Shown here piece by piece: positions 1-64,000 of a DNA stretch of 64,000 nucleotides. The DNA is taken from contig JBMNLZ010000002.1 in the NCBI GenBank assembly GCA_050953065.1, forward strand, positions 319,305 to 383,304, read 5' to 3'. Positions within the stretch are counted from its first letter, which is position 1. Each line of letters opens with the position of its first letter. This DNA comes from Bacilli bacterium. GTDB lineage: Bacteria > Bacillota_I > Bacilli_A > ML615J-28 > CAG-698. The translations under genes and the position numbers were made by a program. Below the pieces are notes generated by a model. It did not search any database and had not been told where the DNA came from. It saw only the letters and a program-made list of their open reading frames with translations.

Positions 1-2
1 TG

Positions 3-209
3 ATTGAAGAAAAAGCAAAACAAAAAGATATTGCTCAAGTATTACAGGTTAGTGAAAACCAAGCATATTATATTATGCAAAATACTAAAAAACTTCCTAA
101 AGAAAAAATTGTAAATAATATTATTCAATTAGGTGAATTAGATTATAAAGTTAAAACTGGTAAAATAGATTTAGAAACAGCTTTAGAATATTTAGTTTTT
201 AAAGCATAA
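3..209 (+). CDS. C-terminal fragment of an upstream gene, possibly DNA polymerase III delta subunit (holA); 5' end lies outside the window
   Basis: Open frame 3 runs from the window edge to TAA at 207-209 (…KTGKIDLETALEYLVFKA*). It lies convergent with rpsT, which matches the Bacillus holA-rpsT arrangement. No diagnostic motif is visible in the fragment. Confidence 0.35.
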   Translation: MEEKAKQKDIAQVLQVSENQAYYIMQNTKKLPKEKIVNNIIQLGELDYKVKTGKIDLETALEYLVFKA

Positions 210-235
210 AAAAACACCCTTAATTGGGATGTTTT

Positions 236-499
236 TTAAGCAATAGAATTAATGCTTTTAGCTAAACGTGATTTAACACGACTAACATGATTCTTATAAT
301 AGATACCTTTTGATACAGCTTTATCTAATTTTTTAGATGCAAAATTATAAGCTTCTTGTGCTGCTTTATGATCTTTAGCAGCTACAGCTGTTTCAACGTT
401 TTTAATAGCTGTTTTTACAGAAGATTTAAAAGCTGCATTTGCTAGTCTTTTCTTTTCGTTTGTTATATTACGCTTTGCTTGTTGTTTAATATTAGCCAT
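236..499 (-). CDS. rpsT: 30S ribosomal protein S20
   Basis: 87-aa basic protein (MANIKQQAKRNITNEKKRL…) typical of S20; RBS GGAGGTGA upstream. Confidence 0.9.
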   Translation of the reverse strand: MANIKQQAKRNITNEKKRLANAAFKSSVKTAIKNVETAVAAKDHKAAQEAYNFASKKLDKAVSKGIYYKNHVSRVKSRLAKSINSIA

Positions 500-615
500 T
501 TAAGTCACCTCCGAAATTTCACATAATATATTGTAGCAAGAAAATTGAAAAAATGCAAGAAATAAGTAAACTATTTTTTTAAAAAAAATAATTTAAGAAA
601 AAATGAGGACAATAA

Positions 616-1734
616 ATGAAAAAAGAAGTAATAATAGTTGGAGCGGGAGCATCTGGAATCTTAAGTGCAATTTTAATTAAAAGAGAAAAACCAGAATGTA
701 ATGTAACACTAATTGAAAAAGAGAAAAAAATTGCTAAGAAACTAAAAGCTAGTGGAAATGGGAAATGTAATTTATCTAATAGTGATTTAAACATTAATTA
801 TTATAATCAAAAAGATTTTTTAAAAGAAAAGTTAAAAGAATTTGATTATGAGAAATTAAAGAATTTGTTTTTGTCATTAGGATTAATTATTAAAACTGAT
901 AAAGAAAATAGAAGTTATCCATATAGTGAAAATTCTAAAACAGTACTAGATGTTTTAAAATCTAATTTGGATAATTTAGGTGTAAGGATAATTTTAGAAA
1001 CTGAAATTATAAAAATAGAAAAACAAAACCGTTTTAAATTATATTCTAAGAAAGAATCATATGAGGCTGATTATGTAATTATGGCAGTAGGAGGATGTGC
1101 TGCAGTTAATCATTTTAATGGATATGATTTATTAAAAGAGTTAAATCATAATTTAAAAGAAGTATCTTCTAGTTTAGTTGGTCTAATTACAAATGAAGAT
1201 TTAAAAGAGTTAAAAGGAATTAGAACTAAAGCAAGAGTAACAGTTAAAGGGATAAAAGAAGATGGTGAAGTGCAATTTAGAGAAAACGGAATCTCAGGAA
1301 TTGTAGTTATGAACCTTTCAAGATTAATTAATAATGGTGATGAGATTATTTTAGATTTAATGCCTGAATATTCTATTAAAGATTTAGAAAATCTTTTTAA
1401 TGAAAAAGATCTTTTAAAAACTTTAGAAGGAATCTTTTTAAACCCACTTGCTTTTTATATTTATAATTTAGGAAAAAGTAAAAGTGAAGTAATTAAAAAT
1501 ATTAAAAATTTAAAGTTTACAGTAAAAGAAAAAGATTCACTGATTAATGCTCAAGTAACAAAGGGTGGAATTTTAATTAATGAAATTAATGATAATTTTG
1601 AATCAAGAAAAGTAAGTGGTTTATATATACTAGGTGAAACATTAGATGTTGATGGAATTTGTGGGGGCTATAATTTACATTTTGCTTGGTTATCTAGTTA
1701 TTTTGCTTGTAAAGATTTGATAAAAAAACTCTAA
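616..1734 (+). CDS. HI0933/BaiN-like FAD-dependent oxidoreductase
   Basis: N-terminal dinucleotide-binding motif VIIVGAGASGILSAI; length and C-terminal GGYNL motif fit the HI0933-like flavoprotein family. Confidence 0.55.
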   Translation: MKKEVIIVGAGASGILSAILIKREKPECNVTLIEKEKKIAKKLKASGNGKCNLSNSDLNINYYNQKDFLKEKLKEFDYEKLKNLFLSLGLIIKTDKENRSYPYSENSKTVLDVLKSNLDNLGVRIILETEIIKIEKQNRFKLYSKKESYEADYVIMAVGGCAAVNHFNGYDLLKELNHNLKEVSSSLVGLITNEDLKELKGIRTKARVTVKGIKEDGEVQFRENGISGIVVMNLSRLINNGDEIILDLMPEYSIKDLENLFNEKDLLKTLEGIFLNPLAFYIYNLGKSKSEVIKNIKNLKFTVKEKDSLINAQVTKGGILINEINDNFESRKVSGLYILGETLDVDGICGGYNLHFAWLSSYFACKDLIKKL

Positions 1735-1833
1735 ATTAATTCTAAAAAAAGTAAAAAAATATTATTTTTGAAAAAGAATTATTTAAATTGAAAAGACTTA
1801 AGAAAAATGATATAATATTTAAAGTGAAAGGTC

Positions 1834-2448
1834 GTGAACATCTTGAATCTACCTAATAAATTAACAATGTTAAGAGTTATTTTAATACCTGTAATTATAG
1901 TGATTGGTTTAATAGAATCTTTAGATGTAATAATGTTTGAAGGAACAAACATTAGTATTGCAAGTTTTATTATTTTGATTGTTTTTGCAGTAGCATCTTT
2001 TACAGATTTTCTAGATGGTTATATTGCAAGAAAATATAATTTGGTCACTGACTTTGGAAAGTTTGTAGATCCACTGGCTGATAAAATGTTAGTTGTATCT
2101 ACTTTAATCGTAATCTTTAATTTGAGTTTACTAGAAGGATATAAAGTCGCTTTATTTTTAGTCGCTGTAATTTTAATTATTATTAGAGAGTTTTTTGTTT
2201 CTGGAATTAGAATGATGGCAGCAACAAACTCTAAAGTTATTCAAGCAAGTAAATTAGGTAAGATTAAAACAGTTCTACAAATGGCGATGATTATTGTTAT
2301 TTTACTTGGTAATTATCCGTTTTCATTAATCAATTTTGATTTTGATACAGTTTTAATTATTGCGGCTTTAGTTATGACAATTCTATCTGCAATAGATTAT
2401 TATATAAAAAATAAAGATGCTGTATTTAGTACAGAGGAAAGGAATTAA
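1834..2448 (+). CDS. pgsA: CDP-diacylglycerol--glycerol-3-phosphate 3-phosphatidyltransferase
   Basis: CDP-alcohol phosphatidyltransferase motif [27 protein letters not shown]; multiple TM helices; sits immediately upstream of recA as in Firmicutes. GTG start. Confidence 0.8.
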
Positions 2449-2449
2449 T

Positions 2450-3451
2450 ATGGCAACACCAGATAAAGAAAAAGCAATTGAAGAAGCCTTAAAGAAAATT
2501 GAAAAAGAATTTGGAAAAGGCTCAGTTATGAAACTTGGAGAAAGAGTTTATGAAAAAATGGAAACAATTCCAACAGGCTCAATTTCTCTTGATATGGCAC
2601 TTGGGGTAGGAGGATATCCTAAGGGAAGAATTATTGAAATTTATGGACCAGAAAGCAGTGGTAAAACTACATTTGCATTGCATGCAATTGCTGAGGCTCA
2701 AAAGCAAGGAGGCTATGCAGCCTTTGTTGATGCTGAGCATGCCTTAGATGCAAACTATGCAAGAGCTTTAGGTGTTGATGTTGATAATTTGATTTTATCT
2801 CAACCTGATACTGGTGAACAAGCATTAGAAATAGTTGAACATTTAGTTAGAAGTGGAGCAATTGATATTGTTGTAATTGACTCTGTTGCAGCTTTGGTTC
2901 CTAGAGTTGAAATAGATGGTGAGATGGGAGATTCTCATATTGGTCTTCAAGCAAGACTTATGTCTCAAGCAATGCGTAAATTAAGTGGTGTTATTAGTAA
3001 GACTAATACTGTAGCAATCTTTATTAACCAAATTAGAGAAAAGGTTGGAACATATGGAAATCCTGAAACAACATCAGGAGGAAGAGCTTTAAAATTCTAT
3101 GCAACAATTCGTTTAGATATTAGAAAAGGTGAACAAATTAAAAATGGCACTGAAGCTGTTGGGAATATTACTAAAGTAAGAGTTGTTAAGAATAAAGTAG
3201 CACCACCTTTTAAAGTAGTTGAAGTTGACTTAGTATATGGTCAAGGAATTTCATATGAAGCGGAATTGCTTGATTTAGCTGTTAAAACAGATATTATTCA
3301 AAAGAGTGGATCATGGTTTTCATATGGTGAAGAAAAGTTAGGTCAAGGAAGAGAAAACATTAAAGACTATCTAAAAAAGAATCCTAATTTATGTAAAGAA
3401 TTAGAATTAAAAATTAGAGAAGTAATTAAAATCGATGGAGATTTAGAATAG
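2450..3451 (+). CDS. recA: Recombinase RecA
   Basis: Walker [10 protein letters not shown] and the full RecA core. The likely true start is [12 protein letters not shown] at 2450 (ATG right after the pgsA stop), not the upstream in-frame Met of the ORF track. Confidence 0.95.
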
Positions 3452-3477
3452 AGGACTTTAATCCTCTATTTTTTTAA
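3449..3477 (+). terminator. Rho-independent terminator after recA
   Basis: Hairpin tagagga-cttTAa-tcctcta followed by a T-run. Confidence 0.7.
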
Positions 3478-3592
3478 TTTATAAAAAAATATATTTAGTG
3501 TTGAAAAAAAACGAGTTTTATAATATAATTATTAGGTAGACCATAAATATTCAAATATCGAATATATGAAAATTTAATAATGGAGGTATGTT

Positions 3593-5179
3593 ATGCAAAG
3601 TTTAGGACTACTGCTGATCTCAACAGTAGGTAGTATTTTAATCTGTGCTATATCTTCCATTGTAATGCTAGGGATTGGATTCCTTTTAGGGCGATTCTTT
3701 GTTCGTAAAAAGTTTGAACAAGCCGGCAAAGATGCTGCCAGAATTATTGAGGAAGCTTCTAAAAAAGCAGAAGAAAGTCGTAAAGAAGTTTTACTTGAAG
3801 TAAAAAAAGAAACTTATCAATTAAGACAAGAAGCTGATAAAGAAATTAAAGAACGTAAAAAAGCAGTCGAAGTTTTAGAATTGAGAGTTGAACAAAGAGA
3901 AGAACGTTTAGATAGTCTAACAAAGAGTTTAGAAAAACGTTCAGAAACTTTGGTATTCAAAGAAAAGAAAACTGAAGAAAAAGAAGCTGAAATCGCTAAA
4001 AGGGCTAGCAAAGTGGAAGAATTGATAGCTGAACAAGAGAAAAAGTTGATTGAAGTATCCGGATTATCCGTTGAAGAAGCGCGTAAGCAAATATTAGAAA
4101 GAGTTGAAGAAAGTATAGCATATGAGATTGCTGCTTTAATTAAAGAGTCTGAAGAAAAAGCAAAACTTGAAATTAAGAAAAAATCTCAAAGTCTACTAGC
4201 TAATGCTATTCAACAATATGCTAATGATGTTGTGAATGAAAGAACAGTTTCAACTGTTACTTTACCAAATGATGAAATGAAAGGAAGAATCATTGGTCGT
4301 GAAGGAAGAAATATTCGCGCCATTGAAGCCTCAACTGGAGTTGATTTAATAATTGATGATACACCAGAAGCTGTTGTTATTTCTTCTTTTGACCCTGTTA
4401 GAAGAGAAGTAGCCAAAAGAACTTTAGAGGCCTTGATTGCTGATGGAAGAATTCAGCCACCAAGGGTTGAAGAGTTAGTTGCTAAATTCAATAAAGAACT
4501 AGACAATGAAATTAAAGAAGCTGGTGAGAGAGCTATCTTTGATATTGGAATTGGAAAGGTTCATCCTGAATTAGTTAAACTAGTCGGAAGATTAAAATTT
4601 AGAACAAGTTATGGACAAAATGCTTTAACGCATTCTTTAGAAGTAGCTTATCTTGCAGGAAAGTTAGCTGTTGAGATTGGTGAAAATGAACACCTAGCAA
4701 GAAGAGCTGGACTTTTTCATGATATAGGAAAAGCAGTAGATCATGAAGTTGAAGGAAGTCATGTTGATATTGGAGTTGATCTTGCTAGACGTTATCGTGA
4801 AAATAATACTGTAATTGATGCGATTGCATCTCATCATGGTGATAAAGAAGCCACTACAGTGATTGCTCATTTAGTAGCAGCTGCTGATACATTATCAGCT
4901 GCAAGACCAGGAGCAAGAAGTGAATCTTTAGAAAATTATATTAAACGACTTAACCAATTAGAAGAAATTTGTAATGAGTTTAAAGGTGTTGAAAAGTCAT
5001 ATGCTTTACAAGCTGGTCGTGAAATTAGGATCATCGTTAAGCCAGAGATGATTAATGATGTTGAAACATATAAACTGGCAAGAGATATTCGTTTAAAGAT
5101 TGAAAATAATTTAAGCTACCCTGGGACAATTAAAGTTATCGTAATAAGAGAAACCAGAGCTCATGAGGTAGCGAAATAG
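3593..5179 (+). CDS. rny: Ribonuclease Y
   Basis: N-terminal TM helix, coiled-coil region, KH domain ([15 protein letters not shown]) and HD domain (HSLEVA…HDIGK). recA-rny-ymdB order is as in B. subtilis. Confidence 0.9.
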
Positions 5180-5207
5180 AAAGGTTTCCTTCGGGAAACC
5201 TTTTTTA
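5180..5207 (+). terminator. Rho-independent terminator after rny
   Basis: aaaggtttcc-TTCG-ggaaaccttt tetraloop hairpin plus T-run. Confidence 0.8.
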
Positions 5208-5224
5208 AATAAATAGGAGGCAGT

Positions 5225-6019
5225 TTGGAAATACTAATTATTGGAGATGTTTTTTCAAAATTAGGTAGAGCTTCTTTTGAAAAAAATCTTAAGAAAATTA
5301 AAGAAACAAGAAACATAAATTTTGTTATAGTTAATGGTGAGAATACAACTCATGGAAGAGGCCTAAATTTAGGACACTATAAATGGTTTATGGAGCAACA
5401 AGTAAATGTTATTACATTAGGAAATCATGCTTTTCAAAATAAAAGCATTTTAACTTATATTAACGATGTTAATAATATTGTAAGGCCGCTTAATTTTCCA
5501 GATGAAGCACCAGGTAAAGGCTATGTTACAGTTAACTATAACGGTAAAAAAATTACTGTTTTTCAAGTTGTAGGCAATATTTTTATGAATGGTGAACTTA
5601 TGAAAGTAGGAGAAATCTCATCACCATTTTTAAAAGCAGAAGAATTATTAGAAAAGGTTGAAAGTGATATTTATATTTGTGATATCCATGCTGAGGCAAC
5701 AAGTGAAAAAGTTGCTTTTGGTCATTACTTTACAGGTAAGATTGATATTATTTTTGGAACTCATACACATGTTCAAACATCTGATGCTAGGATTTTAAAT
5801 AATGAAACAGCTTATATTACAGATGTTGGTATGACAGGGCCATTAGATGGCGTAATTGGTGTAAAAAAAGATATAATTATTAATAGACTTGTAAATAAAA
5901 AGAATGCAGTTTTTTCACCTGAGGAAAAAGGTCAAACACAATTTTCTGCAATCATCGTTGAAATTGATGATAAAACAAACAAAGTTATTAAAATTGAAAC
6001 GATTTTTATTGTTGAGTAA
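5225..6019 (+). CDS. YmdB-like metallophosphoesterase (2',3'-cyclic nucleotide phosphodiesterase family)
   Basis: Calcineurin-like metal-binding motifs (GDVF…, GNHAF, …GTHTHVQT) and the position immediately downstream of rny. Confidence 0.75.
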   Translation: MEILIIGDVFSKLGRASFEKNLKKIKETRNINFVIVNGENTTHGRGLNLGHYKWFMEQQVNVITLGNHAFQNKSILTYINDVNNIVRPLNFPDEAPGKGYVTVNYNGKKITVFQVVGNIFMNGELMKVGEISSPFLKAEELLEKVESDIYICDIHAEATSEKVAFGHYFTGKIDIIFGTHTHVQTSDARILNNETAYITDVGMTGPLDGVIGVKKDIIINRLVNKKNAVFSPEEKGQTQFSAIIVEIDDKTNKVIKIETIFIVE

Positions 6020-6144
6020 AGGAAATAAAAGGTGTTTGAAAACATTTTCATAAAATTTTATTTCTTTACTAATATATGTATTTATAATATAATAGGAATA
6101 AGTTATATTTTTTATATAACAAAATAAATAGAAGGAGAAAATAA

Positions 6145-7335
6145 ATGAAAAAATTATTTTTAGTTTTAATTATGTTAGTAAGTGCATTTACACTTTCTGC
6201 ATGTAAGAAAAAAGAAGCTGAAACAGTTCGTTTTGCTTCAATTGGTCCTTTAACTGGTGCAGTATCAGTTTATGGACTTGCTGTTAAAAAAGGAATTGAA
6301 CTAGCTGTTGAAGAAATCAACAAAGCTGGTGGTATCACTTTAGAGGGTGGTGTTAAAAAATTAGTATCATTTGAAATGATAGATGATGAACACAACGGTG
6401 ACAAAGCAAAAACAGCGTTTAACTCTTTAAATAGAAAAGGACTTGACGTTTTAATCGGTGCTGTTACATCTGCTCCAACAGAAGCAGTTATTGCTGAGGC
6501 TATTAAAGTTGGTGTACCTATGATTACTCCAACTGGAACTGCAGATCATCTTACTGTAGGAAGTCCTGCAAATCGTGCAAATCGTCCAAATGTATTTAGA
6601 GCTTGTTTTTATGATTCACAACAAGGTCAAGTTATGGCAAACTTTGCTGCTAACACATTAGAAAATGTTTTTAAAATGGCAGTTTTCTATAACAGTGAAG
6701 ATGCTTATTCAACTGGTTTGAAAGATGCTTTTGTTGCAAAAGCTGTATCTAATGGTTATTCTGCTGAAAAAATTAAATTGATTGCTTATACTGGTGGAAC
6801 TGCTGATTTTACAACTCAAGTTGCACAAGTTACTTCTGGAAGTTATGATGCTGTATTCCTTCCTGATTATTATGAAGTTGTTGCAAATATTTTAACTACA
6901 TTACGTACTGCTGGATATACTGGTCCTTGTCTAGGTGTAGATGGTTGGGATGGAGTTTTAGGTCAATTTCCAACATCTGCTGATAAAGCAGTTTTAGCAA
7001 ATTGCTATTTCTCAAATCATTATGCTACAGATGATGATTCTGAAAAAGTTCAAAACTTTATCGCAGCTTTTGAAGCAAAATATAATGAAACTCCAAACTC
7101 ATTTGCAGTTTTAGGATATGATGCTACATTTATTGCAAAAGCAGCAATCGAAGAAGCAGGAACTGTTGATTATGATGCAGTTATCGCAGCTTTAAATAGT
7201 ATTACAGTACCTTCAGTTACTGGAAATATTGCTTTTGATGATAATGGTAACCCAATTAAGAGTGCTGCAATTATCACTTTCGATAGCGAAAATGACTATG
7301 CTTTAAAATTCCATTCAAGTGGAACTTCTGAATAA
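6145..7335 (+). CDS. Branched-chain amino acid ABC transporter substrate-binding lipoprotein (LivJ/K family)
   Basis: Lipobox LSAC, periplasmic binding protein type I fold, first gene of a livHMGF-like operon. Confidence 0.8.
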   Translation: MKKLFLVLIMLVSAFTLSACKKKEAETVRFASIGPLTGAVSVYGLAVKKGIELAVEEINKAGGITLEGGVKKLVSFEMIDDEHNGDKAKTAFNSLNRKGLDVLIGAVTSAPTEAVIAEAIKVGVPMITPTGTADHLTVGSPANRANRPNVFRACFYDSQQGQVMANFAANTLENVFKMAVFYNSEDAYSTGLKDAFVAKAVSNGYSAEKIKLIAYTGGTADFTTQVAQVTSGSYDAVFLPDYYEVVANILTTLRTAGYTGPCLGVDGWDGVLGQFPTSADKAVLANCYFSNHYATDDDSEKVQNFIAAFEAKYNETPNSFAVLGYDATFIAKAAIEEAGTVDYDAVIAALNSITVPSVTGNIAFDDNGNPIKSAAIITFDSENDYALKFHSSGTSE

Positions 7336-7423
7336 TAGTAATTAGATTTAAAGAATAGAAACCTATTATTTAGGTTTCTATTTATTATTTACAAGTAATA
7401 AGATTTAAGAAAGGATAATTGGT

Positions 7424-8317
7424 ATGTTTGCTCAAAAATTTGTTGAGGGTCTAGTTGCAGGTTTGCAAATGGGAAGTATATATGCATTAATTGCACTAGG
7501 ATATACAATGGTTTATGGAATTGTAAAATTAATAAATTTTGCACATGGAGAGATCATTATGATTGGTGCTTTTGTTGGATTAGCAATGTCTAATTTAATT
7601 GGAGCAAATCCTTTTACAATGATAGTTAGTATGTTTGCATCAAGTGTAGTTTGTGCAATAGTAGCTATATTAATTGAAAAGATTGCTTATAAACCGCTTA
7701 GAAATTTAAAAAGAATTACTTCTTTAATTACTGCAATTGGAATGAGTTATTTAATTCAAAACATTTTTATGTTAATTGAACAAAACCAACAAAAATCTCC
7801 AAGATTTATTACGTTTCCTATAGATACTCCAAAATGGCAAGTTGATTTATATACAACTTTGTTTACTGTTGGTGTTTCACTACTTTTAATGATAGGGTTA
7901 ATGTTCTTTGTTCAAAAAACAAAAATAGGTAAATCAATGAGAGCAGTATCAGAAAATATGGATGCAGCTAAATTAATGGGAGTTAATGTTAATACAACAA
8001 TTACAATAACTTTTGCTTTAGGAGCAGTTTTAGCTGCGATTGGTGCATATTTTTATTGTTTAAGAATACCTTACTTTAAATATACTTTTGGTTCTATTGA
8101 AATAGGAATTAAACCATTTGTTGCAGCAGTAGTTGGAGGAATTGGAAGTTTTCCAGGTGCTGTTGTTGGTGGTTATATAATTGGGATGATAGAATCGCTA
8201 ATTGGAGTAACTGCAATAAGTAGATGGAAAGATGTTTTTGTATTCGGTATTTTAATTGTTATATTAATTGTAAAGCCAGAGGGCGTTTTTGGTAAAAACG
8301 TCGGACAGAAGGTGTAG
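7424..8317 (+). CDS. Branched-chain amino acid ABC transporter permease (LivH-like)
   Basis: Polytopic membrane protein, BPD_transp_2-like, operon context. Confidence 0.8.
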   Translation: MFAQKFVEGLVAGLQMGSIYALIALGYTMVYGIVKLINFAHGEIIMIGAFVGLAMSNLIGANPFTMIVSMFASSVVCAIVAILIEKIAYKPLRNLKRITSLITAIGMSYLIQNIFMLIEQNQQKSPRFITFPIDTPKWQVDLYTTLFTVGVSLLLMIGLMFFVQKTKIGKSMRAVSENMDAAKLMGVNVNTTITITFALGAVLAAIGAYFYCLRIPYFKYTFGSIEIGIKPFVAAVVGGIGSFPGAVVGGYIIGMIESLIGVTAISRWKDVFVFGILIVILIVKPEGVFGKNVGQKV

Positions 8318-8318
8318 T

Positions 8319-9491
8319 ATGATGAATGAAGATATAAGAGTAAAAGTTTTTGATAAGAAAAAGATTTTGAAAAATTATTTAATTAATTCAGGTGCTATAT
8401 TAGCTGTATTAATAATTCTTTCATTGCTTGGAAGAGAAAATCCTTCTGATCTTAGAAACTTAATTATTTTAGCATCAATTAATATTTTAGCGGCTGTTTC
8501 ACTTAATATGATGTGCGGGTCATTGGGTGAACTAGTTTTAGGGCATGCAGGCTTTATGTTAACAGGAGCCTATGCAGCTGGTATTTTTACTAAAGCATGG
8601 CAAGTGTCAGATAAACTAATGGTTAGATTTGTAATGCAACCAGCGGGTTACTTACAAATAATCCTAGCAGTTCTTATTGCAGGGCTAGTTGCTGCATTAC
8701 TGGCTTTTATTATTTCAATACCATTTTTAAGATTAAAGGGTGACTATCTAGCTATTGTTACGTTAGGGTTTACTTTGATAATGGTAACAGTAGCGGTTAA
8801 TATGCCAATGTCTCCTGAATCAGGATGGTATACAAGTGGTGCTCAAGGTTTAATTGGAGTTCAAAATATCTTGGAAATAAATGCCTTTATGGCAGTTGCT
8901 ATAATGATTCTTTCTGTAACGATTATCTTATTGTTTATGCTTTCAAGGCACGGGCGTGCAATTCTTGCAATTAGAGAAGACTATATTGCAGCTGAAGCAT
9001 CTGGAATTAAGGTTAATAAATACAAGGTTATTACTTTTGTTATTTCAGCTTTCTTTGCTGGTGTTGCTGGTGGAGTATATGCTTTTTATAATAATGTAGC
9101 GCCAACAAAATTTTCTTTTGAAAAATCAATTGAAATTTTAGTTATGGTAGTTTTAGGTGGAATAGGATCTTATACTGGATCAATTCTTTCAGCCTTTGCT
9201 CTTACGGCTCTACCAATTTTATTATTAGATTTTTCAAGATATCAAAAGTTAGTATATGCGATAATTTTATTAGTAGTTATGCTTATTAAACCAACGGGAC
9301 TTTTCGGAACAAAAGAATTTACTTGGAAAGCCTTAAAAGAAGCTCCGAAAAAATTTTATGCTTGGTTAAAAGCATTACCTAAGAATATTTCTAATGGATT
9401 TAAAAATTTAGGTCAAAAGATTAAATATATCTTTAAAAAACCTTCTAACGAAGTAGTTGAGTCAGGAGGTAATAAAGATGAAAGAAAATAG
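8319..9491 (+). CDS. Branched-chain amino acid ABC transporter permease (LivM-like)
   Basis: Polytopic permease. Probable start is MMNEDIRV at 8319 with RBS GGACAGAAGGTG, just after the livH stop. Confidence 0.75.
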   Translation: MMNEDIRVKVFDKKKILKNYLINSGAILAVLIILSLLGRENPSDLRNLIILASINILAAVSLNMMCGSLGELVLGHAGFMLTGAYAAGIFTKAWQVSDKLMVRFVMQPAGYLQIILAVLIAGLVAALLAFIISIPFLRLKGDYLAIVTLGFTLIMVTVAVNMPMSPESGWYTSGAQGLIGVQNILEINAFMAVAIMILSVTIILLFMLSRHGRAILAIREDYIAAEASGIKVNKYKVITFVISAFFAGVAGGVYAFYNNVAPTKFSFEKSIEILVMVVLGGIGSYTGSILSAFALTALPILLLDFSRYQKLVYAIILLVVMLIKPTGLFGTKEFTWKALKEAPKKFYAWLKALPKNISNGFKNLGQKIKYIFKKPSNEVVESGGNKDERK

Positions 9492-10260
9492 AAAAATTGT
9501 TTTAGAAACAAAGGACTTAGAAATTAATTTTGGTGGACTTCAAGCAGTTAAAGAATTAAACATGAAGATTTATGAAAAAGAATTAGTTGGATTAATTGGT
9601 CCAAATGGGGCTGGTAAGACTACTGTCTTTAATTTAATCACTGGAGTTTATAAAGCAACTAGTGGCTCAATTTATCTTTGTGGGGAAAGTATTTTAAATA
9701 AACTTACTCATGAAAGAGTAAAAAAAGGAATTACTAGAACTTTTCAAAATATAAGACTTTTTAAAAATTTAACAGTTTTAGATAATGTAAAAGTTGCTTG
9801 TAATATTAATATGAAATATTCAATGTTAGCTGGAGTCTTTCGTCTTCCAAGTTACTGGAAAGAAGAAGCTATGGTTGAAAAGAAAGCATTAGATATTTTA
9901 AAGGTTTTTGGTCTTGAAGGTTATGCAAAGCAACTAGCTAGTAATTTACCATATGGTAAACAAAGAAAATTAGAAATTGCTCGTGCTTTAGCATCAGATC
10001 CAAAAATTATTTTACTAGATGAACCAGCTGCAGGAATGAATCCAACTGAGACTCAAGAGTTAATGGAAACAATTAGTATCATTAGAGATAAGTTTAATGT
10101 AACGATTCTTTTAATTGAACACGATATGAAATTAGTTATGGGGATTTGTGAGAGAATTTATGTTTTAAATTATGGTGAACTAATTGCAAGTGGTACTCCA
10201 AAAGAAGTTGCTCATAACGAAAAGGTCATTACTGCATATCTAGGAACTGGAGAAATATAA
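9478..10260 (+). CDS. Branched-chain amino acid ABC transporter ATP-binding protein (LivG-like)
   Basis: Walker A GPNGAGKTT, LSGGQ-like signature (LPYGKQRKLEIARAL), Walker B ILLDEPAAG. Confidence 0.85.
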   Translation: MKENRKIVLETKDLEINFGGLQAVKELNMKIYEKELVGLIGPNGAGKTTVFNLITGVYKATSGSIYLCGESILNKLTHERVKKGITRTFQNIRLFKNLTVLDNVKVACNINMKYSMLAGVFRLPSYWKEEAMVEKKALDILKVFGLEGYAKQLASNLPYGKQRKLEIARALASDPKIILLDEPAAGMNPTETQELMETISIIRDKFNVTILLIEHDMKLVMGICERIYVLNYGELIASGTPKEVAHNEKVITAYLGTGEI

Positions 10261-10261
10261 T

Positions 10262-10996
10262 ATGGCAAGATTTATATTAAAAGTTAAAGATATTAGTGTT
10301 AGTTATGATGCTACAATTAGAGCAATTCATAATGTTAGTGTTGATATAAAAGAAGGTAAGATTGTAGCTTTTATTGGAGCCAATGGTGCAGGAAAGACTA
10401 CAATTTTAAAAACTATTTCAGGACTACTTCGTCCAACAAGTGGTGCAATCCATTGGTTAAATGAAGATGGAACAATTCTTGATTTAATAAAAATAGAACC
10501 ACATAAGATTTTACAACTTGGCATGGCTCATGTACCTGAAGGTAGACAAGTCTTTGCTAATCTAACAGTTCAAGAAAATCTTGAAATGGGAGCATATGTT
10601 ATTAAAGATAAAAAGAAAATAGAAGAAAATATGCAGAAGATGTTTGAAAAGTTTCCAAGATTAGCAGAAAGAAAAAAACAACTTGCAGGAACTTTATCTG
10701 GTGGGGAACAACAAATGTTAGCGATAGCTCGTGCTTTAATGAGTAATCCTAAAATCTTGTTATTAGATGAACCTTCAATGGGCTTATCACCAATTTTAGT
10801 TTCAGAAGTATTTGAAATTATCCAAGAGATTAGAGATATGGGGACTACAATTTTAATTGTTGAACAAAATGCACGTATGGCTTTATCAATTGCTAATTAT
10901 GCTTATGTTTTAGAAACAGGTAGAGTTGTAATGCAAGGCGATGCTAAGGAATTACTTAAAAACGATGAAGTAAGAAAAGCATATTTAGGTGCATAA
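10262..10996 (+). CDS. Branched-chain amino acid ABC transporter ATP-binding protein (LivF-like)
   Basis: Walker A GANGAGKTT, signature LSGGEQQML, Walker B LLLDEPS. Confidence 0.85.
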   Translation: MARFILKVKDISVSYDATIRAIHNVSVDIKEGKIVAFIGANGAGKTTILKTISGLLRPTSGAIHWLNEDGTILDLIKIEPHKILQLGMAHVPEGRQVFANLTVQENLEMGAYVIKDKKKIEENMQKMFEKFPRLAERKKQLAGTLSGGEQQMLAIARALMSNPKILLLDEPSMGLSPILVSEVFEIIQEIRDMGTTILIVEQNARMALSIANYAYVLETGRVVMQGDAKELLKNDEVRKAYLGA

Positions 10997-11075
10997 TCAA
11001 AAAATTATAATTAATCTATGTTTATTTAAAAAAACATAGATTTTTTTATCTTGAAATATGGTATAATATGAGTAG

Positions 11076-11657
11076 GTGAAATATATGTGGTTTAATATAA
11101 AAAGTAGATTACCTGTCTTTGAAACTGAAAGGTTAATCGTAAGAGAAGTAGAATTAGATGATGCAGCTGATTTTTATGAATATGGTAAATTAGCTAATAT
11201 TGGAGATGCTGCTGGGTGGGAAGCGCATTATAGTAAATATGATAGTAGAATGAGAATTGAGATAATGCGCAAAAAAACTGATTCTAATCATTTAGGATTA
11301 TTTAGTGTTGTTTTAAAATCCGAAAATAAGATGATAGGGACAGTTGAACTACATAGCTATCAACCAAAATTTAAAGCAGAATTAGGATATACTATTAACC
11401 CTAAATATTGGGGAAATAATTATGCAGTTGAAGCTAGTAAAGCTTTACTAAAATGGGGGTTTAAAGAATTAGGATTAAAAAGAATAGAATGTTCTTGTTA
11501 TTTAGATAATGTACAATCAATGAGGGTTTGTGAGAAACTTCTTTTCACAAACGAAGGAATTAAAAAAAGAGGATATATAAATTATAAAGGCGAATGTGTT
11601 GATATTATGACTTATGCACTCACAGTTGATGAGTATTATGAAAGGTATGGAATATGA
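11076..11657 (+). CDS. GNAT family N-acetyltransferase (RimJ/RimL-like)
   Basis: Size and acetyl-CoA-binding fold-like segments typical of RimL-type GNATs. No gene symbol assigned. Confidence 0.55.
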   Translation: MKYMWFNIKSRLPVFETERLIVREVELDDAADFYEYGKLANIGDAAGWEAHYSKYDSRMRIEIMRKKTDSNHLGLFSVVLKSENKMIGTVELHSYQPKFKAELGYTINPKYWGNNYAVEASKALLKWGFKELGLKRIECSCYLDNVQSMRVCEKLLFTNEGIKKRGYINYKGECVDIMTYALTVDEYYERYGI

Positions 11658-12382
11658 AAAAATATTTAATTTTAATTGTTTTACTTTTGTCTTTAACAGG
11701 TTGTGAATTTTTGGAAGAAACTTTTTCTAATAATACTGTACCGATGGCAAGCATTAATGCAATTAGTCAAAATGTTATTAAATCAAATATTGAGATTACG
11801 GTAAAACCATATACTCTAAATTATTTAAGCCAAAAGGTTTATAGTGATCACTTTATTAGTGGTAGTGGAGTAGTTTATGCTATTAAAAATGAAGATATTT
11901 ATCTTTTAACTAATAGACATGTTGTTATTCCTAATGGGGGAAGTAATTATGATTATTTGATTCAAACAGTTAATGGGACTGAAGTAGAAGCAAGATATAT
12001 TTATAGTTCTGATATTTATGATTTAGCAATTTTAGCTTTTACAAAAACAGATACTTTAGCAGAAGAAGTTGCTAAGATTAGATTTGCTAGTGAAAATGAA
12101 ATTTTAGGTGGAGTAGTTTATGCTGTTGGATCTCCTTTTGGAATGAACAATATTTTAACTGTTGGTAAGGTTTATAAATACAGTAATATTGATGAAGTAG
12201 ATTTTCAAATTGTTTTGCACACTGCTCCAATTAATACAGGAAATAGTGGAGGAATGTTAATCAATAAAGATTATTATTTAGTTGGTATTAATACTTGGAA
12301 TGTTACAGTTAATGGGACTTCTTATAGTGGAGCAACGCCAATATTAGAAGTGTTAGAGTTTTTAGAATCAGCTCCTAAATAA
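11654..12382 (+). CDS. Trypsin-like (S1) serine protease lipoprotein
   Basis: Lipobox LTGC; catalytic His (NRHVV) and catalytic Ser motif TGNSGG. Confidence 0.65.
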   Translation: MKKYLILIVLLLSLTGCEFLEETFSNNTVPMASINAISQNVIKSNIEITVKPYTLNYLSQKVYSDHFISGSGVVYAIKNEDIYLLTNRHVVIPNGGSNYDYLIQTVNGTEVEARYIYSSDIYDLAILAFTKTDTLAEEVAKIRFASENEILGGVVYAVGSPFGMNNILTVGKVYKYSNIDEVDFQIVLHTAPINTGNSGGMLINKDYYLVGINTWNVTVNGTSYSGATPILEVLEFLESAPK

Positions 12383-12383
12383 A

Positions 12384-12420
12384 ATAAAACTCGCTTAGTT
12401 TTAAGCGAGTTTTATTTTTT
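12384..12420. terminator. Bidirectional Rho-independent terminator shared by convergent genes
   Basis: A-run, then hairpin aaaactcgctta-gttt-taagcgagtttt, then T-run. Confidence 0.75.
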
Positions 12421-12592
12421 AAATTTTAGATTCTTTAAATAGTCTTTTTAACTTTTACACCTTCATAATTTTGTATCCGTTCGAAGTACAAGTTCAACTA
12501 CTTAACTTTAAATAATAATTCCTAACTATATAAAAGTAAAAAAACCTATTTTAAAAGTATAAATTAAAAGCTAGATATCTTCTTTACAGAAC

Positions 12593-13633
12593 CTATATTA
12601 TTAAATCAGCTCTTAGAATTATATCTTGTGTATCATAATATTTTTTTTCCATAGGAAGCCAAGTTTTTTTAAATTTAGGATAGAGTTTTTTATCGCGCTT
12701 AATTAATCGCTTTTTTTGTTCTTCTTTGGTTACATCTAAATAGATTAATCTTTTATAAAATCTTCTAAAAACATCTAAATAACTAAAGACTCCTTCAATG
12801 ATAACTAAAGAATGTATGAATTCTCTTTTTTCAAAATATTTTTGAGTTTTACAATTAAAAGCTTGAAAAGAAATCTCTTCATTTTGCGATAGCCTTGAGA
12901 TAACATCTTTTAAAGCATCTACATCAATATTACCACCTAAGGTAGATAATTGTTTTCTTGTTTGGAGAGTTTTTGGTAAAAAGAAATCATCCATATGAAT
13001 AATTGTAATGTTTTGTTCACGCAAGTTTTTAGCCAGAGTCGTTTTACCTGAAGCAGCTTTTCCTTCTAGGGCTATTATATTAAAACGGTTGCCTTGTTTA
13101 AAGTGTTTAATGTAGTTTTTAAATTGTAAGTCTTTCATGTAAGATGGCATAACGCTTTTAGATATTACTCTATAATGAGGATTATATTTTTCTTTATAGA
13201 TTTTTGAATGACTTAATGGCTTAATTTCTTTTAAATAATTATTGATAAAATCTTTTGAAGAATTATAGTCTAATTTTATTTTTTGATCTTTAATTAATGA
13301 AAGTAAAAGTTTTAAACTTTTTTTAAAACCTTTAGTATTTTTCTTTTTAGAAAAAGAATTAATAAACCATTCATTAACTTCTTCTAAAGGGATATTATTA
13401 GCTTTAATGGCACTTAAGTTTAGTCTTACTGTATTTAAGCCAATATCTTCATAGATAAAAAAAGGTATTTCATAATCTAGACTATCAATTTCGTCTGTAA
13501 GCATTTTTAAAGAAGTTTTTTTATCTAAAGATAGGTGTTCTCCTTTAAAAAAACTTTGATAAAGAAGTTTTATGAAATCCTCTATTTGCATCTGTGGATA
13601 TTTTTTGTAGTGATGTAATAATATTTCTCTCAT
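12593..13633 (-). CDS. Uridine-kinase/PRK-family P-loop kinase with an uncharacterised roughly 180-aa N-terminal domain
   Basis: Walker A IIALEGKAASGKTT and HMDDFF (compare Udk PMDDYY) in the C-terminal half; the N-terminal half has no recognisable motif. Confidence 0.4.
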   Translation of the reverse strand: MREILLHHYKKYPQMQIEDFIKLLYQSFFKGEHLSLDKKTSLKMLTDEIDSLDYEIPFFIYEDIGLNTVRLNLSAIKANNIPLEEVNEWFINSFSKKKNTKGFKKSLKLLLSLIKDQKIKLDYNSSKDFINNYLKEIKPLSHSKIYKEKYNPHYRVISKSVMPSYMKDLQFKNYIKHFKQGNRFNIIALEGKAASGKTTLAKNLREQNITIIHMDDFFLPKTLQTRKQLSTLGGNIDVDALKDVISRLSQNEEISFQAFNCKTQKYFEKREFIHSLVIIEGVFSYLDVFRRFYKRLIYLDVTKEEQKKRLIKRDKKLYPKFKKTWLPMEKKYYDTQDIILRADLII

Positions 13634-13760
13634 AGTAAATAAATTATATCATAAAATTAATAATTTTAGAATAAATAGATAAATTAAAATATTAGATAAT
13701 CTTGCTTAAATAGTTTGGTTTATGATATTATATATTAAGTAAATAAAGGATTAATTAGTC

Positions 13761-15215
13761 ATGAAAAAAATTATTAAAAGTAAAACATTTTTAGAATATA
13801 AGGTTCCATCTATTAAAGAAGCACGCTTAAGGCTTGATAGAGTAACTCATCATTTAGATTATGAGTTAGATGAAAAATATCAAGGGCTTTTTAAAAATAA
13901 AAAGTATTTACTTAAAACATATGGTTGTCAAGCTAACTTAAGTGATAGTGAAAAGATAGCTGGGATTTTAGAGTTTATCGGTTTTATAAAAACACAAACT
14001 GAAGAAGAAGCTGATTTAATTATTTTTAATACTTGTGCAATTAGAGAAAATGCAGAAGAAAGAGTCTTTGGAGAGTTAGGTAGAGTAAGTCAGTTAAAAT
14101 ATAAAAAGAATGATTTAATAATTGTTGTTTGCGGGTGTATGCCTCAAGAAGAAAAAACAGTCAGTCTAATCAAACAAAAATATAGACATGTTGATTTAGT
14201 AATTGGGACTCATAATTTTTATAGAATTGCTGAATATTTAAAAACTCTTTATGAGACTAATCAAAGAATGACAGTGGTTTATTCTAAAGAAGGAGAAGTT
14301 GTAGAAGTAGGCTTTTCAAAAAGAGAAAGTAAAGTTAAAGCTTGGGTTGACATTATGTATGGCTGTGATGAGTTTTGTACATACTGTATAGTCCCTTATA
14401 CTAGAGGAAAAGAAAGATCAAGGCTACCTGAAAATATCATTAATGAAGTTAAAGAGTTGATTAATTTAGGTTATCAAGAAATAACTCTTTTAGGTCAAAA
14501 TGTTAATTCATATGGAAAAGATTTAAATCTTAATTATTATTTTAGTGATTTATTAAATGATTTAGGAAAATTAGAAATTCCTAGAATTCGTTTTACAACA
14601 AGTCATCCTAAAGACTTTGATAAAGAAACTGCTATAGCAATGGCAAACAATAAAAACATTATGCCACACCTACACTTACCAGTTCAATCTGGAAGTAATA
14701 AAATCTTAAAAAAGATGAATAGAAAATATACAAAGGAAGAATATTTAGAAAAGATTAACTTTTTAAAATCTTTAATTCCAGACATCTCTCTTACTACTGA
14801 TATCATCGTAGCTTTTCCAGGAGAAGAAAAAGAAGATTTTGAAGAAACTCTAGATTTAGTTAGAAAAGCTAACTTTGAAGGAGTTTACACTTTTATTTAT
14901 TCTAAAAGAGAAGGAACTCCAGCTGCAAAACTAGAAAACAATTTAGAAGAAGATGTAAAAAAAGAAAGATTATATAAATTAAATGAATTAATTAATGAAG
15001 GTTTTGCTAGAGGAAATAAAAGATTTGAAGGAGAAGTTGTAGAAGTTTTAGTAGATGGAATAAGTGAGAAAAATGATTTGCTTTTAATGGGCTATACTAA
15101 ACATAATAAATTAGTTAATTTTGAAGGTGATAAATCTTTAATTGGAAGAATCGTTAATATTAAAATTACTAAAACTTATACTTGGCATTTGTTTGGTGAG
15201 GTAGTAGATAAATAA
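13761..15215 (+). CDS. miaB: tRNA methylthiotransferase (MiaB/RimO family radical SAM enzyme)
   Basis: Radical SAM CDEFCTYCIVP, N-terminal MTTase domain (YGCQANLSDSE) and C-terminal TRAM domain. Confidence 0.8.
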   Translation: MKKIIKSKTFLEYKVPSIKEARLRLDRVTHHLDYELDEKYQGLFKNKKYLLKTYGCQANLSDSEKIAGILEFIGFIKTQTEEEADLIIFNTCAIRENAEERVFGELGRVSQLKYKKNDLIIVVCGCMPQEEKTVSLIKQKYRHVDLVIGTHNFYRIAEYLKTLYETNQRMTVVYSKEGEVVEVGFSKRESKVKAWVDIMYGCDEFCTYCIVPYTRGKERSRLPENIINEVKELINLGYQEITLLGQNVNSYGKDLNLNYYFSDLLNDLGKLEIPRIRFTTSHPKDFDKETAIAMANNKNIMPHLHLPVQSGSNKILKKMNRKYTKEEYLEKINFLKSLIPDISLTTDIIVAFPGEEKEDFEETLDLVRKANFEGVYTFIYSKREGTPAAKLENNLEEDVKKERLYKLNELINEGFARGNKRFEGEVVEVLVDGISEKNDLLLMGYTKHNKLVNFEGDKSLIGRIVNIKITKTYTWHLFGEVVDK

Positions 15216-15232
15216 TTTAAAAATAAATTATG

Positions 15233-15266
15233 AAAAAAGAAACTCTTATTTTGAGTTTCTTTATTT
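15233..15266. terminator. Bidirectional terminator between miaB and the DUF362 gene
   Basis: A-run, hairpin aagaaactc-ttattttg-gagtttctt, then T-run. Confidence 0.7.
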
Positions 15267-16421
15267 ATCTCTATTTTTAAGAAGTATTTTTCCAGGTAAA
15301 GGACGTTTACTTTTTGAAATTGCATTTTGTGGGCAAACCTCAGCACAACACCAACATCTAATACATTGTTTTTTCTTTAATTTAGGGAATTCTTTTGGTT
15401 TTATCTTCATTGCTTTTGGAGGACATATTTTAGCACATTCCCCGCATTTAATACAAAGGCTATTATCTATTACAGGATGTTCTAATAAAAGGTTTCTGAT
15501 TGGTTTAAATTTAATTAGTCTAAGAGCTTTAATACTCATTGAATCTTTTGGTGGAATAAACTTTAAGTTTAATTTCTTATAATCATCACCAAGGATAGTA
15601 ATATTTTTAATATTACTTTCTCCATAACCTCTTTTTCCAGCAATTTTTGTGATAAACAATTTATCATAATCAAGTCCTACAGCATCAACTGCTACAGTAT
15701 CTAGGCTAATTGCATCAAGTGAAGTTAAAATTAGTTTTGAATTAATAGGACTTCCAGCAGTTGAAGGCCCTTCACCTTCAAGTCCTATAATCCCATCACA
15801 AACATTAATAATAGTTTTACCACCTCTAGCCTCAAGCAAAGCTCCATATAAATCATTCATCATCTCTCCAAATTGTAATGGGTCAGATGCTTTAACATGC
15901 CAAGCTCCTTTACTTAAACCATAAATTAAACCAAAGAAGTTTTTTTCAGCTACGGTCATATAAGCAAGAGCATGAGTTTTTAGTTTTGGAAGGTTAATTA
16001 AAACATCAGCTTCAATCATTTCTTTTGAAACTTCAAAGGCACTATAGTATTTATAATTAGAGTTTTCAATATGTGCGAAATTTTTTGGATTAAAGAAAGG
16101 GATTTGTTCTTCTTGAACTGTTTTATACATTCCGTTTTTCTTAAAACAGTGAACCATTTCTTTTGTAGCGGGATTATCACCTACTATGATATTTGAAGTA
16201 ATTGGTTTTATTAGTTGAATAACTGCTTTTAAAAAGATGGGATTAGTAGTGATTGCTTTTGATACATCAAAAGCACCTAAACAATTAACCTTTAAAAAAA
16301 CAGATTGATTAGGTTTAATTAAATTGTTTAGGCCACCTAATAAATCAAAACTTTCAGTTAGTTTTGATTTTATAGTTTCTAAATCGTATTCTTCACATAT
16401 TTTTACTACTACTTTACTCAT
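15261..16421 (-). CDS. DUF362 domain protein with C-terminal 2x[4Fe-4S] ferredoxin domain
   Basis: Two CxxCxxCxxxCP motifs (CIKCGECAKICPP, CIRCWCCAEVCPQ) at the C-terminus; DUF362-like N-terminal region. Confidence 0.65.
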   Translation of the reverse strand: MSKVVVKICEEYDLETIKSKLTESFDLLGGLNNLIKPNQSVFLKVNCLGAFDVSKAITTNPIFLKAVIQLIKPITSNIIVGDNPATKEMVHCFKKNGMYKTVQEEQIPFFNPKNFAHIENSNYKYYSAFEVSKEMIEADVLINLPKLKTHALAYMTVAEKNFFGLIYGLSKGAWHVKASDPLQFGEMMNDLYGALLEARGGKTIINVCDGIIGLEGEGPSTAGSPINSKLILTSLDAISLDTVAVDAVGLDYDKLFITKIAGKRGYGESNIKNITILGDDYKKLNLKFIPPKDSMSIKALRLIKFKPIRNLLLEHPVIDNSLCIKCGECAKICPPKAMKIKPKEFPKLKKKQCIRCWCCAEVCPQNAISKSKRPLPGKILLKNRDK

Positions 16422-16548
16422 ATCTTATCACCATAAATAATTATACTAAAAAATCATTTAAAAAAGAAGTATAAATTTTATATTAATTATACTAGTGATT
16501 TTTTAAGTAAATTATGATAGAATAAGATAAATGTAGGCGAGGTGTCTT

Positions 16549-19170
16549 ATGAAAAAAGCAGTATTAATTGATGGCAATAGTTTAATGTTTAGAGCTTTCT
16601 ATGCAACCTTTTATGGGAATGTTATGAGAAGTTCTACTGGACTATATACTAATGCAATTTTTGGTTTTGTTAATATGATGAATAAAATCTTAGAAACCGA
16701 GTATGATTATATCTTTGTTGCTTTTGATGTAGGTAAAGAAACATTTCGTCATAAACGCCTTGAAAGCTATAAAGCAAATCGCTCTCAAATGCCAGAAGAA
16801 ATGGCTATGCAAATAGATTACATTAAAGAATATCTGGATATCTTAAATATCAAACGTCTAGAAATGATAGAATATGAAGCAGATGATTTACTAGCAATTG
16901 CAAGTAAGAATATCTATAATGATGTAGATGAGATTGAAATAATATCAGGTGACAAAGACCTACTACAACTAGTAAACGATAAGATAAAGGTCAGTTTAAC
17001 TAAAAAAGGAATTACAGAATTATTAACTTATGATAATGATAACTTTTTCTCTCTTTTTGGATTAAACCCTAATCAAGTAACTGACTTTAAAGGATTAGTA
17101 GGAGATGCATCGGATAATTTGCCTGGTATTAAAGGAATTGGAGAAAAAACTGCTTTAAAACTTTTAACTGAATTTGGAAGCTTAGAAAATATTTATAATA
17201 ATTTAGATAAATTATCTGAAAGAAATAAAAATCTTTTCTTAGAGAATAAAGAGATTAGTTTTGAATGTAAATATCTTGCAACTTTAGTTCAAGATGATAA
17301 AAGCATTTTATCGTTAGAAGATATTAAAAAAGAAGCGCCTGATTTAGAAAAACTTAATAAGTTCTATAGAGATTTAGAATTTTATTCATTCTTAAAGAAG
17401 TTAGAGATTGAAGAAAAAAGTGTAGAAGAATTAGACTATGAAATAATTTCAGATCTAAATTATGACTTTTCTTTTTTAAAAGAAGATTCAATAATTGAGG
17501 TTGAAATATTTGGTTTAAATTACTACAATGCTTTATTTTTAGGGCTTGGTATTATTTGTAATTTGAAAGCATATTTTATTGAAAAAGAAGTAGTTGTTAA
17601 TTCTAAATCTTTAAAAGCATATTTAGAAAATGAAAAGTATAAAAAGAAAACATTTAATTATAAAAAAAATTATGTTGTTTTAAAAAAATTTGGAATTTCA
17701 TTAAATGGACTTGACTTTGATTTATTACTTGATAGTTATTTAATAAACCCTGATAATGCATCAGAAGATATTAAAAATATCGCTGATAGATATCTAGTTG
17801 TTTGTGAGAATTATTATGATGGAGTATATGGTTCTGGTAAAAAAGCTAATGTTCCTTTAATTAATGTTTATAGTAAATATGCAATAAGAAAATGTTTAGT
17901 AATAAAAGAGTTAGAAGAAAAAATTAAGAATGATTTAAAGGATATTAATTTATCATTATTAAAAGATGTTGAATATTATTTATCTAAAGTTTTAGGTGAT
18001 ATGGAAATATCTGGATTATTAATTAATAAAGCTAAATTAAATTCAATTGGAAAAGACTTAGAAGAAAAAGCATTAGCTAAAACTAATGAAATTTATAAAC
18101 AAGTAGGATATGAATTTAATATCTCATCTCCTAAACAATTAGCTGTAGCTTTATTTGAAAAGATGGGATTGCCAACTGGAAAGAAAAATAAAACAGGATA
18201 TTCAACTGATTCAAATGTTTTAGAACAATTAAGTTATGAAGGCTTTAAAATAGCTGATGATATTTTAGAATATAGAACACTTGTAAAGATTAATAGTACT
18301 TATGTTTCAAGTTTAATTGAATTAGCTGATAACAAAAGTTATCTTCACCCATTATATAAACAAGCTCTAACAACAACAGGAAGACTTTCTTCATATGATC
18401 CTAATATTCAAAATATGCCAATTAGAACTGAAACTGGTCAAGTAATAAGAGATGCATTTGTTTCTAGGTTTGTTAATGGCAGTATTGTTAGTGCTGATTA
18501 TTCTCAAATTGAATTAAGAGTTGTAGCTCATCTTTCAAATGATGATAATATGTGTCAGATGTTTAAGGATGGCTGTGATATTCATACAATTACAGCAAGT
18601 CAAATATTTGAAGTTAATCAAAATGAAGTAACGCCTACTATGAGAAGAACAGCTAAAGCAATTAACTTTGGAATTATTTATGGCATTAGTGCTTGGGGTT
18701 TGAGTAATAATGCTAAGATTACTCCAAAAGAAGCTGAGCTTTATATAAAAAAATATTTTAAAACTTTTCCTAAAGTAAAAACTTTCTTAGATGATGTAGT
18801 AGACTTTGCAAGAAAAGAGGGCTATACAAAGACACTTTTTAATAGAAGACGTTATATTAGTGAAATTAATAGTTCAAATAGAATGTTAAAAGAAGCATCA
18901 GAAAGAACTGCGATGAATGCTCCAGTTCAAGGAACTGCAGCTGATATTATAAAAATTGCTATGAACTTAGTTCATAGTGAATTAAAAAGGAAAGGCTTTA
19001 GAGCACTTTTAATTGCTCAAGTACATGATGAATTGTTATTTGATGTACCGCATGATGAAGTAGAAGAAGTTAAAACATTAGTTAAAAAAATTATGGAAAA
19101 TGCTGTTAGTTTAAGTGTACCCTTAGAAGTAGAGGTAAGTAGTGGGAAAACGTGGCTAGCGGCAAAATAA
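16549..19170 (+). CDS. polA: DNA polymerase I
   Basis: 5'-3' exonuclease domain at the N-terminus; polymerase motifs A (DYSQIELRV) and C (QVHDEL). Confidence 0.95.
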   Translation: MKKAVLIDGNSLMFRAFYATFYGNVMRSSTGLYTNAIFGFVNMMNKILETEYDYIFVAFDVGKETFRHKRLESYKANRSQMPEEMAMQIDYIKEYLDILNIKRLEMIEYEADDLLAIASKNIYNDVDEIEIISGDKDLLQLVNDKIKVSLTKKGITELLTYDNDNFFSLFGLNPNQVTDFKGLVGDASDNLPGIKGIGEKTALKLLTEFGSLENIYNNLDKLSERNKNLFLENKEISFECKYLATLVQDDKSILSLEDIKKEAPDLEKLNKFYRDLEFYSFLKKLEIEEKSVEELDYEIISDLNYDFSFLKEDSIIEVEIFGLNYYNALFLGLGIICNLKAYFIEKEVVVNSKSLKAYLENEKYKKKTFNYKKNYVVLKKFGISLNGLDFDLLLDSYLINPDNASEDIKNIADRYLVVCENYYDGVYGSGKKANVPLINVYSKYAIRKCLVIKELEEKIKNDLKDINLSLLKDVEYYLSKVLGDMEISGLLINKAKLNSIGKDLEEKALAKTNEIYKQVGYEFNISSPKQLAVALFEKMGLPTGKKNKTGYSTDSNVLEQLSYEGFKIADDILEYRTLVKINSTYVSSLIELADNKSYLHPLYKQALTTTGRLSSYDPNIQNMPIRTETGQVIRDAFVSRFVNGSIVSADYSQIELRVVAHLSNDDNMCQMFKDGCDIHTITASQIFEVNQNEVTPTMRRTAKAINFGIIYGISAWGLSNNAKITPKEAELYIKKYFKTFPKVKTFLDDVVDFARKEGYTKTLFNRRRYISEINSSNRMLKEASERTAMNAPVQGTAADIIKIAMNLVHSELKRKGFRALLIAQVHDELLFDVPHDEVEEVKTLVKKIMENAVSLSVPLEVEVSSGKTWLAAK

Positions 19171-19180
19171 GGGGGTTAAA

Positions 19181-19696
19181 ATGGATATTTTTGAAGCTAT
19201 AAAGAATAGAAGAAGTATTAGAAAGTTTTCTAATAAAGAAATCAAACAAACAGAAATTGAGACAATGATTAGAATGGCAATGCAAGCTCCAACTGCTCGT
19301 GGTCAAAAACCATGGAGGTTTCTTGTTGTAAGTGATAAAAAAATATTAAAAGAATTATCAAATATTTTATCTAATGGAATAATGTTAGTTGAAGCTAGTC
19401 TTTGTATTATTTTAGTAACGGATAAATCTGATTTAGCATCAGTTGAGTATTATCCTCAAGATATGGCTGCAGCAACTCAAAACTTAATGTTAGCAGCAAC
19501 GGCACTAAACATTGGAAGTTGTTGGCTTGGAACTTATCCAAATATTGAAAGAATGGAAAAGTTAGAAAAACTAATTCCTCTTCCTGAAAACTGTGAATAC
19601 TTTTCAATGATAGCTTTAGGTTATCCAAAAGATGAGGCTGATTTAAAATTTATTGATAAATATGATTCAAGTAGAATCCATTATGATAGGTTTTAA
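19181..19696 (+). CDS. Nitroreductase family protein
   Basis: RRSIRKF motif near the N-terminus; small FMN-dependent nitroreductase fold. Confidence 0.7.
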   Translation: MDIFEAIKNRRSIRKFSNKEIKQTEIETMIRMAMQAPTARGQKPWRFLVVSDKKILKELSNILSNGIMLVEASLCIILVTDKSDLASVEYYPQDMAAATQNLMLAATALNIGSCWLGTYPNIERMEKLEKLIPLPENCEYFSMIALGYPKDEADLKFIDKYDSSRIHYDRF

Positions 19697-19699
19697 ATA

Positions 19700-20515
19700 A
19701 TGCCAGAATTACCTGAAGTTGAAACCGTCAAAAATCATTTAAGTAGTTTAATTAAAGGTGAAGTGATTAAATCAGTTGAAGTTAGATGGGATAATTTAAT
19801 TGCTAATGTAAGTAAAATAGAATTTGAAAGTAAATTAAAGAATCAAAAAATAAATGAAATTAAAAGAAAAGCTAAATATTTAATTTTTGAACTGAATAAT
19901 TTTTATCTTTTATCTCATTTAAGAATGGAAGGAAAATACATTTTAAAAAATGATTTAAGTTTAAATAAACATGACCATATTATCTTTTACCTTGAAAGTA
20001 AAAAATTCTTGATATATAATGATGTTAGAAAATTTGGTAAGTTTTATTTATTTAATAAAGAGACTGATATCTTTAAAGAAAAACCTTTATCTTTAATAGG
20101 AGTTGAAGCTAATTCAAATGAATTAACCTTTAGTTATCTAAAAGAAAAGTTTGAAAAGAAAAATATAGCTATTAAAACAGTTTTACTTGATCAAAGCGTT
20201 TTAAGCGGGCTTGGAAATATTTATGCAAATGAGGTTTTATTTAAAGCATTAGTTAATCCTCATAAATTAGCCAGTTCATTAAATGATTTAGAAATTAATA
20301 ATATCATTAAATATTCAAAAGAAATTTTAGATAAAGCGATCCTATTAGGTGGTACTACTATAAGGTCTTTTAAGGTAGATGATATTGATGGACGTTTTCA
20401 AAATGATTTAAATGTTCATATGAAAAAGACTTGTCCTAAATGTGGAGAGTTAATCAGTAAAGATTTTATTAATAAAAGAAGTAGTTATTATTGTAAGAGT
20501 TGTCAGAAACTATAA
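19700..20515 (+). CDS. mutM: Formamidopyrimidine-DNA glycosylase
   Basis: Catalytic N-terminus MPELPEVE and C-terminal zinc finger CPKCG…CKSC; polA-mutM-coaE order is conserved. Confidence 0.9.
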   Translation: MPELPEVETVKNHLSSLIKGEVIKSVEVRWDNLIANVSKIEFESKLKNQKINEIKRKAKYLIFELNNFYLLSHLRMEGKYILKNDLSLNKHDHIIFYLESKKFLIYNDVRKFGKFYLFNKETDIFKEKPLSLIGVEANSNELTFSYLKEKFEKKNIAIKTVLLDQSVLSGLGNIYANEVLFKALVNPHKLASSLNDLEINNIIKYSKEILDKAILLGGTTIRSFKVDDIDGRFQNDLNVHMKKTCPKCGELISKDFINKRSSYYCKSCQKL

Positions 20516-20526
20516 GGAGAATAAAA

Positions 20527-21090
20527 ATGGTTATCGGAATAACTGGCTCAATTGCTAGTGGAAAATCACTTGTTTCAAATTACTTAATCAAAAAAGGTTT
20601 TAAAGTCATAGATGCTGATAAAATTGCTAAAGAAGTTTTTGAAAAGAAATTAAAGAAAATAAAAAAGTTATTCCCTAATGCCTTAATTGGTGGTAAAATA
20701 GATAAGAAGCAAATCGCTTTAGAAATTTTTAATTCTAAAGAAAATAAAGAAAAATTAGAAAATCTAATTCATCCTTTAGTTTTTAGAAAAATAAAACAAA
20801 ATATTAAGGAAAATAAAGAAAGGTTAATTTTTGTTGATTTACCACTTTTATATGAAACTAATTCTGTTAATCTTTTTGATAAAGTAGTAGTAGTTTATGT
20901 AACTAAAGATATTCAAGTAAAAAGATTAATGGAAAGAGATAATATTGATGAAAGTTATGCTTTGAAAAAGATTGTTTCCCAAAAGTCAATGGAAGAAAAG
21001 AAAAATGAAGCAGATTTTGTAATTGATAACAGTAAAACTCAAGAAGAAACCTTTAGGCAAGTTGATGAGGTATTGGAGAAAATAAAATGA
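20527..21090 (+). CDS. coaE: Dephospho-CoA kinase
   Basis: P-loop GITGSIASGKS; start chosen at MVIGITG (20527) rather than the upstream in-frame Met. Confidence 0.85.
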   Translation: MVIGITGSIASGKSLVSNYLIKKGFKVIDADKIAKEVFEKKLKKIKKLFPNALIGGKIDKKQIALEIFNSKENKEKLENLIHPLVFRKIKQNIKENKERLIFVDLPLLYETNSVNLFDKVVVVYVTKDIQVKRLMERDNIDESYALKKIVSQKSMEEKKNEADFVIDNSKTQEETFRQVDEVLEKIK

Positions 21091-21455
21091 AATTTTTAGA
21101 TTATTTTAGTAATGAATTTGAAACTAGAGAAGATCACTATATACCTAGTTTAAAAACTAGGTATTATAGAGTTAGAAATGAAGAAGCTTATGAGAAAATT
21201 AAACAAGTAATCTTACAAGAAAAAGGAAGAATAAAAAGTGAGAGTACTAATTATCATGAGATTTTTTATGAAACTCCTAAATATAGTGCTGTTATAATTT
21301 ATCTAAGTCCTAAGATTAGTGAAACAGCAATTGATATAAAAGTAACAACTTATAGAATGTTTGGTCTTTTAGGACCTGGTAAAAAAATAATAGAAAGGCT
21401 TTATCAAGAATTAGATAAAGTTCTACCTTATAAAGGAACTAGTTTATACAAGTAA
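21087..21455 (+). CDS. Hypothetical protein, start overlaps the coaE stop (ATGA)
   Basis: 122 aa with no recognisable motifs. Confidence 0.4.
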   Translation: MKFLDYFSNEFETREDHYIPSLKTRYYRVRNEEAYEKIKQVILQEKGRIKSESTNYHEIFYETPKYSAVIIYLSPKISETAIDIKVTTYRMFGLLGPGKKIIERLYQELDKVLPYKGTSLYK

Positions 21456-21467
21456 GGTGAGGGATAT

Positions 21468-22757
21468 ATGGCTTTAGACATCCACAGCTCTTTTAAAATT
21501 AACAATCAAATAACCTTAACCGGAGGAGACTACAAAACACTTAGTCTCCTATATTTGCCGTTAATAGGAATCGATAGTTATGCTTTGTATATGATGTTGA
21601 CATTTTTAAATCCAGAGGATAATTTTGATCATAAAAGGTTACTTGATAATTTGCATTTTACTAGTGCTAGAATGTTGGAGAATTCTTTTAATAAACTTCA
21701 AGCCTTTGGTTTATTAAAGGTTTATACTAATAAACAAAAAAATATTGTTTATTCTCTTATATCACCTTTAAGTGAGGATTCATTTTTAGCCGATTCTACT
21801 CTAAAAGCTTTACTTGAAAGTGAAATAGGCGAGGCTGAAGTTGCTAAACTTACTAAACAAAAAAATTCACTTAGGAATTATCAAGAAATAACTAAATCAT
21901 TTAATGATGTTTTTACAACAACTACTAAAACAAATCTAGATATTTTTGATAAGATGATTAATGCTAAAGTAGTTGATAATATTTCAATAGATAATGAAAA
22001 CTTTGATTATGAGTTTTTCAAGTCATTATTTGATACTAAGTTTATTGATAATAAAGTTTTAGAAACTACAGAATTAAAAGATACTATTTATAGAGTTAGT
22101 TATTTATTTAAACTAAGTGAACAAGAAATGTATGACGTTGTTATTAAAACAATTACAATTGATAAGGATTTAAAATTATCTGATATTACAACAAATGCTA
22201 AAAGATTATTCCAAAAGAAAAATAATGATAAAACACCAAAACTAGTTAATAAAGAAAAAGATGCTTTTATTAATAGTAGTCTAGATGATGAAACTAAAAA
22301 GTTACTTAACTATTTAGAAAATGCAAGTCCAGCTGATGTTTTAAGATCAACATCAGGAATTGCACCAAGTGTTTCTGAACTTGCAATGGTTGATACATTA
22401 CTTGAAAAGACTAACTTTAATCCAGCTGTCATTAATGTTATGATTTTAATGGTTCTAAAAGAAAAGAATGGAGAGCTTCCAAGTTATAATTATTTTGAAA
22501 AAATAGCTAATACTTGGGCTAGAGCTAAAGTGAAAACAGCACTTGATGCTTTAACTTATATTAAAAATACTAAACCTTCTAATAATATAAAACCAAAAAC
22601 TAAATCAACTTATAAAAAGGATAATACATTAAAGCCAGATTGGTATGAGGCATACCAACAAGAATTAGAAAATAAAAAGAATGAGAAAAAAGAAATAGAA
22701 GAAGATGATCTTGATAAAGTTTTTGCAAGAGCTAAAGAAATGCTTGAGGGTAAATAA
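21468..22757 (+). CDS. dnaB: Replication initiation / membrane attachment protein (Firmicutes DnaB, DnaD-domain helicase-loading factor)
   Basis: Size, position immediately upstream of dnaI, and DnaD-like C-terminal region. Confidence 0.55.
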   Translation: MALDIHSSFKINNQITLTGGDYKTLSLLYLPLIGIDSYALYMMLTFLNPEDNFDHKRLLDNLHFTSARMLENSFNKLQAFGLLKVYTNKQKNIVYSLISPLSEDSFLADSTLKALLESEIGEAEVAKLTKQKNSLRNYQEITKSFNDVFTTTTKTNLDIFDKMINAKVVDNISIDNENFDYEFFKSLFDTKFIDNKVLETTELKDTIYRVSYLFKLSEQEMYDVVIKTITIDKDLKLSDITTNAKRLFQKKNNDKTPKLVNKEKDAFINSSLDDETKKLLNYLENASPADVLRSTSGIAPSVSELAMVDTLLEKTNFNPAVINVMILMVLKEKNGELPSYNYFEKIANTWARAKVKTALDALTYIKNTKPSNNIKPKTKSTYKKDNTLKPDWYEAYQQELENKKNEKKEIEEDDLDKVFARAKEMLEGK

Positions 22758-23602
22758 TGAATAATAAATATGATGAAATAATAAAACGAATAATTTCTAA
22801 AAAAGAAATTGCTGAATTTATAAAAGAAAATAAGTTAACTAAAAATGAGATAAATAATAATTTTGGTATTTTTCTAACATGTTCTAATTATTTAGAAGAG
22901 TGTGGTAAATGTTTAGGGAAAAAAGATTGTGCATTTGATGATTATATGCAAGCTAAACTTAGTATGGGAAATGGTCAAGTAGTTCTAGCGTATAAAGAAT
23001 GTCCATATAAAGTTAATAAAGATTATCTTTTAGAAATGCTTTATTTTCCAGAAGTTGATATTGAAGATCAAGAGTTGATTTGTAATAGTAAAAGAAATGA
23101 TGTTTTTAAAGCAATTGATAATTTTAATACTAATTATAAAGAAAATAAATATGCTAAAGGACTTTATATTCATGGTTCTTTTGGAAGTGGAAAAACTTTT
23201 ATTTTATTAAAACTTGCCAAGCAACTTACTAAAATGGATAAATCAGTTTTATTTGTTTATTATCCTGATTTAGTAAGAAATTTAAGAAGCGCAGTTTCAA
23301 GTGGTACTTTAGAAGAAATTGTTGATAAATTAAAAGGTGTAGATATTCTAATGCTAGATGATATTGGAGCAGAAAATAATACAAACTTTATTAGAGATGA
23401 TGTTTTAGGACCAGTTCTAAATTATAGGCTTAATGCTAATTTGCCAGTTTTTATGACTAGTAATTATGATCTTAATTTATTAAGGCAACACTTAACTGAA
23501 ACTTCAAGTGAAGTTAATACAATTAAAAGTGATAGAATAATTGAAAGAATTAGATATATGATGGAAGTAGTTAGTTTAACTGATGTTAACCATCGAAATT
23601 GA
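22757..23602 (+). CDS. dnaI: Primosomal protein DnaI (helicase loader, AAA+)
   Basis: N-terminal Cys-rich zinc module (CSNYLEECGKCLGKKDC), Walker A GSFGSGKTF, Walker B MLDDIG. Confidence 0.8.
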   Translation: MNNKYDEIIKRIISKKEIAEFIKENKLTKNEINNNFGIFLTCSNYLEECGKCLGKKDCAFDDYMQAKLSMGNGQVVLAYKECPYKVNKDYLLEMLYFPEVDIEDQELICNSKRNDVFKAIDNFNTNYKENKYAKGLYIHGSFGSGKTFILLKLAKQLTKMDKSVLFVYYPDLVRNLRSAVSSGTLEEIVDKLKGVDILMLDDIGAENNTNFIRDDVLGPVLNYRLNANLPVFMTSNYDLNLLRQHLTETSSEVNTIKSDRIIERIRYMMEVVSLTDVNHRN

Positions 23603-23618
23603 TTAGGTAGGTATAAAT

Positions 23619-23903
23619 ATGAATTGTTTAAAATGTAAATCAGAAATGAAAGAAAATGAAACTATTTGTAGATTATGTGGTGCAGTACATAAACTAAATA
23701 GAAGACAAAAATTAGTATTATTAAGTCCAATTACTGCAAAACAAGTTTTAATTGGGATTCTTTTCCCTCCACTTGGTTTTGCTTTGTGGGGCTTAGATGT
23801 TAAAGAAGACCCAGGTAAAGCTAAAAACTATTTACGTTTTAGTTTGCTTGGAGTTTTAGTTTACATAGTAGCGTTTGTTATTGTAAATATGAATGCGATT
23901 TAA
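23619..23903 (+). CDS. Small zinc-ribbon membrane protein
   Basis: CLKC…CRLCG ribbon followed by two hydrophobic helices. Confidence 0.4.
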   Translation: MNCLKCKSEMKENETICRLCGAVHKLNRRQKLVLLSPITAKQVLIGILFPPLGFALWGLDVKEDPGKAKNYLRFSLLGVLVYIVAFVIVNMNAI

Positions 23904-23927
23904 ATTATAGGCGTTTTAAAAAAACTT

Positions 23928-24057
23928 AATAAGGAATCAAAGTGAAAATCTTTAGCTGCCCCAGCAACCGTGATATGAATGAAATGAGTTAACCACTGAA
24001 AAGTAAATTTTTTGGGAAGGTTCAAAGTAAAGTGAAGTTAAGCCGGGAGACTTGCCT
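23928..24057 (+). promoter_or_regulatory. Cobalamin (B12) riboswitch
   Basis: Direct matches to the cobalamin riboswitch consensus: GGAATcaAAGTGAAAATCtttaGCTGCCCCaGCAACCGTGA, B12 box cCACTGaaa, GGGAAGG, and the 3' AGCCgGGAGACtTGCC element. It lies about 35 nt upstream of the 24092 gene. Confidence 0.8.
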
Positions 24058-24091
24058 ATATTTAAAAATATAAAATAAATAAGGAGAAGAA

Positions 24092-24943
24092 ATGAAAAAA
24101 ATGTATTTACTTTTGATTTTTTTGTTGGTGTTTGCTGGGTGCTCAAACAAAAAACAAAAAGATGTAGTTGATCAGAATGTCGATTCATATATTGATAGTT
24201 TCATTGAAACTAAAGTTATGGATTATGTTGCCTTTGAAGATGAGGCCTATGTTGTTAATGTTTATGTATTAGGAGCCATAAATAAATTAGAAGGGTTTGA
24301 TAAAACAATTTTAAATATTGATAAAGATGATTTAGTTGTTTATTTAAATGGGTTAGAAAAAACTCCACTTAATTTGTTTAAAAAAGCTCTAACAAATGAT
24401 TTCTTTGGCCTAGACCAAACAAATGTTAAAAACGATTTAAATGCTCTTACAACAGAAAGCGTTACGAATGTTTATGATATGCTAAATATCATTTATGCAT
24501 TTAATGTTTTAAAAGAAGAGAGTGCATTAAAAACTACTTTTGAAGAGTATGTTCTAAATTTAGAAAATAATCCATATAGTGATAGTGATTATGCAGCACA
24601 AGTAATTTTAGCTTTAGCTAATAAGGATTATGATTTAACGCCTCATAAGGATTTAATTTTAGATTCATTGACTGCTGAGGGAATTAACGCTTGGGGGAAT
24701 AATAATTCAGCTTCTACTGCAATGGCTGTTATGGCATTTTTAGCACTAGGAGAAAATCCAAGAGCAATAAATGATATAGATTTAATTAGTATTCTTTTTG
24801 ATTATAAACTAGATGATGCTTTTAAATGGTTAAAAGAAGATGCTGAAGCTGATCTTAACTTTTCAACACCACAAGTTTTTACGGCTTTTGTACTTTATCA
24901 AGTGTTTCAAAAAACAGAAAAGAATGTTAATCTTTTTTCATAA
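24092..24943 (+). CDS. Alpha-helical repeat lipoprotein, candidate cobalamin-binding partner
   Basis: Lipobox FAGC; helical repeats with WG/NNSASTAMAVMAF motifs reminiscent of alpha/alpha-toroid folds; first gene behind the B12 riboswitch. Confidence 0.45.
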   Translation: MKKMYLLLIFLLVFAGCSNKKQKDVVDQNVDSYIDSFIETKVMDYVAFEDEAYVVNVYVLGAINKLEGFDKTILNIDKDDLVVYLNGLEKTPLNLFKKALTNDFFGLDQTNVKNDLNALTTESVTNVYDMLNIIYAFNVLKEESALKTTFEEYVLNLENNPYSDSDYAAQVILALANKDYDLTPHKDLILDSLTAEGINAWGNNNSASTAMAVMAFLALGENPRAINDIDLISILFDYKLDDAFKWLKEDAEADLNFSTPQVFTAFVLYQVFQKTEKNVNLFS

Positions 24944-25339
24944 ATGAAAAACACAATTCTTAAAGTTGCTTTAACTCTTCTTGGTATAGCGTTAATTGTT
25001 TTTATCTATTTTATTAGTCAACCTAAAATAGATAGTGGTATAATTAATATTATTTTAGTTAATGATGAAGGTGTTGAAGTAATTAATGATGAAATAGAAT
25101 TTAGTGAATATACTGATGGAAAGAAAACAACACTTTATGCTATTTTAGAAGCAAACTATGATATTAGAGTAGATAATGGTTTTTTATATGACTTTGAAAG
25201 TGTTAAAACAGATGGCGTTGATAACTTTATCAAGATTTTAAAAAATGATTCCTTCGCAACAAAAGGAATTAAAACCATAGATTTTAAAGATCAAGATGTG
25301 ATAAAGTTTGTTTATACAAAGGTCGGTGATTTCTCTTGA
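24944..25339 (+). CDS. DUF4430-like protein (transcobalamin beta-domain-like), membrane anchored
   Basis: N-terminal TM helix; C-terminal pattern …TLYAILEAN…GFLYDFESV…DQDVIKFVYTK resembles DUF4430 (…Y.vNG…GDvI.w.Y). Start overlaps the upstream stop. Confidence 0.45.
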   Translation: MKNTILKVALTLLGIALIVFIYFISQPKIDSGIINIILVNDEGVEVINDEIEFSEYTDGKKTTLYAILEANYDIRVDNGFLYDFESVKTDGVDNFIKILKNDSFATKGIKTIDFKDQDVIKFVYTKVGDFS

Positions 25340-25851
25340 AAAACTTTAAAACAAGAGATATTACAATCTTAGCAGTTTTAACTGCTGTTTTATTTGCTCA
25401 AGAATTAGCGTTATCTTTTTTACCTAATATTCAGTTAACAGTATTATTGATAATGTTATATTCAAGAGTTTTGGGAACTAAAAAAAGTCTAATTGTTGTT
25501 TTTGTGCATGTTCTATTAGATAATTTGATTTTTGGATTTAATATATTATACTTTATTAGTATGCTAATTGGTTGGAGTGTAATTCCTCTTTCAATTAACT
25601 CTGTTTTTAAAAGAATAGAAAATGTTTATTTATTAGGACTACTTGGAATATTATATTCTATTATTTATGTTCTACCTTTTATGGCAGTAAATGTTTTGAT
25701 TTTAAAGGTTGATTTTTATGCTTATTTAATAGCGGATATTCCTTTTACAGCCGTTTTAGCTATTAGTAGTTTTTTAAGTATTATTTGGGCATATAAACCT
25801 TTAGAAGAATCAATTCTAAAATTTAATCAAATTTATGAGTTAAATAATTAA
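25336..25851 (+). CDS. ECF-transporter S-component-like membrane protein (candidate CbrT-type B12 S component)
   Basis: 171 aa with 5-6 TM helices and an N-terminus like S components (TRDITILAVLTAVLFA). TTG start overlaps the upstream stop. No EcfA/EcfT genes in the window. Confidence 0.45.
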   Translation: MKNFKTRDITILAVLTAVLFAQELALSFLPNIQLTVLLIMLYSRVLGTKKSLIVVFVHVLLDNLIFGFNILYFISMLIGWSVIPLSINSVFKRIENVYLLGLLGILYSIIYVLPFMAVNVLILKVDFYAYLIADIPFTAVLAISSFLSIIWAYKPLEESILKFNQIYELNN

Positions 25852-25871
25852 ATGAAGTTTAAAAAATAATT

Positions 25872-25908
25872 AAAAAATGTATCATACCTATTAGTATGAT
25901 ACATTTTT
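25872..25908. terminator. Bidirectional terminator
   Basis: atgtatcatac-ctatta-gtatgatacat hairpin flanked by A- and T-runs, between convergent genes. Confidence 0.7.
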
Positions 25909-26051
25909 AATTTTCTTTTAATAAATGTTTTCGTAATTCCCCCTGAAATATATTCCTATTTATATACTATATGGATCACTTACTACAATAGTTCCACCAT
26001 ATGAATATAACATAACAGCAATTAAAGAAATTGCTAAAACAAGTAAAACAA

Positions 26052-26330
26052 TTAATACAAAATAAATAGTTTAGTAAAGAAATACTTTTTAGCTTTTTTA
26101 TGTAATAATTCAACATTTACATAAGATTTGAAAGAACTAGCAATTTCTTCTGGTTCTCCAAATTCTTCCCTTATTTCTTTGATTGATGAATTAGGATTTT
26201 CAAAAAGAAAATCCTGAATATTTTCTTTAAAAGAAGATATAAAAGCTAATTTAATATTTGATGAACAAAGCATTTTAGATTTAATGTTTCTTAGGTATTT
26301 TTTGAATTCTTTACTTTTTAGAATTTCCAT
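26052..26330 (-). CDS. DUF1700-like protein, N-terminal part only (possibly frameshifted)
   Basis: PadR-associated DUF1700-like N-terminus (…EEFGEPEEIASSF…). A TM helix (TIYFVLIVLLVLAISLIAVMLY) is encoded just downstream in a different frame. Confidence 0.35.
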   Translation of the reverse strand: MEILKSKEFKKYLRNIKSKMLCSSNIKLAFISSFKENIQDFLFENPNSSIKEIREEFGEPEEIASSFKSYVNVELLHKKAKKYFFTKLFILY

Positions 26331-26703
26331 TGTTATTTTCCTCCCAATTTAATAAACTTGAAACTCCTTTTGAAACTTCTTGATATTTTTCTAAAGCAAA
26401 CTCTAAATATTCTTTTCCACTATCTTCAATATGATAGTAATTTCTAAATCTTTTTTTACCAACCAATACTTTGTTTGAAGAAATGAGTTTTCTTTCTTCT
26501 AGTTTATATAAAGGGCCATATAAAGAACCTTCTTTAACATCAAATACACCATTAGTTCTTATATATAAGTCTTTTTTAATCTCATAACCATAAGTATCTT
26601 TTTCGGTTAAAAGATGTAAGATTAGGATTTCTAATAATCCAAATTTTAAATTTTCATCAAGATCAAATTTCCATTTTTCATCAGGATCTATTTTCCACCA
26701 CAT
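26311..26703 (-). CDS. PadR family transcriptional regulator
   Basis: Winged-helix PadR motifs (LEILILHLL…YGYEI…GSLYGPLYKLEERKLI). Confidence 0.8.
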   Translation of the reverse strand: MWWKIDPDEKWKFDLDENLKFGLLEILILHLLTEKDTYGYEIKKDLYIRTNGVFDVKEGSLYGPLYKLEERKLISSNKVLVGKKRFRNYYHIEDSGKEYLEFALEKYQEVSKGVSSLLNWEENNNGNSKK

Positions 26704-26849
26704 AATTAATCACCTGCTTTTTATTTGTTTTAGATTTGATAATATAATTATACATTAATTATGACAAAATAACAATACTATTTTTAACAGTATATGTTGA
26801 CTGAGATATTTTTAAATGATACAATATAGGTGAAAGGAAGGAGAATGTT

Positions 26850-27698
26850 ATGTATAAAAAACTAATAGGAATAGTGGGTGCATTGATAATGCTGTTTGGA
26901 ATTTTTGGGCTTGCGGGTTGTGCAGAAAGCCTTGATAAGTATAAAGATGCTAAAATAATAGAACTTCAAACTTATGCAGACAGTAAAGGTGAAAGTAACT
27001 ATACAGTAGAAAATTGGGAGACTATTGGCATAGCAACTGAGAATGGCAAGATGTCGATTGAAGCCTCAAATAATAGGTCGTTAGTAGATGATGCGGTTAC
27101 TTTAGCAAAAGGAGAAATTGATATGGTATCAAGAAAATTAAGGGGTGGATATGATGATGAAGGAGTTGAGCCAGCACCACCTATCTGGACTGAATTTACA
27201 TCGGATGAATCAAGATTAAAAGTTGGTGATAATTTGGTGATTAAGTTTTATTATGCACCACAGTCAAGTTATGACATTAGTACATATGATCCAGCTCCGA
27301 TTAGCGTTACAGCAAAGATTATTACAGGATATGGGACATATACAAGAAAACTTCTTCAGAAAGGTGACTATACATATAGTCAGCCTGAATATACATTTGA
27401 GTATGAAAATAAAGAAGAATTTGTCAAGAAAGAAATAAGCAATTTTGCGAATTCAAATAATTATCCTACGGCAGGATCAGAATTTGTTGCATTTGAGGAA
27501 ATTGAAATTCCTGCAAATTGGTTTGTCGGAGAAATGGGGGCAATTGGTTGGACTGTAGTAGCAAAACTGACATGGGCAGAGGAAGCTGGGATTGACTCTA
27601 TAAACCAAAGTGGAGGAGTTTCTATGTATTATAGAATAGAAGGAGAAAACATTATTTTGTACAGCAGTTACTATAATTTTTCAAACGATATAAGATAG
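26850..27698 (+). CDS. Hypothetical lipoprotein in a GC-rich (foreign) segment
   Basis: Lipobox LAGC; GC content clearly above the local background. Confidence 0.5.
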   Translation: MYKKLIGIVGALIMLFGIFGLAGCAESLDKYKDAKIIELQTYADSKGESNYTVENWETIGIATENGKMSIEASNNRSLVDDAVTLAKGEIDMVSRKLRGGYDDEGVEPAPPIWTEFTSDESRLKVGDNLVIKFYYAPQSSYDISTYDPAPISVTAKIITGYGTYTRKLLQKGDYTYSQPEYTFEYENKEEFVKKEISNFANSNNYPTAGSEFVAFEEIEIPANWFVGEMGAIGWTVVAKLTWAEEAGIDSINQSGGVSMYYRIEGENIILYSSYYNFSNDIR

Positions 27699-27735
27699 GT
27701 AAAAACAGTAAAATATAGATTTAGGAGAAAAAATT

Positions 27736-28977
27736 ATGAAGAATATGAAAATAAAGAAGAGAGTAATTACAATCATAGTGTCGATTTACTTTTTAGTTTG
27801 TGGCATTTTTGTGGTTAATAACGGCACATTGTCGACCTATGCATGGACTTCCGACAATGATGAAATATATGGATTTCAACCTACAATAGAAAATTTTACA
27901 TACGGATTGGATGAGCAGTTTCTTGTATCATTTATGATCGATTCTGAAACTTATGAAATATCGGCAAGTACGGTGACATCCCTAAATTACACAACAAATG
28001 GGTTTCTAGTTATTCAGTTACCATTTTATTCACAAGGGACTATAAAAGCACAAATAAAATATAACGGGATGACTATTGATCCAATATTTACGGTTATTGC
28101 AAAACTTGCAAATGGTCATCAGTTGTGTGCAAGTATTTATGGGATAATAGAGGATGATACTCTATATATAAATGGGAACTCTTATGAGGGGGCTAGGGAT
28201 ATTTATTATGCGACTGCGCTTGAAGAAGGGACAATGACGTTAGATGAATATGAGGCAGTTTTCAGTGGTGGTGGTTTGGGAAACACGAATATGAAACCGC
28301 TAATCGTACCGCTTGCGTCAGGTGACACTTGGGTTTCAGGGACATTGCAATGGATAGACGATTGGGAGAATACTCATCCATTACAGCACACAAAGGTTAC
28401 TGTTTATGATAAAGAGGGAGATTTGCTTATTGGTTGGTGGGACAGGGATTTATGCACGGTTTACACAAATGCTAACGGTAATTTTAGCGTAGGATTCAGT
28501 AATAGAAGTGGAGGTAGCAATATTTTTATTAAAGTATGGCCAGAAGGTGAAAACTCAGTCGTTAAGACAGGTGCGAACAACGAATATGTTTGGTGTAGTG
28601 AAACGGTATGGAGCGTAGCTACGGGATCAACGACTACAATTAATCGTACATTCAATATGCGCGACACGGGCAATTTTATTGATGGCGTTGAAGGAGATGG
28701 CGATTTAGGGCGCGCCTTTCAGGTTTCACAAGCCACAATTATTGCGGCTCGGTACATTACAGAAATGAGGGGCAGTAGCATTTCAGATGTAACTGTTAGA
28801 TATCCTCACAATGAAAGCAGTACTGGATGTTTTTACAGTGAAAATACGGTTTATATTATAGGAAATAGGGATATAACATTAGATACTACTTTTATAAATG
28901 GCGTTCGTTTTCGTTCCTACGCTTCGCGGGATGTTATAATGCATGATAAAATATTTTATTACAATATTTACCTTTAA
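27736..28977 (+). CDS. Hypothetical secreted or membrane-anchored protein with a CarboxypepD_reg-like beta-sandwich
   Basis: N-terminal signal/anchor; the segment KVTVYDKEGDLLIGWW…YTNANGNFSVGF resembles a carboxypeptidase-regulatory-like domain; GC-rich. Confidence 0.45.
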   Translation: MKNMKIKKRVITIIVSIYFLVCGIFVVNNGTLSTYAWTSDNDEIYGFQPTIENFTYGLDEQFLVSFMIDSETYEISASTVTSLNYTTNGFLVIQLPFYSQGTIKAQIKYNGMTIDPIFTVIAKLANGHQLCASIYGIIEDDTLYINGNSYEGARDIYYATALEEGTMTLDEYEAVFSGGGLGNTNMKPLIVPLASGDTWVSGTLQWIDDWENTHPLQHTKVTVYDKEGDLLIGWWDRDLCTVYTNANGNFSVGFSNRSGGSNIFIKVWPEGENSVVKTGANNEYVWCSETVWSVATGSTTTINRTFNMRDTGNFIDGVEGDGDLGRAFQVSQATIIAARYITEMRGSSISDVTVRYPHNESSTGCFYSENTVYIIGNRDITLDTTFINGVRFRSYASRDVIMHDKIFYYNIYL

Positions 28978-29371
28978 GTTTAATTATTTTTTGGTATGAT
29001 TCTTCTATTCTTTCAAGCGGAATCTTTCCTTCTTCAACTAATCTTACAAAAGTATTAAAAACATTGAATTGATCTTCTAATAAAGCTTGCCCACAAAAAA
29101 CAAGCATATCACATCCTGCCATCACAGAATTATAAATAACCTCTTCTAACAAATAATTCTTACTAATTGCTTGCATTGTTAAGGAATCTGTAACAATTAA
29201 TCCTTTAAAGTTTAGTTCATTAATTAAAAAATCTCTCACAATATTTTTAGATAAACTTGCAGGGTAAGTATCAAAACTAGAATAGATGATATGAGACATC
29301 ATAACCCCATCAATTCCTTGTTCTATTGCTTCTTTAAAAGGAATGATTATTCCATTAAATGTAGAAATCAT
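28934..29371 (-). pseudogene. nagZ: 5'-truncated beta-N-acetylhexosaminidase (GH3, NagZ-like) remnant
   Basis: Contains the GH3 nucleophile motif GFKGLIVTDSLTM and the C-terminal end of the domain, but lacks the roughly 180-200 N-terminal residues including KHFPGHG. Confidence 0.65.
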
Positions 29372-29372
29372 A

Positions 29373-29504
29373 GGTGAAAATGCTTTTGATTATAGTTATA
29401 CTGAAAATGCCATTTATTGTGTTGCTGAAAGTAGGCCTGAAGGTTGGAGTGATATTTGGAGTGGATCTTCTTGACCAGTAATTTGGGGCTATACTGGGGA
29501 ATAG
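29373..29504 (+). pseudogene. Decayed C-terminal fragment of a BspA-like LRR lipoprotein gene
   Basis: Translates to GENAFDYSYTENAIYCVAESRPEGWSDIWSGSS*PVIWGYTGE* with an in-frame TGA at 29472-29474. It is homologous to the …IQPEGWSEYWNNDGGTVVWGYTG* terminus of the 54077 gene. Confidence 0.6.
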
Positions 29505-29539
29505 GTTGACTTAATTACTTAAATAAAGGAAAGAGAAAA

Positions 29540-30715
29540 ATGAAAAAAATAGATATTGTATTATTAATAGTAATGTTTATGTTTTTATATGGCTGTAAGC
29601 CAAAAGAAAAACTTATAATTTCTTTTGAAACTAATGGTGGAAGTTCTATAGAAGATGTTGTGATAGATTCTACACTTGATTTTGTTTTGCCGGATGATCC
29701 AGTTAAAGAGGGATATACTTTTGCTGGGTGGTATAGTGATATTGATTTAACAATAAAATATGACTTAAATACAATACTAACAAAAGATATAACATTATAT
29801 GCTGACTGGGGTACTTTAGGATTAGAGTATGAACTAATTAATGATGAAACTGAATATAGTGTCAATAAAGGTAATGCTTCAGAGTTAACTAAAATTCAAA
29901 TTCCAAATATTAAAGATGGTAAGAAAGTAACACAAATTAAAAATCAAGGATTTTTAGCTTGCATCAATTTAGAAAAAATAAAAATTCCTAAGTCTATAAA
30001 GGTTATTGAAGCAGAAGCATTTTATGATTGTAATAATTTAACGGAATTAATTATTCCTAAAACTGTTGAAATTGTAGGTGAAGGAATAGTATTTGGAACT
30101 AATAGTTTGTCGGTTATCTATGTTGAAAAATTAACAAGACCAGTAGGTTGGCATTTACTTTGGAATAATACTTTAAAGCCAGTATTTTGGGGATATCTAG
30201 TAAACGAAGATTCAGAACCAACTTTAAGTATTTCACCAAATTCAGAATATTTAACAATTGGAAAAACTACTAAAATTATTCCAACTATTACTAATACAAG
30301 AAATGAAGCACTTACTTGGACAAGTAGTAATACTGCGGTTGCAACAGTAGATAACTTAGGGGGTGTAACGGGATTAGACTTTGGAACAACAGTTATTACA
30401 GCAACTTCAGTTGCTGATACAACGATTAGTGCAACAGTTACAATTCAAGTAACTATGGAGGGATCAGGCTCTTTAACAGTAAAATCATCAAAAACAGTTC
30501 TAGCAATTGATAGTCTTAATGAAAGTTTATCAGTTTTAAATTCAATGGGAACGTCTTTAGATTTAAAAGATTGTACATTTACAAGTAGTAATTCAGGTGT
30601 TATTACTATTTCTAATGAAGGGCATATTCAACCTCATAGTGCAGGTACTGTAGTTATTAATGTTACTCATGAAACATTTGGACTTGGTAATATTAAATTG
30701 ACTGTAGTTGATTAG
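29540..30715 (+). CDS. Surface lipoprotein: Flg_new repeat + BspA-type LRR + two Big_2 domains
   Basis: Lipobox LYGC; GYTFAGWYSD…YADW (Flg_new); LRR units (…IPKSIKVIEAEAFYDCNNLTELIIP…) ending in the cap PVGWHLLWNNTLKPVFWGY; Big_2 motifs (TWTSSNTAVATVD…). Confidence 0.7.
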   Translation: MKKIDIVLLIVMFMFLYGCKPKEKLIISFETNGGSSIEDVVIDSTLDFVLPDDPVKEGYTFAGWYSDIDLTIKYDLNTILTKDITLYADWGTLGLEYELINDETEYSVNKGNASELTKIQIPNIKDGKKVTQIKNQGFLACINLEKIKIPKSIKVIEAEAFYDCNNLTELIIPKTVEIVGEGIVFGTNSLSVIYVEKLTRPVGWHLLWNNTLKPVFWGYLVNEDSEPTLSISPNSEYLTIGKTTKIIPTITNTRNEALTWTSSNTAVATVDNLGGVTGLDFGTTVITATSVADTTISATVTIQVTMEGSGSLTVKSSKTVLAIDSLNESLSVLNSMGTSLDLKDCTFTSSNSGVITISNEGHIQPHSAGTVVINVTHETFGLGNIKLTVVD

Positions 30716-31153
30716 AAAATAAGGGTCTTTTGAAGAAGATAGTGGTGACCACTAAGAAATTCATAGTTTGCACAAACCACTAACTTCTTCATATATTCAA
30801 AAGAAGTCATCAAAAGGGATGGCTTTTTTTGATTGAGAAACTGTTTTGTAAAATTTTAATATATTGATATTTTTAAAAGTAATGACAACATTCATAATAT
30901 TCTAAGTTATTATCAATATAAAAGTATGAATAATTATTGTCCGTTTGCGTTATTAAAGCGAGACAAAAATAATCGTTCAGTATAAATTTTTGTATACTCT
31001 TTCAATGATAGCAATTCAAGAAAACAATAAGGTAATTGAAATAATAATTTATAATAAAAGTGCTTGTTTTATTAAAATATTAGTGATATTATATTGTTAA
31101 GGGGAATAGAAATGAAAAAAATTCAAAACTATTACCTTTAAACGGGGTATATT

Positions 31154-32365
31154 ATGATAAAAAGAGAGATGTATTTAAGTAAAATAAGACCATTTTATAA
31201 TGATGATATGATTAAAGTAATTACTGGGATAAGAAGATCTGGAAAATCATCTTTGTTAATGCAAATTATGGATGAACTTATTTTAAGTGGTGTTAAACAA
31301 GAACAAATTATTTATATTGATTTGGATTCTAAACCATACAAAGGATATAAAACTAAAGAAGCATTAGAAAAAGAAATTGATCGATTATACTTAGATACTA
31401 AAGCTAAAACATATATTTTTATTGATGAGATTCAAAACATTAAAAATTTTGAAGAAATTATTAATTCATATAGAACTTCTTATAATGCATCCATATTCAT
31501 AACTGGAAGTAATTCATATTTATTAAGTGGTGAATTAGTTACTAAGTTAACTGGAAGGTATATTGAATTTTCAATACTTCCATTTTCATATAAAGAAGCA
31601 ATGACCTATATTGCTGAAACAGGCGCCAGTATTGTATTTGATATTCAAAATTATATAAATTATGGCGGGCTACCTAAGCGTTTTTCATATAGTAATCCTG
31701 ATGAAATCTTTAAATATATTGAAAGTGTTAGCACGCAAATTATTGATAAAGACATATTAAAAAGAGTAAAGATAAGAAATAGAAATTTGTTATCAAGACT
31801 CATTGATTATGTATGTAATAATCCAGCAACAACTTTTAGTTCAAAATCAATTGTTGAATATTTAAAAATTGAAAAAATTAACACTAAGATAGCTACAATA
31901 AATAAGTATTTAGATTTTATTGTTAATTCCAAAATAATTAATCGCTGCAAAAGGTATGATATTAGAGGAAAAAGAACACTAAATTTTGAAGAAAAATACT
32001 ACTTATCAGACTTAGCTTTTAAAACTATAAAAAGTAATACTAATAAGATATCATATTCACATGCTATTGAAAATATCGTATATAATGAACTGATTTCTAG
32101 AGGATTTAAGGTATATGTAGGAAAATTATACAAAAAAGAAATTGATTTTGTTGTTATGAAAGGTGCGAGTATTGCATACATTCAAGTTTCCTACTTAATG
32201 AGTGATGAAAAAACTTTAGAACGAGAATTTGGAAATTTGGAATTAATAAAAGACAACTTCCCTAAATATGTTATTTCAATGGACCCACTTGATATGTCTA
32301 GAAATGGTATTAAACATTTGAAACTAGTAGATGATTTTTTATTAGGGGATACTTATTTAAAGTAA
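31154..32365 (+). CDS. AAA+ ATPase with DUF4143 domain (AAA_14 family)
   Basis: Walker A GIRRSGKSS, Walker B FIDEIQ, C-terminal DUF4143-like region. Confidence 0.7.
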   Translation: MIKREMYLSKIRPFYNDDMIKVITGIRRSGKSSLLMQIMDELILSGVKQEQIIYIDLDSKPYKGYKTKEALEKEIDRLYLDTKAKTYIFIDEIQNIKNFEEIINSYRTSYNASIFITGSNSYLLSGELVTKLTGRYIEFSILPFSYKEAMTYIAETGASIVFDIQNYINYGGLPKRFSYSNPDEIFKYIESVSTQIIDKDILKRVKIRNRNLLSRLIDYVCNNPATTFSSKSIVEYLKIEKINTKIATINKYLDFIVNSKIINRCKRYDIRGKRTLNFEEKYYLSDLAFKTIKSNTNKISYSHAIENIVYNELISRGFKVYVGKLYKKEIDFVVMKGASIAYIQVSYLMSDEKTLEREFGNLELIKDNFPKYVISMDPLDMSRNGIKHLKLVDDFLLGDTYLK

Positions 32366-32639
32366 GTAGTTGTTTATTAAAGTACTAAACTAATAATTTT
32401 AGTATAAATAAATGCCAAATTAAGAATGACAAAACTGTGGTTGCAGGTGCAGTGAATGTAGAATTGTAAAGAATTAATTATCTTGATTTTTTGATATGAT
32501 TAAACAATAATTTATTTAAAAAAAGAAAAATGAAAAAGATAACTTATCTAATGATTAAGAAAAGTCAAAAAAGACTTTTCTTTTCTTTTATATCAAATTA
32601 AAGTATGTTAGAATATATAATAGAAGAGGTATTATAAGT

Positions 32640-35600
32640 ATGAAAAGGTTATTGCTTTTCTTAGGTTTTTTTCTTCTTTTATCAGGTTGTGCTAAACCTG
32701 AAAAAGTGGTTTTAGAAAGTCTTCAAGATGTATATGAATATAATCTTGACTTTTTTAGTTTGGAAAACATTCAAATTAAAAGTATTATTAAGGGAGAAGA
32801 AGGATTAATTAACTTAGATGAAAGTATGTTAAGTAATGAAGATTTAGAAAAACTAAATCAAGTAGGTCTTCATGAAATAACAATCAATTATCAAGGAAAA
32901 AATATTACTATTAAATTAGATTTATATAAAGATATTTATCAAGTTAAATATATTTATAATAATGGTTTAGAAGATTTAGTTATCAATCAAGTAAAGGATA
33001 GTTTGCTTGAAGAACCAACCACTCCCCACAAAGATAATTATGATTTTTTGGGATGGTATTATAAAGCGCTTTGTGATGGAGTGGCTTGGAATTTTGAAAC
33101 GGATGTATTAAAAAATGATCTTGTTTTAGAAGCAAGATGGCAGTTAAGTAAAAAATTAGTTAGGTTTTTAAATGATGAAGAAGTCTTATATGAAACAGAA
33201 GTAAGTTATGGAGATAAAGTACCAGACTATCTTTTTGAAGTAAATGCTAATGAGATTTTTGTTGGTTTTTTAGATAGTAATGAAAAACGAGTTGAATATG
33301 TTTATGAGAATCTTGATTTATATGCTCAAGTTTATGAAATAAAAAATTATGATTTTAAATATTCTATTAAAAACAATTATGTTTATATTACTGGAATCGT
33401 TAATAATACAACTAAAAACTTAGTAATTCCAAGTCATATTTATGGACTTGAAGTAGTAGCGATAAATGACTATGCTTTTATGGATAATAATAAATTAGAA
33501 AGTGTAGTGTTACCTAATACAATTAGAAAAATAGGAAGATATGCTTTTGGCTTTTGTGTTAACTTAAATAGTATTAATATTCCAAGCAATGCTATAGTTT
33601 ATGAGAAAGCATTTTATTTTACTAAGATGGTTGAAGGAATTGACTTTTTTATAGTTAATAATGTCTTACTTGAATATTATGGAGAAGATGAAATTGTTAT
33701 AGTTCCAGATGGTGTAGAAAAAATTGCTAGTAAAGCATTTTATTATAAAAATGTTATTGAGGTAAAGTTACCTAATTCAGTAACTGAAATTGAAACTGAA
33801 GCTTTTGCTTATTCTAATTTGATTAATGTAGAGATTCCTGCAAGTGTTAAGACTTTTGGAGCTGATATTTTTAAAGGTACTCCATGGCTTAAAAATCAAG
33901 ATTCATCAATTATTTTTAATAATTATTTTTTAACCTATATTGGTAGTGCTTTAGAATATAAGATTCCAGAAGGAGTAGAAAAGATTGCTACTAATGCATT
34001 TTTTGAAACCTCTCTTAGTAGAATTACAGTTCCTGCAAGTGTAGTTTATATCAATGATGATGCTTTTGATTCTAAAATTGATGAGATAGTATTTTTAGGA
34101 GTTTTACCTGATTTTTATAGTTCTTTTGTAAGTGAGGATGTAATTCTAAGAGTTAATTTAACTCAAGATGTTCCAAAAAAATATAATAGATATTATGTTA
34201 TTACAAAAGATACAACTTATGATGCATCATATGAATATAGAGTTATTAATGATGAGGTTATCATAACTAGATATTTAGGAGATGAATTAAAGATAGTAAT
34301 TCCTGATGAAATAAAGGGAAAAAAAGTTGTAGCACTTGGTGCTTATGCATTTTTTGAAAGTTTAATTGAAGAGGTGACTTTACCAAAAGATTTAAGGATT
34401 ATTTATCCATATGCTTTTTATAGTTCACTTAGTTTAAACAAAGTTAATTTTAATGAAAATTTAGAACACTTATCTTATTATGTTTTTGGTAGGTGTAAGA
34501 ATTTAAAAACTCTTAATTTACCTGAGTCAATTAAAAGTCTAGATACTTATGCTTTAGGTGGATTTGGGTTAGAAAATTTAACACTTGATAATGTTTATTA
34601 TAAAACTGTTGATAATGTACTTTATACAAGTGATTTAAGAACTTTAATTTTTTATCCAAACGGAATTAAAGATTCTGAGTTTGAAATTTTAGAAAGTGTT
34701 TATAGACTTTCATATGGAGCATTTATCATGGCTCAAAATATTAAAGTTTTAACCTTTAGTACTCCTTATTTACCACTTTATAATGAAGTAGCGTTTTATC
34801 CTGAGATAGTTATAAAAGCTAAAGATGATTTATTTGATAAATATAATATTTTATATGGTCTTATGACTAATGAGGTTTATAAAGAAAAAGATTTTGCTGG
34901 AGATTTTTGTATTATAAATAATGCTTTAGTAAAATATATTGGTAATGATGAAGAAGTAATTATTCCAGAAAATGTTACTACAATTGAGGCCAATGCTTTT
35001 CAAGGATATGGTAATCCTAAAAGAGTTATTATTAATCATTCATTAATGATTAAAAATTATGCTCTAACTTATATGAGAGATTTAGAAAGTATTACTTTAA
35101 ATGCTTTTTGTACAGTTGATTCTTATGCAATACCAATTACTGCAGTTTTATTAGTAGAAGAGGCTGATATAGTTTTATATAAAGCAATGATTAATGTAAT
35201 TGAGGAGTATTTGATTATTTCTAAAACTTCTTTAATTAAAGAAAATGATGATTTTAAATATGTTATATATAATAATAAAGCAATGATTTTAAAGTATTTA
35301 GGAAATGCTTATGATTTAATAATTCCTGAAAAAATAGATGATTATAATGTTACATATATTAATAACAATGCTTTTGTTGGATCATCAGTTAGAATTGTTG
35401 ATTTACCTAAAACAATTGAAAAACTTGGTGCTTGGGTTTTTGCTTCATCTAATCTAGAGGTGATTATCTTTAGAAGTTTAGCTGTTCCTAATATAAAAGA
35501 TTCAACTTTTTCTTATGATGAAAAATTAGAGATTTATGTTTTAAAAGAAAGATTAGATAATTATAAAGAAAATATTAATTTTTCTAAACATTTATTATTT

Positions 35601-36731
35601 GCATATGATGAATATGTAAGTTCAGAAGGAATTTTAAAATATATAATTTATGATAATCAAGTGATTATTAAAGGACATACTAATAGATCATATGAAATTG
35701 AAATTCCAAGTGAAATCTCAGGTTATCCAGTTACTACTATTGCAAGTGATGCTTTTAAGAATAGTTTAGAATTAAAGAAATTAGTTTTACCTAAAACAGT
35801 TAAAAAGGTAGAAGCTAATGCATTTTCAGGTTGTATAAATTTAGAAAGTATTACTCTTTATAGTGAAGAATTAGCTTCAATTGGTTTTATTAATTTAAAT
35901 CAATTAAGTAGTAATTTTAGCTTTAAAATTTTAGCAAGCGTCCATCAAGACTTTATTTTAGAATATCCTGATTTAGAAGATTATGTTTCAAGATTTGGAA
36001 TTTTAATAACTTTTCATAGTATGGGTGGCAGTAGAGTAAAAAGCATTACAAAACTAGATAGTTATACTTTACCTAAAAATCCATATAAATTGGGTTATGA
36101 GTTTTTAGGTTGGACTAATTTTTCAGGTGAAGCGATTGATTTTGATGCAATTGAAACTGATACAGTAGTTTATGCTAAGTGGCAAGAAAACACAACAGTT
36201 CATACTGTTAGTTTTGTTACTAATACTGAGGCTTTAATTGAACCAATTGAAAAGATTTATAATGATACAATTGATATGATTATTATGCCTTATAGAGAAA
36301 CATATCATTTAGAAGGTTGGTATTTAGAAGAAGATTTTCAAACTAAAATTACTTTTCCATTTGCTGTAACTAGTAATTGTACATTATATGCTAAATGGAT
36401 TAGTGTTGTTAGAGATGGCTCTACTTTTGAAAATGCCTACTTACTTTATAAAGGAATAAATACAATTAGTAGTAATCTAATTAAAACATATTATGCATTC
36501 TATCCTTTAGACCCACCATATGATCAAGATAAGGTGTATATCTTTAGGAGTTTAGAGGTAGTTAATGTTATAATATATCTATATGATATTTATGGAAATG
36601 AAATGAAGTTTAATTATGGAGGAGATGAACCTTTCTATTTAGACCAATTGCTTAAGCAACAATATATTTATTATATAGCATTTGAAAAACTAGATTCGAG
36701 TGTATCAGTATATCAAGTTGAGGTGGATTAA
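32640..36731 (+). CDS. Giant (1363 aa) BspA-type LRR surface lipoprotein with Flg_new repeats
   Basis: Lipobox LSGC; dozens of roughly 23-aa LRR units (…AF..C.NL..I.IP..V..I…); Flg_new motifs near both ends (YDFLGWYY…EARW; YEFLGWTN…YAKW). Confidence 0.75.
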   Translation: MKRLLLFLGFFLLLSGCAKPEKVVLESLQDVYEYNLDFFSLENIQIKSIIKGEEGLINLDESMLSNEDLEKLNQVGLHEITINYQGKNITIKLDLYKDIYQVKYIYNNGLEDLVINQVKDSLLEEPTTPHKDNYDFLGWYYKALCDGVAWNFETDVLKNDLVLEARWQLSKKLVRFLNDEEVLYETEVSYGDKVPDYLFEVNANEIFVGFLDSNEKRVEYVYENLDLYAQVYEIKNYDFKYSIKNNYVYITGIVNNTTKNLVIPSHIYGLEVVAINDYAFMDNNKLESVVLPNTIRKIGRYAFGFCVNLNSINIPSNAIVYEKAFYFTKMVEGIDFFIVNNVLLEYYGEDEIVIVPDGVEKIASKAFYYKNVIEVKLPNSVTEIETEAFAYSNLINVEIPASVKTFGADIFKGTPWLKNQDSSIIFNNYFLTYIGSALEYKIPEGVEKIATNAFFETSLSRITVPASVVYINDDAFDSKIDEIVFLGVLPDFYSSFVSEDVILRVNLTQDVPKKYNRYYVITKDTTYDASYEYRVINDEVIITRYLGDELKIVIPDEIKGKKVVALGAYAFFESLIEEVTLPKDLRIIYPYAFYSSLSLNKVNFNENLEHLSYYVFGRCKNLKTLNLPESIKSLDTYALGGFGLENLTLDNVYYKTVDNVLYTSDLRTLIFYPNGIKDSEFEILESVYRLSYGAFIMAQNIKVLTFSTPYLPLYNEVAFYPEIVIKAKDDLFDKYNILYGLMTNEVYKEKDFAGDFCIINNALVKYIGNDEEVIIPENVTTIEANAFQGYGNPKRVIINHSLMIKNYALTYMRDLESITLNAFCTVDSYAIPITAVLLVEEADIVLYKAMINVIEEYLIISKTSLIKENDDFKYVIYNNKAMILKYLGNAYDLIIPEKIDDYNVTYINNNAFVGSSVRIVDLPKTIEKLGAWVFASSNLEVIIFRSLAVPNIKDSTFSYDEKLEIYVLKERLDNYKENINFSKHLLFAYDEYVSSEGILKYIIYDNQVIIKGHTNRSYEIEIPSEISGYPVTTIASDAFKNSLELKKLVLPKTVKKVEANAFSGCINLESITLYSEELASIGFINLNQLSSNFSFKILASVHQDFILEYPDLEDYVSRFGILITFHSMGGSRVKSITKLDSYTLPKNPYKLGYEFLGWTNFSGEAIDFDAIETDTVVYAKWQENTTVHTVSFVTNTEALIEPIEKIYNDTIDMIIMPYRETYHLEGWYLEEDFQTKITFPFAVTSNCTLYAKWISVVRDGSTFENAYLLYKGINTISSNLIKTYYAFYPLDPPYDQDKVYIFRSLEVVNVIIYLYDIYGNEMKFNYGGDEPFYLDQLLKQQYIYYIAFEKLDSSVSVYQVEVD

Positions 36732-37895
36732 ATGAAAAAATTAAAAATATTTTATGTAATTATTTTATTATTAGTATTAAGTGCTTGTGCTGAAAGCATC
36801 GATATTTTACTTTTTCCAAAAGATAATATTGAAATAGAAGTAGGAGAATTTTATGATTTAGCTCCAACAAGTAACTGTTTAGTAAATTTTGAAATAAAAG
36901 ATGAAACGATTATTTCAATTAATTCAACAGTTATTAAAGGCTTAAAAGTAGGAGCAACTGAAATAATAGCTACAGCAGGAGCAAGAAAAGCTACATTAAT
37001 AATTACAGTAGTAGAAGAATCTCTTGATGATCCAACTGAGCCTAATAATCCAGGTATACCAGAAGAACCAACTACTCCTGAAGATCCAATTCCTTTAGCT
37101 AACACAATGTCTGTTTATTTTATTGATGTCGGACAAGGAGATTGTATTTTTGTTGAACTTCCAAATGGAGAAAATTTAATGATAGATGCTGGAGAAGATC
37201 ATGCAGGAGAAGTTAGTAGTTGGACAAATATTACTTCAACTCTTGATGCTTTAGGTGTAAGTATAATTGATCATTTAATTATTACTCATAATCATTCAGA
37301 TCATTATGCATATGTTCCTAATATAATTTCTAAATATGACGTTTTAAATGTATATGGTTCTGGTAGTACTAGAACAAATACACAATATTTAAGTGTAATG
37401 AATTCAATTAGCAATGCAGGGCTTGATTATAATGTTGTTAGTGTTGGTGATAAGATAATTGATGAAGATGGTTTAATGCTTCAAGTAGTAGCTACTAGAC
37501 AAATTTTTAATGAAACTGATCCAAATATTACTAGCGTAGTAACAAGACTTGTTTTTGGAAATGTTGCTTTTATGTTTACAGGAGACGCTGGATATACTAA
37601 ATCAACTGATGGAGAATATACTGCTTTAAATAGTGGGCTTGAATTAAAATCTGATGTTTTAAAGGTTGGTCATCATGGTTCGAGTGGTTCTTCAAGCAAT
37701 CAGTTTTTAGAAGCAGTTGGTGCAACTTATGGTGTTTTAACAACTGCTACAATCACTTCAACTGGTCACCCCAAAGCAGATGCTCTAGCAAGGCTTGAGG
37801 CTCATAATATGACTTTATATCAAACAAAAGATCATGGTAATATAATTTTTAGAACCTCATCTACTAAAATAACTAAAATTGAAACATCTAGGTAA
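36732..37895 (+). CDS. Secreted lipoprotein: Big_2 domain + ComEC/Rec2-type metallo-beta-lactamase fold hydrolase
   Basis: Lipobox LSAC; Big_2 segment; Pro/Glu-rich linker; MBL motifs HNHSDHY and VGHHGS with GQGD. Start overlaps the upstream stop. Confidence 0.7.
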   Translation: MKKLKIFYVIILLLVLSACAESIDILLFPKDNIEIEVGEFYDLAPTSNCLVNFEIKDETIISINSTVIKGLKVGATEIIATAGARKATLIITVVEESLDDPTEPNNPGIPEEPTTPEDPIPLANTMSVYFIDVGQGDCIFVELPNGENLMIDAGEDHAGEVSSWTNITSTLDALGVSIIDHLIITHNHSDHYAYVPNIISKYDVLNVYGSGSTRTNTQYLSVMNSISNAGLDYNVVSVGDKIIDEDGLMLQVVATRQIFNETDPNITSVVTRLVFGNVAFMFTGDAGYTKSTDGEYTALNSGLELKSDVLKVGHHGSSGSSSNQFLEAVGATYGVLTTATITSTGHPKADALARLEAHNMTLYQTKDHGNIIFRTSSTKITKIETSR

Positions 37896-37912
37896 AACTA
37901 GATGTTTTTTTA
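37884..37912 (+). terminator. Rho-independent terminator
   Basis: acatctag-gtaaaa-ctagatgt hairpin plus T7 run, overlapping the stop codon. Confidence 0.7.
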
Positions 37913-38022
37913 GAACTTAAAACTACCTTAAGCATTAATAAAAGCAAATAGACAAATAAAATTAAATAAAATATAATATATAGTAGAGGGAACTTTTTTA
38001 TAATAGAAAGGAAATCGGGGAA

Positions 38023-40719
38023 ATGAAAAAAATATTATATTTGGGAATGTTTTTATTGTTTAGTTTCATCATTACAGGTTGTAGTGAGATGGTAGCTAAT
38101 GCTAATGTTACTATTACAGTTGAAGATTATGCTATTTCTTTAAATGTTGGAGATATAGAAATAATTAAACCGGTTGTAACAGGAATAGAAGGAGCTAATC
38201 TTAATTACACTTCAAGCGATGAAACTGTTTTTATTGTTGAAAATGGTGCCATTTCAGCATTAAAGGTAGGAGTAGCAACACTGAATATTTCAGTTGTAGG
38301 AACTAATGCTACTGCTATAGTAAATGTTACAGTTGTTGATCCAAGTGAGGGTAGTGAAGACATTTCAGAGATTTTAGTTATAGCAAGTAAAACTAAATTA
38401 CATGTTAATGAAAGCCTTAAATTGAATGTTATGGTTGATTCAAATATTTATGCAGGTGAAGTTCAATGGTTTTCAAATAATACTTCAATTGCAAGAGTTG
38501 ATGCATCTGGTCTGGTTACTACTTTAAAACCAGGTACAGTAACAATTACTGCACTAGTTGGTAGTGCTTGGAATTCAGTTAATATTACAGTTCAAGCTGC
38601 ACCAAATGTAATTGTTCCTGTTGTTTCAACAATTATGTTATCAGGTTCAAGTTTTGTTAATGTAAATGGAGCGGTAATGTTATCTGTTTCAACTAATACT
38701 GGTGAAGTACCTGAATTAGTTTGGTCAACAAGTGATGAAACAATTGCAACAGTTAATGATGGTGTTATTACAGGTGTTGGTGCAGGGATTGCAATAATCA
38801 CAGCTTCTTTAAATGATAATGAAGCAGTTAAAGGAACTTTCACTATTTTAGTAAAAGAAGATTTAGAAACAAATACTGATAGTAAAATAACAACTATTAC
38901 TTTGAGTGCTCCTAATGAAGTACTACAAGGTAATAAAATTAAGTTAGCAGTTAGTTGGGTGCCAAGTACTGAGGCTGCATCATTTACTTATGCTTCAAGT
39001 GATACTTCAATTGCAACAGTTGATGCTTTTGGTTGGGTAACAGGAGTTAAAGGTGGAGTTGTTCAAATTAGTGCAACATTAGTTGCAGACTCTACAAAGA
39101 GTGCAGTTCATACAGTTAATGTAATTCCTCTTCCTTCAAGTTTAGCTATCACTGGTCCAACAAGTCTATCTTATGGACAAAAAGTTACGCTTGAAGTTGC
39201 AGCAATGCCATCTGGAGCAAGTAATGCTGTAACTTGGACTTCAAGTAATACTGCTGTTGCAACAGTTGATAGTAGTGGTAGAGTAACTGGTATTGCTGCA
39301 GGAAGTGCAACAATCACAGCAACTTCAATTGTTTCAAATAGTATTTTAGCATCTCATAATATTACAGTTAATGATTCAAATTCAATTACTTTAAATCCGA
39401 CAAGTCTTTCATTAATTGCAGGAGCAAATCAAACAATTACAGCAACTGTTAATGCTAGTAATTTAACAGATAAATCAGTTACATGGAGTAGTAGTAATAC
39501 TGGTGTTGCTACAGTTGATAATAATGGTAAAATTACAGCAGTAGCAGCAGGTAGTTCAACTATTACAGCAACATCTAAAGCTGATGCAACATTAAAAGCA
39601 ACATGTGCTGTAACAGTAACAGCTGTTCCAAGTGGTGGTGGTACTGGTGGATTAACAATCACACAAAGTCCAACTGGAACAATCGCAGTAGGAGCAAGTG
39701 GTTATCAATTATATATTACAGATTCAAGTGGTGCAAGTGTCTCTCGTCTTGAATGTACTTTCTCATCAAGTAACTCTAGTGTAGCAACAGTTTCTGCATA
39801 TGGAACAATCTCAGCTTTAGCAAATGGAACTGCAACAATCAATGTAACTCATGCATCAAAAGGAACTGGTTCAATTACTTTAACAATTGGATCTGGTGGT
39901 GGCTCAACTCCTCCAGTTACGCCTCCAGCAACAGGCTTAGTAATCACACAAAGCCCATCAGGTACAATTAATGTTGGAGCAAGTGGCTATCAATTATATG
40001 TAAAAGATACAAGTGGAACAAGCATTTCAAGAACTGAATGTACTTTCTCATCAAGTAATAGTGGAGTTGCTACAGTTTCTGCATATGGAACAATTTCAGC
40101 TTTATCAGGTGGCTCTGCTAAGATTACAGTAACTCATCCTTCAAAAGGATCAGGTACAATTACTCTAACTATTACAGGTTCAAGTGGTGCTGTAGAAAAT
40201 AAACGTAATACAATTATAGAAATAGCATTAAATGAAGTAGGTTATACTGAAGGATATAATAATAATACTAAGTACGGTGCTTGGTATGGAATGAACTATC
40301 AACCATGGTGTGCAATGTTTGTTTCTTGGTGTGCATATAAAGCAGGCATTCCAACTTCAATTGTTTATAAATATGCTTCAGTTTATTGGGGACTTCAATG
40401 GTATAAAGATAAAGGATCTGCTTATTATAAATCATATTATCAAACTCAAACAGGCGCTTATACTCCAAGATGTGGAGATATCGTATTCTTCCAAAGCAAT
40501 GGAGCATCTCATACTGGTTTAGTTATTAGATGTGAAGGAAGTAAAATGTATACAGTAGAAGGAAATACATCTGATAGAGTATTGAAACGTTGGTATTATT
40601 ATAAGAGTTATAATAAGATTACAGGTTATGGTGTACCAGGATATCCAGCAAGTTCAACTCCAATTAAAAACTTTAGTGTTAGTGGAGCAACTTTTGGTGG
40701 CGGTGTATCAACAACTTAA
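38023..40719 (+). CDS. Surface lipoprotein with about 8 Big_2 domains, two near-identical roughly 95-aa repeats and a C-terminal CHAP (amidase/peptidase) domain
   Basis: Lipobox ITGC; repeated SS(D/N)…ATV(D/N)…G.V.A...G.A.ITA Big_2 signatures; CHAP motifs (…QPWCAMFVSWCAYKAG…GDIVFF…SHTGLV…). Confidence 0.75.
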   Translation: MKKILYLGMFLLFSFIITGCSEMVANANVTITVEDYAISLNVGDIEIIKPVVTGIEGANLNYTSSDETVFIVENGAISALKVGVATLNISVVGTNATAIVNVTVVDPSEGSEDISEILVIASKTKLHVNESLKLNVMVDSNIYAGEVQWFSNNTSIARVDASGLVTTLKPGTVTITALVGSAWNSVNITVQAAPNVIVPVVSTIMLSGSSFVNVNGAVMLSVSTNTGEVPELVWSTSDETIATVNDGVITGVGAGIAIITASLNDNEAVKGTFTILVKEDLETNTDSKITTITLSAPNEVLQGNKIKLAVSWVPSTEAASFTYASSDTSIATVDAFGWVTGVKGGVVQISATLVADSTKSAVHTVNVIPLPSSLAITGPTSLSYGQKVTLEVAAMPSGASNAVTWTSSNTAVATVDSSGRVTGIAAGSATITATSIVSNSILASHNITVNDSNSITLNPTSLSLIAGANQTITATVNASNLTDKSVTWSSSNTGVATVDNNGKITAVAAGSSTITATSKADATLKATCAVTVTAVPSGGGTGGLTITQSPTGTIAVGASGYQLYITDSSGASVSRLECTFSSSNSSVATVSAYGTISALANGTATINVTHASKGTGSITLTIGSGGGSTPPVTPPATGLVITQSPSGTINVGASGYQLYVKDTSGTSISRTECTFSSSNSGVATVSAYGTISALSGGSAKITVTHPSKGSGTITLTITGSSGAVENKRNTIIEIALNEVGYTEGYNNNTKYGAWYGMNYQPWCAMFVSWCAYKAGIPTSIVYKYASVYWGLQWYKDKGSAYYKSYYQTQTGAYTPRCGDIVFFQSNGASHTGLVIRCEGSKMYTVEGNTSDRVLKRWYYYKSYNKITGYGVPGYPASSTPIKNFSVSGATFGGGVSTT

Positions 40720-40734
40720 AAAATGTCTCCTTTT

Positions 40735-40763
40735 CTCCTCACTTTAAGTGAGGAGTTTTTTTA
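40735..40763 (+). terminator. Rho-independent terminator
   Basis: ctcctcact-tta-agtgaggag hairpin plus T7 run. Confidence 0.75.
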
Positions 40764-40764
40764 T

Positions 40765-40793
40765 TTGACATAAATAAAAAAAAAGAGTATAAT
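40765..40793 (+). promoter_or_regulatory. Sigma-A type promoter for the thrS leader
   Basis: TTGACA (40765-40770), a 17-nt spacer, then TATAAT (40788-40793). Confidence 0.6.
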
Positions 40794-40799
40794 CTCTAC

Positions 40800-41035
40800 T
40801 AGATACGTTGATAAAGGACATGGTTAATAAATTAATTTTTTTACAAGAGAAAGTAGGCTGGTGGAAACTACTTAAAAATATTTATTAATTACTACCTTTG
40901 GAGTAGATTGAAAAAACAATCCGTAGTCTTTGCGTTAAAAGAGTTAAAAGTTGCATCTATTTATTATAGATGAATTAAGGTGGTACCGCGAAAAATTCGT
41001 CCTTATGTTTTTACATAGGGATTTTATATTTATAA
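40800..41035 (+). promoter_or_regulatory. T-box riboswitch leader of thrS
   Basis: Conserved T-box sequence AATTAAGGTGGTACCGCG, followed by a terminator hairpin ccttatg-ttttta-catagg(g) and a U-run just before the thrS RBS. The specifier codon was not pinpointed. Confidence 0.75.
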
Positions 41036-41046
41036 GGAGAAAAATT

Positions 41047-42960
41047 ATGAAAATTACATTTCCAGACAAAAGAGTAGCAGAATTTGAAAAAGGAGTTTCA
41101 GCTTTAGATATTGCAAATTCTATTTCTAAAACTTTAGCTAAAAAATGCGTTTATGCTAAAGTAAACGATGTTGATTATGATTTAAATCGTCCGATTCTAA
41201 AAGATTCAACCCTTGTTTTAGTAACATTAGATGATGAGGGGATTAATGATTTTTTAAATCACTCTTGTAGCCATTTAATGGCAAGTGCGATTAAAAGGCT
41301 TTATCCAAAAGCAATGTTTGGAGTAGGTCCAGCCATTGAAGAAGGATTTTACTATGATGTTAATCCAGGAGAAGGCGAAAAGATTACTGAAGAAGATTTA
41401 GAAAAAATCGAAAAGGTAATGCTTGAGATTGCCAATCATGAAATGACTTTTGAAAGAATAGAGGTTTCTAAAGAAGAAGCTTTAAAGTTTTTTAAAAAGG
41501 ATAAATATAAACAAGAAATCATTAATGAATTAGAAGAAGGAGTTACTATTACTCTTTATAAACATGATGATTTTTGTGATTTGTGTCGTGGACCTCATGT
41601 TCCTAATACTAAGTTTTTAAAGTTTTTTAAACTTCTTAATATTAGTGGAGCTTATTGGAGAGGGGATAGTAAAAACGAACAATTACAACGTGTATACGGG
41701 ACTTGTTTTAAAGATCAAATTTCACTTGAAAAACATCTTCAGATTTTAAAAGAAAGAGCTGAGCGTGATCATAGAAAACTTGGTAAAGAATTAGAACTTT
41801 TTATGATTAGTGATTATGGACCAGGCTTTCCTTTCTGGTTACCTAAAGGAATGGTTTTAAGAAAAGCATTAGAGAATTATTGGTATAAAGTTCATACAAG
41901 AGAAAACTATGAAATGATTCAAACACCAATTATGCTTAATAAAGAATTATGGGAAATATCAGGGCATTGGGCAAATTATAAAGATAATATGTATACATCA
42001 GAAATAGATAAACATGAATTTGCAATTAAACCGATGAATTGTCCTGGAAGTCTACTTGTTTATAAACATAGTCTTCATTCTTATAAAGATTTTCCATGGA
42101 GAGTTGGAGAATTAGGACTTGTTCATAGGCATGAGGCTAGTGGAGCATTGAATGGTTTGTTTAGAGTTAGAGCTTTTACACAAGATGATGCTCATATCTA
42201 TATGAGAGAAGATCAAATAGAATCTGAGGTTTGTGAGTTGATTCGTTTATATGATGAAATCTATTCAGTCTTTAATTTAGATTATCATATTGAACTTTCA
42301 ACAAGGCCAGTTGAAAAGTTTATCGGAACAGTTGAAGTTTGGGATAAGTCTGAAAAAGCATTAGCTAATGCTTGTATAAAAGCTGGTAAAACTTATAAAA
42401 TAAATGAAGGAGATGGGGCCTTTTATGGACCAAAACTAGATTTTAAATTAAAAGATTCAATGAATAGAATTTGGCAATGTGGTACTATTCAACTAGATAT
42501 GAATTTACCAGTTAGATTTGATATTTCATATATTGATGAGAAGGGTGAAAAAAAGCGTCCTGTAATGTTGCATAGAGCTTTACTTGGATCTATTGAAAGG
42601 TTTATTGGAATTATTATTGAACACTTTGGTGGAGCATTTCCAACTTGGCTTGCGCCAGTTCAGGTAAAACTAATTCCAGTTAATAATGAGTATCATTTAG
42701 AATATGCTAAAAAGATTGAAAAAATCTTAAAAGAAAATGATATTAGAGTTGAAATTGATGAGCGTGAAGAAAAGTTAGGTTATAAAATTAGAGAAGCTCA
42801 AACAAAGAAAATTCCTTATCAATTAGTATGTGGTGATAATGAAGTAAAAAGTGATACTTTAACTTATAGAAAATATGGAGAAAAAGATTCTTTTAATTTA
42901 AAAGTTGAAGAGTTTGTTTCTAAACTTATTGAAGAAATTAAATCATTAGGTAAAAAATAA
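41047..42960 (+). CDS. thrS: Threonine--tRNA ligase
   Basis: TGS domain, second additional domain, class II core (motifs FRVRAFTQDDAHI, GGAFPTWLAP) and anticodon-binding domain. Start at MKITFPDKR (41047); the upstream in-frame TTG of the ORF track lies inside the T-box leader. Confidence 0.95.
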   Translation: MKITFPDKRVAEFEKGVSALDIANSISKTLAKKCVYAKVNDVDYDLNRPILKDSTLVLVTLDDEGINDFLNHSCSHLMASAIKRLYPKAMFGVGPAIEEGFYYDVNPGEGEKITEEDLEKIEKVMLEIANHEMTFERIEVSKEEALKFFKKDKYKQEIINELEEGVTITLYKHDDFCDLCRGPHVPNTKFLKFFKLLNISGAYWRGDSKNEQLQRVYGTCFKDQISLEKHLQILKERAERDHRKLGKELELFMISDYGPGFPFWLPKGMVLRKALENYWYKVHTRENYEMIQTPIMLNKELWEISGHWANYKDNMYTSEIDKHEFAIKPMNCPGSLLVYKHSLHSYKDFPWRVGELGLVHRHEASGALNGLFRVRAFTQDDAHIYMREDQIESEVCELIRLYDEIYSVFNLDYHIELSTRPVEKFIGTVEVWDKSEKALANACIKAGKTYKINEGDGAFYGPKLDFKLKDSMNRIWQCGTIQLDMNLPVRFDISYIDEKGEKKRPVMLHRALLGSIERFIGIIIEHFGGAFPTWLAPVQVKLIPVNNEYHLEYAKKIEKILKENDIRVEIDEREEKLGYKIREAQTKKIPYQLVCGDNEVKSDTLTYRKYGEKDSFNLKVEEFVSKLIEEIKSLGKK

Positions 42961-42988
42961 AATATTTTTAAAAAAGGAGGACTAAATT

Positions 42989-43744
42989 TTGGAGTTAAAT
43001 AAAGAATATGAAAAACTCTATACTATGTATTTTTTTATAGGACTAGTTGGTCTTCTTTTTGGTAGTGTATTTATTTTAATTACTTTCCTTTCTTTTAGAG
43101 TTTTTTTTGATAATCCAGAGTTAGTTATAGAATATTTTAAAACAACTTCTACAAATAATATTCCTCAAAAGATTCATCTTTATTCAATGTTTGGAACTTT
43201 AATTGCGAATGTTTTTTTAGTTTTTATTTTTTCGTTATTACTTTTTAAACCTTTAAAACATGATTTAATCAAGTTTAAAAGTAAGTGGTTAAGAAATGTT
43301 GTAATTATTGTAGTAGGATCTATTTTAATGAAAGTAGGTTTTATTGGAGTTTGTTATATATATGAAAATTTGTTAGGAATTGATTTATCGACAACTTCAC
43401 TTAACCAAGAGCTAATAGAACAAGCAATTGCCTCTCCTATGGCTTGGGCTGTTTTTATTGCAGTTGTGATAATTGCACCAGTTTTAGAAGAAATGATCTT
43501 TAGGAAATGTTTGTTTGGAATGTTTCAAGATAGTTTTAAAGTTAACAGAGCTTTAACAATATTTTTCTCAACTCTTTTATTTAGTTTTATTCATGTTTTA
43601 GATTTTGGAAGTCTACATCTTATTTTCTTATATGTTCCATATGCTTTAGTTTTATCTTTAGCATATAGTTATAGTGATGATAATTATTATGTTCCACTTA
43701 CAATGCATTTAATTAATAATTTATTAGGGTTTTTTGGAATATGA
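42989..43744 (+). CDS. CPBP family intramembrane metalloprotease (CAAX protease-like)
   Basis: EExxxR motif (LEEMIFRK), FxxxH (FSFIHV) and C-terminal H(L)INN within TM helices. Confidence 0.7.
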   Translation: MELNKEYEKLYTMYFFIGLVGLLFGSVFILITFLSFRVFFDNPELVIEYFKTTSTNNIPQKIHLYSMFGTLIANVFLVFIFSLLLFKPLKHDLIKFKSKWLRNVVIIVVGSILMKVGFIGVCYIYENLLGIDLSTTSLNQELIEQAIASPMAWAVFIAVVIIAPVLEEMIFRKCLFGMFQDSFKVNRALTIFFSTLLFSFIHVLDFGSLHLIFLYVPYALVLSLAYSYSDDNYYVPLTMHLINNLLGFFGI

Positions 43745-44646
43745 GTAGATATAAAAGATTAACTAAAATTGCAAGAAAAGCTTTACTGGCTGGAGAATAT
43801 GAAAAAGCAATTATAAATTATGAAGAAGCATTTGAAGAATATAGTTTATTAAATGATGTGGTTGATTATGGAATAACACAACATAAAAATAATTCGCTTC
43901 TTAAAGCATATGAAGTCTTTACTGAGATTACAGTTAAGATTCCAGAATATGCTTATGCTTATTTTGCTTTAGCAATGGTTTGTGAGGATTTAGGTAAAAC
44001 AGAAGAAGCAATTATAAATTATAAGCAAGCAATTAAATATCAAAAAGATTTTAGGGAAGCATATTTTAATTTAGGTTGTTTATATGATAGATTAGAAAAA
44101 AGTGAAGAATCAATTGAACTTTATAAAAAAACATTAGAGTATGATAGCAAGCATTTTTGGGCGCATCTAAATTTAGGTGCTCATTATGAAAAAAACTCAA
44201 AAGATGAAAAAGCATTAGAGCATATGTTAAAGGCTTACAAGATTGATAAAACCAAAAGAATGGTTAATTATAATTTAGGTGTAATTTATACTAAATTAAA
44301 AGACTATGATAAAGCTTTGCATCATTATAAAGAAGAGCTAAATTTAGAAGAGTCTTATTATATGGTTTATTTAAATATTGCTTTACTTTATAAAGATATT
44401 TATAAAGATTATGATAAAGCTAAACATTACTATTTAAAAGGTATCGCAACAAATAAAGAAGATTATGTCTTATGGTATAATTTGGCTTGTTTATATGTTT
44501 TATTAGAAGAAGATGATGAAGCTTATAAATGTTTTTATTATGCTTGTAGTAAAGATGAGGCTTTGCTTGACTTTTTAAAGCAAGATGATGAATTAATAGA
44601 ATTTAGAAAAACAAAAACTTATACTAAATTATTAGAAAAAATTTAA
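43741..44646 (+). CDS. Tetratricopeptide repeat protein
   Basis: Several 34-aa TPR units (…AYFNLGCLY…, …AHLNLGAHY…, …VNYNLGVIY…). ATGA overlap with the upstream gene. Confidence 0.7.
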   Translation: MSRYKRLTKIARKALLAGEYEKAIINYEEAFEEYSLLNDVVDYGITQHKNNSLLKAYEVFTEITVKIPEYAYAYFALAMVCEDLGKTEEAIINYKQAIKYQKDFREAYFNLGCLYDRLEKSEESIELYKKTLEYDSKHFWAHLNLGAHYEKNSKDEKALEHMLKAYKIDKTKRMVNYNLGVIYTKLKDYDKALHHYKEELNLEESYYMVYLNIALLYKDIYKDYDKAKHYYLKGIATNKEDYVLWYNLACLYVLLEEDDEAYKCFYYACSKDEALLDFLKQDDELIEFRKTKTYTKLLEKI

Positions 44647-44669
44647 GTCACCAAAAGGGTGACTTTTTA
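44645..44669 (+). terminator. Rho-independent terminator
   Basis: aagtcacc-aaaag-ggtgactt hairpin plus T-run. Confidence 0.75.
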
Positions 44670-44734
44670 ATCTTTCTAGTATTTGATTTATTTATTAAAA
44701 AAGAGTATAATTAATATAAATTAAGAGGTTATAA

Positions 44735-46039
44735 ATGATAGTAAATGTAATTGGAGCAGGACTTGCTGGGAGTGAGGCAACATATCAATTAATTAAAAGA
44801 GGCATCAAAGTAAATTTATATGAAATGAGACCTAAGGTAATGACTGAAGCTCATCAAACAGCTTTTTTTTCAGAGTTGATTTGTAGTAATTCTTTTAGAG
44901 CATTATCAATTGAAAATGCAGTTGGCCTGTTAAAAGAAGAAATGATTAGACTTGATTCTTTAATCATGAAAGCAGCTTTTAATGCTAAAATTGAAGCAGG
45001 TGGAGCATTAGCTGTTGATAGAGAGATTTTTGCTACATACATTACCGATTATTTAAAGAATAATCCATTAGTAAATGTAGTTAATGAAGAAGTAAAAGAT
45101 CTTTTAAAAGGTCCTACCATTATTGCAACAGGACCTTTAACTAGTAAAGATTTTTCTTTAAAAATAAAAGAGTTTTGTGGGGAAGAAGATTTATATTTTT
45201 TTGATGCTATTGCACCAATTATTTTAGAAGAAAGTATTTCTAAAGAGATTGCTTATTTAAAATCAAGATATGATAAAGGAGAAGCATCATATTATAATTG
45301 TCCAATGACTGAGGCTGAATTTGATAAGTTCTATGATGCTTTGATAAATGCAGAATGCATTACTCCAAAGGATTTTGAATTGAAAGTTTTTGAAGGATGT
45401 ATGCCAATAGAAGAAATGGCTAAAAGAGGTAAACAAACTCTACTTTTTGGTCCATTAAAGCCAGTTGGACTAACTAATCCAAAAACAGATAAAACTCCTT
45501 TTGCAGTTGTTCAACTTCGTCAAGATGATGTAGCTAAGACGATGTATAATATGGTTGGTTTTCAAACTCATTTAAAGTTTGGTGAACAAAAAAGAGTTTT
45601 TAGTTTAATTCCAGGGTTAGAAAACTTAGAGATTGTTAGATATGGTGTGATGCATAAAAATACTTTTATTAATTCTCCAAAAGTATTAAATAAATTTTAT
45701 CAATCAAATAAAAGAAATGATTTATTTTTTGCAGGTCAAATTACTGGAGTTGAAGGTTATTTAGAAAGTGCTTCATCTGGTCTGGTTGCTGGGATTAATA
45801 TGTCGTTATTTTTAAAAGGTCAAGAATTAATTGATTTTACTAAAGCAACATCAATTGGAGCACTAGCTCACTATATAAGTTCAGCTAATAAAGTTTTTCA
45901 ACCGATGAATGTTAATTTTGGAATTTTTGATGAAGTTGATGTTAGAAAGAAAAATCAAAGAAAGAAAGAGTATGCATCTAGGAGTTTAGATATAATAAAT
46001 AAGATTAAGGAAGTGCTAGATGAAAGATTTAATAAATAA
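44735..46039 (+). CDS. trmFO: Methylenetetrahydrofolate--tRNA-(uracil54-C5)-methyltransferase
   Basis: N-terminal FAD motif [11 protein letters not shown]; overall TrmFO (Gid) length; position upstream of xerC as in Bacillus. Confidence 0.9.
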
Positions 46040-46925
46040 ATATGAAACATATTTAATTGTTGAAAGAAAATATTCAGCTCATACAGTGATTAATTATGTA
46101 AAGGATGTTAATGAATTCTTTGATTATTTAAAGGGTAGTAAATTAGATTTTTTATCAGTTGGTCAAAATATTACAAGATATTATTTAGCATTCTTAAAAA
46201 AGAAAAACTTAACTCCAAGAAGCATTGCACGTAAGATGTCTAGTTTAAGATCTTTTTATAGATTCTTAATGATTGAAGGTAAGGTTGAGGCTAATATTTT
46301 TAATGAAGTAGTTTCCCCTAAAATTGATAAAACTTTACCTAGGTTTTTATATTATAACGAAATAGATCAACTCTTTGATAGTATTGATACAGCAACTATT
46401 ATGGGAAGACGTGATTTTGCGATTCTAGAAGTATTATATGGGACTGGAATAAGAGTTGCTGAACTTTGTAATTTAAAACTTAGTGATATTAACTTTTATT
46501 CAAATCATATCAGAGTAATGGGAAAGGGCGGTAAAGAACGTCAAATCCCATTTCATGATAATGTTAGAGCAGCTTTACTTGATTATATGGATTATTCAAG
46601 AATGGATATTCAAACTAAGAATAAAAAAAATATTGTTAATGAGGTTTTTTTAAATCATAGAGGAGAGGCTTTAACAACTAGAGGGGTTAGAGTGATTTTA
46701 GATAATATTAATCAAAAAGCAGCAACAACTCTAAATATTAGCCCACATATGTTAAGACATTCATTTGCGACCCATTTACTTGATAATGGAGCTGATTTAA
46801 GAAGTGTTCAAGAATTATTAGGACATGTTAATTTATCAACAACTCAAATCTATACACATGTTTCAAAAGAACAGTTAAAAACTGAATATATGTTACATCA
46901 CCCAAGAGCAAGGAGGAAAGAATAA
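46020..46925 (+). CDS. xerC: Tyrosine recombinase XerC/XerD family
   Basis: R…HxxR…Y catalytic signature ([10 protein letters not shown]…[15 protein letters not shown]). Confidence 0.85.
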
Positions 46926-47402
46926 ATGAGAGGTTTTAAAAAAATAAGTAAAGAAGTTTTTGAAAAAGATGGTGGCGCAAATTATGCAGGAGTTATAATT
47001 CCTAAAAGAGCTACTGCTTCATCTGCAGGCTATGATTTTGTTTTACCATATGATTTAGAATTAGTAAGTGGAGCTAGTGCTATTATTAAAACAGGGATTA
47101 AAGCTTATATGGAAAGCGATGAGTTTTTAATGATAGTTATTAGAAGTAGTTTAGGTTTTAAATATAATTTAAGATTAAAAAATCAAATGGGTATTATTGA
47201 TAGTGATTATTATGATAATGCTGAGAATGAAGGACATATTATGATTGCTATTAAAAATGAAGGTAATAGTAATGTTTTACTTCAAAGAGGAAGTAAAGTA
47301 GCTCAAGGGATTTTTATGAAGTATTTAGTAGCAAGTGGAGAAAAGGAAAACAATTTAAAGCGAATTGGTGGAATTGGTAGTACTGATCCAAAGAAGATAT
47401 AA
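46926..47402 (+). CDS. dut: dUTP diphosphatase
   Basis: dUTPase motifs AGYDF, RSSLG, GIIDSDY, and C-terminal RIGGIGSTD. Confidence 0.7.
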   Translation: MRGFKKISKEVFEKDGGANYAGVIIPKRATASSAGYDFVLPYDLELVSGASAIIKTGIKAYMESDEFLMIVIRSSLGFKYNLRLKNQMGIIDSDYYDNAENEGHIMIAIKNEGNSNVLLQRGSKVAQGIFMKYLVASGEKENNLKRIGGIGSTDPKKI

Positions 47403-47475
47403 AATAAATTTAATAGAAAGAAAATTATTGATGTAGTTTATTATATAATTATTAGGTATGAAAAAAGGGGGAAAT

Positions 47476-49050
47476 ATGAACAAAATTGAAAAGGTCTTTT
47501 TTTTGTTTTTGGCATTAGTTTGTTTTTTGTTAGTGGGATGTGCTAATAATGAAGATGAAGTTTTAGAAATTATTAGTGCTACAGGTTTTGAAATAGATGG
47601 GGCGAGTCTTTATCGTGAAGTGCCAAATTCTACGACAACATATTCATTTATTAATCAAATTAAAGTAAGTACTAAAGCAACTTGGGGATTATATACTGAT
47701 ATTACAGCAAGTAATAAAATTCTTTCAAAAACTATTGATCTTTTAGTTGGTGATAATATAGTATATATTTTAGTTACAAAAGCAGATGATATTAAATTAT
47801 ATAAAGTTGTAATTAAAAGATTAGCTATTTGTGATGTTTCTTTTGATACAAATGGTGGGGAAGTAATGGAAGTTCAAAATGTAGAAGAAGGTAATATGTT
47901 TAATCTTCCAACTGTAGAACCAACTAAAGCAGGTTATACTTTCAAAGGATGGGAAGATGCAAATGGTGATACAATTGTTTTTCCTATTAAAATAGAAGAA
48001 GATATTATTATTAAAGCAAAGTGGAAAGCAAATGAAAATACATTAGTCTTCAATGCAAATGGTGGGACAGGTGAGATGGATAACATTTTTATAGAAACAA
48101 ATGGTTCTATTAAACTTCCTAAAAATGCATTTTCAAAAATTGGATATTCATTTGATGGCTGGAGTGCTAGTTTAGATGGTGAAATTGAATATTTTGATAA
48201 AGCAAACTATACTATGGGTACACAAGAAAGTTATACTCTATATGCACAATGGGATAAACTTCCAGCACCAGAATTATATTTTGGATTAAAAGAAGATAAT
48301 ACATATGAACTTATTGGTTGTGCGGTTAATCCTACTGAAATATATATTCCAAAAAAATATTTAGGGAAACCAATTACAAGTATTAAGGAAAATGCTTTGG
48401 CTAATCTTTCAAATTTAACAAGTGTAACAATGTCATCAAATGTTACAAGTATAGGATTAGGTGCTTTTTCAGGGTGTGATAATTTAACAAGCATTATCAT
48501 ACCAAGGTCTGTAACAAATATGGGTAAGAATGTATTTTATGACTGTGATAAATTAAAAGTTTATATTAAAGCAGAATCTAAACCAATAGGTTGGGATAAG
48601 GATTGGAATGCTGATTATAGACCAGTTGTCTGGGGTTATGTGAGCAATCATATTACAACTAATGGAATAGAATATGGAATTTCTTTAATAGATTCTAATT
48701 ATGGTGTAACTATAACTGGTTATCAAGGATCTGGAAGAGAAGTAATAATTCCAACAGAAATTGCAGGCTATCCTGTTATAGACATAACTTCTTCTGCATT
48801 TTTTAAATGTACTGATATAACAAAAGTAAAAATTTCAAATACTGTTACAAGTATAGGGGTATGCGCGTTTTTTTACTGTAGTAGTTTAGAGTCTTTAATA
48901 ATACCAAAAAGCGTTGAAAAAATCGAAGGTGATATAGTTTATAGTTGTAGTTATTTAACAATTTATGTTGAAGCAGAAGAAAAACCTGCTGAATGGTATT
49001 ATGGATGGAATCATGATACTCATGATGTTGTTTGGGGATATAGGGAATAA
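47476..49050 (+). CDS. BspA-type LRR surface lipoprotein with Flg_new repeats (family N-terminal module)
   Basis: Signal peptide MNKIEKVFFLFLALVCFLLVGC; shared N-module ISATGFEIDG…LYKVVI; three Flg_new motifs; two LRR units each ending in a …KP.GW..W…VVWGY cap. Confidence 0.7.
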   Translation: MNKIEKVFFLFLALVCFLLVGCANNEDEVLEIISATGFEIDGASLYREVPNSTTTYSFINQIKVSTKATWGLYTDITASNKILSKTIDLLVGDNIVYILVTKADDIKLYKVVIKRLAICDVSFDTNGGEVMEVQNVEEGNMFNLPTVEPTKAGYTFKGWEDANGDTIVFPIKIEEDIIIKAKWKANENTLVFNANGGTGEMDNIFIETNGSIKLPKNAFSKIGYSFDGWSASLDGEIEYFDKANYTMGTQESYTLYAQWDKLPAPELYFGLKEDNTYELIGCAVNPTEIYIPKKYLGKPITSIKENALANLSNLTSVTMSSNVTSIGLGAFSGCDNLTSIIIPRSVTNMGKNVFYDCDKLKVYIKAESKPIGWDKDWNADYRPVVWGYVSNHITTNGIEYGISLIDSNYGVTITGYQGSGREVIIPTEIAGYPVIDITSSAFFKCTDITKVKISNTVTSIGVCAFFYCSSLESLIIPKSVEKIEGDIVYSCSYLTIYVEAEEKPAEWYYGWNHDTHDVVWGYRE

Positions 49051-49077
49051 AAGTCATTTTGAAAGGTAAGAAAAATT

Positions 49078-49287
49078 ATGGCAGAAAGACAAGTTATAAG
49101 AGATTTTTATAATAAAATTTTAGGTTATATTGAAGATAAAGGAAATTATTTAGTTGCAAGAAATTTCTATAATAAAATTTTAGGTTATTATTATAAAAAC
49201 AGAAACGTTACAACTGATTTTTATAATAGAGTCCTAGCAAATGGAAATATACTTGCTTCTTTAATAATGAATGATGCTAATAAATAA
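49078..49287 (+). CDS. Small protein (69 aa) with three tandem (R)(D/N)FYNKILGY repeats
   Basis: RBS AAAGGTAAG 8 nt upstream; internal repeats RDFYNKILGY / RNFYNKILGY / TDFYNRVLAN; immediately downstream of the 47476 gene. Confidence 0.35.
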   Translation: MAERQVIRDFYNKILGYIEDKGNYLVARNFYNKILGYYYKNRNVTTDFYNRVLANGNILASLIMNDANK

Positions 49288-49294
49288 AAGATTA

Positions 49295-49404
49295 AATAAA
49301 CTCTCTTTTAAAATAGAGAGTTTATTCAGACTGTAGAAAAACCTCTTTTTAAAAACAGTGCTTTTTCTACAGTCTGAAATGCTATCCTTAAGGATAGCAT
49401 TTTT
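49295..49404 (+). repeat. Block of three consecutive hairpins: a terminator, a 15-bp-stem long-loop hairpin, and a 24-nt perfect palindrome terminator
   Basis: H1 aaataaactctct…agagagtttattt; H2 cagactgtagaaaaa-N20-tttttctacagtctg (49327-49376); H3 aatgctatccttaaggatagcatt+Ts (49378-49401). Confidence 0.7.
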
Positions 49405-49488
49405 AATTGTTTAAAGTATAAAAAAATAAGGTAGGTAAAGATAATGACTAAAAAGTTATTTTTTAAAATTTAAGATATTTTTTTAATA

Positions 49489-49517
49489 TTGTTTAGAAAA
49501 GGGTTTTATTGTATAAT
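49489..49517 (+). promoter_or_regulatory. Promoter of the 49549 gene (TTGTTT-N17-TATAAT)
   Basis: TTGTTT 49489-49494, a 17-nt spacer agaaaagggttttattg, then TATAAT 49512-49517. Confidence 0.55.
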
Positions 49518-49548
49518 AAAATAGTATGAGAAGCGAGGAAAGATAATT

Positions 49549-50655
49549 ATGAATAAAATTAAAAAGATGTTATCTATATTACTTGTATTAATGTGTTTTT
49601 TATTAGTAGCTTGTAGGCAAAAGGAAAGTAAATATTTTGGTATAATTAATGCTATAGGGTTTGAAATGAATGGTGAAGTTATGTATATTAAAGTTTCAAA
49701 TGAAACTGATGAGTATTCATTTGTTGACCAAATTACAGTAACTGATGGAGCAACTTGGGAGTTATATAGTGATATATCAACAACTGATAAAATTGTTTCA
49801 AAAACAATAACTCTTTCAATGGGAAATAACATTGCATACATATTAGTTAGGAAGGCAGATAAAACTAAATTATATCATTGTATAGTGAATAGACAGACAT
49901 TAGAATTAAGCGTTAAAGGGTATGCTGTAGATGTTACTTTAAATGATGCTGGAGATATGACAATTGAAGAAACCCTAACAATGAATTATCCTGATAATTA
50001 TCATGTAATTTATAAAGATATTATTTATGATAAAGGTCCTAGTACAATTTTAACTGATAAAGCATATCTAGATGAAGATAGTTGTAATGTTAAAGTATAT
50101 GATATGATGGGTGAATTATTAACACTTGCAAGCACTGTAGATTGTAGTGATGGAGAATACTGGGTTGGTTATTCTTTTAATAAAGATAAAGATGAAAGAG
50201 GAATTGAGATAACTTGTCCACCTGAGATTACTTCAAAAACTTCAGAATGTGATTCTATCTTTGTTTATTTAAAAGATGGTATGCCATCAGAAATTACTTT
50301 TAAATTCACTTTTACAATAACTGGGGCTGTTACTGTTTATAATGATGTTGCTCAGTTGTATTGGACAATAATTGAATTTTTTGATAATGAAAAAATAGAT
50401 GCAAAAGTAAATATTAATTTACCAGCTAATACTTTTCTTGTTGAAGATTATTATTTGTTTGGTCATGGTTCATGTAATATAACTATTGATGAGATAGTTG
50501 AAAATGATAAAATGTCTATGAGTTTTGATATTGATGAGAATGATTTTATAGGACTTAGATTATTAACTCCAGTAGGCTTATTCCCTAATGCAAAAGAAGC
50601 TAATATTGTAGCTGCTGATAAAAAGGCAAGTATTTTAGAAGAAGAATCAGACTAG
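49549..50655 (+). CDS. Lipoprotein family member: shared N-terminal module fused to a different, non-LRR C-terminal domain
   Basis: Signal peptide MNKIKKMLSILLVLMCFLLVAC; N-module GIINAIGFEMNGEVMYIKV…LYHCIV homologous to those of 47476 and 54077; the C-terminal roughly 260 aa are unrelated. Confidence 0.6.
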   Translation: MNKIKKMLSILLVLMCFLLVACRQKESKYFGIINAIGFEMNGEVMYIKVSNETDEYSFVDQITVTDGATWELYSDISTTDKIVSKTITLSMGNNIAYILVRKADKTKLYHCIVNRQTLELSVKGYAVDVTLNDAGDMTIEETLTMNYPDNYHVIYKDIIYDKGPSTILTDKAYLDEDSCNVKVYDMMGELLTLASTVDCSDGEYWVGYSFNKDKDERGIEITCPPEITSKTSECDSIFVYLKDGMPSEITFKFTFTITGAVTVYNDVAQLYWTIIEFFDNEKIDAKVNINLPANTFLVEDYYLFGHGSCNITIDEIVENDKMSMSFDIDENDFIGLRLLTPVGLFPNAKEANIVAADKKASILEEESD

Positions 50656-50749
50656 TATTATAATAGTTTATAAGAAGACTAAATTATCACTAAAAGGCAA
50701 GTTATAAGATAATAGAAATAATCTTTAATAAACATTAAAAAGTATGAAG

Positions 50750-50779
50750 AATGCTATCCTTAAGGATAGCATTTTTTTG
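50750..50779 (+). terminator. Second copy of the 24-nt palindrome terminator
   Basis: aatgctatccttaaggatagcatt followed by T7; identical to 49378-49401. Confidence 0.75.
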
Positions 50780-50782
50780 CCC

Positions 50783-50811
50783 TTGTTAGAAAGGGTGTTT
50801 TATAGTATAAT
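50783..50811 (+). promoter_or_regulatory. Promoter of the 50860 gene (TTGTTA-N17-TATAAT), paralogous to the 49549 promoter
   Basis: cTTGTTAGAAAGGGTGTTTTATAGTATAAT versus TTGTTTAGAAAAGGGTTTTATTGTATAAT upstream of 49549. Confidence 0.55.
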
Positions 50812-50859
50812 ATATAAGAGTAAGTAAATATAGATATCTAACTTTAGAAAGGGGACTAA

Positions 50860-52500
50860 ATGAAAAAAATATTAGATAAAACAAAAGACTTTTTTAAAAA
50901 GATATGGAACTTTATAAAAAGAGTTTCTGTTAATAAGTATTATGATTTAAAGAAAAGATTTAATATGAAACAGTTTATTGTAGTAATCGCAACAACTATT
51001 TTTTCTGTTTTGTTTATAGTTTTATGTAATTTTGATTTTGCAAAAAGTGAATTCTTTTCAGGTTTTTTTGAAACTAATACTAGATTTGATGCAAGAGTTG
51101 TAGAAGTTGGTGATTCATTTTATGAAGATAAAACATTTTTAGAAGGTCATGATTATGATGAAGATAATTTAGTGCCAATTATTAGTTATAGAAAAACAGT
51201 TGTTTTTAAAGCAGAAATTACAAAAGGACCAACAAAAGGAGAAGTGATAGATGCTATCCAAATTTTACATTATGCTTTTGATAGTTGGCCTGAAGATAAA
51301 ATAAAGGTTGGGAAAAAAGTAATCCTACATGATTATAATAATAGTTTAATGTTTTTCCCTAGTTTAAAAAATTTAGAGGAAATGCCTGAAGCAACCTCAG
51401 GCAAACAAATGGTTAGAGTAGTATTTGATGATAATGTTTTTCAGTATATTGAAGTTGATGATGAGGCAGTAATTCCTTTAAATGAAATAGCAATTCCTGA
51501 AAAAGAAGGATATACTTTTGAAGGCTTTTACTTAATAAGTCCATATAGTCATTATGTTGATAATACTTTAATGGTAGATGAGGAATATAGTGTAGTTGAG
51601 GATGTAACAATAGTTGCAGGTTATAGTAAAGTTTATGATTATATCTTTTTAACATATAATAGAATTATTAATGCGATTATATTAGGAATTATTTTAATAC
51701 TTTGCTTGCTTATTATTGGTGGAATAAAAGGTTTCTTAACTTTACTTTCATTGTTATTTACAGTTCTTGGTCTTTTTGTTGTTTATGTACCAGCTATTTT
51801 ATCTGCTAGAAATATCTATCTTTGGACTATTATAACTTGTATTTTTATTTTAGTTATTACAGTACTTTATGTTGTTGGAGCTAATAAAAAAGGTTTAGCA
51901 GCTATTATTTCTTGTAGTGTGGGATTATTTGTTGGTGCGATTCTAACAGTAATAGTTCGTTATGCACTTAATTTTACTGGATATAAAGATGTTAGAGAAT
52001 ACCAATTATTGCTTTACCTAGATACACCAACTACAATTAACCTAAGAGCAATTCTTTTTGGAGCAATAACAGTAGGAGCTTTGGGTGCACTGATGGATAT
52101 AGGAATTTCTATTACATCAGCATTAAAAGAAGTAAATGATCAAATGACTAATCCAACTTTTAAACAAACTGTAAAGTCAGGATTTGTTATTGGACGAGAT
52201 ATTATGGGAACAATGGCAAATACATTATTACTTGCTTACATTGGAAGTTCATTAATCTTTACAGTCTTTTTAGCATCACATTTTAATTTACAAGCAATTT
52301 TTACAAGAGAAGATGTAGTGGTTGAGCTTGCTCAAATATTGATTGGGACTTTTACTTTATTATTAACTATTCCTGTTTCTATCTTTGTTAGTGCATGGCT
52401 TTATAATGGTGTATTAAAAGATAAAAATAAAAAGATGGAATTAGAAAAAGAAGTTGAAATAGAAGAAGTAAAAGAAATTGAAGTTAAAACAAATGAATAA
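50860..52500 (+). CDS. Polytopic membrane protein, YibE/F-like, with a roughly 220-aa extracytoplasmic domain
   Basis: N-terminal TM helix, an extracellular segment with a Flg_new-like motif (GYTFEGFYLISPY), then about 7 TM helices and an acidic C-tail. The family assignment is tentative. Confidence 0.4.
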   Translation: MKKILDKTKDFFKKIWNFIKRVSVNKYYDLKKRFNMKQFIVVIATTIFSVLFIVLCNFDFAKSEFFSGFFETNTRFDARVVEVGDSFYEDKTFLEGHDYDEDNLVPIISYRKTVVFKAEITKGPTKGEVIDAIQILHYAFDSWPEDKIKVGKKVILHDYNNSLMFFPSLKNLEEMPEATSGKQMVRVVFDDNVFQYIEVDDEAVIPLNEIAIPEKEGYTFEGFYLISPYSHYVDNTLMVDEEYSVVEDVTIVAGYSKVYDYIFLTYNRIINAIILGIILILCLLIIGGIKGFLTLLSLLFTVLGLFVVYVPAILSARNIYLWTIITCIFILVITVLYVVGANKKGLAAIISCSVGLFVGAILTVIVRYALNFTGYKDVREYQLLLYLDTPTTINLRAILFGAITVGALGALMDIGISITSALKEVNDQMTNPTFKQTVKSGFVIGRDIMGTMANTLLLAYIGSSLIFTVFLASHFNLQAIFTREDVVVELAQILIGTFTLLLTIPVSIFVSAWLYNGVLKDKNKKMELEKEVEIEEVKEIEVKTNE

Positions 52501-52513
52501 ATATTTTAAAGAT

Positions 52514-52545
52514 AAAGAATGCTTATTTTAAGCATTCTTTTTTTG
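52514..52545 (+). terminator. Rho-independent terminator (aaagaatgct stem family)
   Basis: aaagaatgct-tatttta-agcattcttt hairpin plus T-run. Confidence 0.75.
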
Positions 52546-52582
52546 TTAAAGAATTTATAAAAAGGTTTTTAATAATAATTAT

Positions 52583-52654
52583 ACAAAAAACCCCGACTGA
52601 TATTGACAAAAAACCCCGACTGATATTGACAAAAAACTCCGATTATAGTATTAT
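52583..52654 (+). promoter_or_regulatory. Tandem 23-nt direct repeats (2 full copies plus 1 degenerate) that embed the promoter of the 52683 gene
   Basis: acaaaaaaccccgactgatattg at 52583-52605 and 52606-52628, with a degenerate third copy. TTGACA 52626-52631, 17-nt spacer, TATTAT 52649-52654; an extra TTGACA sits at 52603-52608. Confidence 0.6.
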
Positions 52655-52682
52655 AAAGGTAAGAAAGTAAGGAGAAAGCGAA

Positions 52683-53969
52683 ATGATTTTAAAACCAAAA
52701 AAATATAGAAAAAGAATAATAGATAAAAAAATTAGCGAAAACCTTAAGATATTTGGAGCACTATGTATAGAAGGACCTAAATGGTGTGGTAAAACATGGA
52801 CAGCTTTAAATCATGCAAATAGTGTCATTTATATAGGTAATCCTGAAAGAAATTTTCAAAACCGCACATTAGCTAGTTTAGACCCACTTTCTGTTTTGAA
52901 AGGTGAATATCCAAGATTGATTGATGAATGGCAAGAAGTTCCTTCTTTATGGGATGCTGTAAGGTTTGAAGTTGATAAAAATGCCATAAGAGGTCAATTC
53001 ATTTTGACTGGCTCATCAACTCCTCAACATAAAGGTATTTTACATAGTGGAACTGGTAGAATTGATAAAATAAAGATGAGGACAATGTCTCTTTATGAAT
53101 CTAGTGATTCTAGTGGTGATGTTTCTTTAATTGAATTGTTTGATAATAAAGTAAAAACACAACAAACAAAAAAAGTATCACTTGAGGAATTAATTGAATT
53201 TGTGGTCAGAGGTGGCTGGCCTATGAGTTTAGGTTTATCAGAAGAACAATATACTAAAATTCCACAATCCTATATTGAGTCAATTATAACAGATGATTTA
53301 GAAAAATTAGATGGTATAAAAAGAGAACAAAAAAAGATTAGAGCATTATTTAAGTCATTAGCAAGAAATGAAAGTACACTTGCTAGTAATAAAGTTTTGA
53401 AGAATGATATTTTAGAATTTGAAAAAGAATCAATTAGTGAAGATATAATTCCAGTGTATTTAGATTTGTTAGATAGAATGTTTTTGATTGAAAATCAACC
53501 TTCTTTTAATCCTAATTATCGTTCTAAAGATAGGGTAGCTAAATCACCTAAACGACATTTTATTGATCCTTCACTAGCAGTGGCAGCCCTGGGTTTATCA
53601 TCAAAAATGTTATATAATGATTTAGAATTTTTTGGTTTATTATTTGAAAGTTTAGTTATTAGAGATTTAAGAATTTATGCTGATGCTCATAGTGGAAAGG
53701 TTTATCATTATAAGCATTTTGATACAAATCACGAGATAGATGCAATTGTTGAATTGCAAGATGGAAGATGGATTGCGATTGAAATTAAACTAGGAGCAAA
53801 TCAAATTGATGAGGCTGCTAAAAAATTATTAAAAATCAATGAATCCTTAAAAAAAGACCCTAAAGCAAGCAGGCCTTGTGCATTAGTAATTATTTGTGGT
53901 CTTCTTGATGTTACATATAAAAGAGAAGATGGTGTAATTGTTATTCCACTTACTTCATTAAAACCGTAG
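52683..53969 (+). CDS. AAA+ ATPase with DUF4143 domain (second copy, divergent from the 31154 gene)
   Basis: Walker A GPKWCGKTW, Walker B LIDEWQ, C-terminal DUF4143-like region. Confidence 0.7.
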   Translation: MILKPKKYRKRIIDKKISENLKIFGALCIEGPKWCGKTWTALNHANSVIYIGNPERNFQNRTLASLDPLSVLKGEYPRLIDEWQEVPSLWDAVRFEVDKNAIRGQFILTGSSTPQHKGILHSGTGRIDKIKMRTMSLYESSDSSGDVSLIELFDNKVKTQQTKKVSLEELIEFVVRGGWPMSLGLSEEQYTKIPQSYIESIITDDLEKLDGIKREQKKIRALFKSLARNESTLASNKVLKNDILEFEKESISEDIIPVYLDLLDRMFLIENQPSFNPNYRSKDRVAKSPKRHFIDPSLAVAALGLSSKMLYNDLEFFGLLFESLVIRDLRIYADAHSGKVYHYKHFDTNHEIDAIVELQDGRWIAIEIKLGANQIDEAAKKLLKINESLKKDPKASRPCALVIICGLLDVTYKREDGVIVIPLTSLKP

Positions 53970-53986
53970 ATTTCGTTAGTTAGTGA

Positions 53987-54017
53987 AAAAAGAATGCTTA
54001 TTACTAGCATTCTTTTT
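53987..54017 (+). terminator. Rho-independent terminator, near-duplicate of 52514-52545
   Basis: aaaaagaatgct-tattact-agcattcttttt; same stem as the upstream copy with 2 loop differences. Confidence 0.75.
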
Positions 54018-54018
54018 C

Positions 54019-54047
54019 TTGTTTATAGTTTTTATTTGTTGTATAAT
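54019..54047 (+). promoter_or_regulatory. Promoter of the 54077 gene (TTGTTT-N17-TATAAT)
   Basis: TTGTTT 54019-54024, a 17-nt spacer, then TATAAT 54042-54047; same architecture as the 49549 and 50860 promoters. Confidence 0.55.
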
Positions 54048-54076
54048 ACATATTATGAATAAGAGAGGAATAAAAA

Positions 54077-56659
54077 ATGAATAAAATTAAAAGAATATTT
54101 TTTATATTATTTATCTTAATGGCTTTTTTATTAGTAGCATGTGGGAAGGCTGAAGAAGATTTTGGTATTATTAGTGCTACAGGATTTAAAATTGATGGAA
54201 CTAATTTAGCACTTGAAGTTTCTAGTTTGACTGATACATTTTCTTTTACTGGAAAAATTAAAGTAGAAGAAGGCGTAACTTGGGAATTGTATACAGATAA
54301 AAAAACTACCAACAAAATCACTTCAAATGAAGTTAATCTAATAGATGGAGAAAACATTTTATATCTTAAAGTTATAAAGGGCAAGGAAACTAAATTATAT
54401 AAAGTTACAATTACAAAATCAGATACAGCTGAAAATACTTTAGTCTTTAATGCAAATGGTGGAATAGGTGAAATGACAAGTATTTTACTAGTAGAAAATA
54501 CTTCTATTACACTACCTAAAAATACATTTACAAAAGAAGAAGCTACATTTATTGGCTGGAGTACATCAAAAGATGGTGATGTAGAATATTTAGATGAAGC
54601 AAGTTACACAGTAACTAACAAAACAAGTTGCACACTTTATGCAAAATGGGAAATTAATACTTATAAATTAACATTATCTAGAAATCCAATTCTAGCAGGG
54701 ACTGTAACTGGTTCTGGAACAAAAGAATATAATAGCCAAGTAGAAATTACTGCTACTACAAAGTCAGGTTATGAATTTTTAGGTTGGTATGAAGGTACAG
54801 ATTTAATATCTGATAATTCTACTTATACATTTACTATGCCAGCAAGAAACATACTTTATCAAGCAAAGTGGAAAGCAAATATTAATACATTGTCATTTGA
54901 TGCAAATACTGGTGAAGGAGAAATGGAAAGTGTTACAGCAGAAACCGCTAAAACTATCAGCCTTCCTAATAATGCATTTTATAAAGAAGGTTATAACTTT
55001 TTAGGTTGGAGTACTAGTAAAGAAGGAAGTGTTCAATATCAAAATGAAGGAACTTATAAAATGGGACCACTAGAAAGTTATACCCTATATGCAAAATGGG
55101 AAATTGCAAGTTATACACTAAATTTAACTATAAACAATTCAAATGCAGGAAGTGTAACTGGTGGAGGTAGAATATTATATAACACTGAAGTAGAAATAAA
55201 AGCTAATGCAAATCCAGGCTATACATTTTTGGGTTGGTATGAAGGTAATGCTTTAGTAACACAACAGTCTACTTATACATTTAATATGCCAGGAAATTAT
55301 GTACATTATGAAGCAAGATGGGAAGCTACTTCAAATTTTGGTTTAACGTTTAATTTGAAAGAAGATGATACATATGAAGTTGTTGGATATCAGGGGAATC
55401 CTAAAGATCTTTATATTGGAGAAAACTATGAAGGAAAAGCAATTACAAGTATAGCTAGTAATGCTTTTTCTGAATGCATGAGTTTAGAAAGTATAATTTT
55501 ATCAGAAGGCTTATTAAGTATAGGCGAAAGATCTTTTTATGGTTTAACAAAATTGCATGAAATAGTAATGCCGAAAAGTGTTACTCATATGGGTTATCTT
55601 GCTTTTGGTGGTTGTATTAATGTAATACTTTATGCAAGAGTTGCTAGTCAACCAAGTGAATGGAATAGTTATTGGAATAATAACGGTATTCCTGTTTATT
55701 GGGGATATATAAGAAAAGGTGAGACTTCTGAGTTAAAATATATAGTTGCACAAATGGGAGAAGATGCTCCTTATAGTATTACAATAACTGGTTATAAAGA
55801 AACTCCAAGTGAATTAGTAATACCAGAAACAATAGAAGGCTATCCTGTTAAAGATATAGCTAATCTAGCTTTTATTGGCAACAAGATGACAAGCCTTATT
55901 ATTCCAGAGACTGTTACCGGTATAGACAGTAGTGCTTTTTATAATTGCACTAAACTTAAAAATGTAATAATTCCTTCAAGTGTTGTATATATAGGTAGTT
56001 CTGCATTTGATTTTTGTAGTGATTTAATAATTTATGCTAAAGCAGAAACAAAACCTGCTGGTTGGAATAATTTGTGGAATGTAAGAACTAGAACTGTAGT
56101 ATGGGGATATGTAAGTCATGGTGTTACTCTTGATGGATTTGAATATGGAGTATCATTTATTGATTCTGTTTATTGTATAACAATATCAGGTTATGAAGGA
56201 AGTTTAACTGAAATAGTAATACCAGAAACAATAGAAAACTATCCTGTTGCTATTATAAGTTGTTATGCTTTTGTTAATCGTATTGATTTAGAAAGTATTA
56301 CACTTCCATCAACTCTTACAAAGATAGAAAAGGGAGCTTTTTCTCATTGCAGTGGTCTAACAAACATCATAATTCCTTCAAGTGTTAAGAATATAGATTT
56401 TCTTGCTTTTTATGGATGTACAAGTCTAATAAGCGCTGTAATTTCAGATGGAGTTCAAAGTATAGGCGAATCTGTTTTTGGTAATTGTACTGCACTAACA
56501 AATATAATAATTCCTTTGAGTGTTACATTTATGGATAATTATGTATTTTTTAATTGTAAAGGTTTAACAATTAATTGTAGGGCTTCAATTCAACCAGAAG
56601 GATGGAGTGAATATTGGAATAATGATGGTGGAACAGTAGTCTGGGGTTACACTGGATAA
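54077..56659 (+). CDS. BspA-type LRR surface lipoprotein (860 aa) with family N-module, four Flg_new repeats and three capped LRR blocks
   Basis: Signal peptide MNKIKRIFFILFILMAFLLVAC; N-module ISATGFKIDG…LYKVTI; Flg_new motifs (…FLGWYEG…); three LRR blocks ending in SQPSEWNSYWNNNGIPVYWGY, TKPAGWNNLWNVRTRTVVWGY and IQPEGWSEYWNNDGGTVVWGYTG. Confidence 0.75.
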   Translation: MNKIKRIFFILFILMAFLLVACGKAEEDFGIISATGFKIDGTNLALEVSSLTDTFSFTGKIKVEEGVTWELYTDKKTTNKITSNEVNLIDGENILYLKVIKGKETKLYKVTITKSDTAENTLVFNANGGIGEMTSILLVENTSITLPKNTFTKEEATFIGWSTSKDGDVEYLDEASYTVTNKTSCTLYAKWEINTYKLTLSRNPILAGTVTGSGTKEYNSQVEITATTKSGYEFLGWYEGTDLISDNSTYTFTMPARNILYQAKWKANINTLSFDANTGEGEMESVTAETAKTISLPNNAFYKEGYNFLGWSTSKEGSVQYQNEGTYKMGPLESYTLYAKWEIASYTLNLTINNSNAGSVTGGGRILYNTEVEIKANANPGYTFLGWYEGNALVTQQSTYTFNMPGNYVHYEARWEATSNFGLTFNLKEDDTYEVVGYQGNPKDLYIGENYEGKAITSIASNAFSECMSLESIILSEGLLSIGERSFYGLTKLHEIVMPKSVTHMGYLAFGGCINVILYARVASQPSEWNSYWNNNGIPVYWGYIRKGETSELKYIVAQMGEDAPYSITITGYKETPSELVIPETIEGYPVKDIANLAFIGNKMTSLIIPETVTGIDSSAFYNCTKLKNVIIPSSVVYIGSSAFDFCSDLIIYAKAETKPAGWNNLWNVRTRTVVWGYVSHGVTLDGFEYGVSFIDSVYCITISGYEGSLTEIVIPETIENYPVAIISCYAFVNRIDLESITLPSTLTKIEKGAFSHCSGLTNIIIPSSVKNIDFLAFYGCTSLISAVISDGVQSIGESVFGNCTALTNIIIPLSVTFMDNYVFFNCKGLTINCRASIQPEGWSEYWNNDGGTVVWGYTG

Positions 56660-56687
56660 AAAAAGTTTAAATACATAATTTATATTT

Positions 56688-56712
56688 AAAGCCACCTAGG
56701 TGGCTTTTTAAT
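56688..56712 (+). terminator. Rho-independent terminator
   Basis: aaagccacc-tag-gtggcttt hairpin plus T-run. Confidence 0.8.
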
Positions 56713-56735
56713 TTGGAATAGCAATTAAATTTCTC

Positions 56736-56764
56736 TTGATTAGTTAAGTATAATGTGTTATAAT
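56736..56764 (+). promoter_or_regulatory. Promoter of the rpsB-tsf operon
   Basis: TTGATT 56736-56741, a 17-nt spacer, TATAAT 56759-56764; a second TATAAT-like hexamer lies within the spacer. Confidence 0.5.
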
Positions 56765-56888
56765 TATCAAGGCAAAAAAAATACACACACTAAGTTAGAG
56801 TCTCGTCAGGTGCACATTTTGTGTGGCGTGGACTTGGTAGAAACTAGTGGAGGCCAAACGAAAAAAAATGAAAGGAAGAAAAGAAAAA

Positions 56889-57971
56889 ATGTCAGTAATT
56901 ACAATGAAGCAATTGCTTGAAGCAGGAGTTCATTTCGGTCACAATACTCGCCGTTGGAACCCTAAAATGAAAGAGTATATTTTTGGAGAAAGAAATGGTA
57001 TTTATATCATTGATTTAGCCAAAACAGAAGAAAAGGTTGAAGAAGCTTATAAAGCATTATTCAACATTGTTCAAAACAATGGAACAGTTTTATTTGTTGG
57101 AACAAGGAAACAAACTCAAGAAGTTATTAAAGAAGAGGCTATTCGTTGTGGTCAATATTATGTTGACCAAAGATGGTTGGGTGGTACTCTAACAAACTTT
57201 AAAACAATTAGAAGAAGTATTGGAAGATTAAGAGAAATTGAAAAAATGGAAGAAGATGGAATTTTTGAAGTTCTTCCAAAAAAAGAAGTAATTTTAATTA
57301 AAAAAGAAAAAGAAAAACTAGAAAAGTTTTTTAATGGTATAAAAGATATGGTAAACCGTCCTTCTGCGATGGTAGTAGTTGACCCTAAGAGTGAACATAA
57401 TGCAGTTAAGGAAGCAAAAAAATTAGATATACCTGTATTTGGTTTAGTTGATACAAACTGCGATCCAGATGAAGTTGATTATGTTATTCCAGGTAACGAT
57501 GATGCGATTCGTGCTGTAAAATTAATTGTTGGAACTTTAGCTAATGCTGTAGTTGAAGCTCAAGGCGGAACTCCAATCGTTATCGAATTTACTGATGATA
57601 TGCCTGAGGAGAGACCTCAAAGAAAAGCTTATCAAAAAGATGGAGAAAAACGTGGTTATGGTAGACGTCCTTATAAAACTTCAAGAGAAGGTAGGGGCGA
57701 TAAAGATTCTGATAGTGAAAAAGTAGAAGAAGTTGCAAAAGAAGTAAAAGCAGCAAAGAAAACTGCAGTTAAAGCAGAAAAAGAAGTAAAAACAGAAAAG
57801 CCAGCTAAAGCAGACAAAGAAGAAAAGAAAGAAAAACCAGCCAAAGTAGAAAAGGAAGTAAAAGAAGAAACTCCTAAAAAAACTAAGAAAACTGAAGAAA
57901 CTACAGTAGCGGAAGAAAAACCGAAACGTGTAAAAAAAGCTGATACAGATTCTAAAACGGAGGGAAAATAA
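56889..57971 (+). CDS. rpsB: 30S ribosomal protein S2 with a roughly 110-aa Lys/Glu-rich C-terminal extension
   Basis: Canonical S2 N-terminus [18 protein letters not shown] with RBS AAAGGAAG 10 nt upstream. The conserved core ends around residue 250 and is followed by a KE-rich tail. Confidence 0.9.
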
Positions 57972-58844
57972 ATGATTAGTGCATCATTAGTAAAAGAACT
58001 AAGAGAAATGACAGGAGCAGGTATGATGGATTGTAAAAAAGCTCTTGTTGAAACGAATGGTGATTTAGATGCAGCCGTTACATGGTTGCGTGAAAAAGGC
58101 ATTTCAAAAGCTGCTAAAAAAGCAGGTAGAATTGCAGCTGAAGGTGTTTGTGCATATCAAGTTGATGGTAATAAAGCAGTTGTTTATGAAGTTAATTCAG
58201 AAACTGACTTTGTTGCTAAAAATGAAAAGTTTTTAAAAATGGTTGAAAACATTGGTCAAGGAATCCTTTCAAGCAATGAAAGTGATCCAACAAAAGCAGT
58301 TTTTGAAGGAACTACAGTTGAAGAAATGATAGTTCAAGCTACTTCTACAATTGGTGAAAAAATTTCTTTAAGAAGAGTTGCTTTCTATGATAAAACTAAT
58401 TCACAAACATTTGGTTATTATTCTCATATGAACGGGAAAATTATTGCTTTAGTAACTATTGAAGGTGATGATTTTGAAGTTGCTAAAAACGTAGCTATGC
58501 ATATTGCTGCTATGAATCCTAAGTATTTAGATGACACAAAAATACCAGCTGAAGACTTAGAAAAAGAAAAAAATATATTTATGCAAGAGGTTCTTAATGA
58601 TCCTCAATATGATGGCAAGCCTCAAAATGTTATAGATAACATTGTTAAAGGTCGTGTAAACAAATATCTAAAAGAAATTTGTTTAGTAGATCAAATTTAT
58701 GTAAAGGCTGCTGATAAGCAGACTGTTGGCGAATATCTAAAATCTAATCGTAGTAGTATAGTTGCTTTCACAAGACTTGAAGTAGGGGAAGGACTTGAAA
58801 AAAGAAAAGATGATTTTGTAGCCGAAGTTATGTCTCAACTTTAA
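57972..58844 (+). CDS. tsf: Elongation factor Ts
   Basis: UBA-like N-terminus (LVKELREMTGAGMMDCKKAL) and EF-Ts dimerisation domains. Confidence 0.9.
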   Translation: MISASLVKELREMTGAGMMDCKKALVETNGDLDAAVTWLREKGISKAAKKAGRIAAEGVCAYQVDGNKAVVYEVNSETDFVAKNEKFLKMVENIGQGILSSNESDPTKAVFEGTTVEEMIVQATSTIGEKISLRRVAFYDKTNSQTFGYYSHMNGKIIALVTIEGDDFEVAKNVAMHIAAMNPKYLDDTKIPAEDLEKEKNIFMQEVLNDPQYDGKPQNVIDNIVKGRVNKYLKEICLVDQIYVKAADKQTVGEYLKSNRSSIVAFTRLEVGEGLEKRKDDFVAEVMSQL

Positions 58845-58899
58845 AAAATAACTAAGGCACATAATATTATGTGCCTTTGTTTTAAAAACAGGAGGTCTT

Positions 58900-59613
58900 A
58901 TGAGAAAGAGGATTATTTTAAAACTTAGTGGAGAAAGTTTAGCTGGTGAAGGTAAAATTGGCTTTGATCATGTAAAAATAAAAGAGATTGCTTTGGAAAT
59001 AAAAGATTTATATGACCAAGGTGATATTGATATTTCTATTGTAGTTGGTGCTGGTAATATTTGGCGTGGAAGAGATGCAATTAATTGTGGAATTGAAAGA
59101 TCTAGTGCCGATTATATGGGAATGCTTGCGACTATTTTAAATGCTCTAGCATTACAAAATGCTTTAGAATTATTAGGTTGTGATACAAGAGTGATGACAT
59201 CTTTATCAATTCCAAGTGTTGCAGAACCTTATATTAGAAGAAAAGCATTATCACATTTAGATAAACAACGTATTGTAATCTTTGGTGGTGGAAATGGAAT
59301 TCCATTTTTTACAACTGATACAACTGCAGCTTTAAGAGGAGCAGAACTTGGGGCTAATTTAATTCTAATGGCAAAGAATGGTGTTGATGGAGTTTATAGT
59401 GATGATCCTAAGATTAATAAAAATGCTTATCGCTTTAAAAAACTAACCTATCGAGAAGTTTTAGAAAAAGAACTACATGTAATGGATATGACAGCAATCA
59501 CACTATGTGAAGAAAATAATATTGATATTGTTGTCTTTGATATGAATGTTAAAGGTAACATTGCAAAAGCAGCAAAAGATTTTTCAATCGGAACGTTAGT
59601 TTCAAATAAATGA
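58900..59613 (+). CDS. pyrH: UMP kinase
   Basis: ILKLSGESL N-terminus; amino-acid kinase fold; rpsB-tsf-pyrH-frr order. Confidence 0.9.
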   Translation: MRKRIILKLSGESLAGEGKIGFDHVKIKEIALEIKDLYDQGDIDISIVVGAGNIWRGRDAINCGIERSSADYMGMLATILNALALQNALELLGCDTRVMTSLSIPSVAEPYIRRKALSHLDKQRIVIFGGGNGIPFFTTDTTAALRGAELGANLILMAKNGVDGVYSDDPKINKNAYRFKKLTYREVLEKELHVMDMTAITLCEENNIDIVVFDMNVKGNIAKAAKDFSIGTLVSNK

Positions 59614-59626
59614 AAGGAGAAAGAAT

Positions 59627-60184
59627 ATGCCTGATAGTATTATAAAAAATGGTGAAGATAGAATGGCAAAAGCCATTGAAAGTATGAAAACTGAATTCGC
59701 TTTAATTAGAGCAGGAAGAGCTAATCCAACTGTTTTAAATAGAGTTAGAATTTCTTATTATGGTGTTGATACACCACTTAATCAAGTTGCTTCGATTTCA
59801 ACTCCAGAAGCGCAACAATTACTAATTAAGCCTTATGATAAATCAATTCTTAAAGATATTGAAAAAGCTATTCTAACAGCTGATTTAAATCTAACACCAC
59901 TTAATGATGGAGTTGTAATTAGAATTAATTTTCCAGCTTTAACTGAAGAAAAAAGAAGAGATTTGGTAAAAGAAGTTAAAAAACTTGGAGAAAATTGTAA
60001 GATTGCAATTAGAAATATTCGTCGTGATATTAATGATCAATTAAAAAAATTAGAAAAAGATAGTTTAATAAGTGAAGATGAACTAAAAAGAAAAAATGAT
60101 GAAGTTCAAAAAATCACTGACAAGCAAATTGAAAATGTAGATAAAGAAGTTAAAGAAAAAGAAGATTCAATTATGGAAATATAA
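59627..60184 (+). CDS. frr: Ribosome recycling factor
   Basis: 185-aa RRF with the conserved R…R…INFP core. Confidence 0.9.
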   Translation: MPDSIIKNGEDRMAKAIESMKTEFALIRAGRANPTVLNRVRISYYGVDTPLNQVASISTPEAQQLLIKPYDKSILKDIEKAILTADLNLTPLNDGVVIRINFPALTEEKRRDLVKEVKKLGENCKIAIRNIRRDINDQLKKLEKDSLISEDELKRKNDEVQKITDKQIENVDKEVKEKEDSIMEI

Positions 60185-60193
60185 TTATTATAA

Positions 60194-60226
60194 GTACTAG
60201 ACTTAATAAAAAAGTCTAGTATTTTA
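60194..60226 (+). terminator. Rho-independent terminator after frr
   Basis: tactagactt-aataaaaa-aagtctagta hairpin plus T-run. Confidence 0.7.
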
Positions 60227-60274
60227 ATTATAAATTTGGTAAAATATAGATATGAAAGAGGTGAAAAAAATAAA

Positions 60275-62260
60275 ATGAGAATTTTAAAAAGTTTATTACT
60301 AATACTTGTTTTTAGTTTGTTTTTAGTTGGCTGTAAAACTAAAGAAACATTTACAGTTAAGTTTATGGATGGTGATACTGAACTTGGTAGTGTTACAGTT
60401 AAAAAAGGTGGAGATGCAGAAGCTCCAGAAAACCCAACAAAAGAAGGCTATGATTTTACTGGTTGGGATATAGCATATACAGATGTTGAGGGAGATTTAG
60501 TAGTTAAAGCCATTTTTACAATTAAAACATTTGAAGTTAAGTTTATGGTAGATGGTGCTCCATATGGTGATCCTGTTATAGTTAATTATGGTGCTGATGC
60601 GGTTCTACCAAATAATCCAATTAAAGTAGGTTTTAAATTTGTAAAGTGGGATACTAATACAACTAATGTAAAATCAAATTTAGAAGTTAATGCAGAGTTT
60701 ACTGTAGCTACATATTCTGTTGTTTTTAGAGTAGATGGTATTCAAGAAGGTGAAACTCAAACAATTACACATGGAGAAGCTGCAACTGCTCCAGATGATC
60801 CAGTAAAGGAAGGCTATAAATTTATTGGCTGGGATAATGAATTTGAAGAAGTTACAAGTGATTTAATTATAAGTGCTGTCTTTGAACCGATTATGTTCAA
60901 AGTAAGATTCTATGAAGATGAAACAAAATTAATTGAAGAATTTGATGTTGCGTATGGAACTGATGCAACTGCTCCCGCAGCCCCTTTAAAAGAAGGTTTT
61001 AGGTTCCAAGCTTGGGATAAGACATTTACAAATGTTAAATCAAATCTTGATGTAACAGCAATTTATGTAGTAGCAACATTTGAAGTTAAGTTTATCGTTA
61101 ATGGTGTTCAACAAGGTGCAACTCAAACTATTGAATATGGAAAAGATGCAATTGCTCCAGATGATCCTTTAAGAGATGGTTATAATTTTACTGGTTGGAG
61201 TGCTGCTTATACTAATGTAAAAAGTAATTTAACAATCACAGCAGAATTTAGTATTATTACTTATGAAATTAAGTATTATGATGGCTCAACTCTTTTAACT
61301 CATACTCCTGCATCATATGATATCAATACTGCAGTAACATTTACTGAATATGAAAAAGAGGGTTTCTTATTTACAGGTTGGTATGAAACTGATGAATTAA
61401 AAACTGTTAAAACCGGAATTACACTTGGTTCTTTTGGTATTGTAACAGTTTATGGAGAATGGTTAGATCCAGATTTAACTTATACAGTTAATTTTGACTT
61501 AAAAGGTGGTGCTTGGAATTGGACAACAGGAGAAGTTACTAAATTAACTAGTGGCGATTATACAGGCTATTATGCAATTGATAGCGTATCTAATTTACCT
61601 GAAATATTTATGCAAGACTTCTTTGTATACTTATCAGATAAAGATTTATTAAATTCTTCATTAGTTTATGCAACTTTAAGAACAACAACTTGGCAAGCAT
61701 TTAGTGAAAAATTTGATGACCCTGTAGCTAGTTATAACCGTACAAGTACTATGTATGCATCAACACCTGATGGATATAATCAATTCTTCTGGGATTCAAT
61801 TTCAAATGGTGAAGCAGTTGGTGGATTCTTTGGAAGCGAACCTTATAAGAGTAAATATGCTAACTTATTAAGTCATTTAATTTACATGTATCCATTTAAA
61901 TATAGTGCTGATATTAGTACAGCAGTTGGAAGAGCTTTAGTTGGATTTATTTTAGATGGTTTATTCTATGGTACACAAACTTATACTGCTGGTTCTACGT
62001 TTGAAGCATTCCGTTCAAAAATTCCTACAACTACAGTAAGATGGAATTCAACTGCTACTGAATATACAGAAAATATTTATCCAGTAGTAACTTATATTCA
62101 AGGATTAAAATATAATTTACCACATCCATCTAGAGAAGGATATTTCTTTAGGGGATGGTATAGTGATGAAGAATGTACTGGCGATGCTATCTTATTTATA
62201 GATCGTGGTGTGGTTCCTGCTGCAACATATTATGCTAAATGGGAAAGTATTGGATCTTAA
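60275..62260 (+). CDS. Surface lipoprotein with six tandem Flg_new (Listeria-Bacteroides) repeats and an uncharacterised roughly 270-aa C-terminal domain
   Basis: Signal peptide MRILKSLLLILVFSLFLVGC; six roughly 75-aa repeats (F.VKF…G…P..P.KEGY.F.GWD…V.S.L.V.A.F); C-terminal region ending …FFRGWYSDEECTGD (Flg_new-like). Confidence 0.65.
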   Translation: MRILKSLLLILVFSLFLVGCKTKETFTVKFMDGDTELGSVTVKKGGDAEAPENPTKEGYDFTGWDIAYTDVEGDLVVKAIFTIKTFEVKFMVDGAPYGDPVIVNYGADAVLPNNPIKVGFKFVKWDTNTTNVKSNLEVNAEFTVATYSVVFRVDGIQEGETQTITHGEAATAPDDPVKEGYKFIGWDNEFEEVTSDLIISAVFEPIMFKVRFYEDETKLIEEFDVAYGTDATAPAAPLKEGFRFQAWDKTFTNVKSNLDVTAIYVVATFEVKFIVNGVQQGATQTIEYGKDAIAPDDPLRDGYNFTGWSAAYTNVKSNLTITAEFSIITYEIKYYDGSTLLTHTPASYDINTAVTFTEYEKEGFLFTGWYETDELKTVKTGITLGSFGIVTVYGEWLDPDLTYTVNFDLKGGAWNWTTGEVTKLTSGDYTGYYAIDSVSNLPEIFMQDFFVYLSDKDLLNSSLVYATLRTTTWQAFSEKFDDPVASYNRTSTMYASTPDGYNQFFWDSISNGEAVGGFFGSEPYKSKYANLLSHLIYMYPFKYSADISTAVGRALVGFILDGLFYGTQTYTAGSTFEAFRSKIPTTTVRWNSTATEYTENIYPVVTYIQGLKYNLPHPSREGYFFRGWYSDEECTGDAILFIDRGVVPAATYYAKWESIGS

Positions 62261-62286
62261 GAATGATTTAAAAAATAATATAAGTT

Positions 62287-62318
62287 AAGAAGGCTTTTAA
62301 AAGCCTTCTTTTTTTATT
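62287..62318 (+). terminator. Rho-independent terminator
   Basis: aagaaggc-ttttaaaa-gccttctt hairpin plus T7 run. Confidence 0.8.
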
Positions 62319-62397
62319 TAAAGTAATTTTAAATTAAAAATATTAGTGTGGAAATTTAATTAAGTTTATTGTATAATATTAATAATGGTGAAACGTT

Positions 62398-63099
62398 ATG
62401 CAAAAAATAGATAAAAATAGTTTGCCTAAACATGTTGCTATTATAATGGATGGTAATGGTAGATGGGCAAAAAAAAGAGGTATGCCAAGAAATTTAGGGC
62501 ATAAAGCAGGAGCTAAAAGATTGGTTGATATAATTATTTATGCTAATAAGATAGGAATAAAATATCTTACTTGCTTTGCTTTTTCTACTGAAAATTGGAA
62601 TCGTCCAAAAGAAGAAGTTGATTATTTGATGAAACTACCTTTAGAGTTTTTTGAGGAAAACGAACAGATGATTCAAGATAATGATATAAAGGTAAGTTTT
62701 ATTGGCTTTGATGAAAAGATAAATAAAGAATTATTAGATAAAAAACGAGATATTATTAAAAAAACTAAAAATAATAAAGGCTTAAATTTTATCTTAGCTT
62801 TTAATTATGGAAGTCAAGCTGAAATAATTAATGCAGTTAATAAAATAATTAAAGATAAATTATTAGTAATTGATAAAGAAATAATGGAATCTTATTTACT
62901 TACTAAAGGGATACCTGATGTTGATTTATTAATTAGAACAAGTAATGAATTAAGAATAAGTAACTTTTTGCTTTGGCAAATTTCATATGCTGAACTTTAT
63001 TTTACAAAGAAACTTTGGCCAGATTTTACAGAAAAGGAATTTGATAAAGCACTAAAAGAATATCTTAAAAGAGAAAGACGATATGGTAAGGTAGAATAA
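62398..63099 (+). CDS. uppS: Undecaprenyl diphosphate synthase
   Basis: cis-IPPS motifs HVAIIMDGNGRWA and FSTENWNRP. Confidence 0.9.
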   Translation: MQKIDKNSLPKHVAIIMDGNGRWAKKRGMPRNLGHKAGAKRLVDIIIYANKIGIKYLTCFAFSTENWNRPKEEVDYLMKLPLEFFEENEQMIQDNDIKVSFIGFDEKINKELLDKKRDIIKKTKNNKGLNFILAFNYGSQAEIINAVNKIIKDKLLVIDKEIMESYLLTKGIPDVDLLIRTSNELRISNFLLWQISYAELYFTKKLWPDFTEKEFDKALKEYLKRERRYGKVE

Positions 63100-63107
63100 A
63101 AGATAAT

Positions 63108-64000
63108 ATGAAAACAAGAATTATTACAGGTATAGTATTAGGAGTTATAATTATTCCATTGGTAGTTATAGCAGGAATTCCATTTTTGATATTAGGAATA
63201 GTTTTAAGTATGATTGCATCTTTTGAGATGATGAATATGTTTTATACTAAGTCTGAGGCTTTAAAGATAGTTAGATATATTGTACCAGCTTTAACGGGAA
63301 TTTTAACTTTTATGGTTTGGTATGTGAATGTTGAGTTAGTGGCAGAAGAACCAAGTGTTTTTGCTAATCAGTTTTGGTTGGTTGTGGTGTTTTTATCTTG
63401 TATAGTTGTAATTGCTACAATTTTGATTTTTACAAAACATTCAACAGCTCATGATATTGCTAATTCAATTATGGCACTTTGTTATACAGGCTTAATTATG
63501 GGTTATGTTATTAGTATTAGATATTTAACTCCAGTTGGAACATCAGAATATTTTGAAACCAACTTTTGGGGCGGAAGAACAATGGCATATTTGTTTATCA
63601 TAGTTGTTTGTACTGATACTTTTGCCTATTTCTTTGGATGCAGGTTTGGTAAACATCAATTATGTCCTGAGATAAGTCCAAAAAAATCTATTGAAGGAGC
63701 AATATCTGGAACTGTTTTTGGATCAATTGCAGGAGTTTTAAGTGCTTATATTATGAATATTATTAAAGTAGATAATTTAAAAACTGCGATTATTACTGCA
63801 ATAGTAATCTTCTTTATATCAATGTTTTTATCTATCATGGCTCAAGTTGGTGATTTAGTAGCATCTAAATTTAAAAGAACCTATGAGATAAAAGATTTCG
63901 GGAAAATATTTCCAGGCCATGGAGGAGTTTTAGATAGATTTGATAGTATGATATGGGCAGGGGCGTGTCTTTATATTATTACTCAAATTATCCAACTTGG
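63108..64000 (+). CDS. cdsA: Phosphatidate cytidylyltransferase (3' end beyond the window)
   Basis: Multi-TM protein with CdsA signature …SIEGAISG…PGHGGVLDRFDS. Runs off the window edge. Confidence 0.8.
   Translation, partial: MKTRIITGIVLGVIIIPLVVIAGIPFLILGIVLSMIASFEMMNMFYTKSEALKIVRYIVPALTGILTFMVWYVNVELVAEEPSVFANQFWLVVVFLSCIVVIATILIFTKHSTAHDIANSIMALCYTGLIMGYVISIRYLTPVGTSEYFETNFWGGRTMAYLFIIVVCTDTFAYFFGCRFGKHQLCPEISPKKSIEGAISGTVFGSIAGVLSAYIMNIIKVDNLKTAIITAIVIFFISMFLSIMAQVGDLVASKFKRTYEIKDFGKIFPGHGGVLDRFDSMIWAGACLYIITQIIQL

Follow-up and report, generated by a model that had tools for sequence, protein, structure and literature searches.

Organization of the locus

The window, the whole 64-kb stretch of DNA that was analyzed, contains a compact operon of three genes on the forward strand, with a riboswitch before it and a terminator hairpin after it. 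Its features are as follows.

23892–24073, forward strand: cobalamin riboswitch aptamer RF00174, matched by cmscan over the full model
24081–24086, forward strand: Shine-Dalgarno sequence AAGGAG of gene 1, read from the sequence, 8 nt past the aptamer
24092–24943, forward strand: gene 1, 283-aa surface lipoprotein with predicted (alpha/alpha)6-toroid fold; lipobox LVFAGC, Cys17
24944–25339, forward strand: gene 2, 131-aa N-terminally membrane-anchored DUF4430 (transcobalamin-beta-like SLBB) protein, CbrS-like, assigned by Pfam and family searches
25336–25851, forward strand: gene 3, 171-aa predicted ECF-transporter S-component, CbrT-like, with a TTG start, assigned by profile searches and hhalign
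25873–25908, no strand assigned: bidirectional intrinsic-terminator-like hairpin with a 15–16 bp stem and T-runs on both strands, closing the operon

Genes 1 and 2 abut with no intergenic bases and gene 3 overlaps gene 2 by 4 nt. The three reading frames are exactly those described in an earlier note on this DNA, which had also stated that they are not BtuFCD. Domains of the BtuF, BtuC and BtuD types are indeed absent from the operon proteins, none of the three matching Peripla_BP_2, FecCD or ABC_tran in Pfam.

Related loci were searched for in genomes with a 20-sequence alignment, and 52 loci were fetched. At the species level, the riboswitch and the gene triad form a conserved unit in 49 genomes, almost all of them from Acholeplasmataceae and their relatives. 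Wherever the contig is complete, the toroid lipoprotein gene is followed by the gene for the DUF4430 protein and then by that for the S-component, and in most of these loci the genes overlap or are separated by gaps of 0–40 nt.

Cobalamin riboswitch

The leader matches RF00174 over model positions 1–189 with 87.1 bits (gathering score 31.5; E = 4e-20). The segment 23928–24057, previously proposed as a cobalamin riboswitch, proves to be the core of this longer element, so that the covariance search bears out the proposal. In the sister-species loci L001–L003, the homologous operon is likewise preceded by the element. In the species-level set it precedes the gene triad in 43 of 49 loci, and in the other six the contig stops just upstream.

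In most relatives the spacer between the aptamer and gene 1 holds a hairpin followed by a T-run. The window differs in this respect, and no terminator-like site was found between 24073 and 24092. With only 8 nt between the aptamer and the Shine-Dalgarno sequence, and no terminator in this interval, the riboswitch in the lineage of the window probably acts at translation initiation, presumably by sequestering this sequence. Minimum free energy folding of the leader gave z = 0.25, and no helix sequestering the Shine-Dalgarno sequence could be assigned.

Toroid lipoprotein

Modeled with AF2 from an alignment of 66 diverse sequences obtained by an exhaustive HMMER search, the product of gene 1 adopts an (alpha/alpha)6 toroid that superposes on transcobalamin and intrinsic factor; a model from only seven close homologues had a pLDDT of 54 and was unusable. 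Structure prediction thus confirms the alpha-helical repeat lipoprotein that had been read from the sequence. The proposed kinship with the alpha domain of intrinsic factor and transcobalamin holds at the level of the fold but not at that of the sequence. Neither the window protein nor any of the 66 family members matches Cobalamin_bind (PF01122), and single-sequence and profile searches of PDB chains with the protein and its core family returned noise only. Remote homologues of gene 1 are SLH-anchored toroid+DUF4430 proteins, among which P0108 is the sole relative with a PF01122 match, a weak one below threshold (E = 5.6e-4). No Pfam model covers this divergent toroid family, whose members are annotated as “hypothetical protein.”

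The lipoprotein of the window consists of the toroid only, without a DUF4430 domain. Its counterparts in 38 of 52 fetched loci have such a domain at the N terminus, giving a beta-to-alpha domain order, and this natural fusion supports a functional link between the toroid and DUF4430. Alpha-only lipoproteins are found on deep branches of a crude family tree. A tblastn search with one fused relative, P0057, gave no match to plasmids.

Fold comparison alone does not single out the B12 binders, since terpene cyclases and epimerases match the toroid at least as well as intrinsic factor and transcobalamin do. Rather than bind B12, the gene 1 product could be a co-regulated member of the terpene-cyclase/prenyltransferase/6-hairpin superfamily, acting as an enzyme or an adhesin; it might remodel corrinoids or dock a B12 carrier of a host or partner, leaving the DUF4430 protein and the S-component to handle B12 alone. 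The protein has a faint similarity to Prenyltrans (E = 0.048, 13.5 bits against a threshold of 26.5), and no family member passes the threshold for the class II terpene cyclase/prenyltransferase models PF13243 and PF00432. The DxDD motif of class II terpene cyclases is absent from gene 1, and its conserved DxDYA maps away from the DxDD position in a rough transfer via P0097. The toroid is an extracytoplasmic lipoprotein, fused in most relatives to a domain of the transcobalamin-beta type, and toroid plus SLBB is exactly the pair that clamps B12 in transcobalamin. Wherever upstream sequence is available, it stands under the control of a B12 riboswitch. We regard the enzyme or adhesin reading as unlikely in both of its forms, and the gene 1 product is predicted to be an extracytoplasmic corrinoid-binding element.

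S-component

Taken as a single sequence, the product of gene 3 gives weak matches to PF07155 ECF-ribofla_trS (E = 0.058) and to 6fnp_A (E = 0.3); the Pfam scores of both the DUF4430 protein and the S-component of the window are below the curated thresholds. With the family profile, the sole PDB match is CbrT (6fnp_A, E = 9.7e-5), aligned over nearly its full length, and hhalign pairs gene 3 with the CbrT orthologue of L. intestinalis at 96.5% probability (E = 7e-10, identity about 23%). PF12822 ECF_trnsprt is matched by 13 of 24 gene 3 relatives, and close relatives bear the JGI label [quoted passage not shown] These matches uphold the earlier assignment of gene 3 as an ECF S-component resembling CbrT. 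The protein is thus a predicted CbrT-type S-component, and transport of cobalamin or cobinamide is predicted from the riboswitch and this homology. The CbrT transporter itself was reportedly predicted by Rodionov et al. in 2009.

CbrT of Lactobacillus delbrueckii (PDB 6FNP) was shown experimentally to be an S-component for cobalamin and cobinamide, and its locus is organized as nrdJ-cbrS-cbrT-pduO (Santos et al., 2018, PMC5997447). In an annotated L. intestinalis locus, “cbrS” corresponds to a DUF4430 protein, and in Lactobacillus and Enterococcus a DUF4430 gene adjoins CbrT, NrdJ and PduO. In Lactobacillales, a DUF4430 protein is paired with CbrT in the absence of any toroid. Like these loci, the window encodes a small extracytoplasmic DUF4430 protein immediately before the S-component, the S-components are homologous over their full length, and in both cases EcfAA'T lies outside the operon, in the manner of group II. 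The window differs in having a riboswitch, which is missing from the two Lactobacillales loci checked, and an additional toroid lipoprotein gene, while NrdJ and PduO are not adjacent; its DUF4430 protein is anchored by a transmembrane segment, whereas that of L. intestinalis is a lipoprotein. ECF-CbrT is functional in E. coli without CbrS (PMC5997447), and the surface proteins are therefore at most accessory to transport.

Pfam scans of 37 further ORFs of the window revealed neither EcfA, EcfA' or EcfT nor a B12-dependent enzyme. A scan for Walker-A and ABC-signature motifs in all window ORFs of at least 100 aa flagged only a LivG/LivF pair and DnaI, so that the ABC ATPases of the 64-kb window are of the LivG/LivF type only and an EcfAA'T module is absent from it; nor was one noticed within 4 kb on either side of the related loci. 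This absence would suit a solitary transporter of the BtuM kind, working without an ECF module and supplied by the surface proteins acting in capture; S-component-like proteins lacking ECF modules have a precedent in BtuM (PMC6072759). The absence of the module from 64 kb says little, however, because group II S-components are normally encoded apart from the shared EcfAA'T module (PMC5997447), and the closest relative of gene 3, CbrT, needs an ECF module. A cysteine ligand motif of the BtuM type was not noticed in gene 3. A solitary transporter thus appears quite improbable.

Membrane-anchored DUF4430 protein

DUF4430 is the type of C-terminal domain found in proteins of the transcobalamin family (PMC4350170). 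The product of gene 2 begins with the hydrophobic segment ILKVALTLLGIALIVFIYFI and matches DUF4430 (PF14478) over model positions 3–72 of 72, with E = 0.0014; its 19.4 bits fall short of the gathering score, 23.8. The assignment of its C terminus to DUF4430 is solid at the family level, where 9 of 24 relatives match the domain, the best at 8e-14. Jackhmmer ties gene 2 to the N-terminal DUF4430 domains of the fused lipoproteins. A PDB profile search with the gene 2 family returned noise only, with no match to transcobalamin or intrinsic factor.

According to the earlier note, genes 1 and 2 would encode the two halves of a split B12 binder. Loci whose lipoprotein is a DUF4430-toroid fusion nevertheless retain a separate gene for a membrane-anchored DUF4430 protein, and in a crude neighbor-joining tree the window DUF4430 clusters with these anchored copies rather than with the lipoprotein-borne domains. 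On both grounds gene 2 appears to be an orthologue of the membrane-anchored partner found in relatives and not to have arisen by fission; it would be the conserved partner of the S-component and not a detached half of the lipoprotein.

The strict form of the transcobalamin model, in which the alpha-only lipoprotein and the DUF4430 protein form a heterodimer around one B12 and act as obligatory donor to the S-component, has to be weighed at this point. Most relatives join a DUF4430 domain to this toroid, but the lipoprotein of the window does not, and within its operon such a domain could come from gene 2 only. The two genes also abut directly, and the same model was proposed for Lsa1839 and Lsa1840 of L. 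sakei (Verplaetse et al., bioRxiv 10.1101/864751). Against it stand the grouping of the window domain in the crude tree, the anchored copies kept beside fused lipoproteins and the DUF4430-CbrT pairs of Lactobacillales, which have no toroid. The last two together suggest that the anchored DUF4430 protein serves the S-component rather than the toroid. We take an obligatory heterodimer seriously as a possibility but consider it doubtful.

Relation to described systems

The arrangement had been thought uncharacterized, but it has close precedents (PMC1796856; PMC5997447; bioRxiv 10.1101/864751). The locus is a well-supported further example of a type of system that was already predicted and is biochemically untried, and the idea is not new. 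Bacterial proteins that combine a toroid with SLBB, in either domain order, were predicted to scavenge B12, and the same study described operons in which CbiO/CbiQ accompany a second SLBB paralog (Burroughs et al., 2007, PMC1796856). In transcobalamin, B12 is sandwiched between the N-terminal toroid and the C-terminal domain (PMC1796856). The window shares with the systems of 2007 the same domain pair, a second SLBB paralog in the operon, an association with ECF-type (CbiO/CbiQ) transport and a predicted role in scavenging B12 in low-GC Gram-positives (PMC1796856), and toroid+SLBB proteins of this very kind appear as remote homologues of gene 1. It is unlike them in that its toroid lacks an SLBB domain, that an S-component takes the place of the CbiO/CbiQ genes and that the link to a B12 riboswitch is documented here across 43 genomes.

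The operon lsa1836-1840 of L. sakei encodes a separate beta-like protein, Lsa1839, and an alpha-like protein, Lsa1840, beside EcfS, EcfAA' and EcfT (Verplaetse et al., bioRxiv 10.1101/864751). By its published description it resembles the window in its “split” layout, with separate exported alpha-like and beta-like proteins near an S-component; it differs in having its own EcfAA' and EcfT, in that a riboswitch is not reported and in its assignment to heme uptake.

Should the same hold here, the module would import heme or another tetrapyrrole instead of cobalamin. The L. sakei operon was reported to be an effector of heme uptake in vitro, on the evidence of a deletion and a complemented strain, and heme was placed by docking between the alpha-like protein and the beta-like one (bioRxiv 10.1101/864751). 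Among comparable operons this one alone has been studied genetically, and the effect concerned heme, not B12. In our set, retention of the B12 riboswitch before the operon across 43 of the 49 related genomes, as well as in the window, argues for corrinoids and against the specificity claimed in L. sakei. The sole structural relative of the S-component is the B12/cobinamide transporter CbrT, and the DUF4430-CbrT pairs are located with NrdJ and PduO. Heme as the substrate is therefore very improbable, and we retain a corrinoid as the probable substrate.

The eukaryotic B12 binders transcobalamin, intrinsic factor and haptocorrin (2BB5/2BB6, 2PMV, 4KKJ) are single soluble chains with an alpha-to-beta order. 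The corresponding parts in the window are separate membrane-tethered chains, with a beta-to-alpha order in the fused relatives. Delivery by endocytic receptors in eukaryotes contrasts with the delivery to an ECF S-component proposed here. With BtuFCD and the Bacteroides BtuB/BtuG/BtuH systems, the operon would share the general scheme of riboswitch-regulated, high-affinity B12 acquisition through extracytoplasmic binders that feed a membrane transporter; the folds are unrelated, and the operon has no TonB-dependent transporter. Bacteroides BtuH was considered as a DUF4430 protein and dropped, since transcobalamin and DUF domains go unmentioned in the paper on BtuH.

Proposed pathway of corrinoid uptake

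We consider it probable, though by no means assured, that the operon serves B12-repressed scavenging and uptake of corrinoids in this Acholeplasmatales-like bacterium. When cobalamin is sufficient, the RF00174 riboswitch would shut the operon off; when B12 is scarce, the three envelope proteins would be made. The anchored DUF4430 protein, which corresponds to the CbrS partner of CbrT in Lactobacillales, and the lipid-anchored toroid are of the two domain types between which transcobalamin and intrinsic factor hold B12; the two proteins could trap corrinoid at the surface and deliver it to the S-component. Binding of B12 by either surface protein, and contact between the alpha and beta parts in trans, are inferred, and the hand-off would be to the CbrT-type S-component, which may bind the corrinoid within the membrane. 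The S-component is expected to dock onto a shared EcfAA'T module encoded elsewhere, with ATP driving import.

ECF transporters are the textbook “binding-protein-independent” importers, and much less is known of how Gram-positive and wall-less bacteria take up B12 than of BtuBFCD or of BtuG/BtuH in Bacteroides. More speculatively, and with rather low confidence, we suggest that a CbrT-type S-component is served by dedicated extracytoplasmic binders in at least 49 species, that the pair in the window closes on B12 in trans and that the two-chain state may be ancestral. Bacteria would then have, in this pair, a two-chain equivalent of transcobalamin and intrinsic factor. The alpha-only lipoproteins on deep branches of the crude tree suggest that the two-chain state could precede the single-chain toroid+SLBB binders, which would have arisen by fusion. 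In line with Burroughs et al. (2007), the toroid+SLBB lineage may be the ultimate source of the animal binders.

We found no publication in which B12 binding by a bacterial toroid or a DUF4430 protein had been tested biochemically. The compact three-gene operon offers a case for such a test, with natural fused and unfused versions of the toroid available for comparison. If binding and hand-off were shown, ECF transporters would be known to work with capture proteins outside the cytoplasm, and the proposed bacterial origin of the transcobalamin/intrinsic factor architecture would gain an experimental footing. For annotation, the toroid family could be given a name in place of its present label.

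Organization of the operon and its cobalamin riboswitch

The window, with a G+C content of 28.5%, contains a three-gene operon preceded by a cobalamin riboswitch. The aptamer (RF00174) is complete and was found by cmscan with a score of 87.1 bits, against a gathering threshold of 31.5. Re-reading of the ORFs and the riboswitch agrees with the coordinates and description of the three-gene unit, B12 riboswitch included, proposed in the earlier note.

Features of the operon and its downstream neighbors
23892-24073, plus strand: cobalamin aptamer
24081-24086: Shine-Dalgarno AAGGAG, 8 bases past the aptamer end
24092-24943, plus strand: gene 1, 283-aa ORF with an ATG start at 24092
24944-25339, plus strand: gene 2, 131-aa ORF, zero gap to gene 1
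25336-25851, plus strand: gene 3, 171-aa ORF with a TTG start, 4-nt overlap with gene 2
25873-25908: closing hairpin, 15-16 bp stem with T-runs, end of the unit
26052-26330, minus strand: DUF6120 protein
26311-26703, minus strand: PadR regulator

In most relatives, a terminator hairpin consisting of a GC-rich stem and a T-run separates the aptamer from the Shine-Dalgarno sequence (e.g., loci L005, L007, L019, and L047). In the window (24074-24091), in the sister locus L004, and in L009 and L010 the spacer comprises only about 8-20 nt and carries no terminator; control of the window operon is therefore probably translational. No helix sequestering the Shine-Dalgarno sequence could be defined in the window leader. 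The expression platform thus varies inside one orthologous family, suggesting that transcriptional control has given way to translational control.

A gene for a 94-aa zinc-ribbon membrane protein (23619-23903) lies directly upstream, in a position kept in the sister species. Gene and riboswitch match share 12 nt at the 5′ edge of the match, which means that the riboswitch promoter has to sit inside this gene or right at its end.

Proteins encoded by the operon

The gene 1 product carries a lipobox (LVFAGC, Cys17). A word-indexed search returned only seven close homologs, which gave an unusable AlphaFold2 model (pLDDT 54). When 1.8 billion cluster representatives were searched exhaustively with HMMER, 100 relatives emerged, and 66 of these gave a nearly all-helical model with pLDDT 95.2 and pTM 0.90. 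This predicted structure establishes a toroid fold. In Foldseek, the transcobalamin:CD320 complex ranked eighth and intrinsic factor-cubilin gave a TM-score of 0.56; the likeness to the alpha domain of transcobalamin and intrinsic factor is one of fold, specific kinship not being established. No member of the family matches the Pfam toroid models, and no PDB chain matches gene 1 by sequence. The weakest significant profile relatives are SLH-anchored surface proteins combining a Prenyltrans/SQHop_cyclase_C toroid with DUF4430 in either order, one of them with a sub-threshold Cobalamin_bind match, and these tie the gene 1 family by sequence to a wider bacterial group of toroid plus DUF4430 proteins.

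Family alignments show three strictly conserved motifs: D164-x-D166-Y-A, G197-I-x-x-W-G-x-x-N-S-A-S-T-A, and D254-L-x-F-S-T-P-Q-x-F. The first superficially resembles the DxDD of class-II cyclases; a rough transfer places it elsewhere.

The gene 2 product has an N-terminal hydrophobic anchor, and its C-terminal part covers the whole DUF4430 model at 19.4 bits, under the 23.8 threshold; 9 of 24 orthologs match the model, with E-values down to 8e-14. DUF4430 makes up the C-terminal domain in transcobalamin-family proteins (PMC4350170) and corresponds to what Burroughs et al. (PMC1796856) described as the “transcobalamin-like SLBB” beta-grasp.

On sequence grounds, the gene 3 product is an ECF S-component. 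PF12822 is matched by 13 of 24 orthologs, and the single PDB match of the family profile, near full length, is the 182-aa membrane chain of ECF-CbrT (6FNP; E = 9.7e-5). Alignment by hhalign with the Lactobacillus intestinalis ortholog of the cobalamin S-component CbrT gave 96.5% probability. The components had thus been named correctly beforehand: a riboswitch, an alpha-helical repeat lipoprotein, a membrane-anchored protein ending in DUF4430, and a CbrT-like S-component.

Conservation and domain fusion

One scan of GTDB species genomes revealed 49 related loci, nearly all in Acholeplasmataceae, Mariniplasma or “Tenericutes” MAGs; further hosts are Peloplasma aerotolerans, Inordinaticella fortuita, and one Erysipelotrichales MAG. 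Every locus whose contig is complete at this point shows the order toroid lipoprotein, small DUF4430 protein, S-component, and in most loci neighboring genes are separated or overlap by a few to 40 nt. In 43 of the 49, RF00174 immediately precedes the genes; in the other six the gene match starts no more than about 450 nt from the contig end or the ORF reaches the contig start. In the 74%-identical sister species, the riboswitch is present on all three fetched contigs.

A lysine riboswitch (RF00168) occurs about 0.4-1.7 kb past the S-component gene in 12 related loci (L006, L015-L017, L023, L026, L028, L030, L031, L038, L041, and L046), where the window has the PadR and DUF6120 genes.

Of 52 fetched loci, 38 encode a lipoprotein of about 400 aa, with one, sometimes two, DUF4430 domains between the lipobox and the toroid. 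The order, beta then alpha, is the reverse of that in transcobalamin, and the natural fusion indicates that the two domain types are functionally linked. Loci with this fusion also retain a separate gene for a membrane-anchored DUF4430 protein beside the S-component. In crude, midpoint-rooted neighbor-joining trees, lipoprotein-borne beta domains form one clade and gene 2 of the window groups with the anchored copies; the deep branches of the toroid tree are alpha-only lipoproteins. On this basis, a conserved partner of the S-component is the best description of gene 2. The proposal of a “split” intrinsic-factor-type capture system holds insofar as toroid and DUF4430 reside on separate chains, and is probably misleading where it suggests that gene 2 is a detached half of the lipoprotein.

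Relationship to known systems and proposed function

The arrangement had been thought uncharacterized; its components and their association are already published. Burroughs, Balaji, Iyer and Aravind (2007; PMC1796856) described bacterial SLBB-toroid proteins in both domain orders; they also reported operons in which a second SLBB paralog occurs together with CbiO/CbiQ genes, noted that the hosts lack B12 biosynthesis, and predicted B12 scavenging. Santos et al. (2018; PMC5997447) demonstrated cobalamin and cobinamide transport by ECF-CbrT and pointed out an nrdJ-cbrS-cbrT-pduO cluster. ECF-CbrT worked in E. coli without CbrS (PMC5997447), which argues that the surface proteins are accessory. 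In L. intestinalis (NZ_CP072985; L053:4555-5995), the gene in the cbrS position, directly followed by a CbrT gene whose product shares 61% identity with 6fnp_A, is annotated as DUF4430 and encodes a lipoprotein (LTFTLAGC); an Enterococcus faecalis plasmid (NZ_CP092908) has the same gene set, also with DUF4430 in that position. Unlike the window operon with its RF00174 leader, both loci lack a cobalamin riboswitch. The operon is thus a well-conserved, hitherto unannotated new family in Acholeplasmatales, belonging to a type that was predicted in 2007 and is known from Lactobacillales: a real and coherent finding, not a new kind of system.

Heme would be an unlikely alternative substrate. Lactobacillus sakei lsa1836-1840, encoding EcfS, EcfAA′, EcfT and separate exported “beta-” and “alpha-transcobalamin-like” proteins, was credited with heme uptake on the strength of a deletion strain and its complementation (Verplaetse et al., 2019, bioRxiv 10.1101/864751). 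Because the riboswitch accompanies the module so uniformly, a corrinoid is strongly favored over heme; no B12-binding test of these bacterial proteins was found in the published literature.

With a corrinoid as substrate, cobalamin would turn the operon off through the riboswitch. Upon induction, both surface proteins, the anchored DUF4430 one and the toroid lipoprotein, would pick up corrinoid on the outer side of the membrane and hand it to the S-component, which would bind it and import it via the shared EcfAA′T module on which it presumably depends. Direct observations in this scheme are the riboswitch, the folds and families, the gene order, and the fusion; ligand binding, the geometry of the alpha-beta interaction, hand-off, and ECF dependence are inferred. 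In alpha-only lineages like that of the window, gene 2 might also clamp down on the toroid in trans. EcfAA′T was not found in the 64-kb window, whose only ABC ATPases are those of a LivJHMGF system (6145-10996); for a group-II S-component this is expected, and so does not count against the model. No B12-dependent enzyme occurs among the 37 other window ORFs scanned against Pfam. The operon offers a clean experimental entry point to the putative class of ECF transporters with dedicated extracytoplasmic binding proteins.

Other features of the window

A T-box leader (RF00230, 40799-41007; 94.6 bits, barely over the gathering threshold of 93) lies directly upstream of the threonyl-tRNA synthetase gene, whose ORF (40951-42960) probably has its true start past the leader. 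Large surface proteins are unusually dense. Pfam scans of 38023-40719, 47458-49050, 54077-56659, and 60236-62260 detected BspA-type LRR_5, Listeria-Bacteroides repeat (Flg_new) or Big_2/CHAP domains; a fifth, 32640-36731, was judged by its 1358-aa counterpart on the sister-species contig L001, which has LRR_5 and Flg_new. Two paralogous genes (31154-32365 and 52683-53969) encode AAA_14 plus DUF4143 ATPases. By eye, a 145-aa ORF (28934-29371, minus strand) overlapping the end of ORF 27736-28977 looks like an interior piece of a GH3/NagZ-type beta-N-acetylglucosaminidase (GIDGVMMSH...TDSLTM), possibly the remnant of a gene.

Follow-up and report, generated by a model that had tools for sequence, protein, structure and literature searches.

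Three genes in a 64-kb window (the whole stretch of DNA that was analyzed) from an uncultured low-GC Bacilli lineage begin alike and end differently (Table 1), which raises the question of what the common part does, how the distal parts came to differ, and whether the arrangement serves antigenic variation. The nearest neighbors of the host were 'Bacilli bacterium' MAGs followed by Haloplasmataceae, Anaeroplasma, Acholeplasma and Izemoplasma. The genes, designated g1, g2 and g3, are likely to be old paralogs for predicted surface-exposed lipoproteins in which a stalk module carries differing distal parts. A shared signal peptide and Ig-like stalk with different outer domains is real but ordinary because the same architecture is widespread in database proteins. 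What is new here is the lineage-specific island between dut and rpsB and a recurring homologous terminator-promoter cassette.

Table 1. Coordinates of features within the window.
Feature	Position	Strand	Description
Island	47403-56846	+	9.4 kb, lineage-specific; between dut (46926-47402) and rpsB (56847-57971); holds g1-g3 and neighbors
g1	47476-49050	+	524-aa lipoprotein (predicted): signal peptide, Cadherin-like module, Flg_new x2, LRR_5 x2 with capping motifs
g1 lipoprotein signal peptide	47476-47541	+	MNKIEKVFFLFLALVCFLLVG followed by C (Cys22); lipobox L-V-G-C behind hydrophobic stretch
g1 shared module, Cadherin-like beta-sandwich	47557-47823	+	aa 28-116; PF12733 E 6.5e-4, 20.5 bits; AlphaFold2 pLDDT 93.5
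69-aa ORF	49078-49287	+	three FYN(K/R)(I/V)L repeats; 28 nt after g1
Three consecutive hairpins	49293-49403	+	after 69-aa ORF; last (49376-49403) terminator-like, holds 27-nt repeat AATGCTATCCTTAAGGATAGCATTTTT
g2 promoter (predicted)	49489-49517	+	TTGTTT-N17-TATAAT, TG-extended -10
g2	49549-50655	+	368-aa lipoprotein (predicted): signal peptide, module (49630-49896), DUF2207 N-terminal-type domain
Terminator hairpin	50750-50776	+	exact 27-nt copy of 49378-49404
YibE/F promoter (predicted)	50783-50811	+	TTGTTA-N17-TATAAT
YibE/F-family membrane protein	50860-52500	+	PF07907, E 1e-58; N-terminal TM helix
Terminator hairpin	52514-52540	+	AAAGAATGCTTATTTTAAGCATTCTTT; related to hairpin at 53987
AAA_14/DUF4143 ATPase	52683-53969	+	own TTGACA-17-TATTAT promoter (52626-52654); flanked by two related terminators
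Terminator hairpin	53987-54017	+	also left breakpoint of 93.6%-identical segment shared with L003
g3 promoter (predicted)	54019-54047	+	TTGTTT-N17-TATAAT, TG-extended -10; conserved in L003
g3	54077-56659	+	860-aa lipoprotein (predicted): signal peptide (54077-54142), module (54155-54421), Flg_new/Flg_new_2 repeats, three capped LRR_5 blocks
Terminator hairpin	56688-56707	+	behind g3
Fourth TTGTTW-N17-TATAAT copy	26747-26775	-	upstream of a PadR gene

Signal peptide and Ig-like module common to the three proteins

The signal peptides start with MNKI[EK][KR] and end with FLLV[GA]C, the cysteine being residue 22 in all three proteins. The module that follows is ~89 aa long (residues 28–116) with pairwise amino acid identities of 44–51%, the first ~140 aa are 46–48% identical, and tblastn searches with the first 120 aa connected the three genes at E-values of 1e-31 to 1e-36. 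The original prediction of a common signal peptide and conserved module is therefore borne out: the similarity runs far past the signal peptide, with 89 aa aligned beyond the lipobox, and the homology of the genes is established. The same tblastn query detected no fourth copy of the signal peptide and module in the window. The start of g1 was set at 47476 in preference to the longest-ORF start at 47458 because the ribosome-binding site AAGGGGGAA falls within the 47458 extension.

By sequence profile and structural model, the module is a predicted Ig-like domain, a divergent relative of the Cadherin-like beta-sandwich PF12733. With the limit set at E ≤ 1e-3, a profile of the three modules matched 1411 cluster representatives; at E ≤ 1e-10, 341 remained. 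The top matches carry 5–12 tandem module copies, and Pfam assigned PF12733 (E 2e-49 to 2e-21) to the same segments as the module profile. Within the family alignment of the module, 63 of 74 members also matched PF12733 at E ≤ 0.01. AlphaFold2 applied to this alignment predicted an all-beta Ig-like fold of nine strands (pLDDT 93.5, pTM 0.82). The Foldseek matches of the model were Ig-like domains, the best of which (8aa2_G, TMq 0.60) belongs to a glycan-binding surface lipoprotein from the levan utilisome. The E-values against the PDB were weak (≥5e-3), and the fold therefore is generic Ig-like, not specifically cadherin-like. The modules resemble PF12733 in profile homology on the same ~89-aa segments and in the all-beta fold, but all three score under its gathering threshold (24.2 bits): the g1 module alone reached 20.5 bits, full-length g1 and g3 reached 15.5 and 14.7 bits, respectively, and Pfam returned no PF12733 match in full-length g2. 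They are members of a divergent PF12733-related subfamily that typically is the first domain behind the lipobox.

Anchoring or export, proposed originally as functions of the module, can be set aside because the lipoprotein signal peptide accounts for both. Each protein would be exported via this peptide and lipid-anchored at Cys22, followed by ~5–9 flexible residues and one PF12733-related beta-sandwich that most likely is a stalk or spacer close to the membrane. The analogy is with DUF1735 and SusE/F of Bacteroidota, whose N-terminal lipoprotein Ig-like domains are proposed to be membrane-bound spacers for diverse C-termini (PMC11216935). These N-termini, together with BACON, likewise join a signal peptide and one Ig-like beta-sandwich to diverse C-terminal functional domains (PMC11216935), and 8aa2_G is itself one of the Bacteroidota surface lipoproteins. 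However, the phylum is different, there is no PUL context, and the likeness goes no further than functional analogy, no sequence homology being evident. It is unlikely that the module instead is an active common domain whose action would be modulated by the variable C-termini, either as a carbohydrate- or protein-binding domain, a cadherin-like unit for Ca2+-dependent homophilic contact, or an oligomerization unit. Across 74 diverse members, nine positions hardly vary (V, D, L, G, N, Y, V, Y, R, including a G-D/N-N..Y motif), PF12733 domains are named in passages of papers on bacterial polysaccharide-degrading enzymes, and glycan-binding lipoprotein domains are among the best Foldseek matches, all of which would suit an active role. 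Nevertheless, the conserved residues, as read from the sequence, mostly fall in the hydrophobic core or in turns, as is usual for beta-sandwiches, arrays of 5–12 copies in other proteins are typical of structural spacers, and the place right behind the lipid anchor favors a spacer.

Distal domains and placement of the module

The C-terminal parts differ as predicted originally, with two Flg_new and capped LRR arrays of unequal length and one distinct domain. In Pfam searches, g1 scored 74.6 bits for Flg_new and 99.3 bits for LRR_5 in two stretches, and g3 scored 100.5/103.8 bits for Flg_new/Flg_new_2 and 188.3 bits for LRR_5 in three stretches. The LRR_5 arrays of both proteins contain conserved KPxGW...VVWGY caps. 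Both are part of an expanded family of paralogous predicted surface proteins, with further LRR_5 lipoproteins located in the window at 29540 and 32640. The portion of g2 that had been described as an unrelated 260-aa domain proves to be of the DUF2207 N-terminal type (PF09972, E 2e-14; residues 122–296, positions 49912–50436). Hydrophobic-segment analysis revealed no transmembrane segments in g2 besides the signal peptide. The distal part of g2 would thus consist of the DUF2207 N-terminal-type domain, and those of g1 and g3 of Flg_new spacers and BspA-type LRR_5 arrays as putative adhesin or ligand-binding heads.

BspA-type LRR proteins (LRR_5/TpLRR), including BspA of Tannerella forsythia and HupY/LrrG of Streptococcus, share the strong LRR_5 arrays (99 and 188 bits in g1 and g3), but in g1 and g3 the predicted anchor is an N-terminal lipid, behind which lie the Cadherin-like module and then the Flg_new spacers. 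In 'Ca. Mycoplasma girerdii', the expanded family of BspA-like proteins is likewise multi-copy in a Mollicutes-related organism (PMC4206474). LRR heads are joined to Flg_new (InlB B-repeat-type) domains in Listeria internalins as well, and NCBIfam internalin models matched g1 and g3 partially, over the Flg_new region only and with 43–75 bits versus cut-offs of 1050–1600. In contrast to internalins, whose LRR type has a cap and an Ig-like inter-repeat region, g1 and g3 possess LRR_5. Their domain order is the opposite one, in which the spacers precede a distal, C-terminal LRR part, and the predicted anchor is lipid rather than LPXTG or GW.

The same organization is found elsewhere. Flg_new lies behind the module in all ten proteins sampled from other organisms and LRR_5 in eight, the order lipobox, module, Flg_new, LRR_5 being present in 8/10. 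The regions joined to the signal peptide and module in this and related organisms are of the LRR_5, DUF2207_N, Big_2, Bact_surface_Ig-like and RCC1-like kinds, which upholds the description of the family as domain-shuffled. The module is no more than 60 aa from the N-terminus in 44 of the 150 best representatives, and a lipobox-like motif, scored by a rough regular expression, precedes it in 38 of the 44. Both this tie to the lipoprotein N-terminus in one subfamily and the promoter type shared with the YibE/F gene of the island would fit a sorting or export determinant that acts as a docking handle for dedicated machinery, possibly the neighboring YibE/F protein, but the probability of this reading is close to negligible. 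The module also occurs inside proteins, in tandem arrays (up to 12 matched stretches) and behind Flg_new. In close relatives it is behind Flg_new (P0013, P0023, L003_3418, L086) or internal (residues 589–675 of a 1371-aa protein), and a place next to the signal peptide therefore is not required. Moreover, no YibE/F gene was present on the fetched parts of L003, L005 and L086.

Transcription units and recombination

The motif TTGTTW-N17-TATAAT matched four times in the window versus 0.32 expected. It had been assigned to g1, g2, g3 and the YibE/F gene, and is found at the last three but not upstream of g1, where a lone TATAAT (47444–47449) is accompanied by AAAATT at the -35 position. No terminator was found between dut and g1, which probably is transcribed by read-through from xerC-dut or from a -10-only promoter. 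The predicted promoters of g2 and the YibE/F gene are less alike than the ~40 of 45 nt claimed: 22/29 positions were identical ungapped, and 34/42 columns when counted by hand on an alignment with two 1-nt gaps. Terminator-like sites numbered eight in the region versus 2.1 expected and were located behind each gene, and the terminator-promoter cassette was alignable across seven intergenic regions from three organisms. The promoter cassette was absent at the L086 family member. With the exception of g1, each unit would be independent, a predicted sigma-A-type promoter (TTGTTW, 17 nt, TG-extended TATAAT) lying a short distance downstream of each predicted intrinsic terminator. Thus, independent transcription is supported by terminators throughout and by the promoter motif at three of four genes, but not by a motif at g1. 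As every gene is complete, having a start codon, a ribosome-binding site and a terminator to itself, and three of four have the motif, the locus is not a silent-cassette shufflon, as anticipated.

In Mycoplasma, the vsp, vlp and vsa loci are lipoprotein gene clusters in which the mature parts vary whereas the 5′ region, comprising promoter and signal peptide, is conserved. The present locus is similar in its clustered lipoprotein genes, conserved 5′ region, variable mature parts and Mollicutes-related lineage. Nevertheless, phase or antigenic variation of this type, in which the conserved 5′ cassette is a substrate for recombination or promoter switching and the C-terminal heads are expressed in turn, is highly improbable. 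It would accommodate the promoter/terminator cassette and signal peptide conserved across paralogs with differing mature parts, the relationship of the lineage to Mollicutes-like Bacilli, the differing island content of close relatives, and a tyrosine recombinase gene two genes upstream (46020–46925). However, the latter encodes housekeeping XerC (TIGR02224, 335.5 bits; cut-off 335.15), and the trmFO-xerC arrangement is conserved also in relatives without the island. The 5′ DNA is only 67–69% identical, with longest exact runs of 11–17 nt in the shared 351 nt and of at most 20 nt in the whole genes, and the module is not the recombination handle that had been suggested. The modules show neither concerted evolution nor any sign of homogenization within the genome, that of g1 being nearer to those of other metagenomes. 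The palindromic terminators account for all inverted repeats close to the promoters, promoter spacers and 5′ coding regions contain no long homopolymer or short-repeat tracts, and all genes are complete, on one strand and equipped for expression. Compared to the Mycoplasma loci, the 5′ regions are only 67–83% identical at the DNA level, and no dedicated invertase, flanking recombination sites or repeat-tract switches were found.

The island between dut and rpsB

The island is variable between relatives. The order trmFO-xerC-dut-rpsB-tsf-pyrH-frr is present in the more distant relatives L007, L008 and L009 (TrmFO 67–69% identical), in which rpsB either directly neighbors dut or is one gene away from it, the intervening gene encoding a 224-aa membrane protein. 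The island that the congener L086 has at this site is a different one, of 6 kb. JGI contig L002 encodes a protein identical to g1, and the g3 ortholog in L003 is 91% identical in amino acid sequence. The family is multi-copy and varies between close relatives. The description as antigen-like remains conjectural: dN/dS for g3 and the L003 ortholog was 0.47, which is relaxed and not clearly diversifying. The value for the module of this pair, 0.75, would weigh against a passive spacer, although it derives from only 15 differences.

Module identities were 44–51% within the window versus 61–69% between g1 and modules from other metagenomes. Because the g1 module is closer to the latter than to g2 and g3, the sequences identify the three genes as old paralogs. 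The family probably arose by duplication of the whole unit of terminator-promoter cassette, signal peptide and module, followed by domain accretion and swapping, and resides in a fast-turning-over accessory island.

Among the other genes of the island, the AAA_14/DUF4143 ATPase is absent from the corresponding position in L003. The YibE/F protein, in which a region of ~200 aa separates the N-terminal TM helix from the YibE/F core, is not a member of the lipoprotein family. The 69-aa ORF has no Pfam match and, given the short gap and no terminator between them, probably is co-transcribed with g1.

The lipoprotein signal and the module that follows it

The proteins encoded by the three paralogous genes g1, g2 and g3 begin with an almost identical signal peptide, which is the sole hydrophobic segment in each. 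The region lies in a window of 24-35% G+C whose genes are nearly all on the forward strand. The signal peptides were compared with the features of an Lgt/LspA substrate, namely a basic n-region, a hydrophobic h-region and a lipobox of the form [LVI][ASTVI][GAS]-C. In all three proteins MNKI(E/K)(K/R) is followed by a 14-residue hydrophobic stretch and L-V-(G/A)-C22, with Cys22 in a canonical lipobox, and we infer that the proteins are lipidated and exposed on the surface. Position 47476 is the likelier start of g1 than 47458, as the ribosome-binding site AAGGGGGAA is located inside the longer open reading frame (ORF). An 89-residue module (aa 28-116) succeeds the signal peptide, and 30 of its 89 columns are invariant in the three-way alignment. 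When the first 120 residues were used as tblastn queries, the other two copies were recovered with E-values of 1e-31 to 1e-36 and no further copy was found in the 64 kb. Thus, the similarity extends far past the signal peptide, as the original prediction had maintained.

Coordinates of the genes and other features discussed in the text
Feature	Position	Strand	Remarks
g1	47476-49050	+	signal peptide MNKIEKVFFLFLALVCFLLVGC
g2	49549-50655	+	signal peptide MNKIKKMLSILLVLMCFLLVAC
g3	54077-56659	+	signal peptide MNKIKRIFFILFILMAFLLVAC
Predicted lipoprotein without module	29540-30715		Flg_new, LRR_5 and Big_2
Predicted lipoprotein without module	32640-36731		1363 aa; LRR_5 and Flg_new
Predicted lipoprotein without module	36732-37895		metallo-beta-lactamase-fold protein
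Predicted lipoprotein without module	60236-62260		five Flg_new repeats
LRR_5 capping-motif remnant	29355-29513	+	in-frame TGA
dut-rpsB insert	47403-56846		9.4 kb
69-aa ORF	49078-49287	+	28 nt after g1
Tandem repeat	52583-52642		23-nt unit, 2.6 copies, 97% matches
AAA_14/DUF4143 ATPase gene	31154-32365
AAA_14/DUF4143 ATPase gene	52683-53969
PadR-family regulator gene	26311-26703	-
TTGTTW-N17-TATAAT upstream of PadR gene	26747-26775	-
T-box leader	40799-41007		Rfam, 94.6 bits
Cobalamin riboswitch	23892-24073		Rfam, 87.1 bits
rpsB 5′ leader	56770-57971		leader together with the rpsB gene

The module itself is weakly detected by the Pfam Cadherin-like model, PF12733. The g1 module alone scored 20.5 bits (E 6.5e-4) against a gathering threshold of 24.2, the full-length g1 and g3 proteins scored 15.5 and 14.7 bits, respectively, and full-length g2 had no match to this model at E<=0.1. 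An exhaustive search of 1.84 billion cluster representatives with a profile built from the three modules yielded 1411 proteins with E<=1e-3, of which 341 had E<=1e-10; the top-scoring ones carry 5-12 tandem copies of the module. Four database proteins, P0003, P0005, P0018 and P0022, were matched by the profile with E-values of 2e-71 to 8e-29 over the same residues that Pfam assigns to PF12733 with values of 2e-49 to 2e-21. Moreover, 63 of the 74 members of the family alignment (A4) match PF12733 at E<=0.01, and some exceed the cut-off, such as database protein P0057 at 34.3 bits.

AlphaFold2, supplied with the 74-sequence alignment, predicted an all-beta module of nine strands (pLDDT 93.5, pTM 0.82) that was less confident in the first ~10 residues after the cysteine (mean pLDDT 71). 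When the PDB was searched with this model by Foldseek, generic Ig-like domains alone were returned, with weak E-values. The top match was 8aa2_G, a surface glycan-binding lipoprotein of the levan utilisome (TMq 0.60), and the others included Ig domains of Dscam and titin, cadherin EC domains and further SusE/F-like proteins. A profile search of PDB sequences gave only marginal cadherin matches (E 0.008). The homology to bona fide members, together with the beta-sandwich fold of a model whose Foldseek E-values are weak, places the module in the Cadherin-like Ig-like beta-sandwich family (PF12733), as a divergent member and not a new kind of domain. Pfam's current model under-detects the divergent module, and the N-terminal 'unknown' module of many lipoproteins of Firmicutes/Bacilli can be named a divergent Cadherin-like Ig-like domain as an aid to annotation.

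Outer domains and architectures in other proteins

The regions that follow the module differ among the three proteins. In g1, two Flg_new repeats precede two capped LRR_5 blocks of BspA type, and g3 combines three LRR_5 blocks with four to six Flg_new/Flg_new_2 repeats. The LRR_5 assignments (PF13306; gathering threshold 27.7 bits) scored 99.3 bits over two stretches in g1 and 188.3 bits over three stretches in g3, and g2 contains no LRR_5. The Listeria-Bacteroides repeat models PF09479 (Flg_new) and PF18998, with thresholds of 27 and 23.6 bits, gave 74.6 bits for g1 and 100.5 and 103.8 bits for g3, and TIGR02543 matched also. Residues 122-296 of g2 instead match the N-terminal-type domain of DUF2207 (PF09972) at 54.6 bits against a cut-off of 24.4. 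Canonical DUF2207 proteins continue from this extracytoplasmic domain into transmembrane helices and a C-terminal region. As g2 ends at residue 368 and has no hydrophobic segment besides the signal peptide, the canonical transmembrane and C-terminal portions are absent, and g2 has the DUF2207 N-terminal domain alone, grafted onto the lipoprotein and module scaffold. This combination had no counterpart among 150 module matches. In a word-indexed protein search, the module profile recovered just two fragmentary proteins, both on low-coverage contigs of this or a nearly identical organism, and the C-terminal domain of g2 recovered just one of these, P0001. Single-sequence AlphaFold2 prediction of full-length g2 (pLDDT 37) provided no usable model. 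The products of the neighboring genes at 50860, a YibE/F membrane protein, and 52683, an AAA_14/DUF4143 ATPase, are outside the lipoprotein family.

Among the 150 best representatives, the module is within 60 residues of the N-terminus in 44, and in 38 of these a lipobox-like motif precedes it as judged by a rough regular expression. In ten proteins with the module near the N-terminus that were scanned from diverse sources, Flg_new directly follows the module in all ten and LRR_5 is present in eight, which documents a recurrent architecture of lipobox, Cadherin-like domain, Flg_new and LRR_5. In closer relatives, the same signal peptide and module are joined to five Big_2 domains (P0021), to Bact_surface_Ig-like (P0020) and to RCC1-like repeats (L086), and they recur in the 2825-residue P0017. 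Outer regions observed so far on this unit accordingly are LRR_5, DUF2207_N, Big_2, RCC1-like and Bact_surface_Ig-like, and the domain shuffling proposed originally, in which one signal peptide and module bear different outer domains, is borne out.

The proposal that the module is an anchoring or export domain fared less well. Flg_new separates the module from the signal peptide in P0013, P0023, L003_3418 (from the relative L003) and the family member of the congener L086, and the module is internal in a 1371-residue L003 protein. These arrangements indicate that the module is a mobile structural unit and does not constitute an export or anchoring signal. The proteins would be lipid-anchored at the surface, where a short tether and one Ig-like domain may raise the Flg_new spacers and a distal binding head, of BspA-type LRR in g1 and g3 and of DUF2207_N type in g2, off the membrane. 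N-terminal Ig-like spacers, comprising DUF1735 and the SusE/F N-termini, have been proposed for surface lipoproteins of Bacteroidota (PMC11216935), to which this design may be parallel by analogy; the family expansion similarly resembles that of the BspA-like proteins of 'Ca. Mycoplasma girerdii' (PMC4206474). They would be candidates for adhesins if the organisms live in association with a host. Current concepts are unchanged by the finding. The genome is rich in such surface proteins, with four further predicted examples without the module in the window (table). An LRR_5 capping-motif remnant interrupted by an in-frame TGA, ...RPEGWSDIWSGSS*PVIWGYTGE*, is positioned 5′ of lipoprotein gene 29540 and probably is a decayed family fragment.

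Intergenic cassettes and the question of recombination

The motif TTGTTW-N17-TATAAT occurs at four sites in the window compared to 0.32 expected: upstream of g2, the YibE/F gene and g3, and on the other strand upstream of the PadR gene, which is the sole match outside the island. It is not present upstream of g1. Thus, the assertion that each gene has its own promoter of this type is correct for g2, the YibE/F gene and g3, but not for g1. Likewise, the sharing of 40 of 45 nt between the g2 and YibE/F promoters was overstated, as these agree at 22 of 29 nt when aligned without gaps and in 34 of 42 columns of a gapped alignment; with these two exceptions the original observation is real. A special sigma-factor motif was considered and rejected, as TTGTTW agrees with TTGACA at four of six positions, is accompanied by a TG-extended -10 and is found also at the PadR gene. 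The three sequences read as ordinary sigma-A-type promoters with a TG-extended -10, and their activity is predicted. The same TTTATTGTATAAT -10 is upstream of uppS, and a near variant, TTGTTT-N17-TATTAT, precedes the ATPase gene at 31154. A tandem repeat of ACAAAAAACCCCGACTGATATTG is situated just upstream of the ATPase gene at 52683, and its last copy provides the TTGACA -35 of the promoter of that gene.

Terminator-like hairpins follow each gene except g1 (eight sites versus 2.1 expected). Two of these, at 49378 and 50750, form an exact 27-nt repeat, and those at 52514 and 53989, on either side of the ATPase gene, match at 76% of positions over 46 nt. The island contains four stems of the form AATGCT...AGCATT; elsewhere in the window this form was matched only once, within the 32640-36731 coding sequence. 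Such stems recur beside family genes in L003 and L005. When seven intergenic regions of three organisms were aligned, one common cassette emerged, which comprises a hairpin, a T-run, (C/A)TTGTTT, 17 nt ending in TTG, TATAAT, ~25 nt, GAGG and ATG. The cassette is not present at the L086 family member. The extra similarity of the promoters is thus explained mainly by shared ancestry of homologous intergenic cassettes that were duplicated together with the genes.

Use of the conserved 5′ region as a recombination handle, also suggested originally, was rejected. DNA identity among the three genes is 67-69% over the initial 351 nt, where the longest stretches of perfect match measure 11-17 nt; across the whole genes the longest is 20 nt. 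The modules are 44-51% identical among themselves, whereas that of g1 is 61-69% identical to modules from other metagenomes, and the g3 module and its orthologue in L003 are 90% identical. The paralogues therefore are old and not homogenized, and concerted evolution is absent. The reading of the module as an export or anchor domain or a recombination handle is wrong, or unnecessary.

The phase-variable vsp, vlp and vsa loci of Mycoplasma combine near-identical 5′ regions with a switching device, either a dedicated site-specific recombinase acting on inverted sites or a promoter that contains a repeat tract. Here, in contrast to the 5′ identity of those loci, the genes have diverged to the extent described; the tyrosine recombinase encoded nearby is XerC, a housekeeping enzyme whose gene is in conserved synteny with trmFO, on which ground a dedicated invertase was rejected; and neither inverted repeats flanking the promoters, other than palindromic terminators, nor promoter repeat tracts were found. 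A switching system of the Mycoplasma type is not supported. Whereas a shufflon has one expression site and promoterless partial cassettes, each family gene is equipped with its own start codon, ribosome-binding site, signal peptide and terminator, which for g1 lies beyond the 69-residue ORF, and two of the three (g2 and g3) with the promoter motif. The original view of independent genes that do not form a silent-cassette shufflon was accurate.

The dut-rpsB island and its turnover

TrmFO was used for taxonomy and synteny. By this protein the organism groups with uncultured 'Bacilli bacterium' MAGs (STD2_143, 82%; MAG140, 69% identity), followed by Haloplasmataceae (66%) and Anaeroplasma, Acholeplasma and Izemoplasma (55-60%). 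A GTDB scan with two strict peptide patterns found no relative, and the module was present in none of 80 GTDB loci around trmFO. In the related loci L007, L008 and L009 the gene order is trmFO-xerC-dut-rpsB-tsf-pyrH-frr, and either no gene or a single gene for a small membrane protein lies between dut and rpsB. The insert between dut and rpsB in the window is new here and encompasses the whole finding. In the congener L086, whose housekeeping proteins mostly are 79-94% identical, a different 6-kb island occupies this site. It encodes a membrane protein, a 304-residue protein that looks like a short-chain dehydrogenase by sequence motifs, and one family lipoprotein of 1215 residues (L086 12566-16213) that consists of Flg_new, the Cadherin-like module, a block of RCC1-like repeats (WGDNSxGQLGDG) recognized by eye and more Flg_new repeats. 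L003 is closer still, with 93.6% DNA identity over 53990-56973. It shares g3 and rpsB with the window, has different family genes upstream, with four module-bearing genes in 15 kb; the breakpoint coincides exactly with the terminator at 53990. The g3 orthologues differ with a dS of about 0.10 and a dN/dS of 0.47, L003 being a 3.3x-coverage assembly, a value that is relaxed and not clearly diversifying. These differences in L086 and L003 demonstrate that the family is neither single-copy nor invariant, and mark the site between dut and rpsB as a variable island of surface-protein genes in this uncultured lineage of Bacilli, a relative of Haloplasma and Acholeplasma. A more speculative proposal, to which we attach very little probability, is that the cassette, the 'SFLLVAC' signal peptide and the Ig-like module form a portable display scaffold that captures new outer domains at a dut-rpsB hot spot, with turnover fast enough to differ at a dS of about 0.1 and with the module docking to a specific membrane partner rather than serving as an inert spacer.

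The ATPase gene at 52683 is placed between the related hairpins and is absent at that position in L003, which suggests that it was gained or lost by recombination between cassettes. Each of the two AAA_14/DUF4143 ATPase genes directly precedes a gene for a large LRR_5 lipoprotein (32640-36731 and g3). The 69-residue ORF after g1 probably is co-transcribed with it, contains three ~20-residue repeats (R/T)(D/N)FYN(K/R)(I/V)L, has no Pfam match and is a called gene with the same start on contig L002 of the same species. No known RNA family was found by Rfam within 47-57 kb; elsewhere in the window a T-box leader and a cobalamin riboswitch were reported. The rpsB 5′ leader elicited no Rfam report at the gathering threshold and is conserved in L086 (16270-17687 with the gene), and RpsB bears a lysine/glutamate-rich C-terminal extension of ~120 residues.
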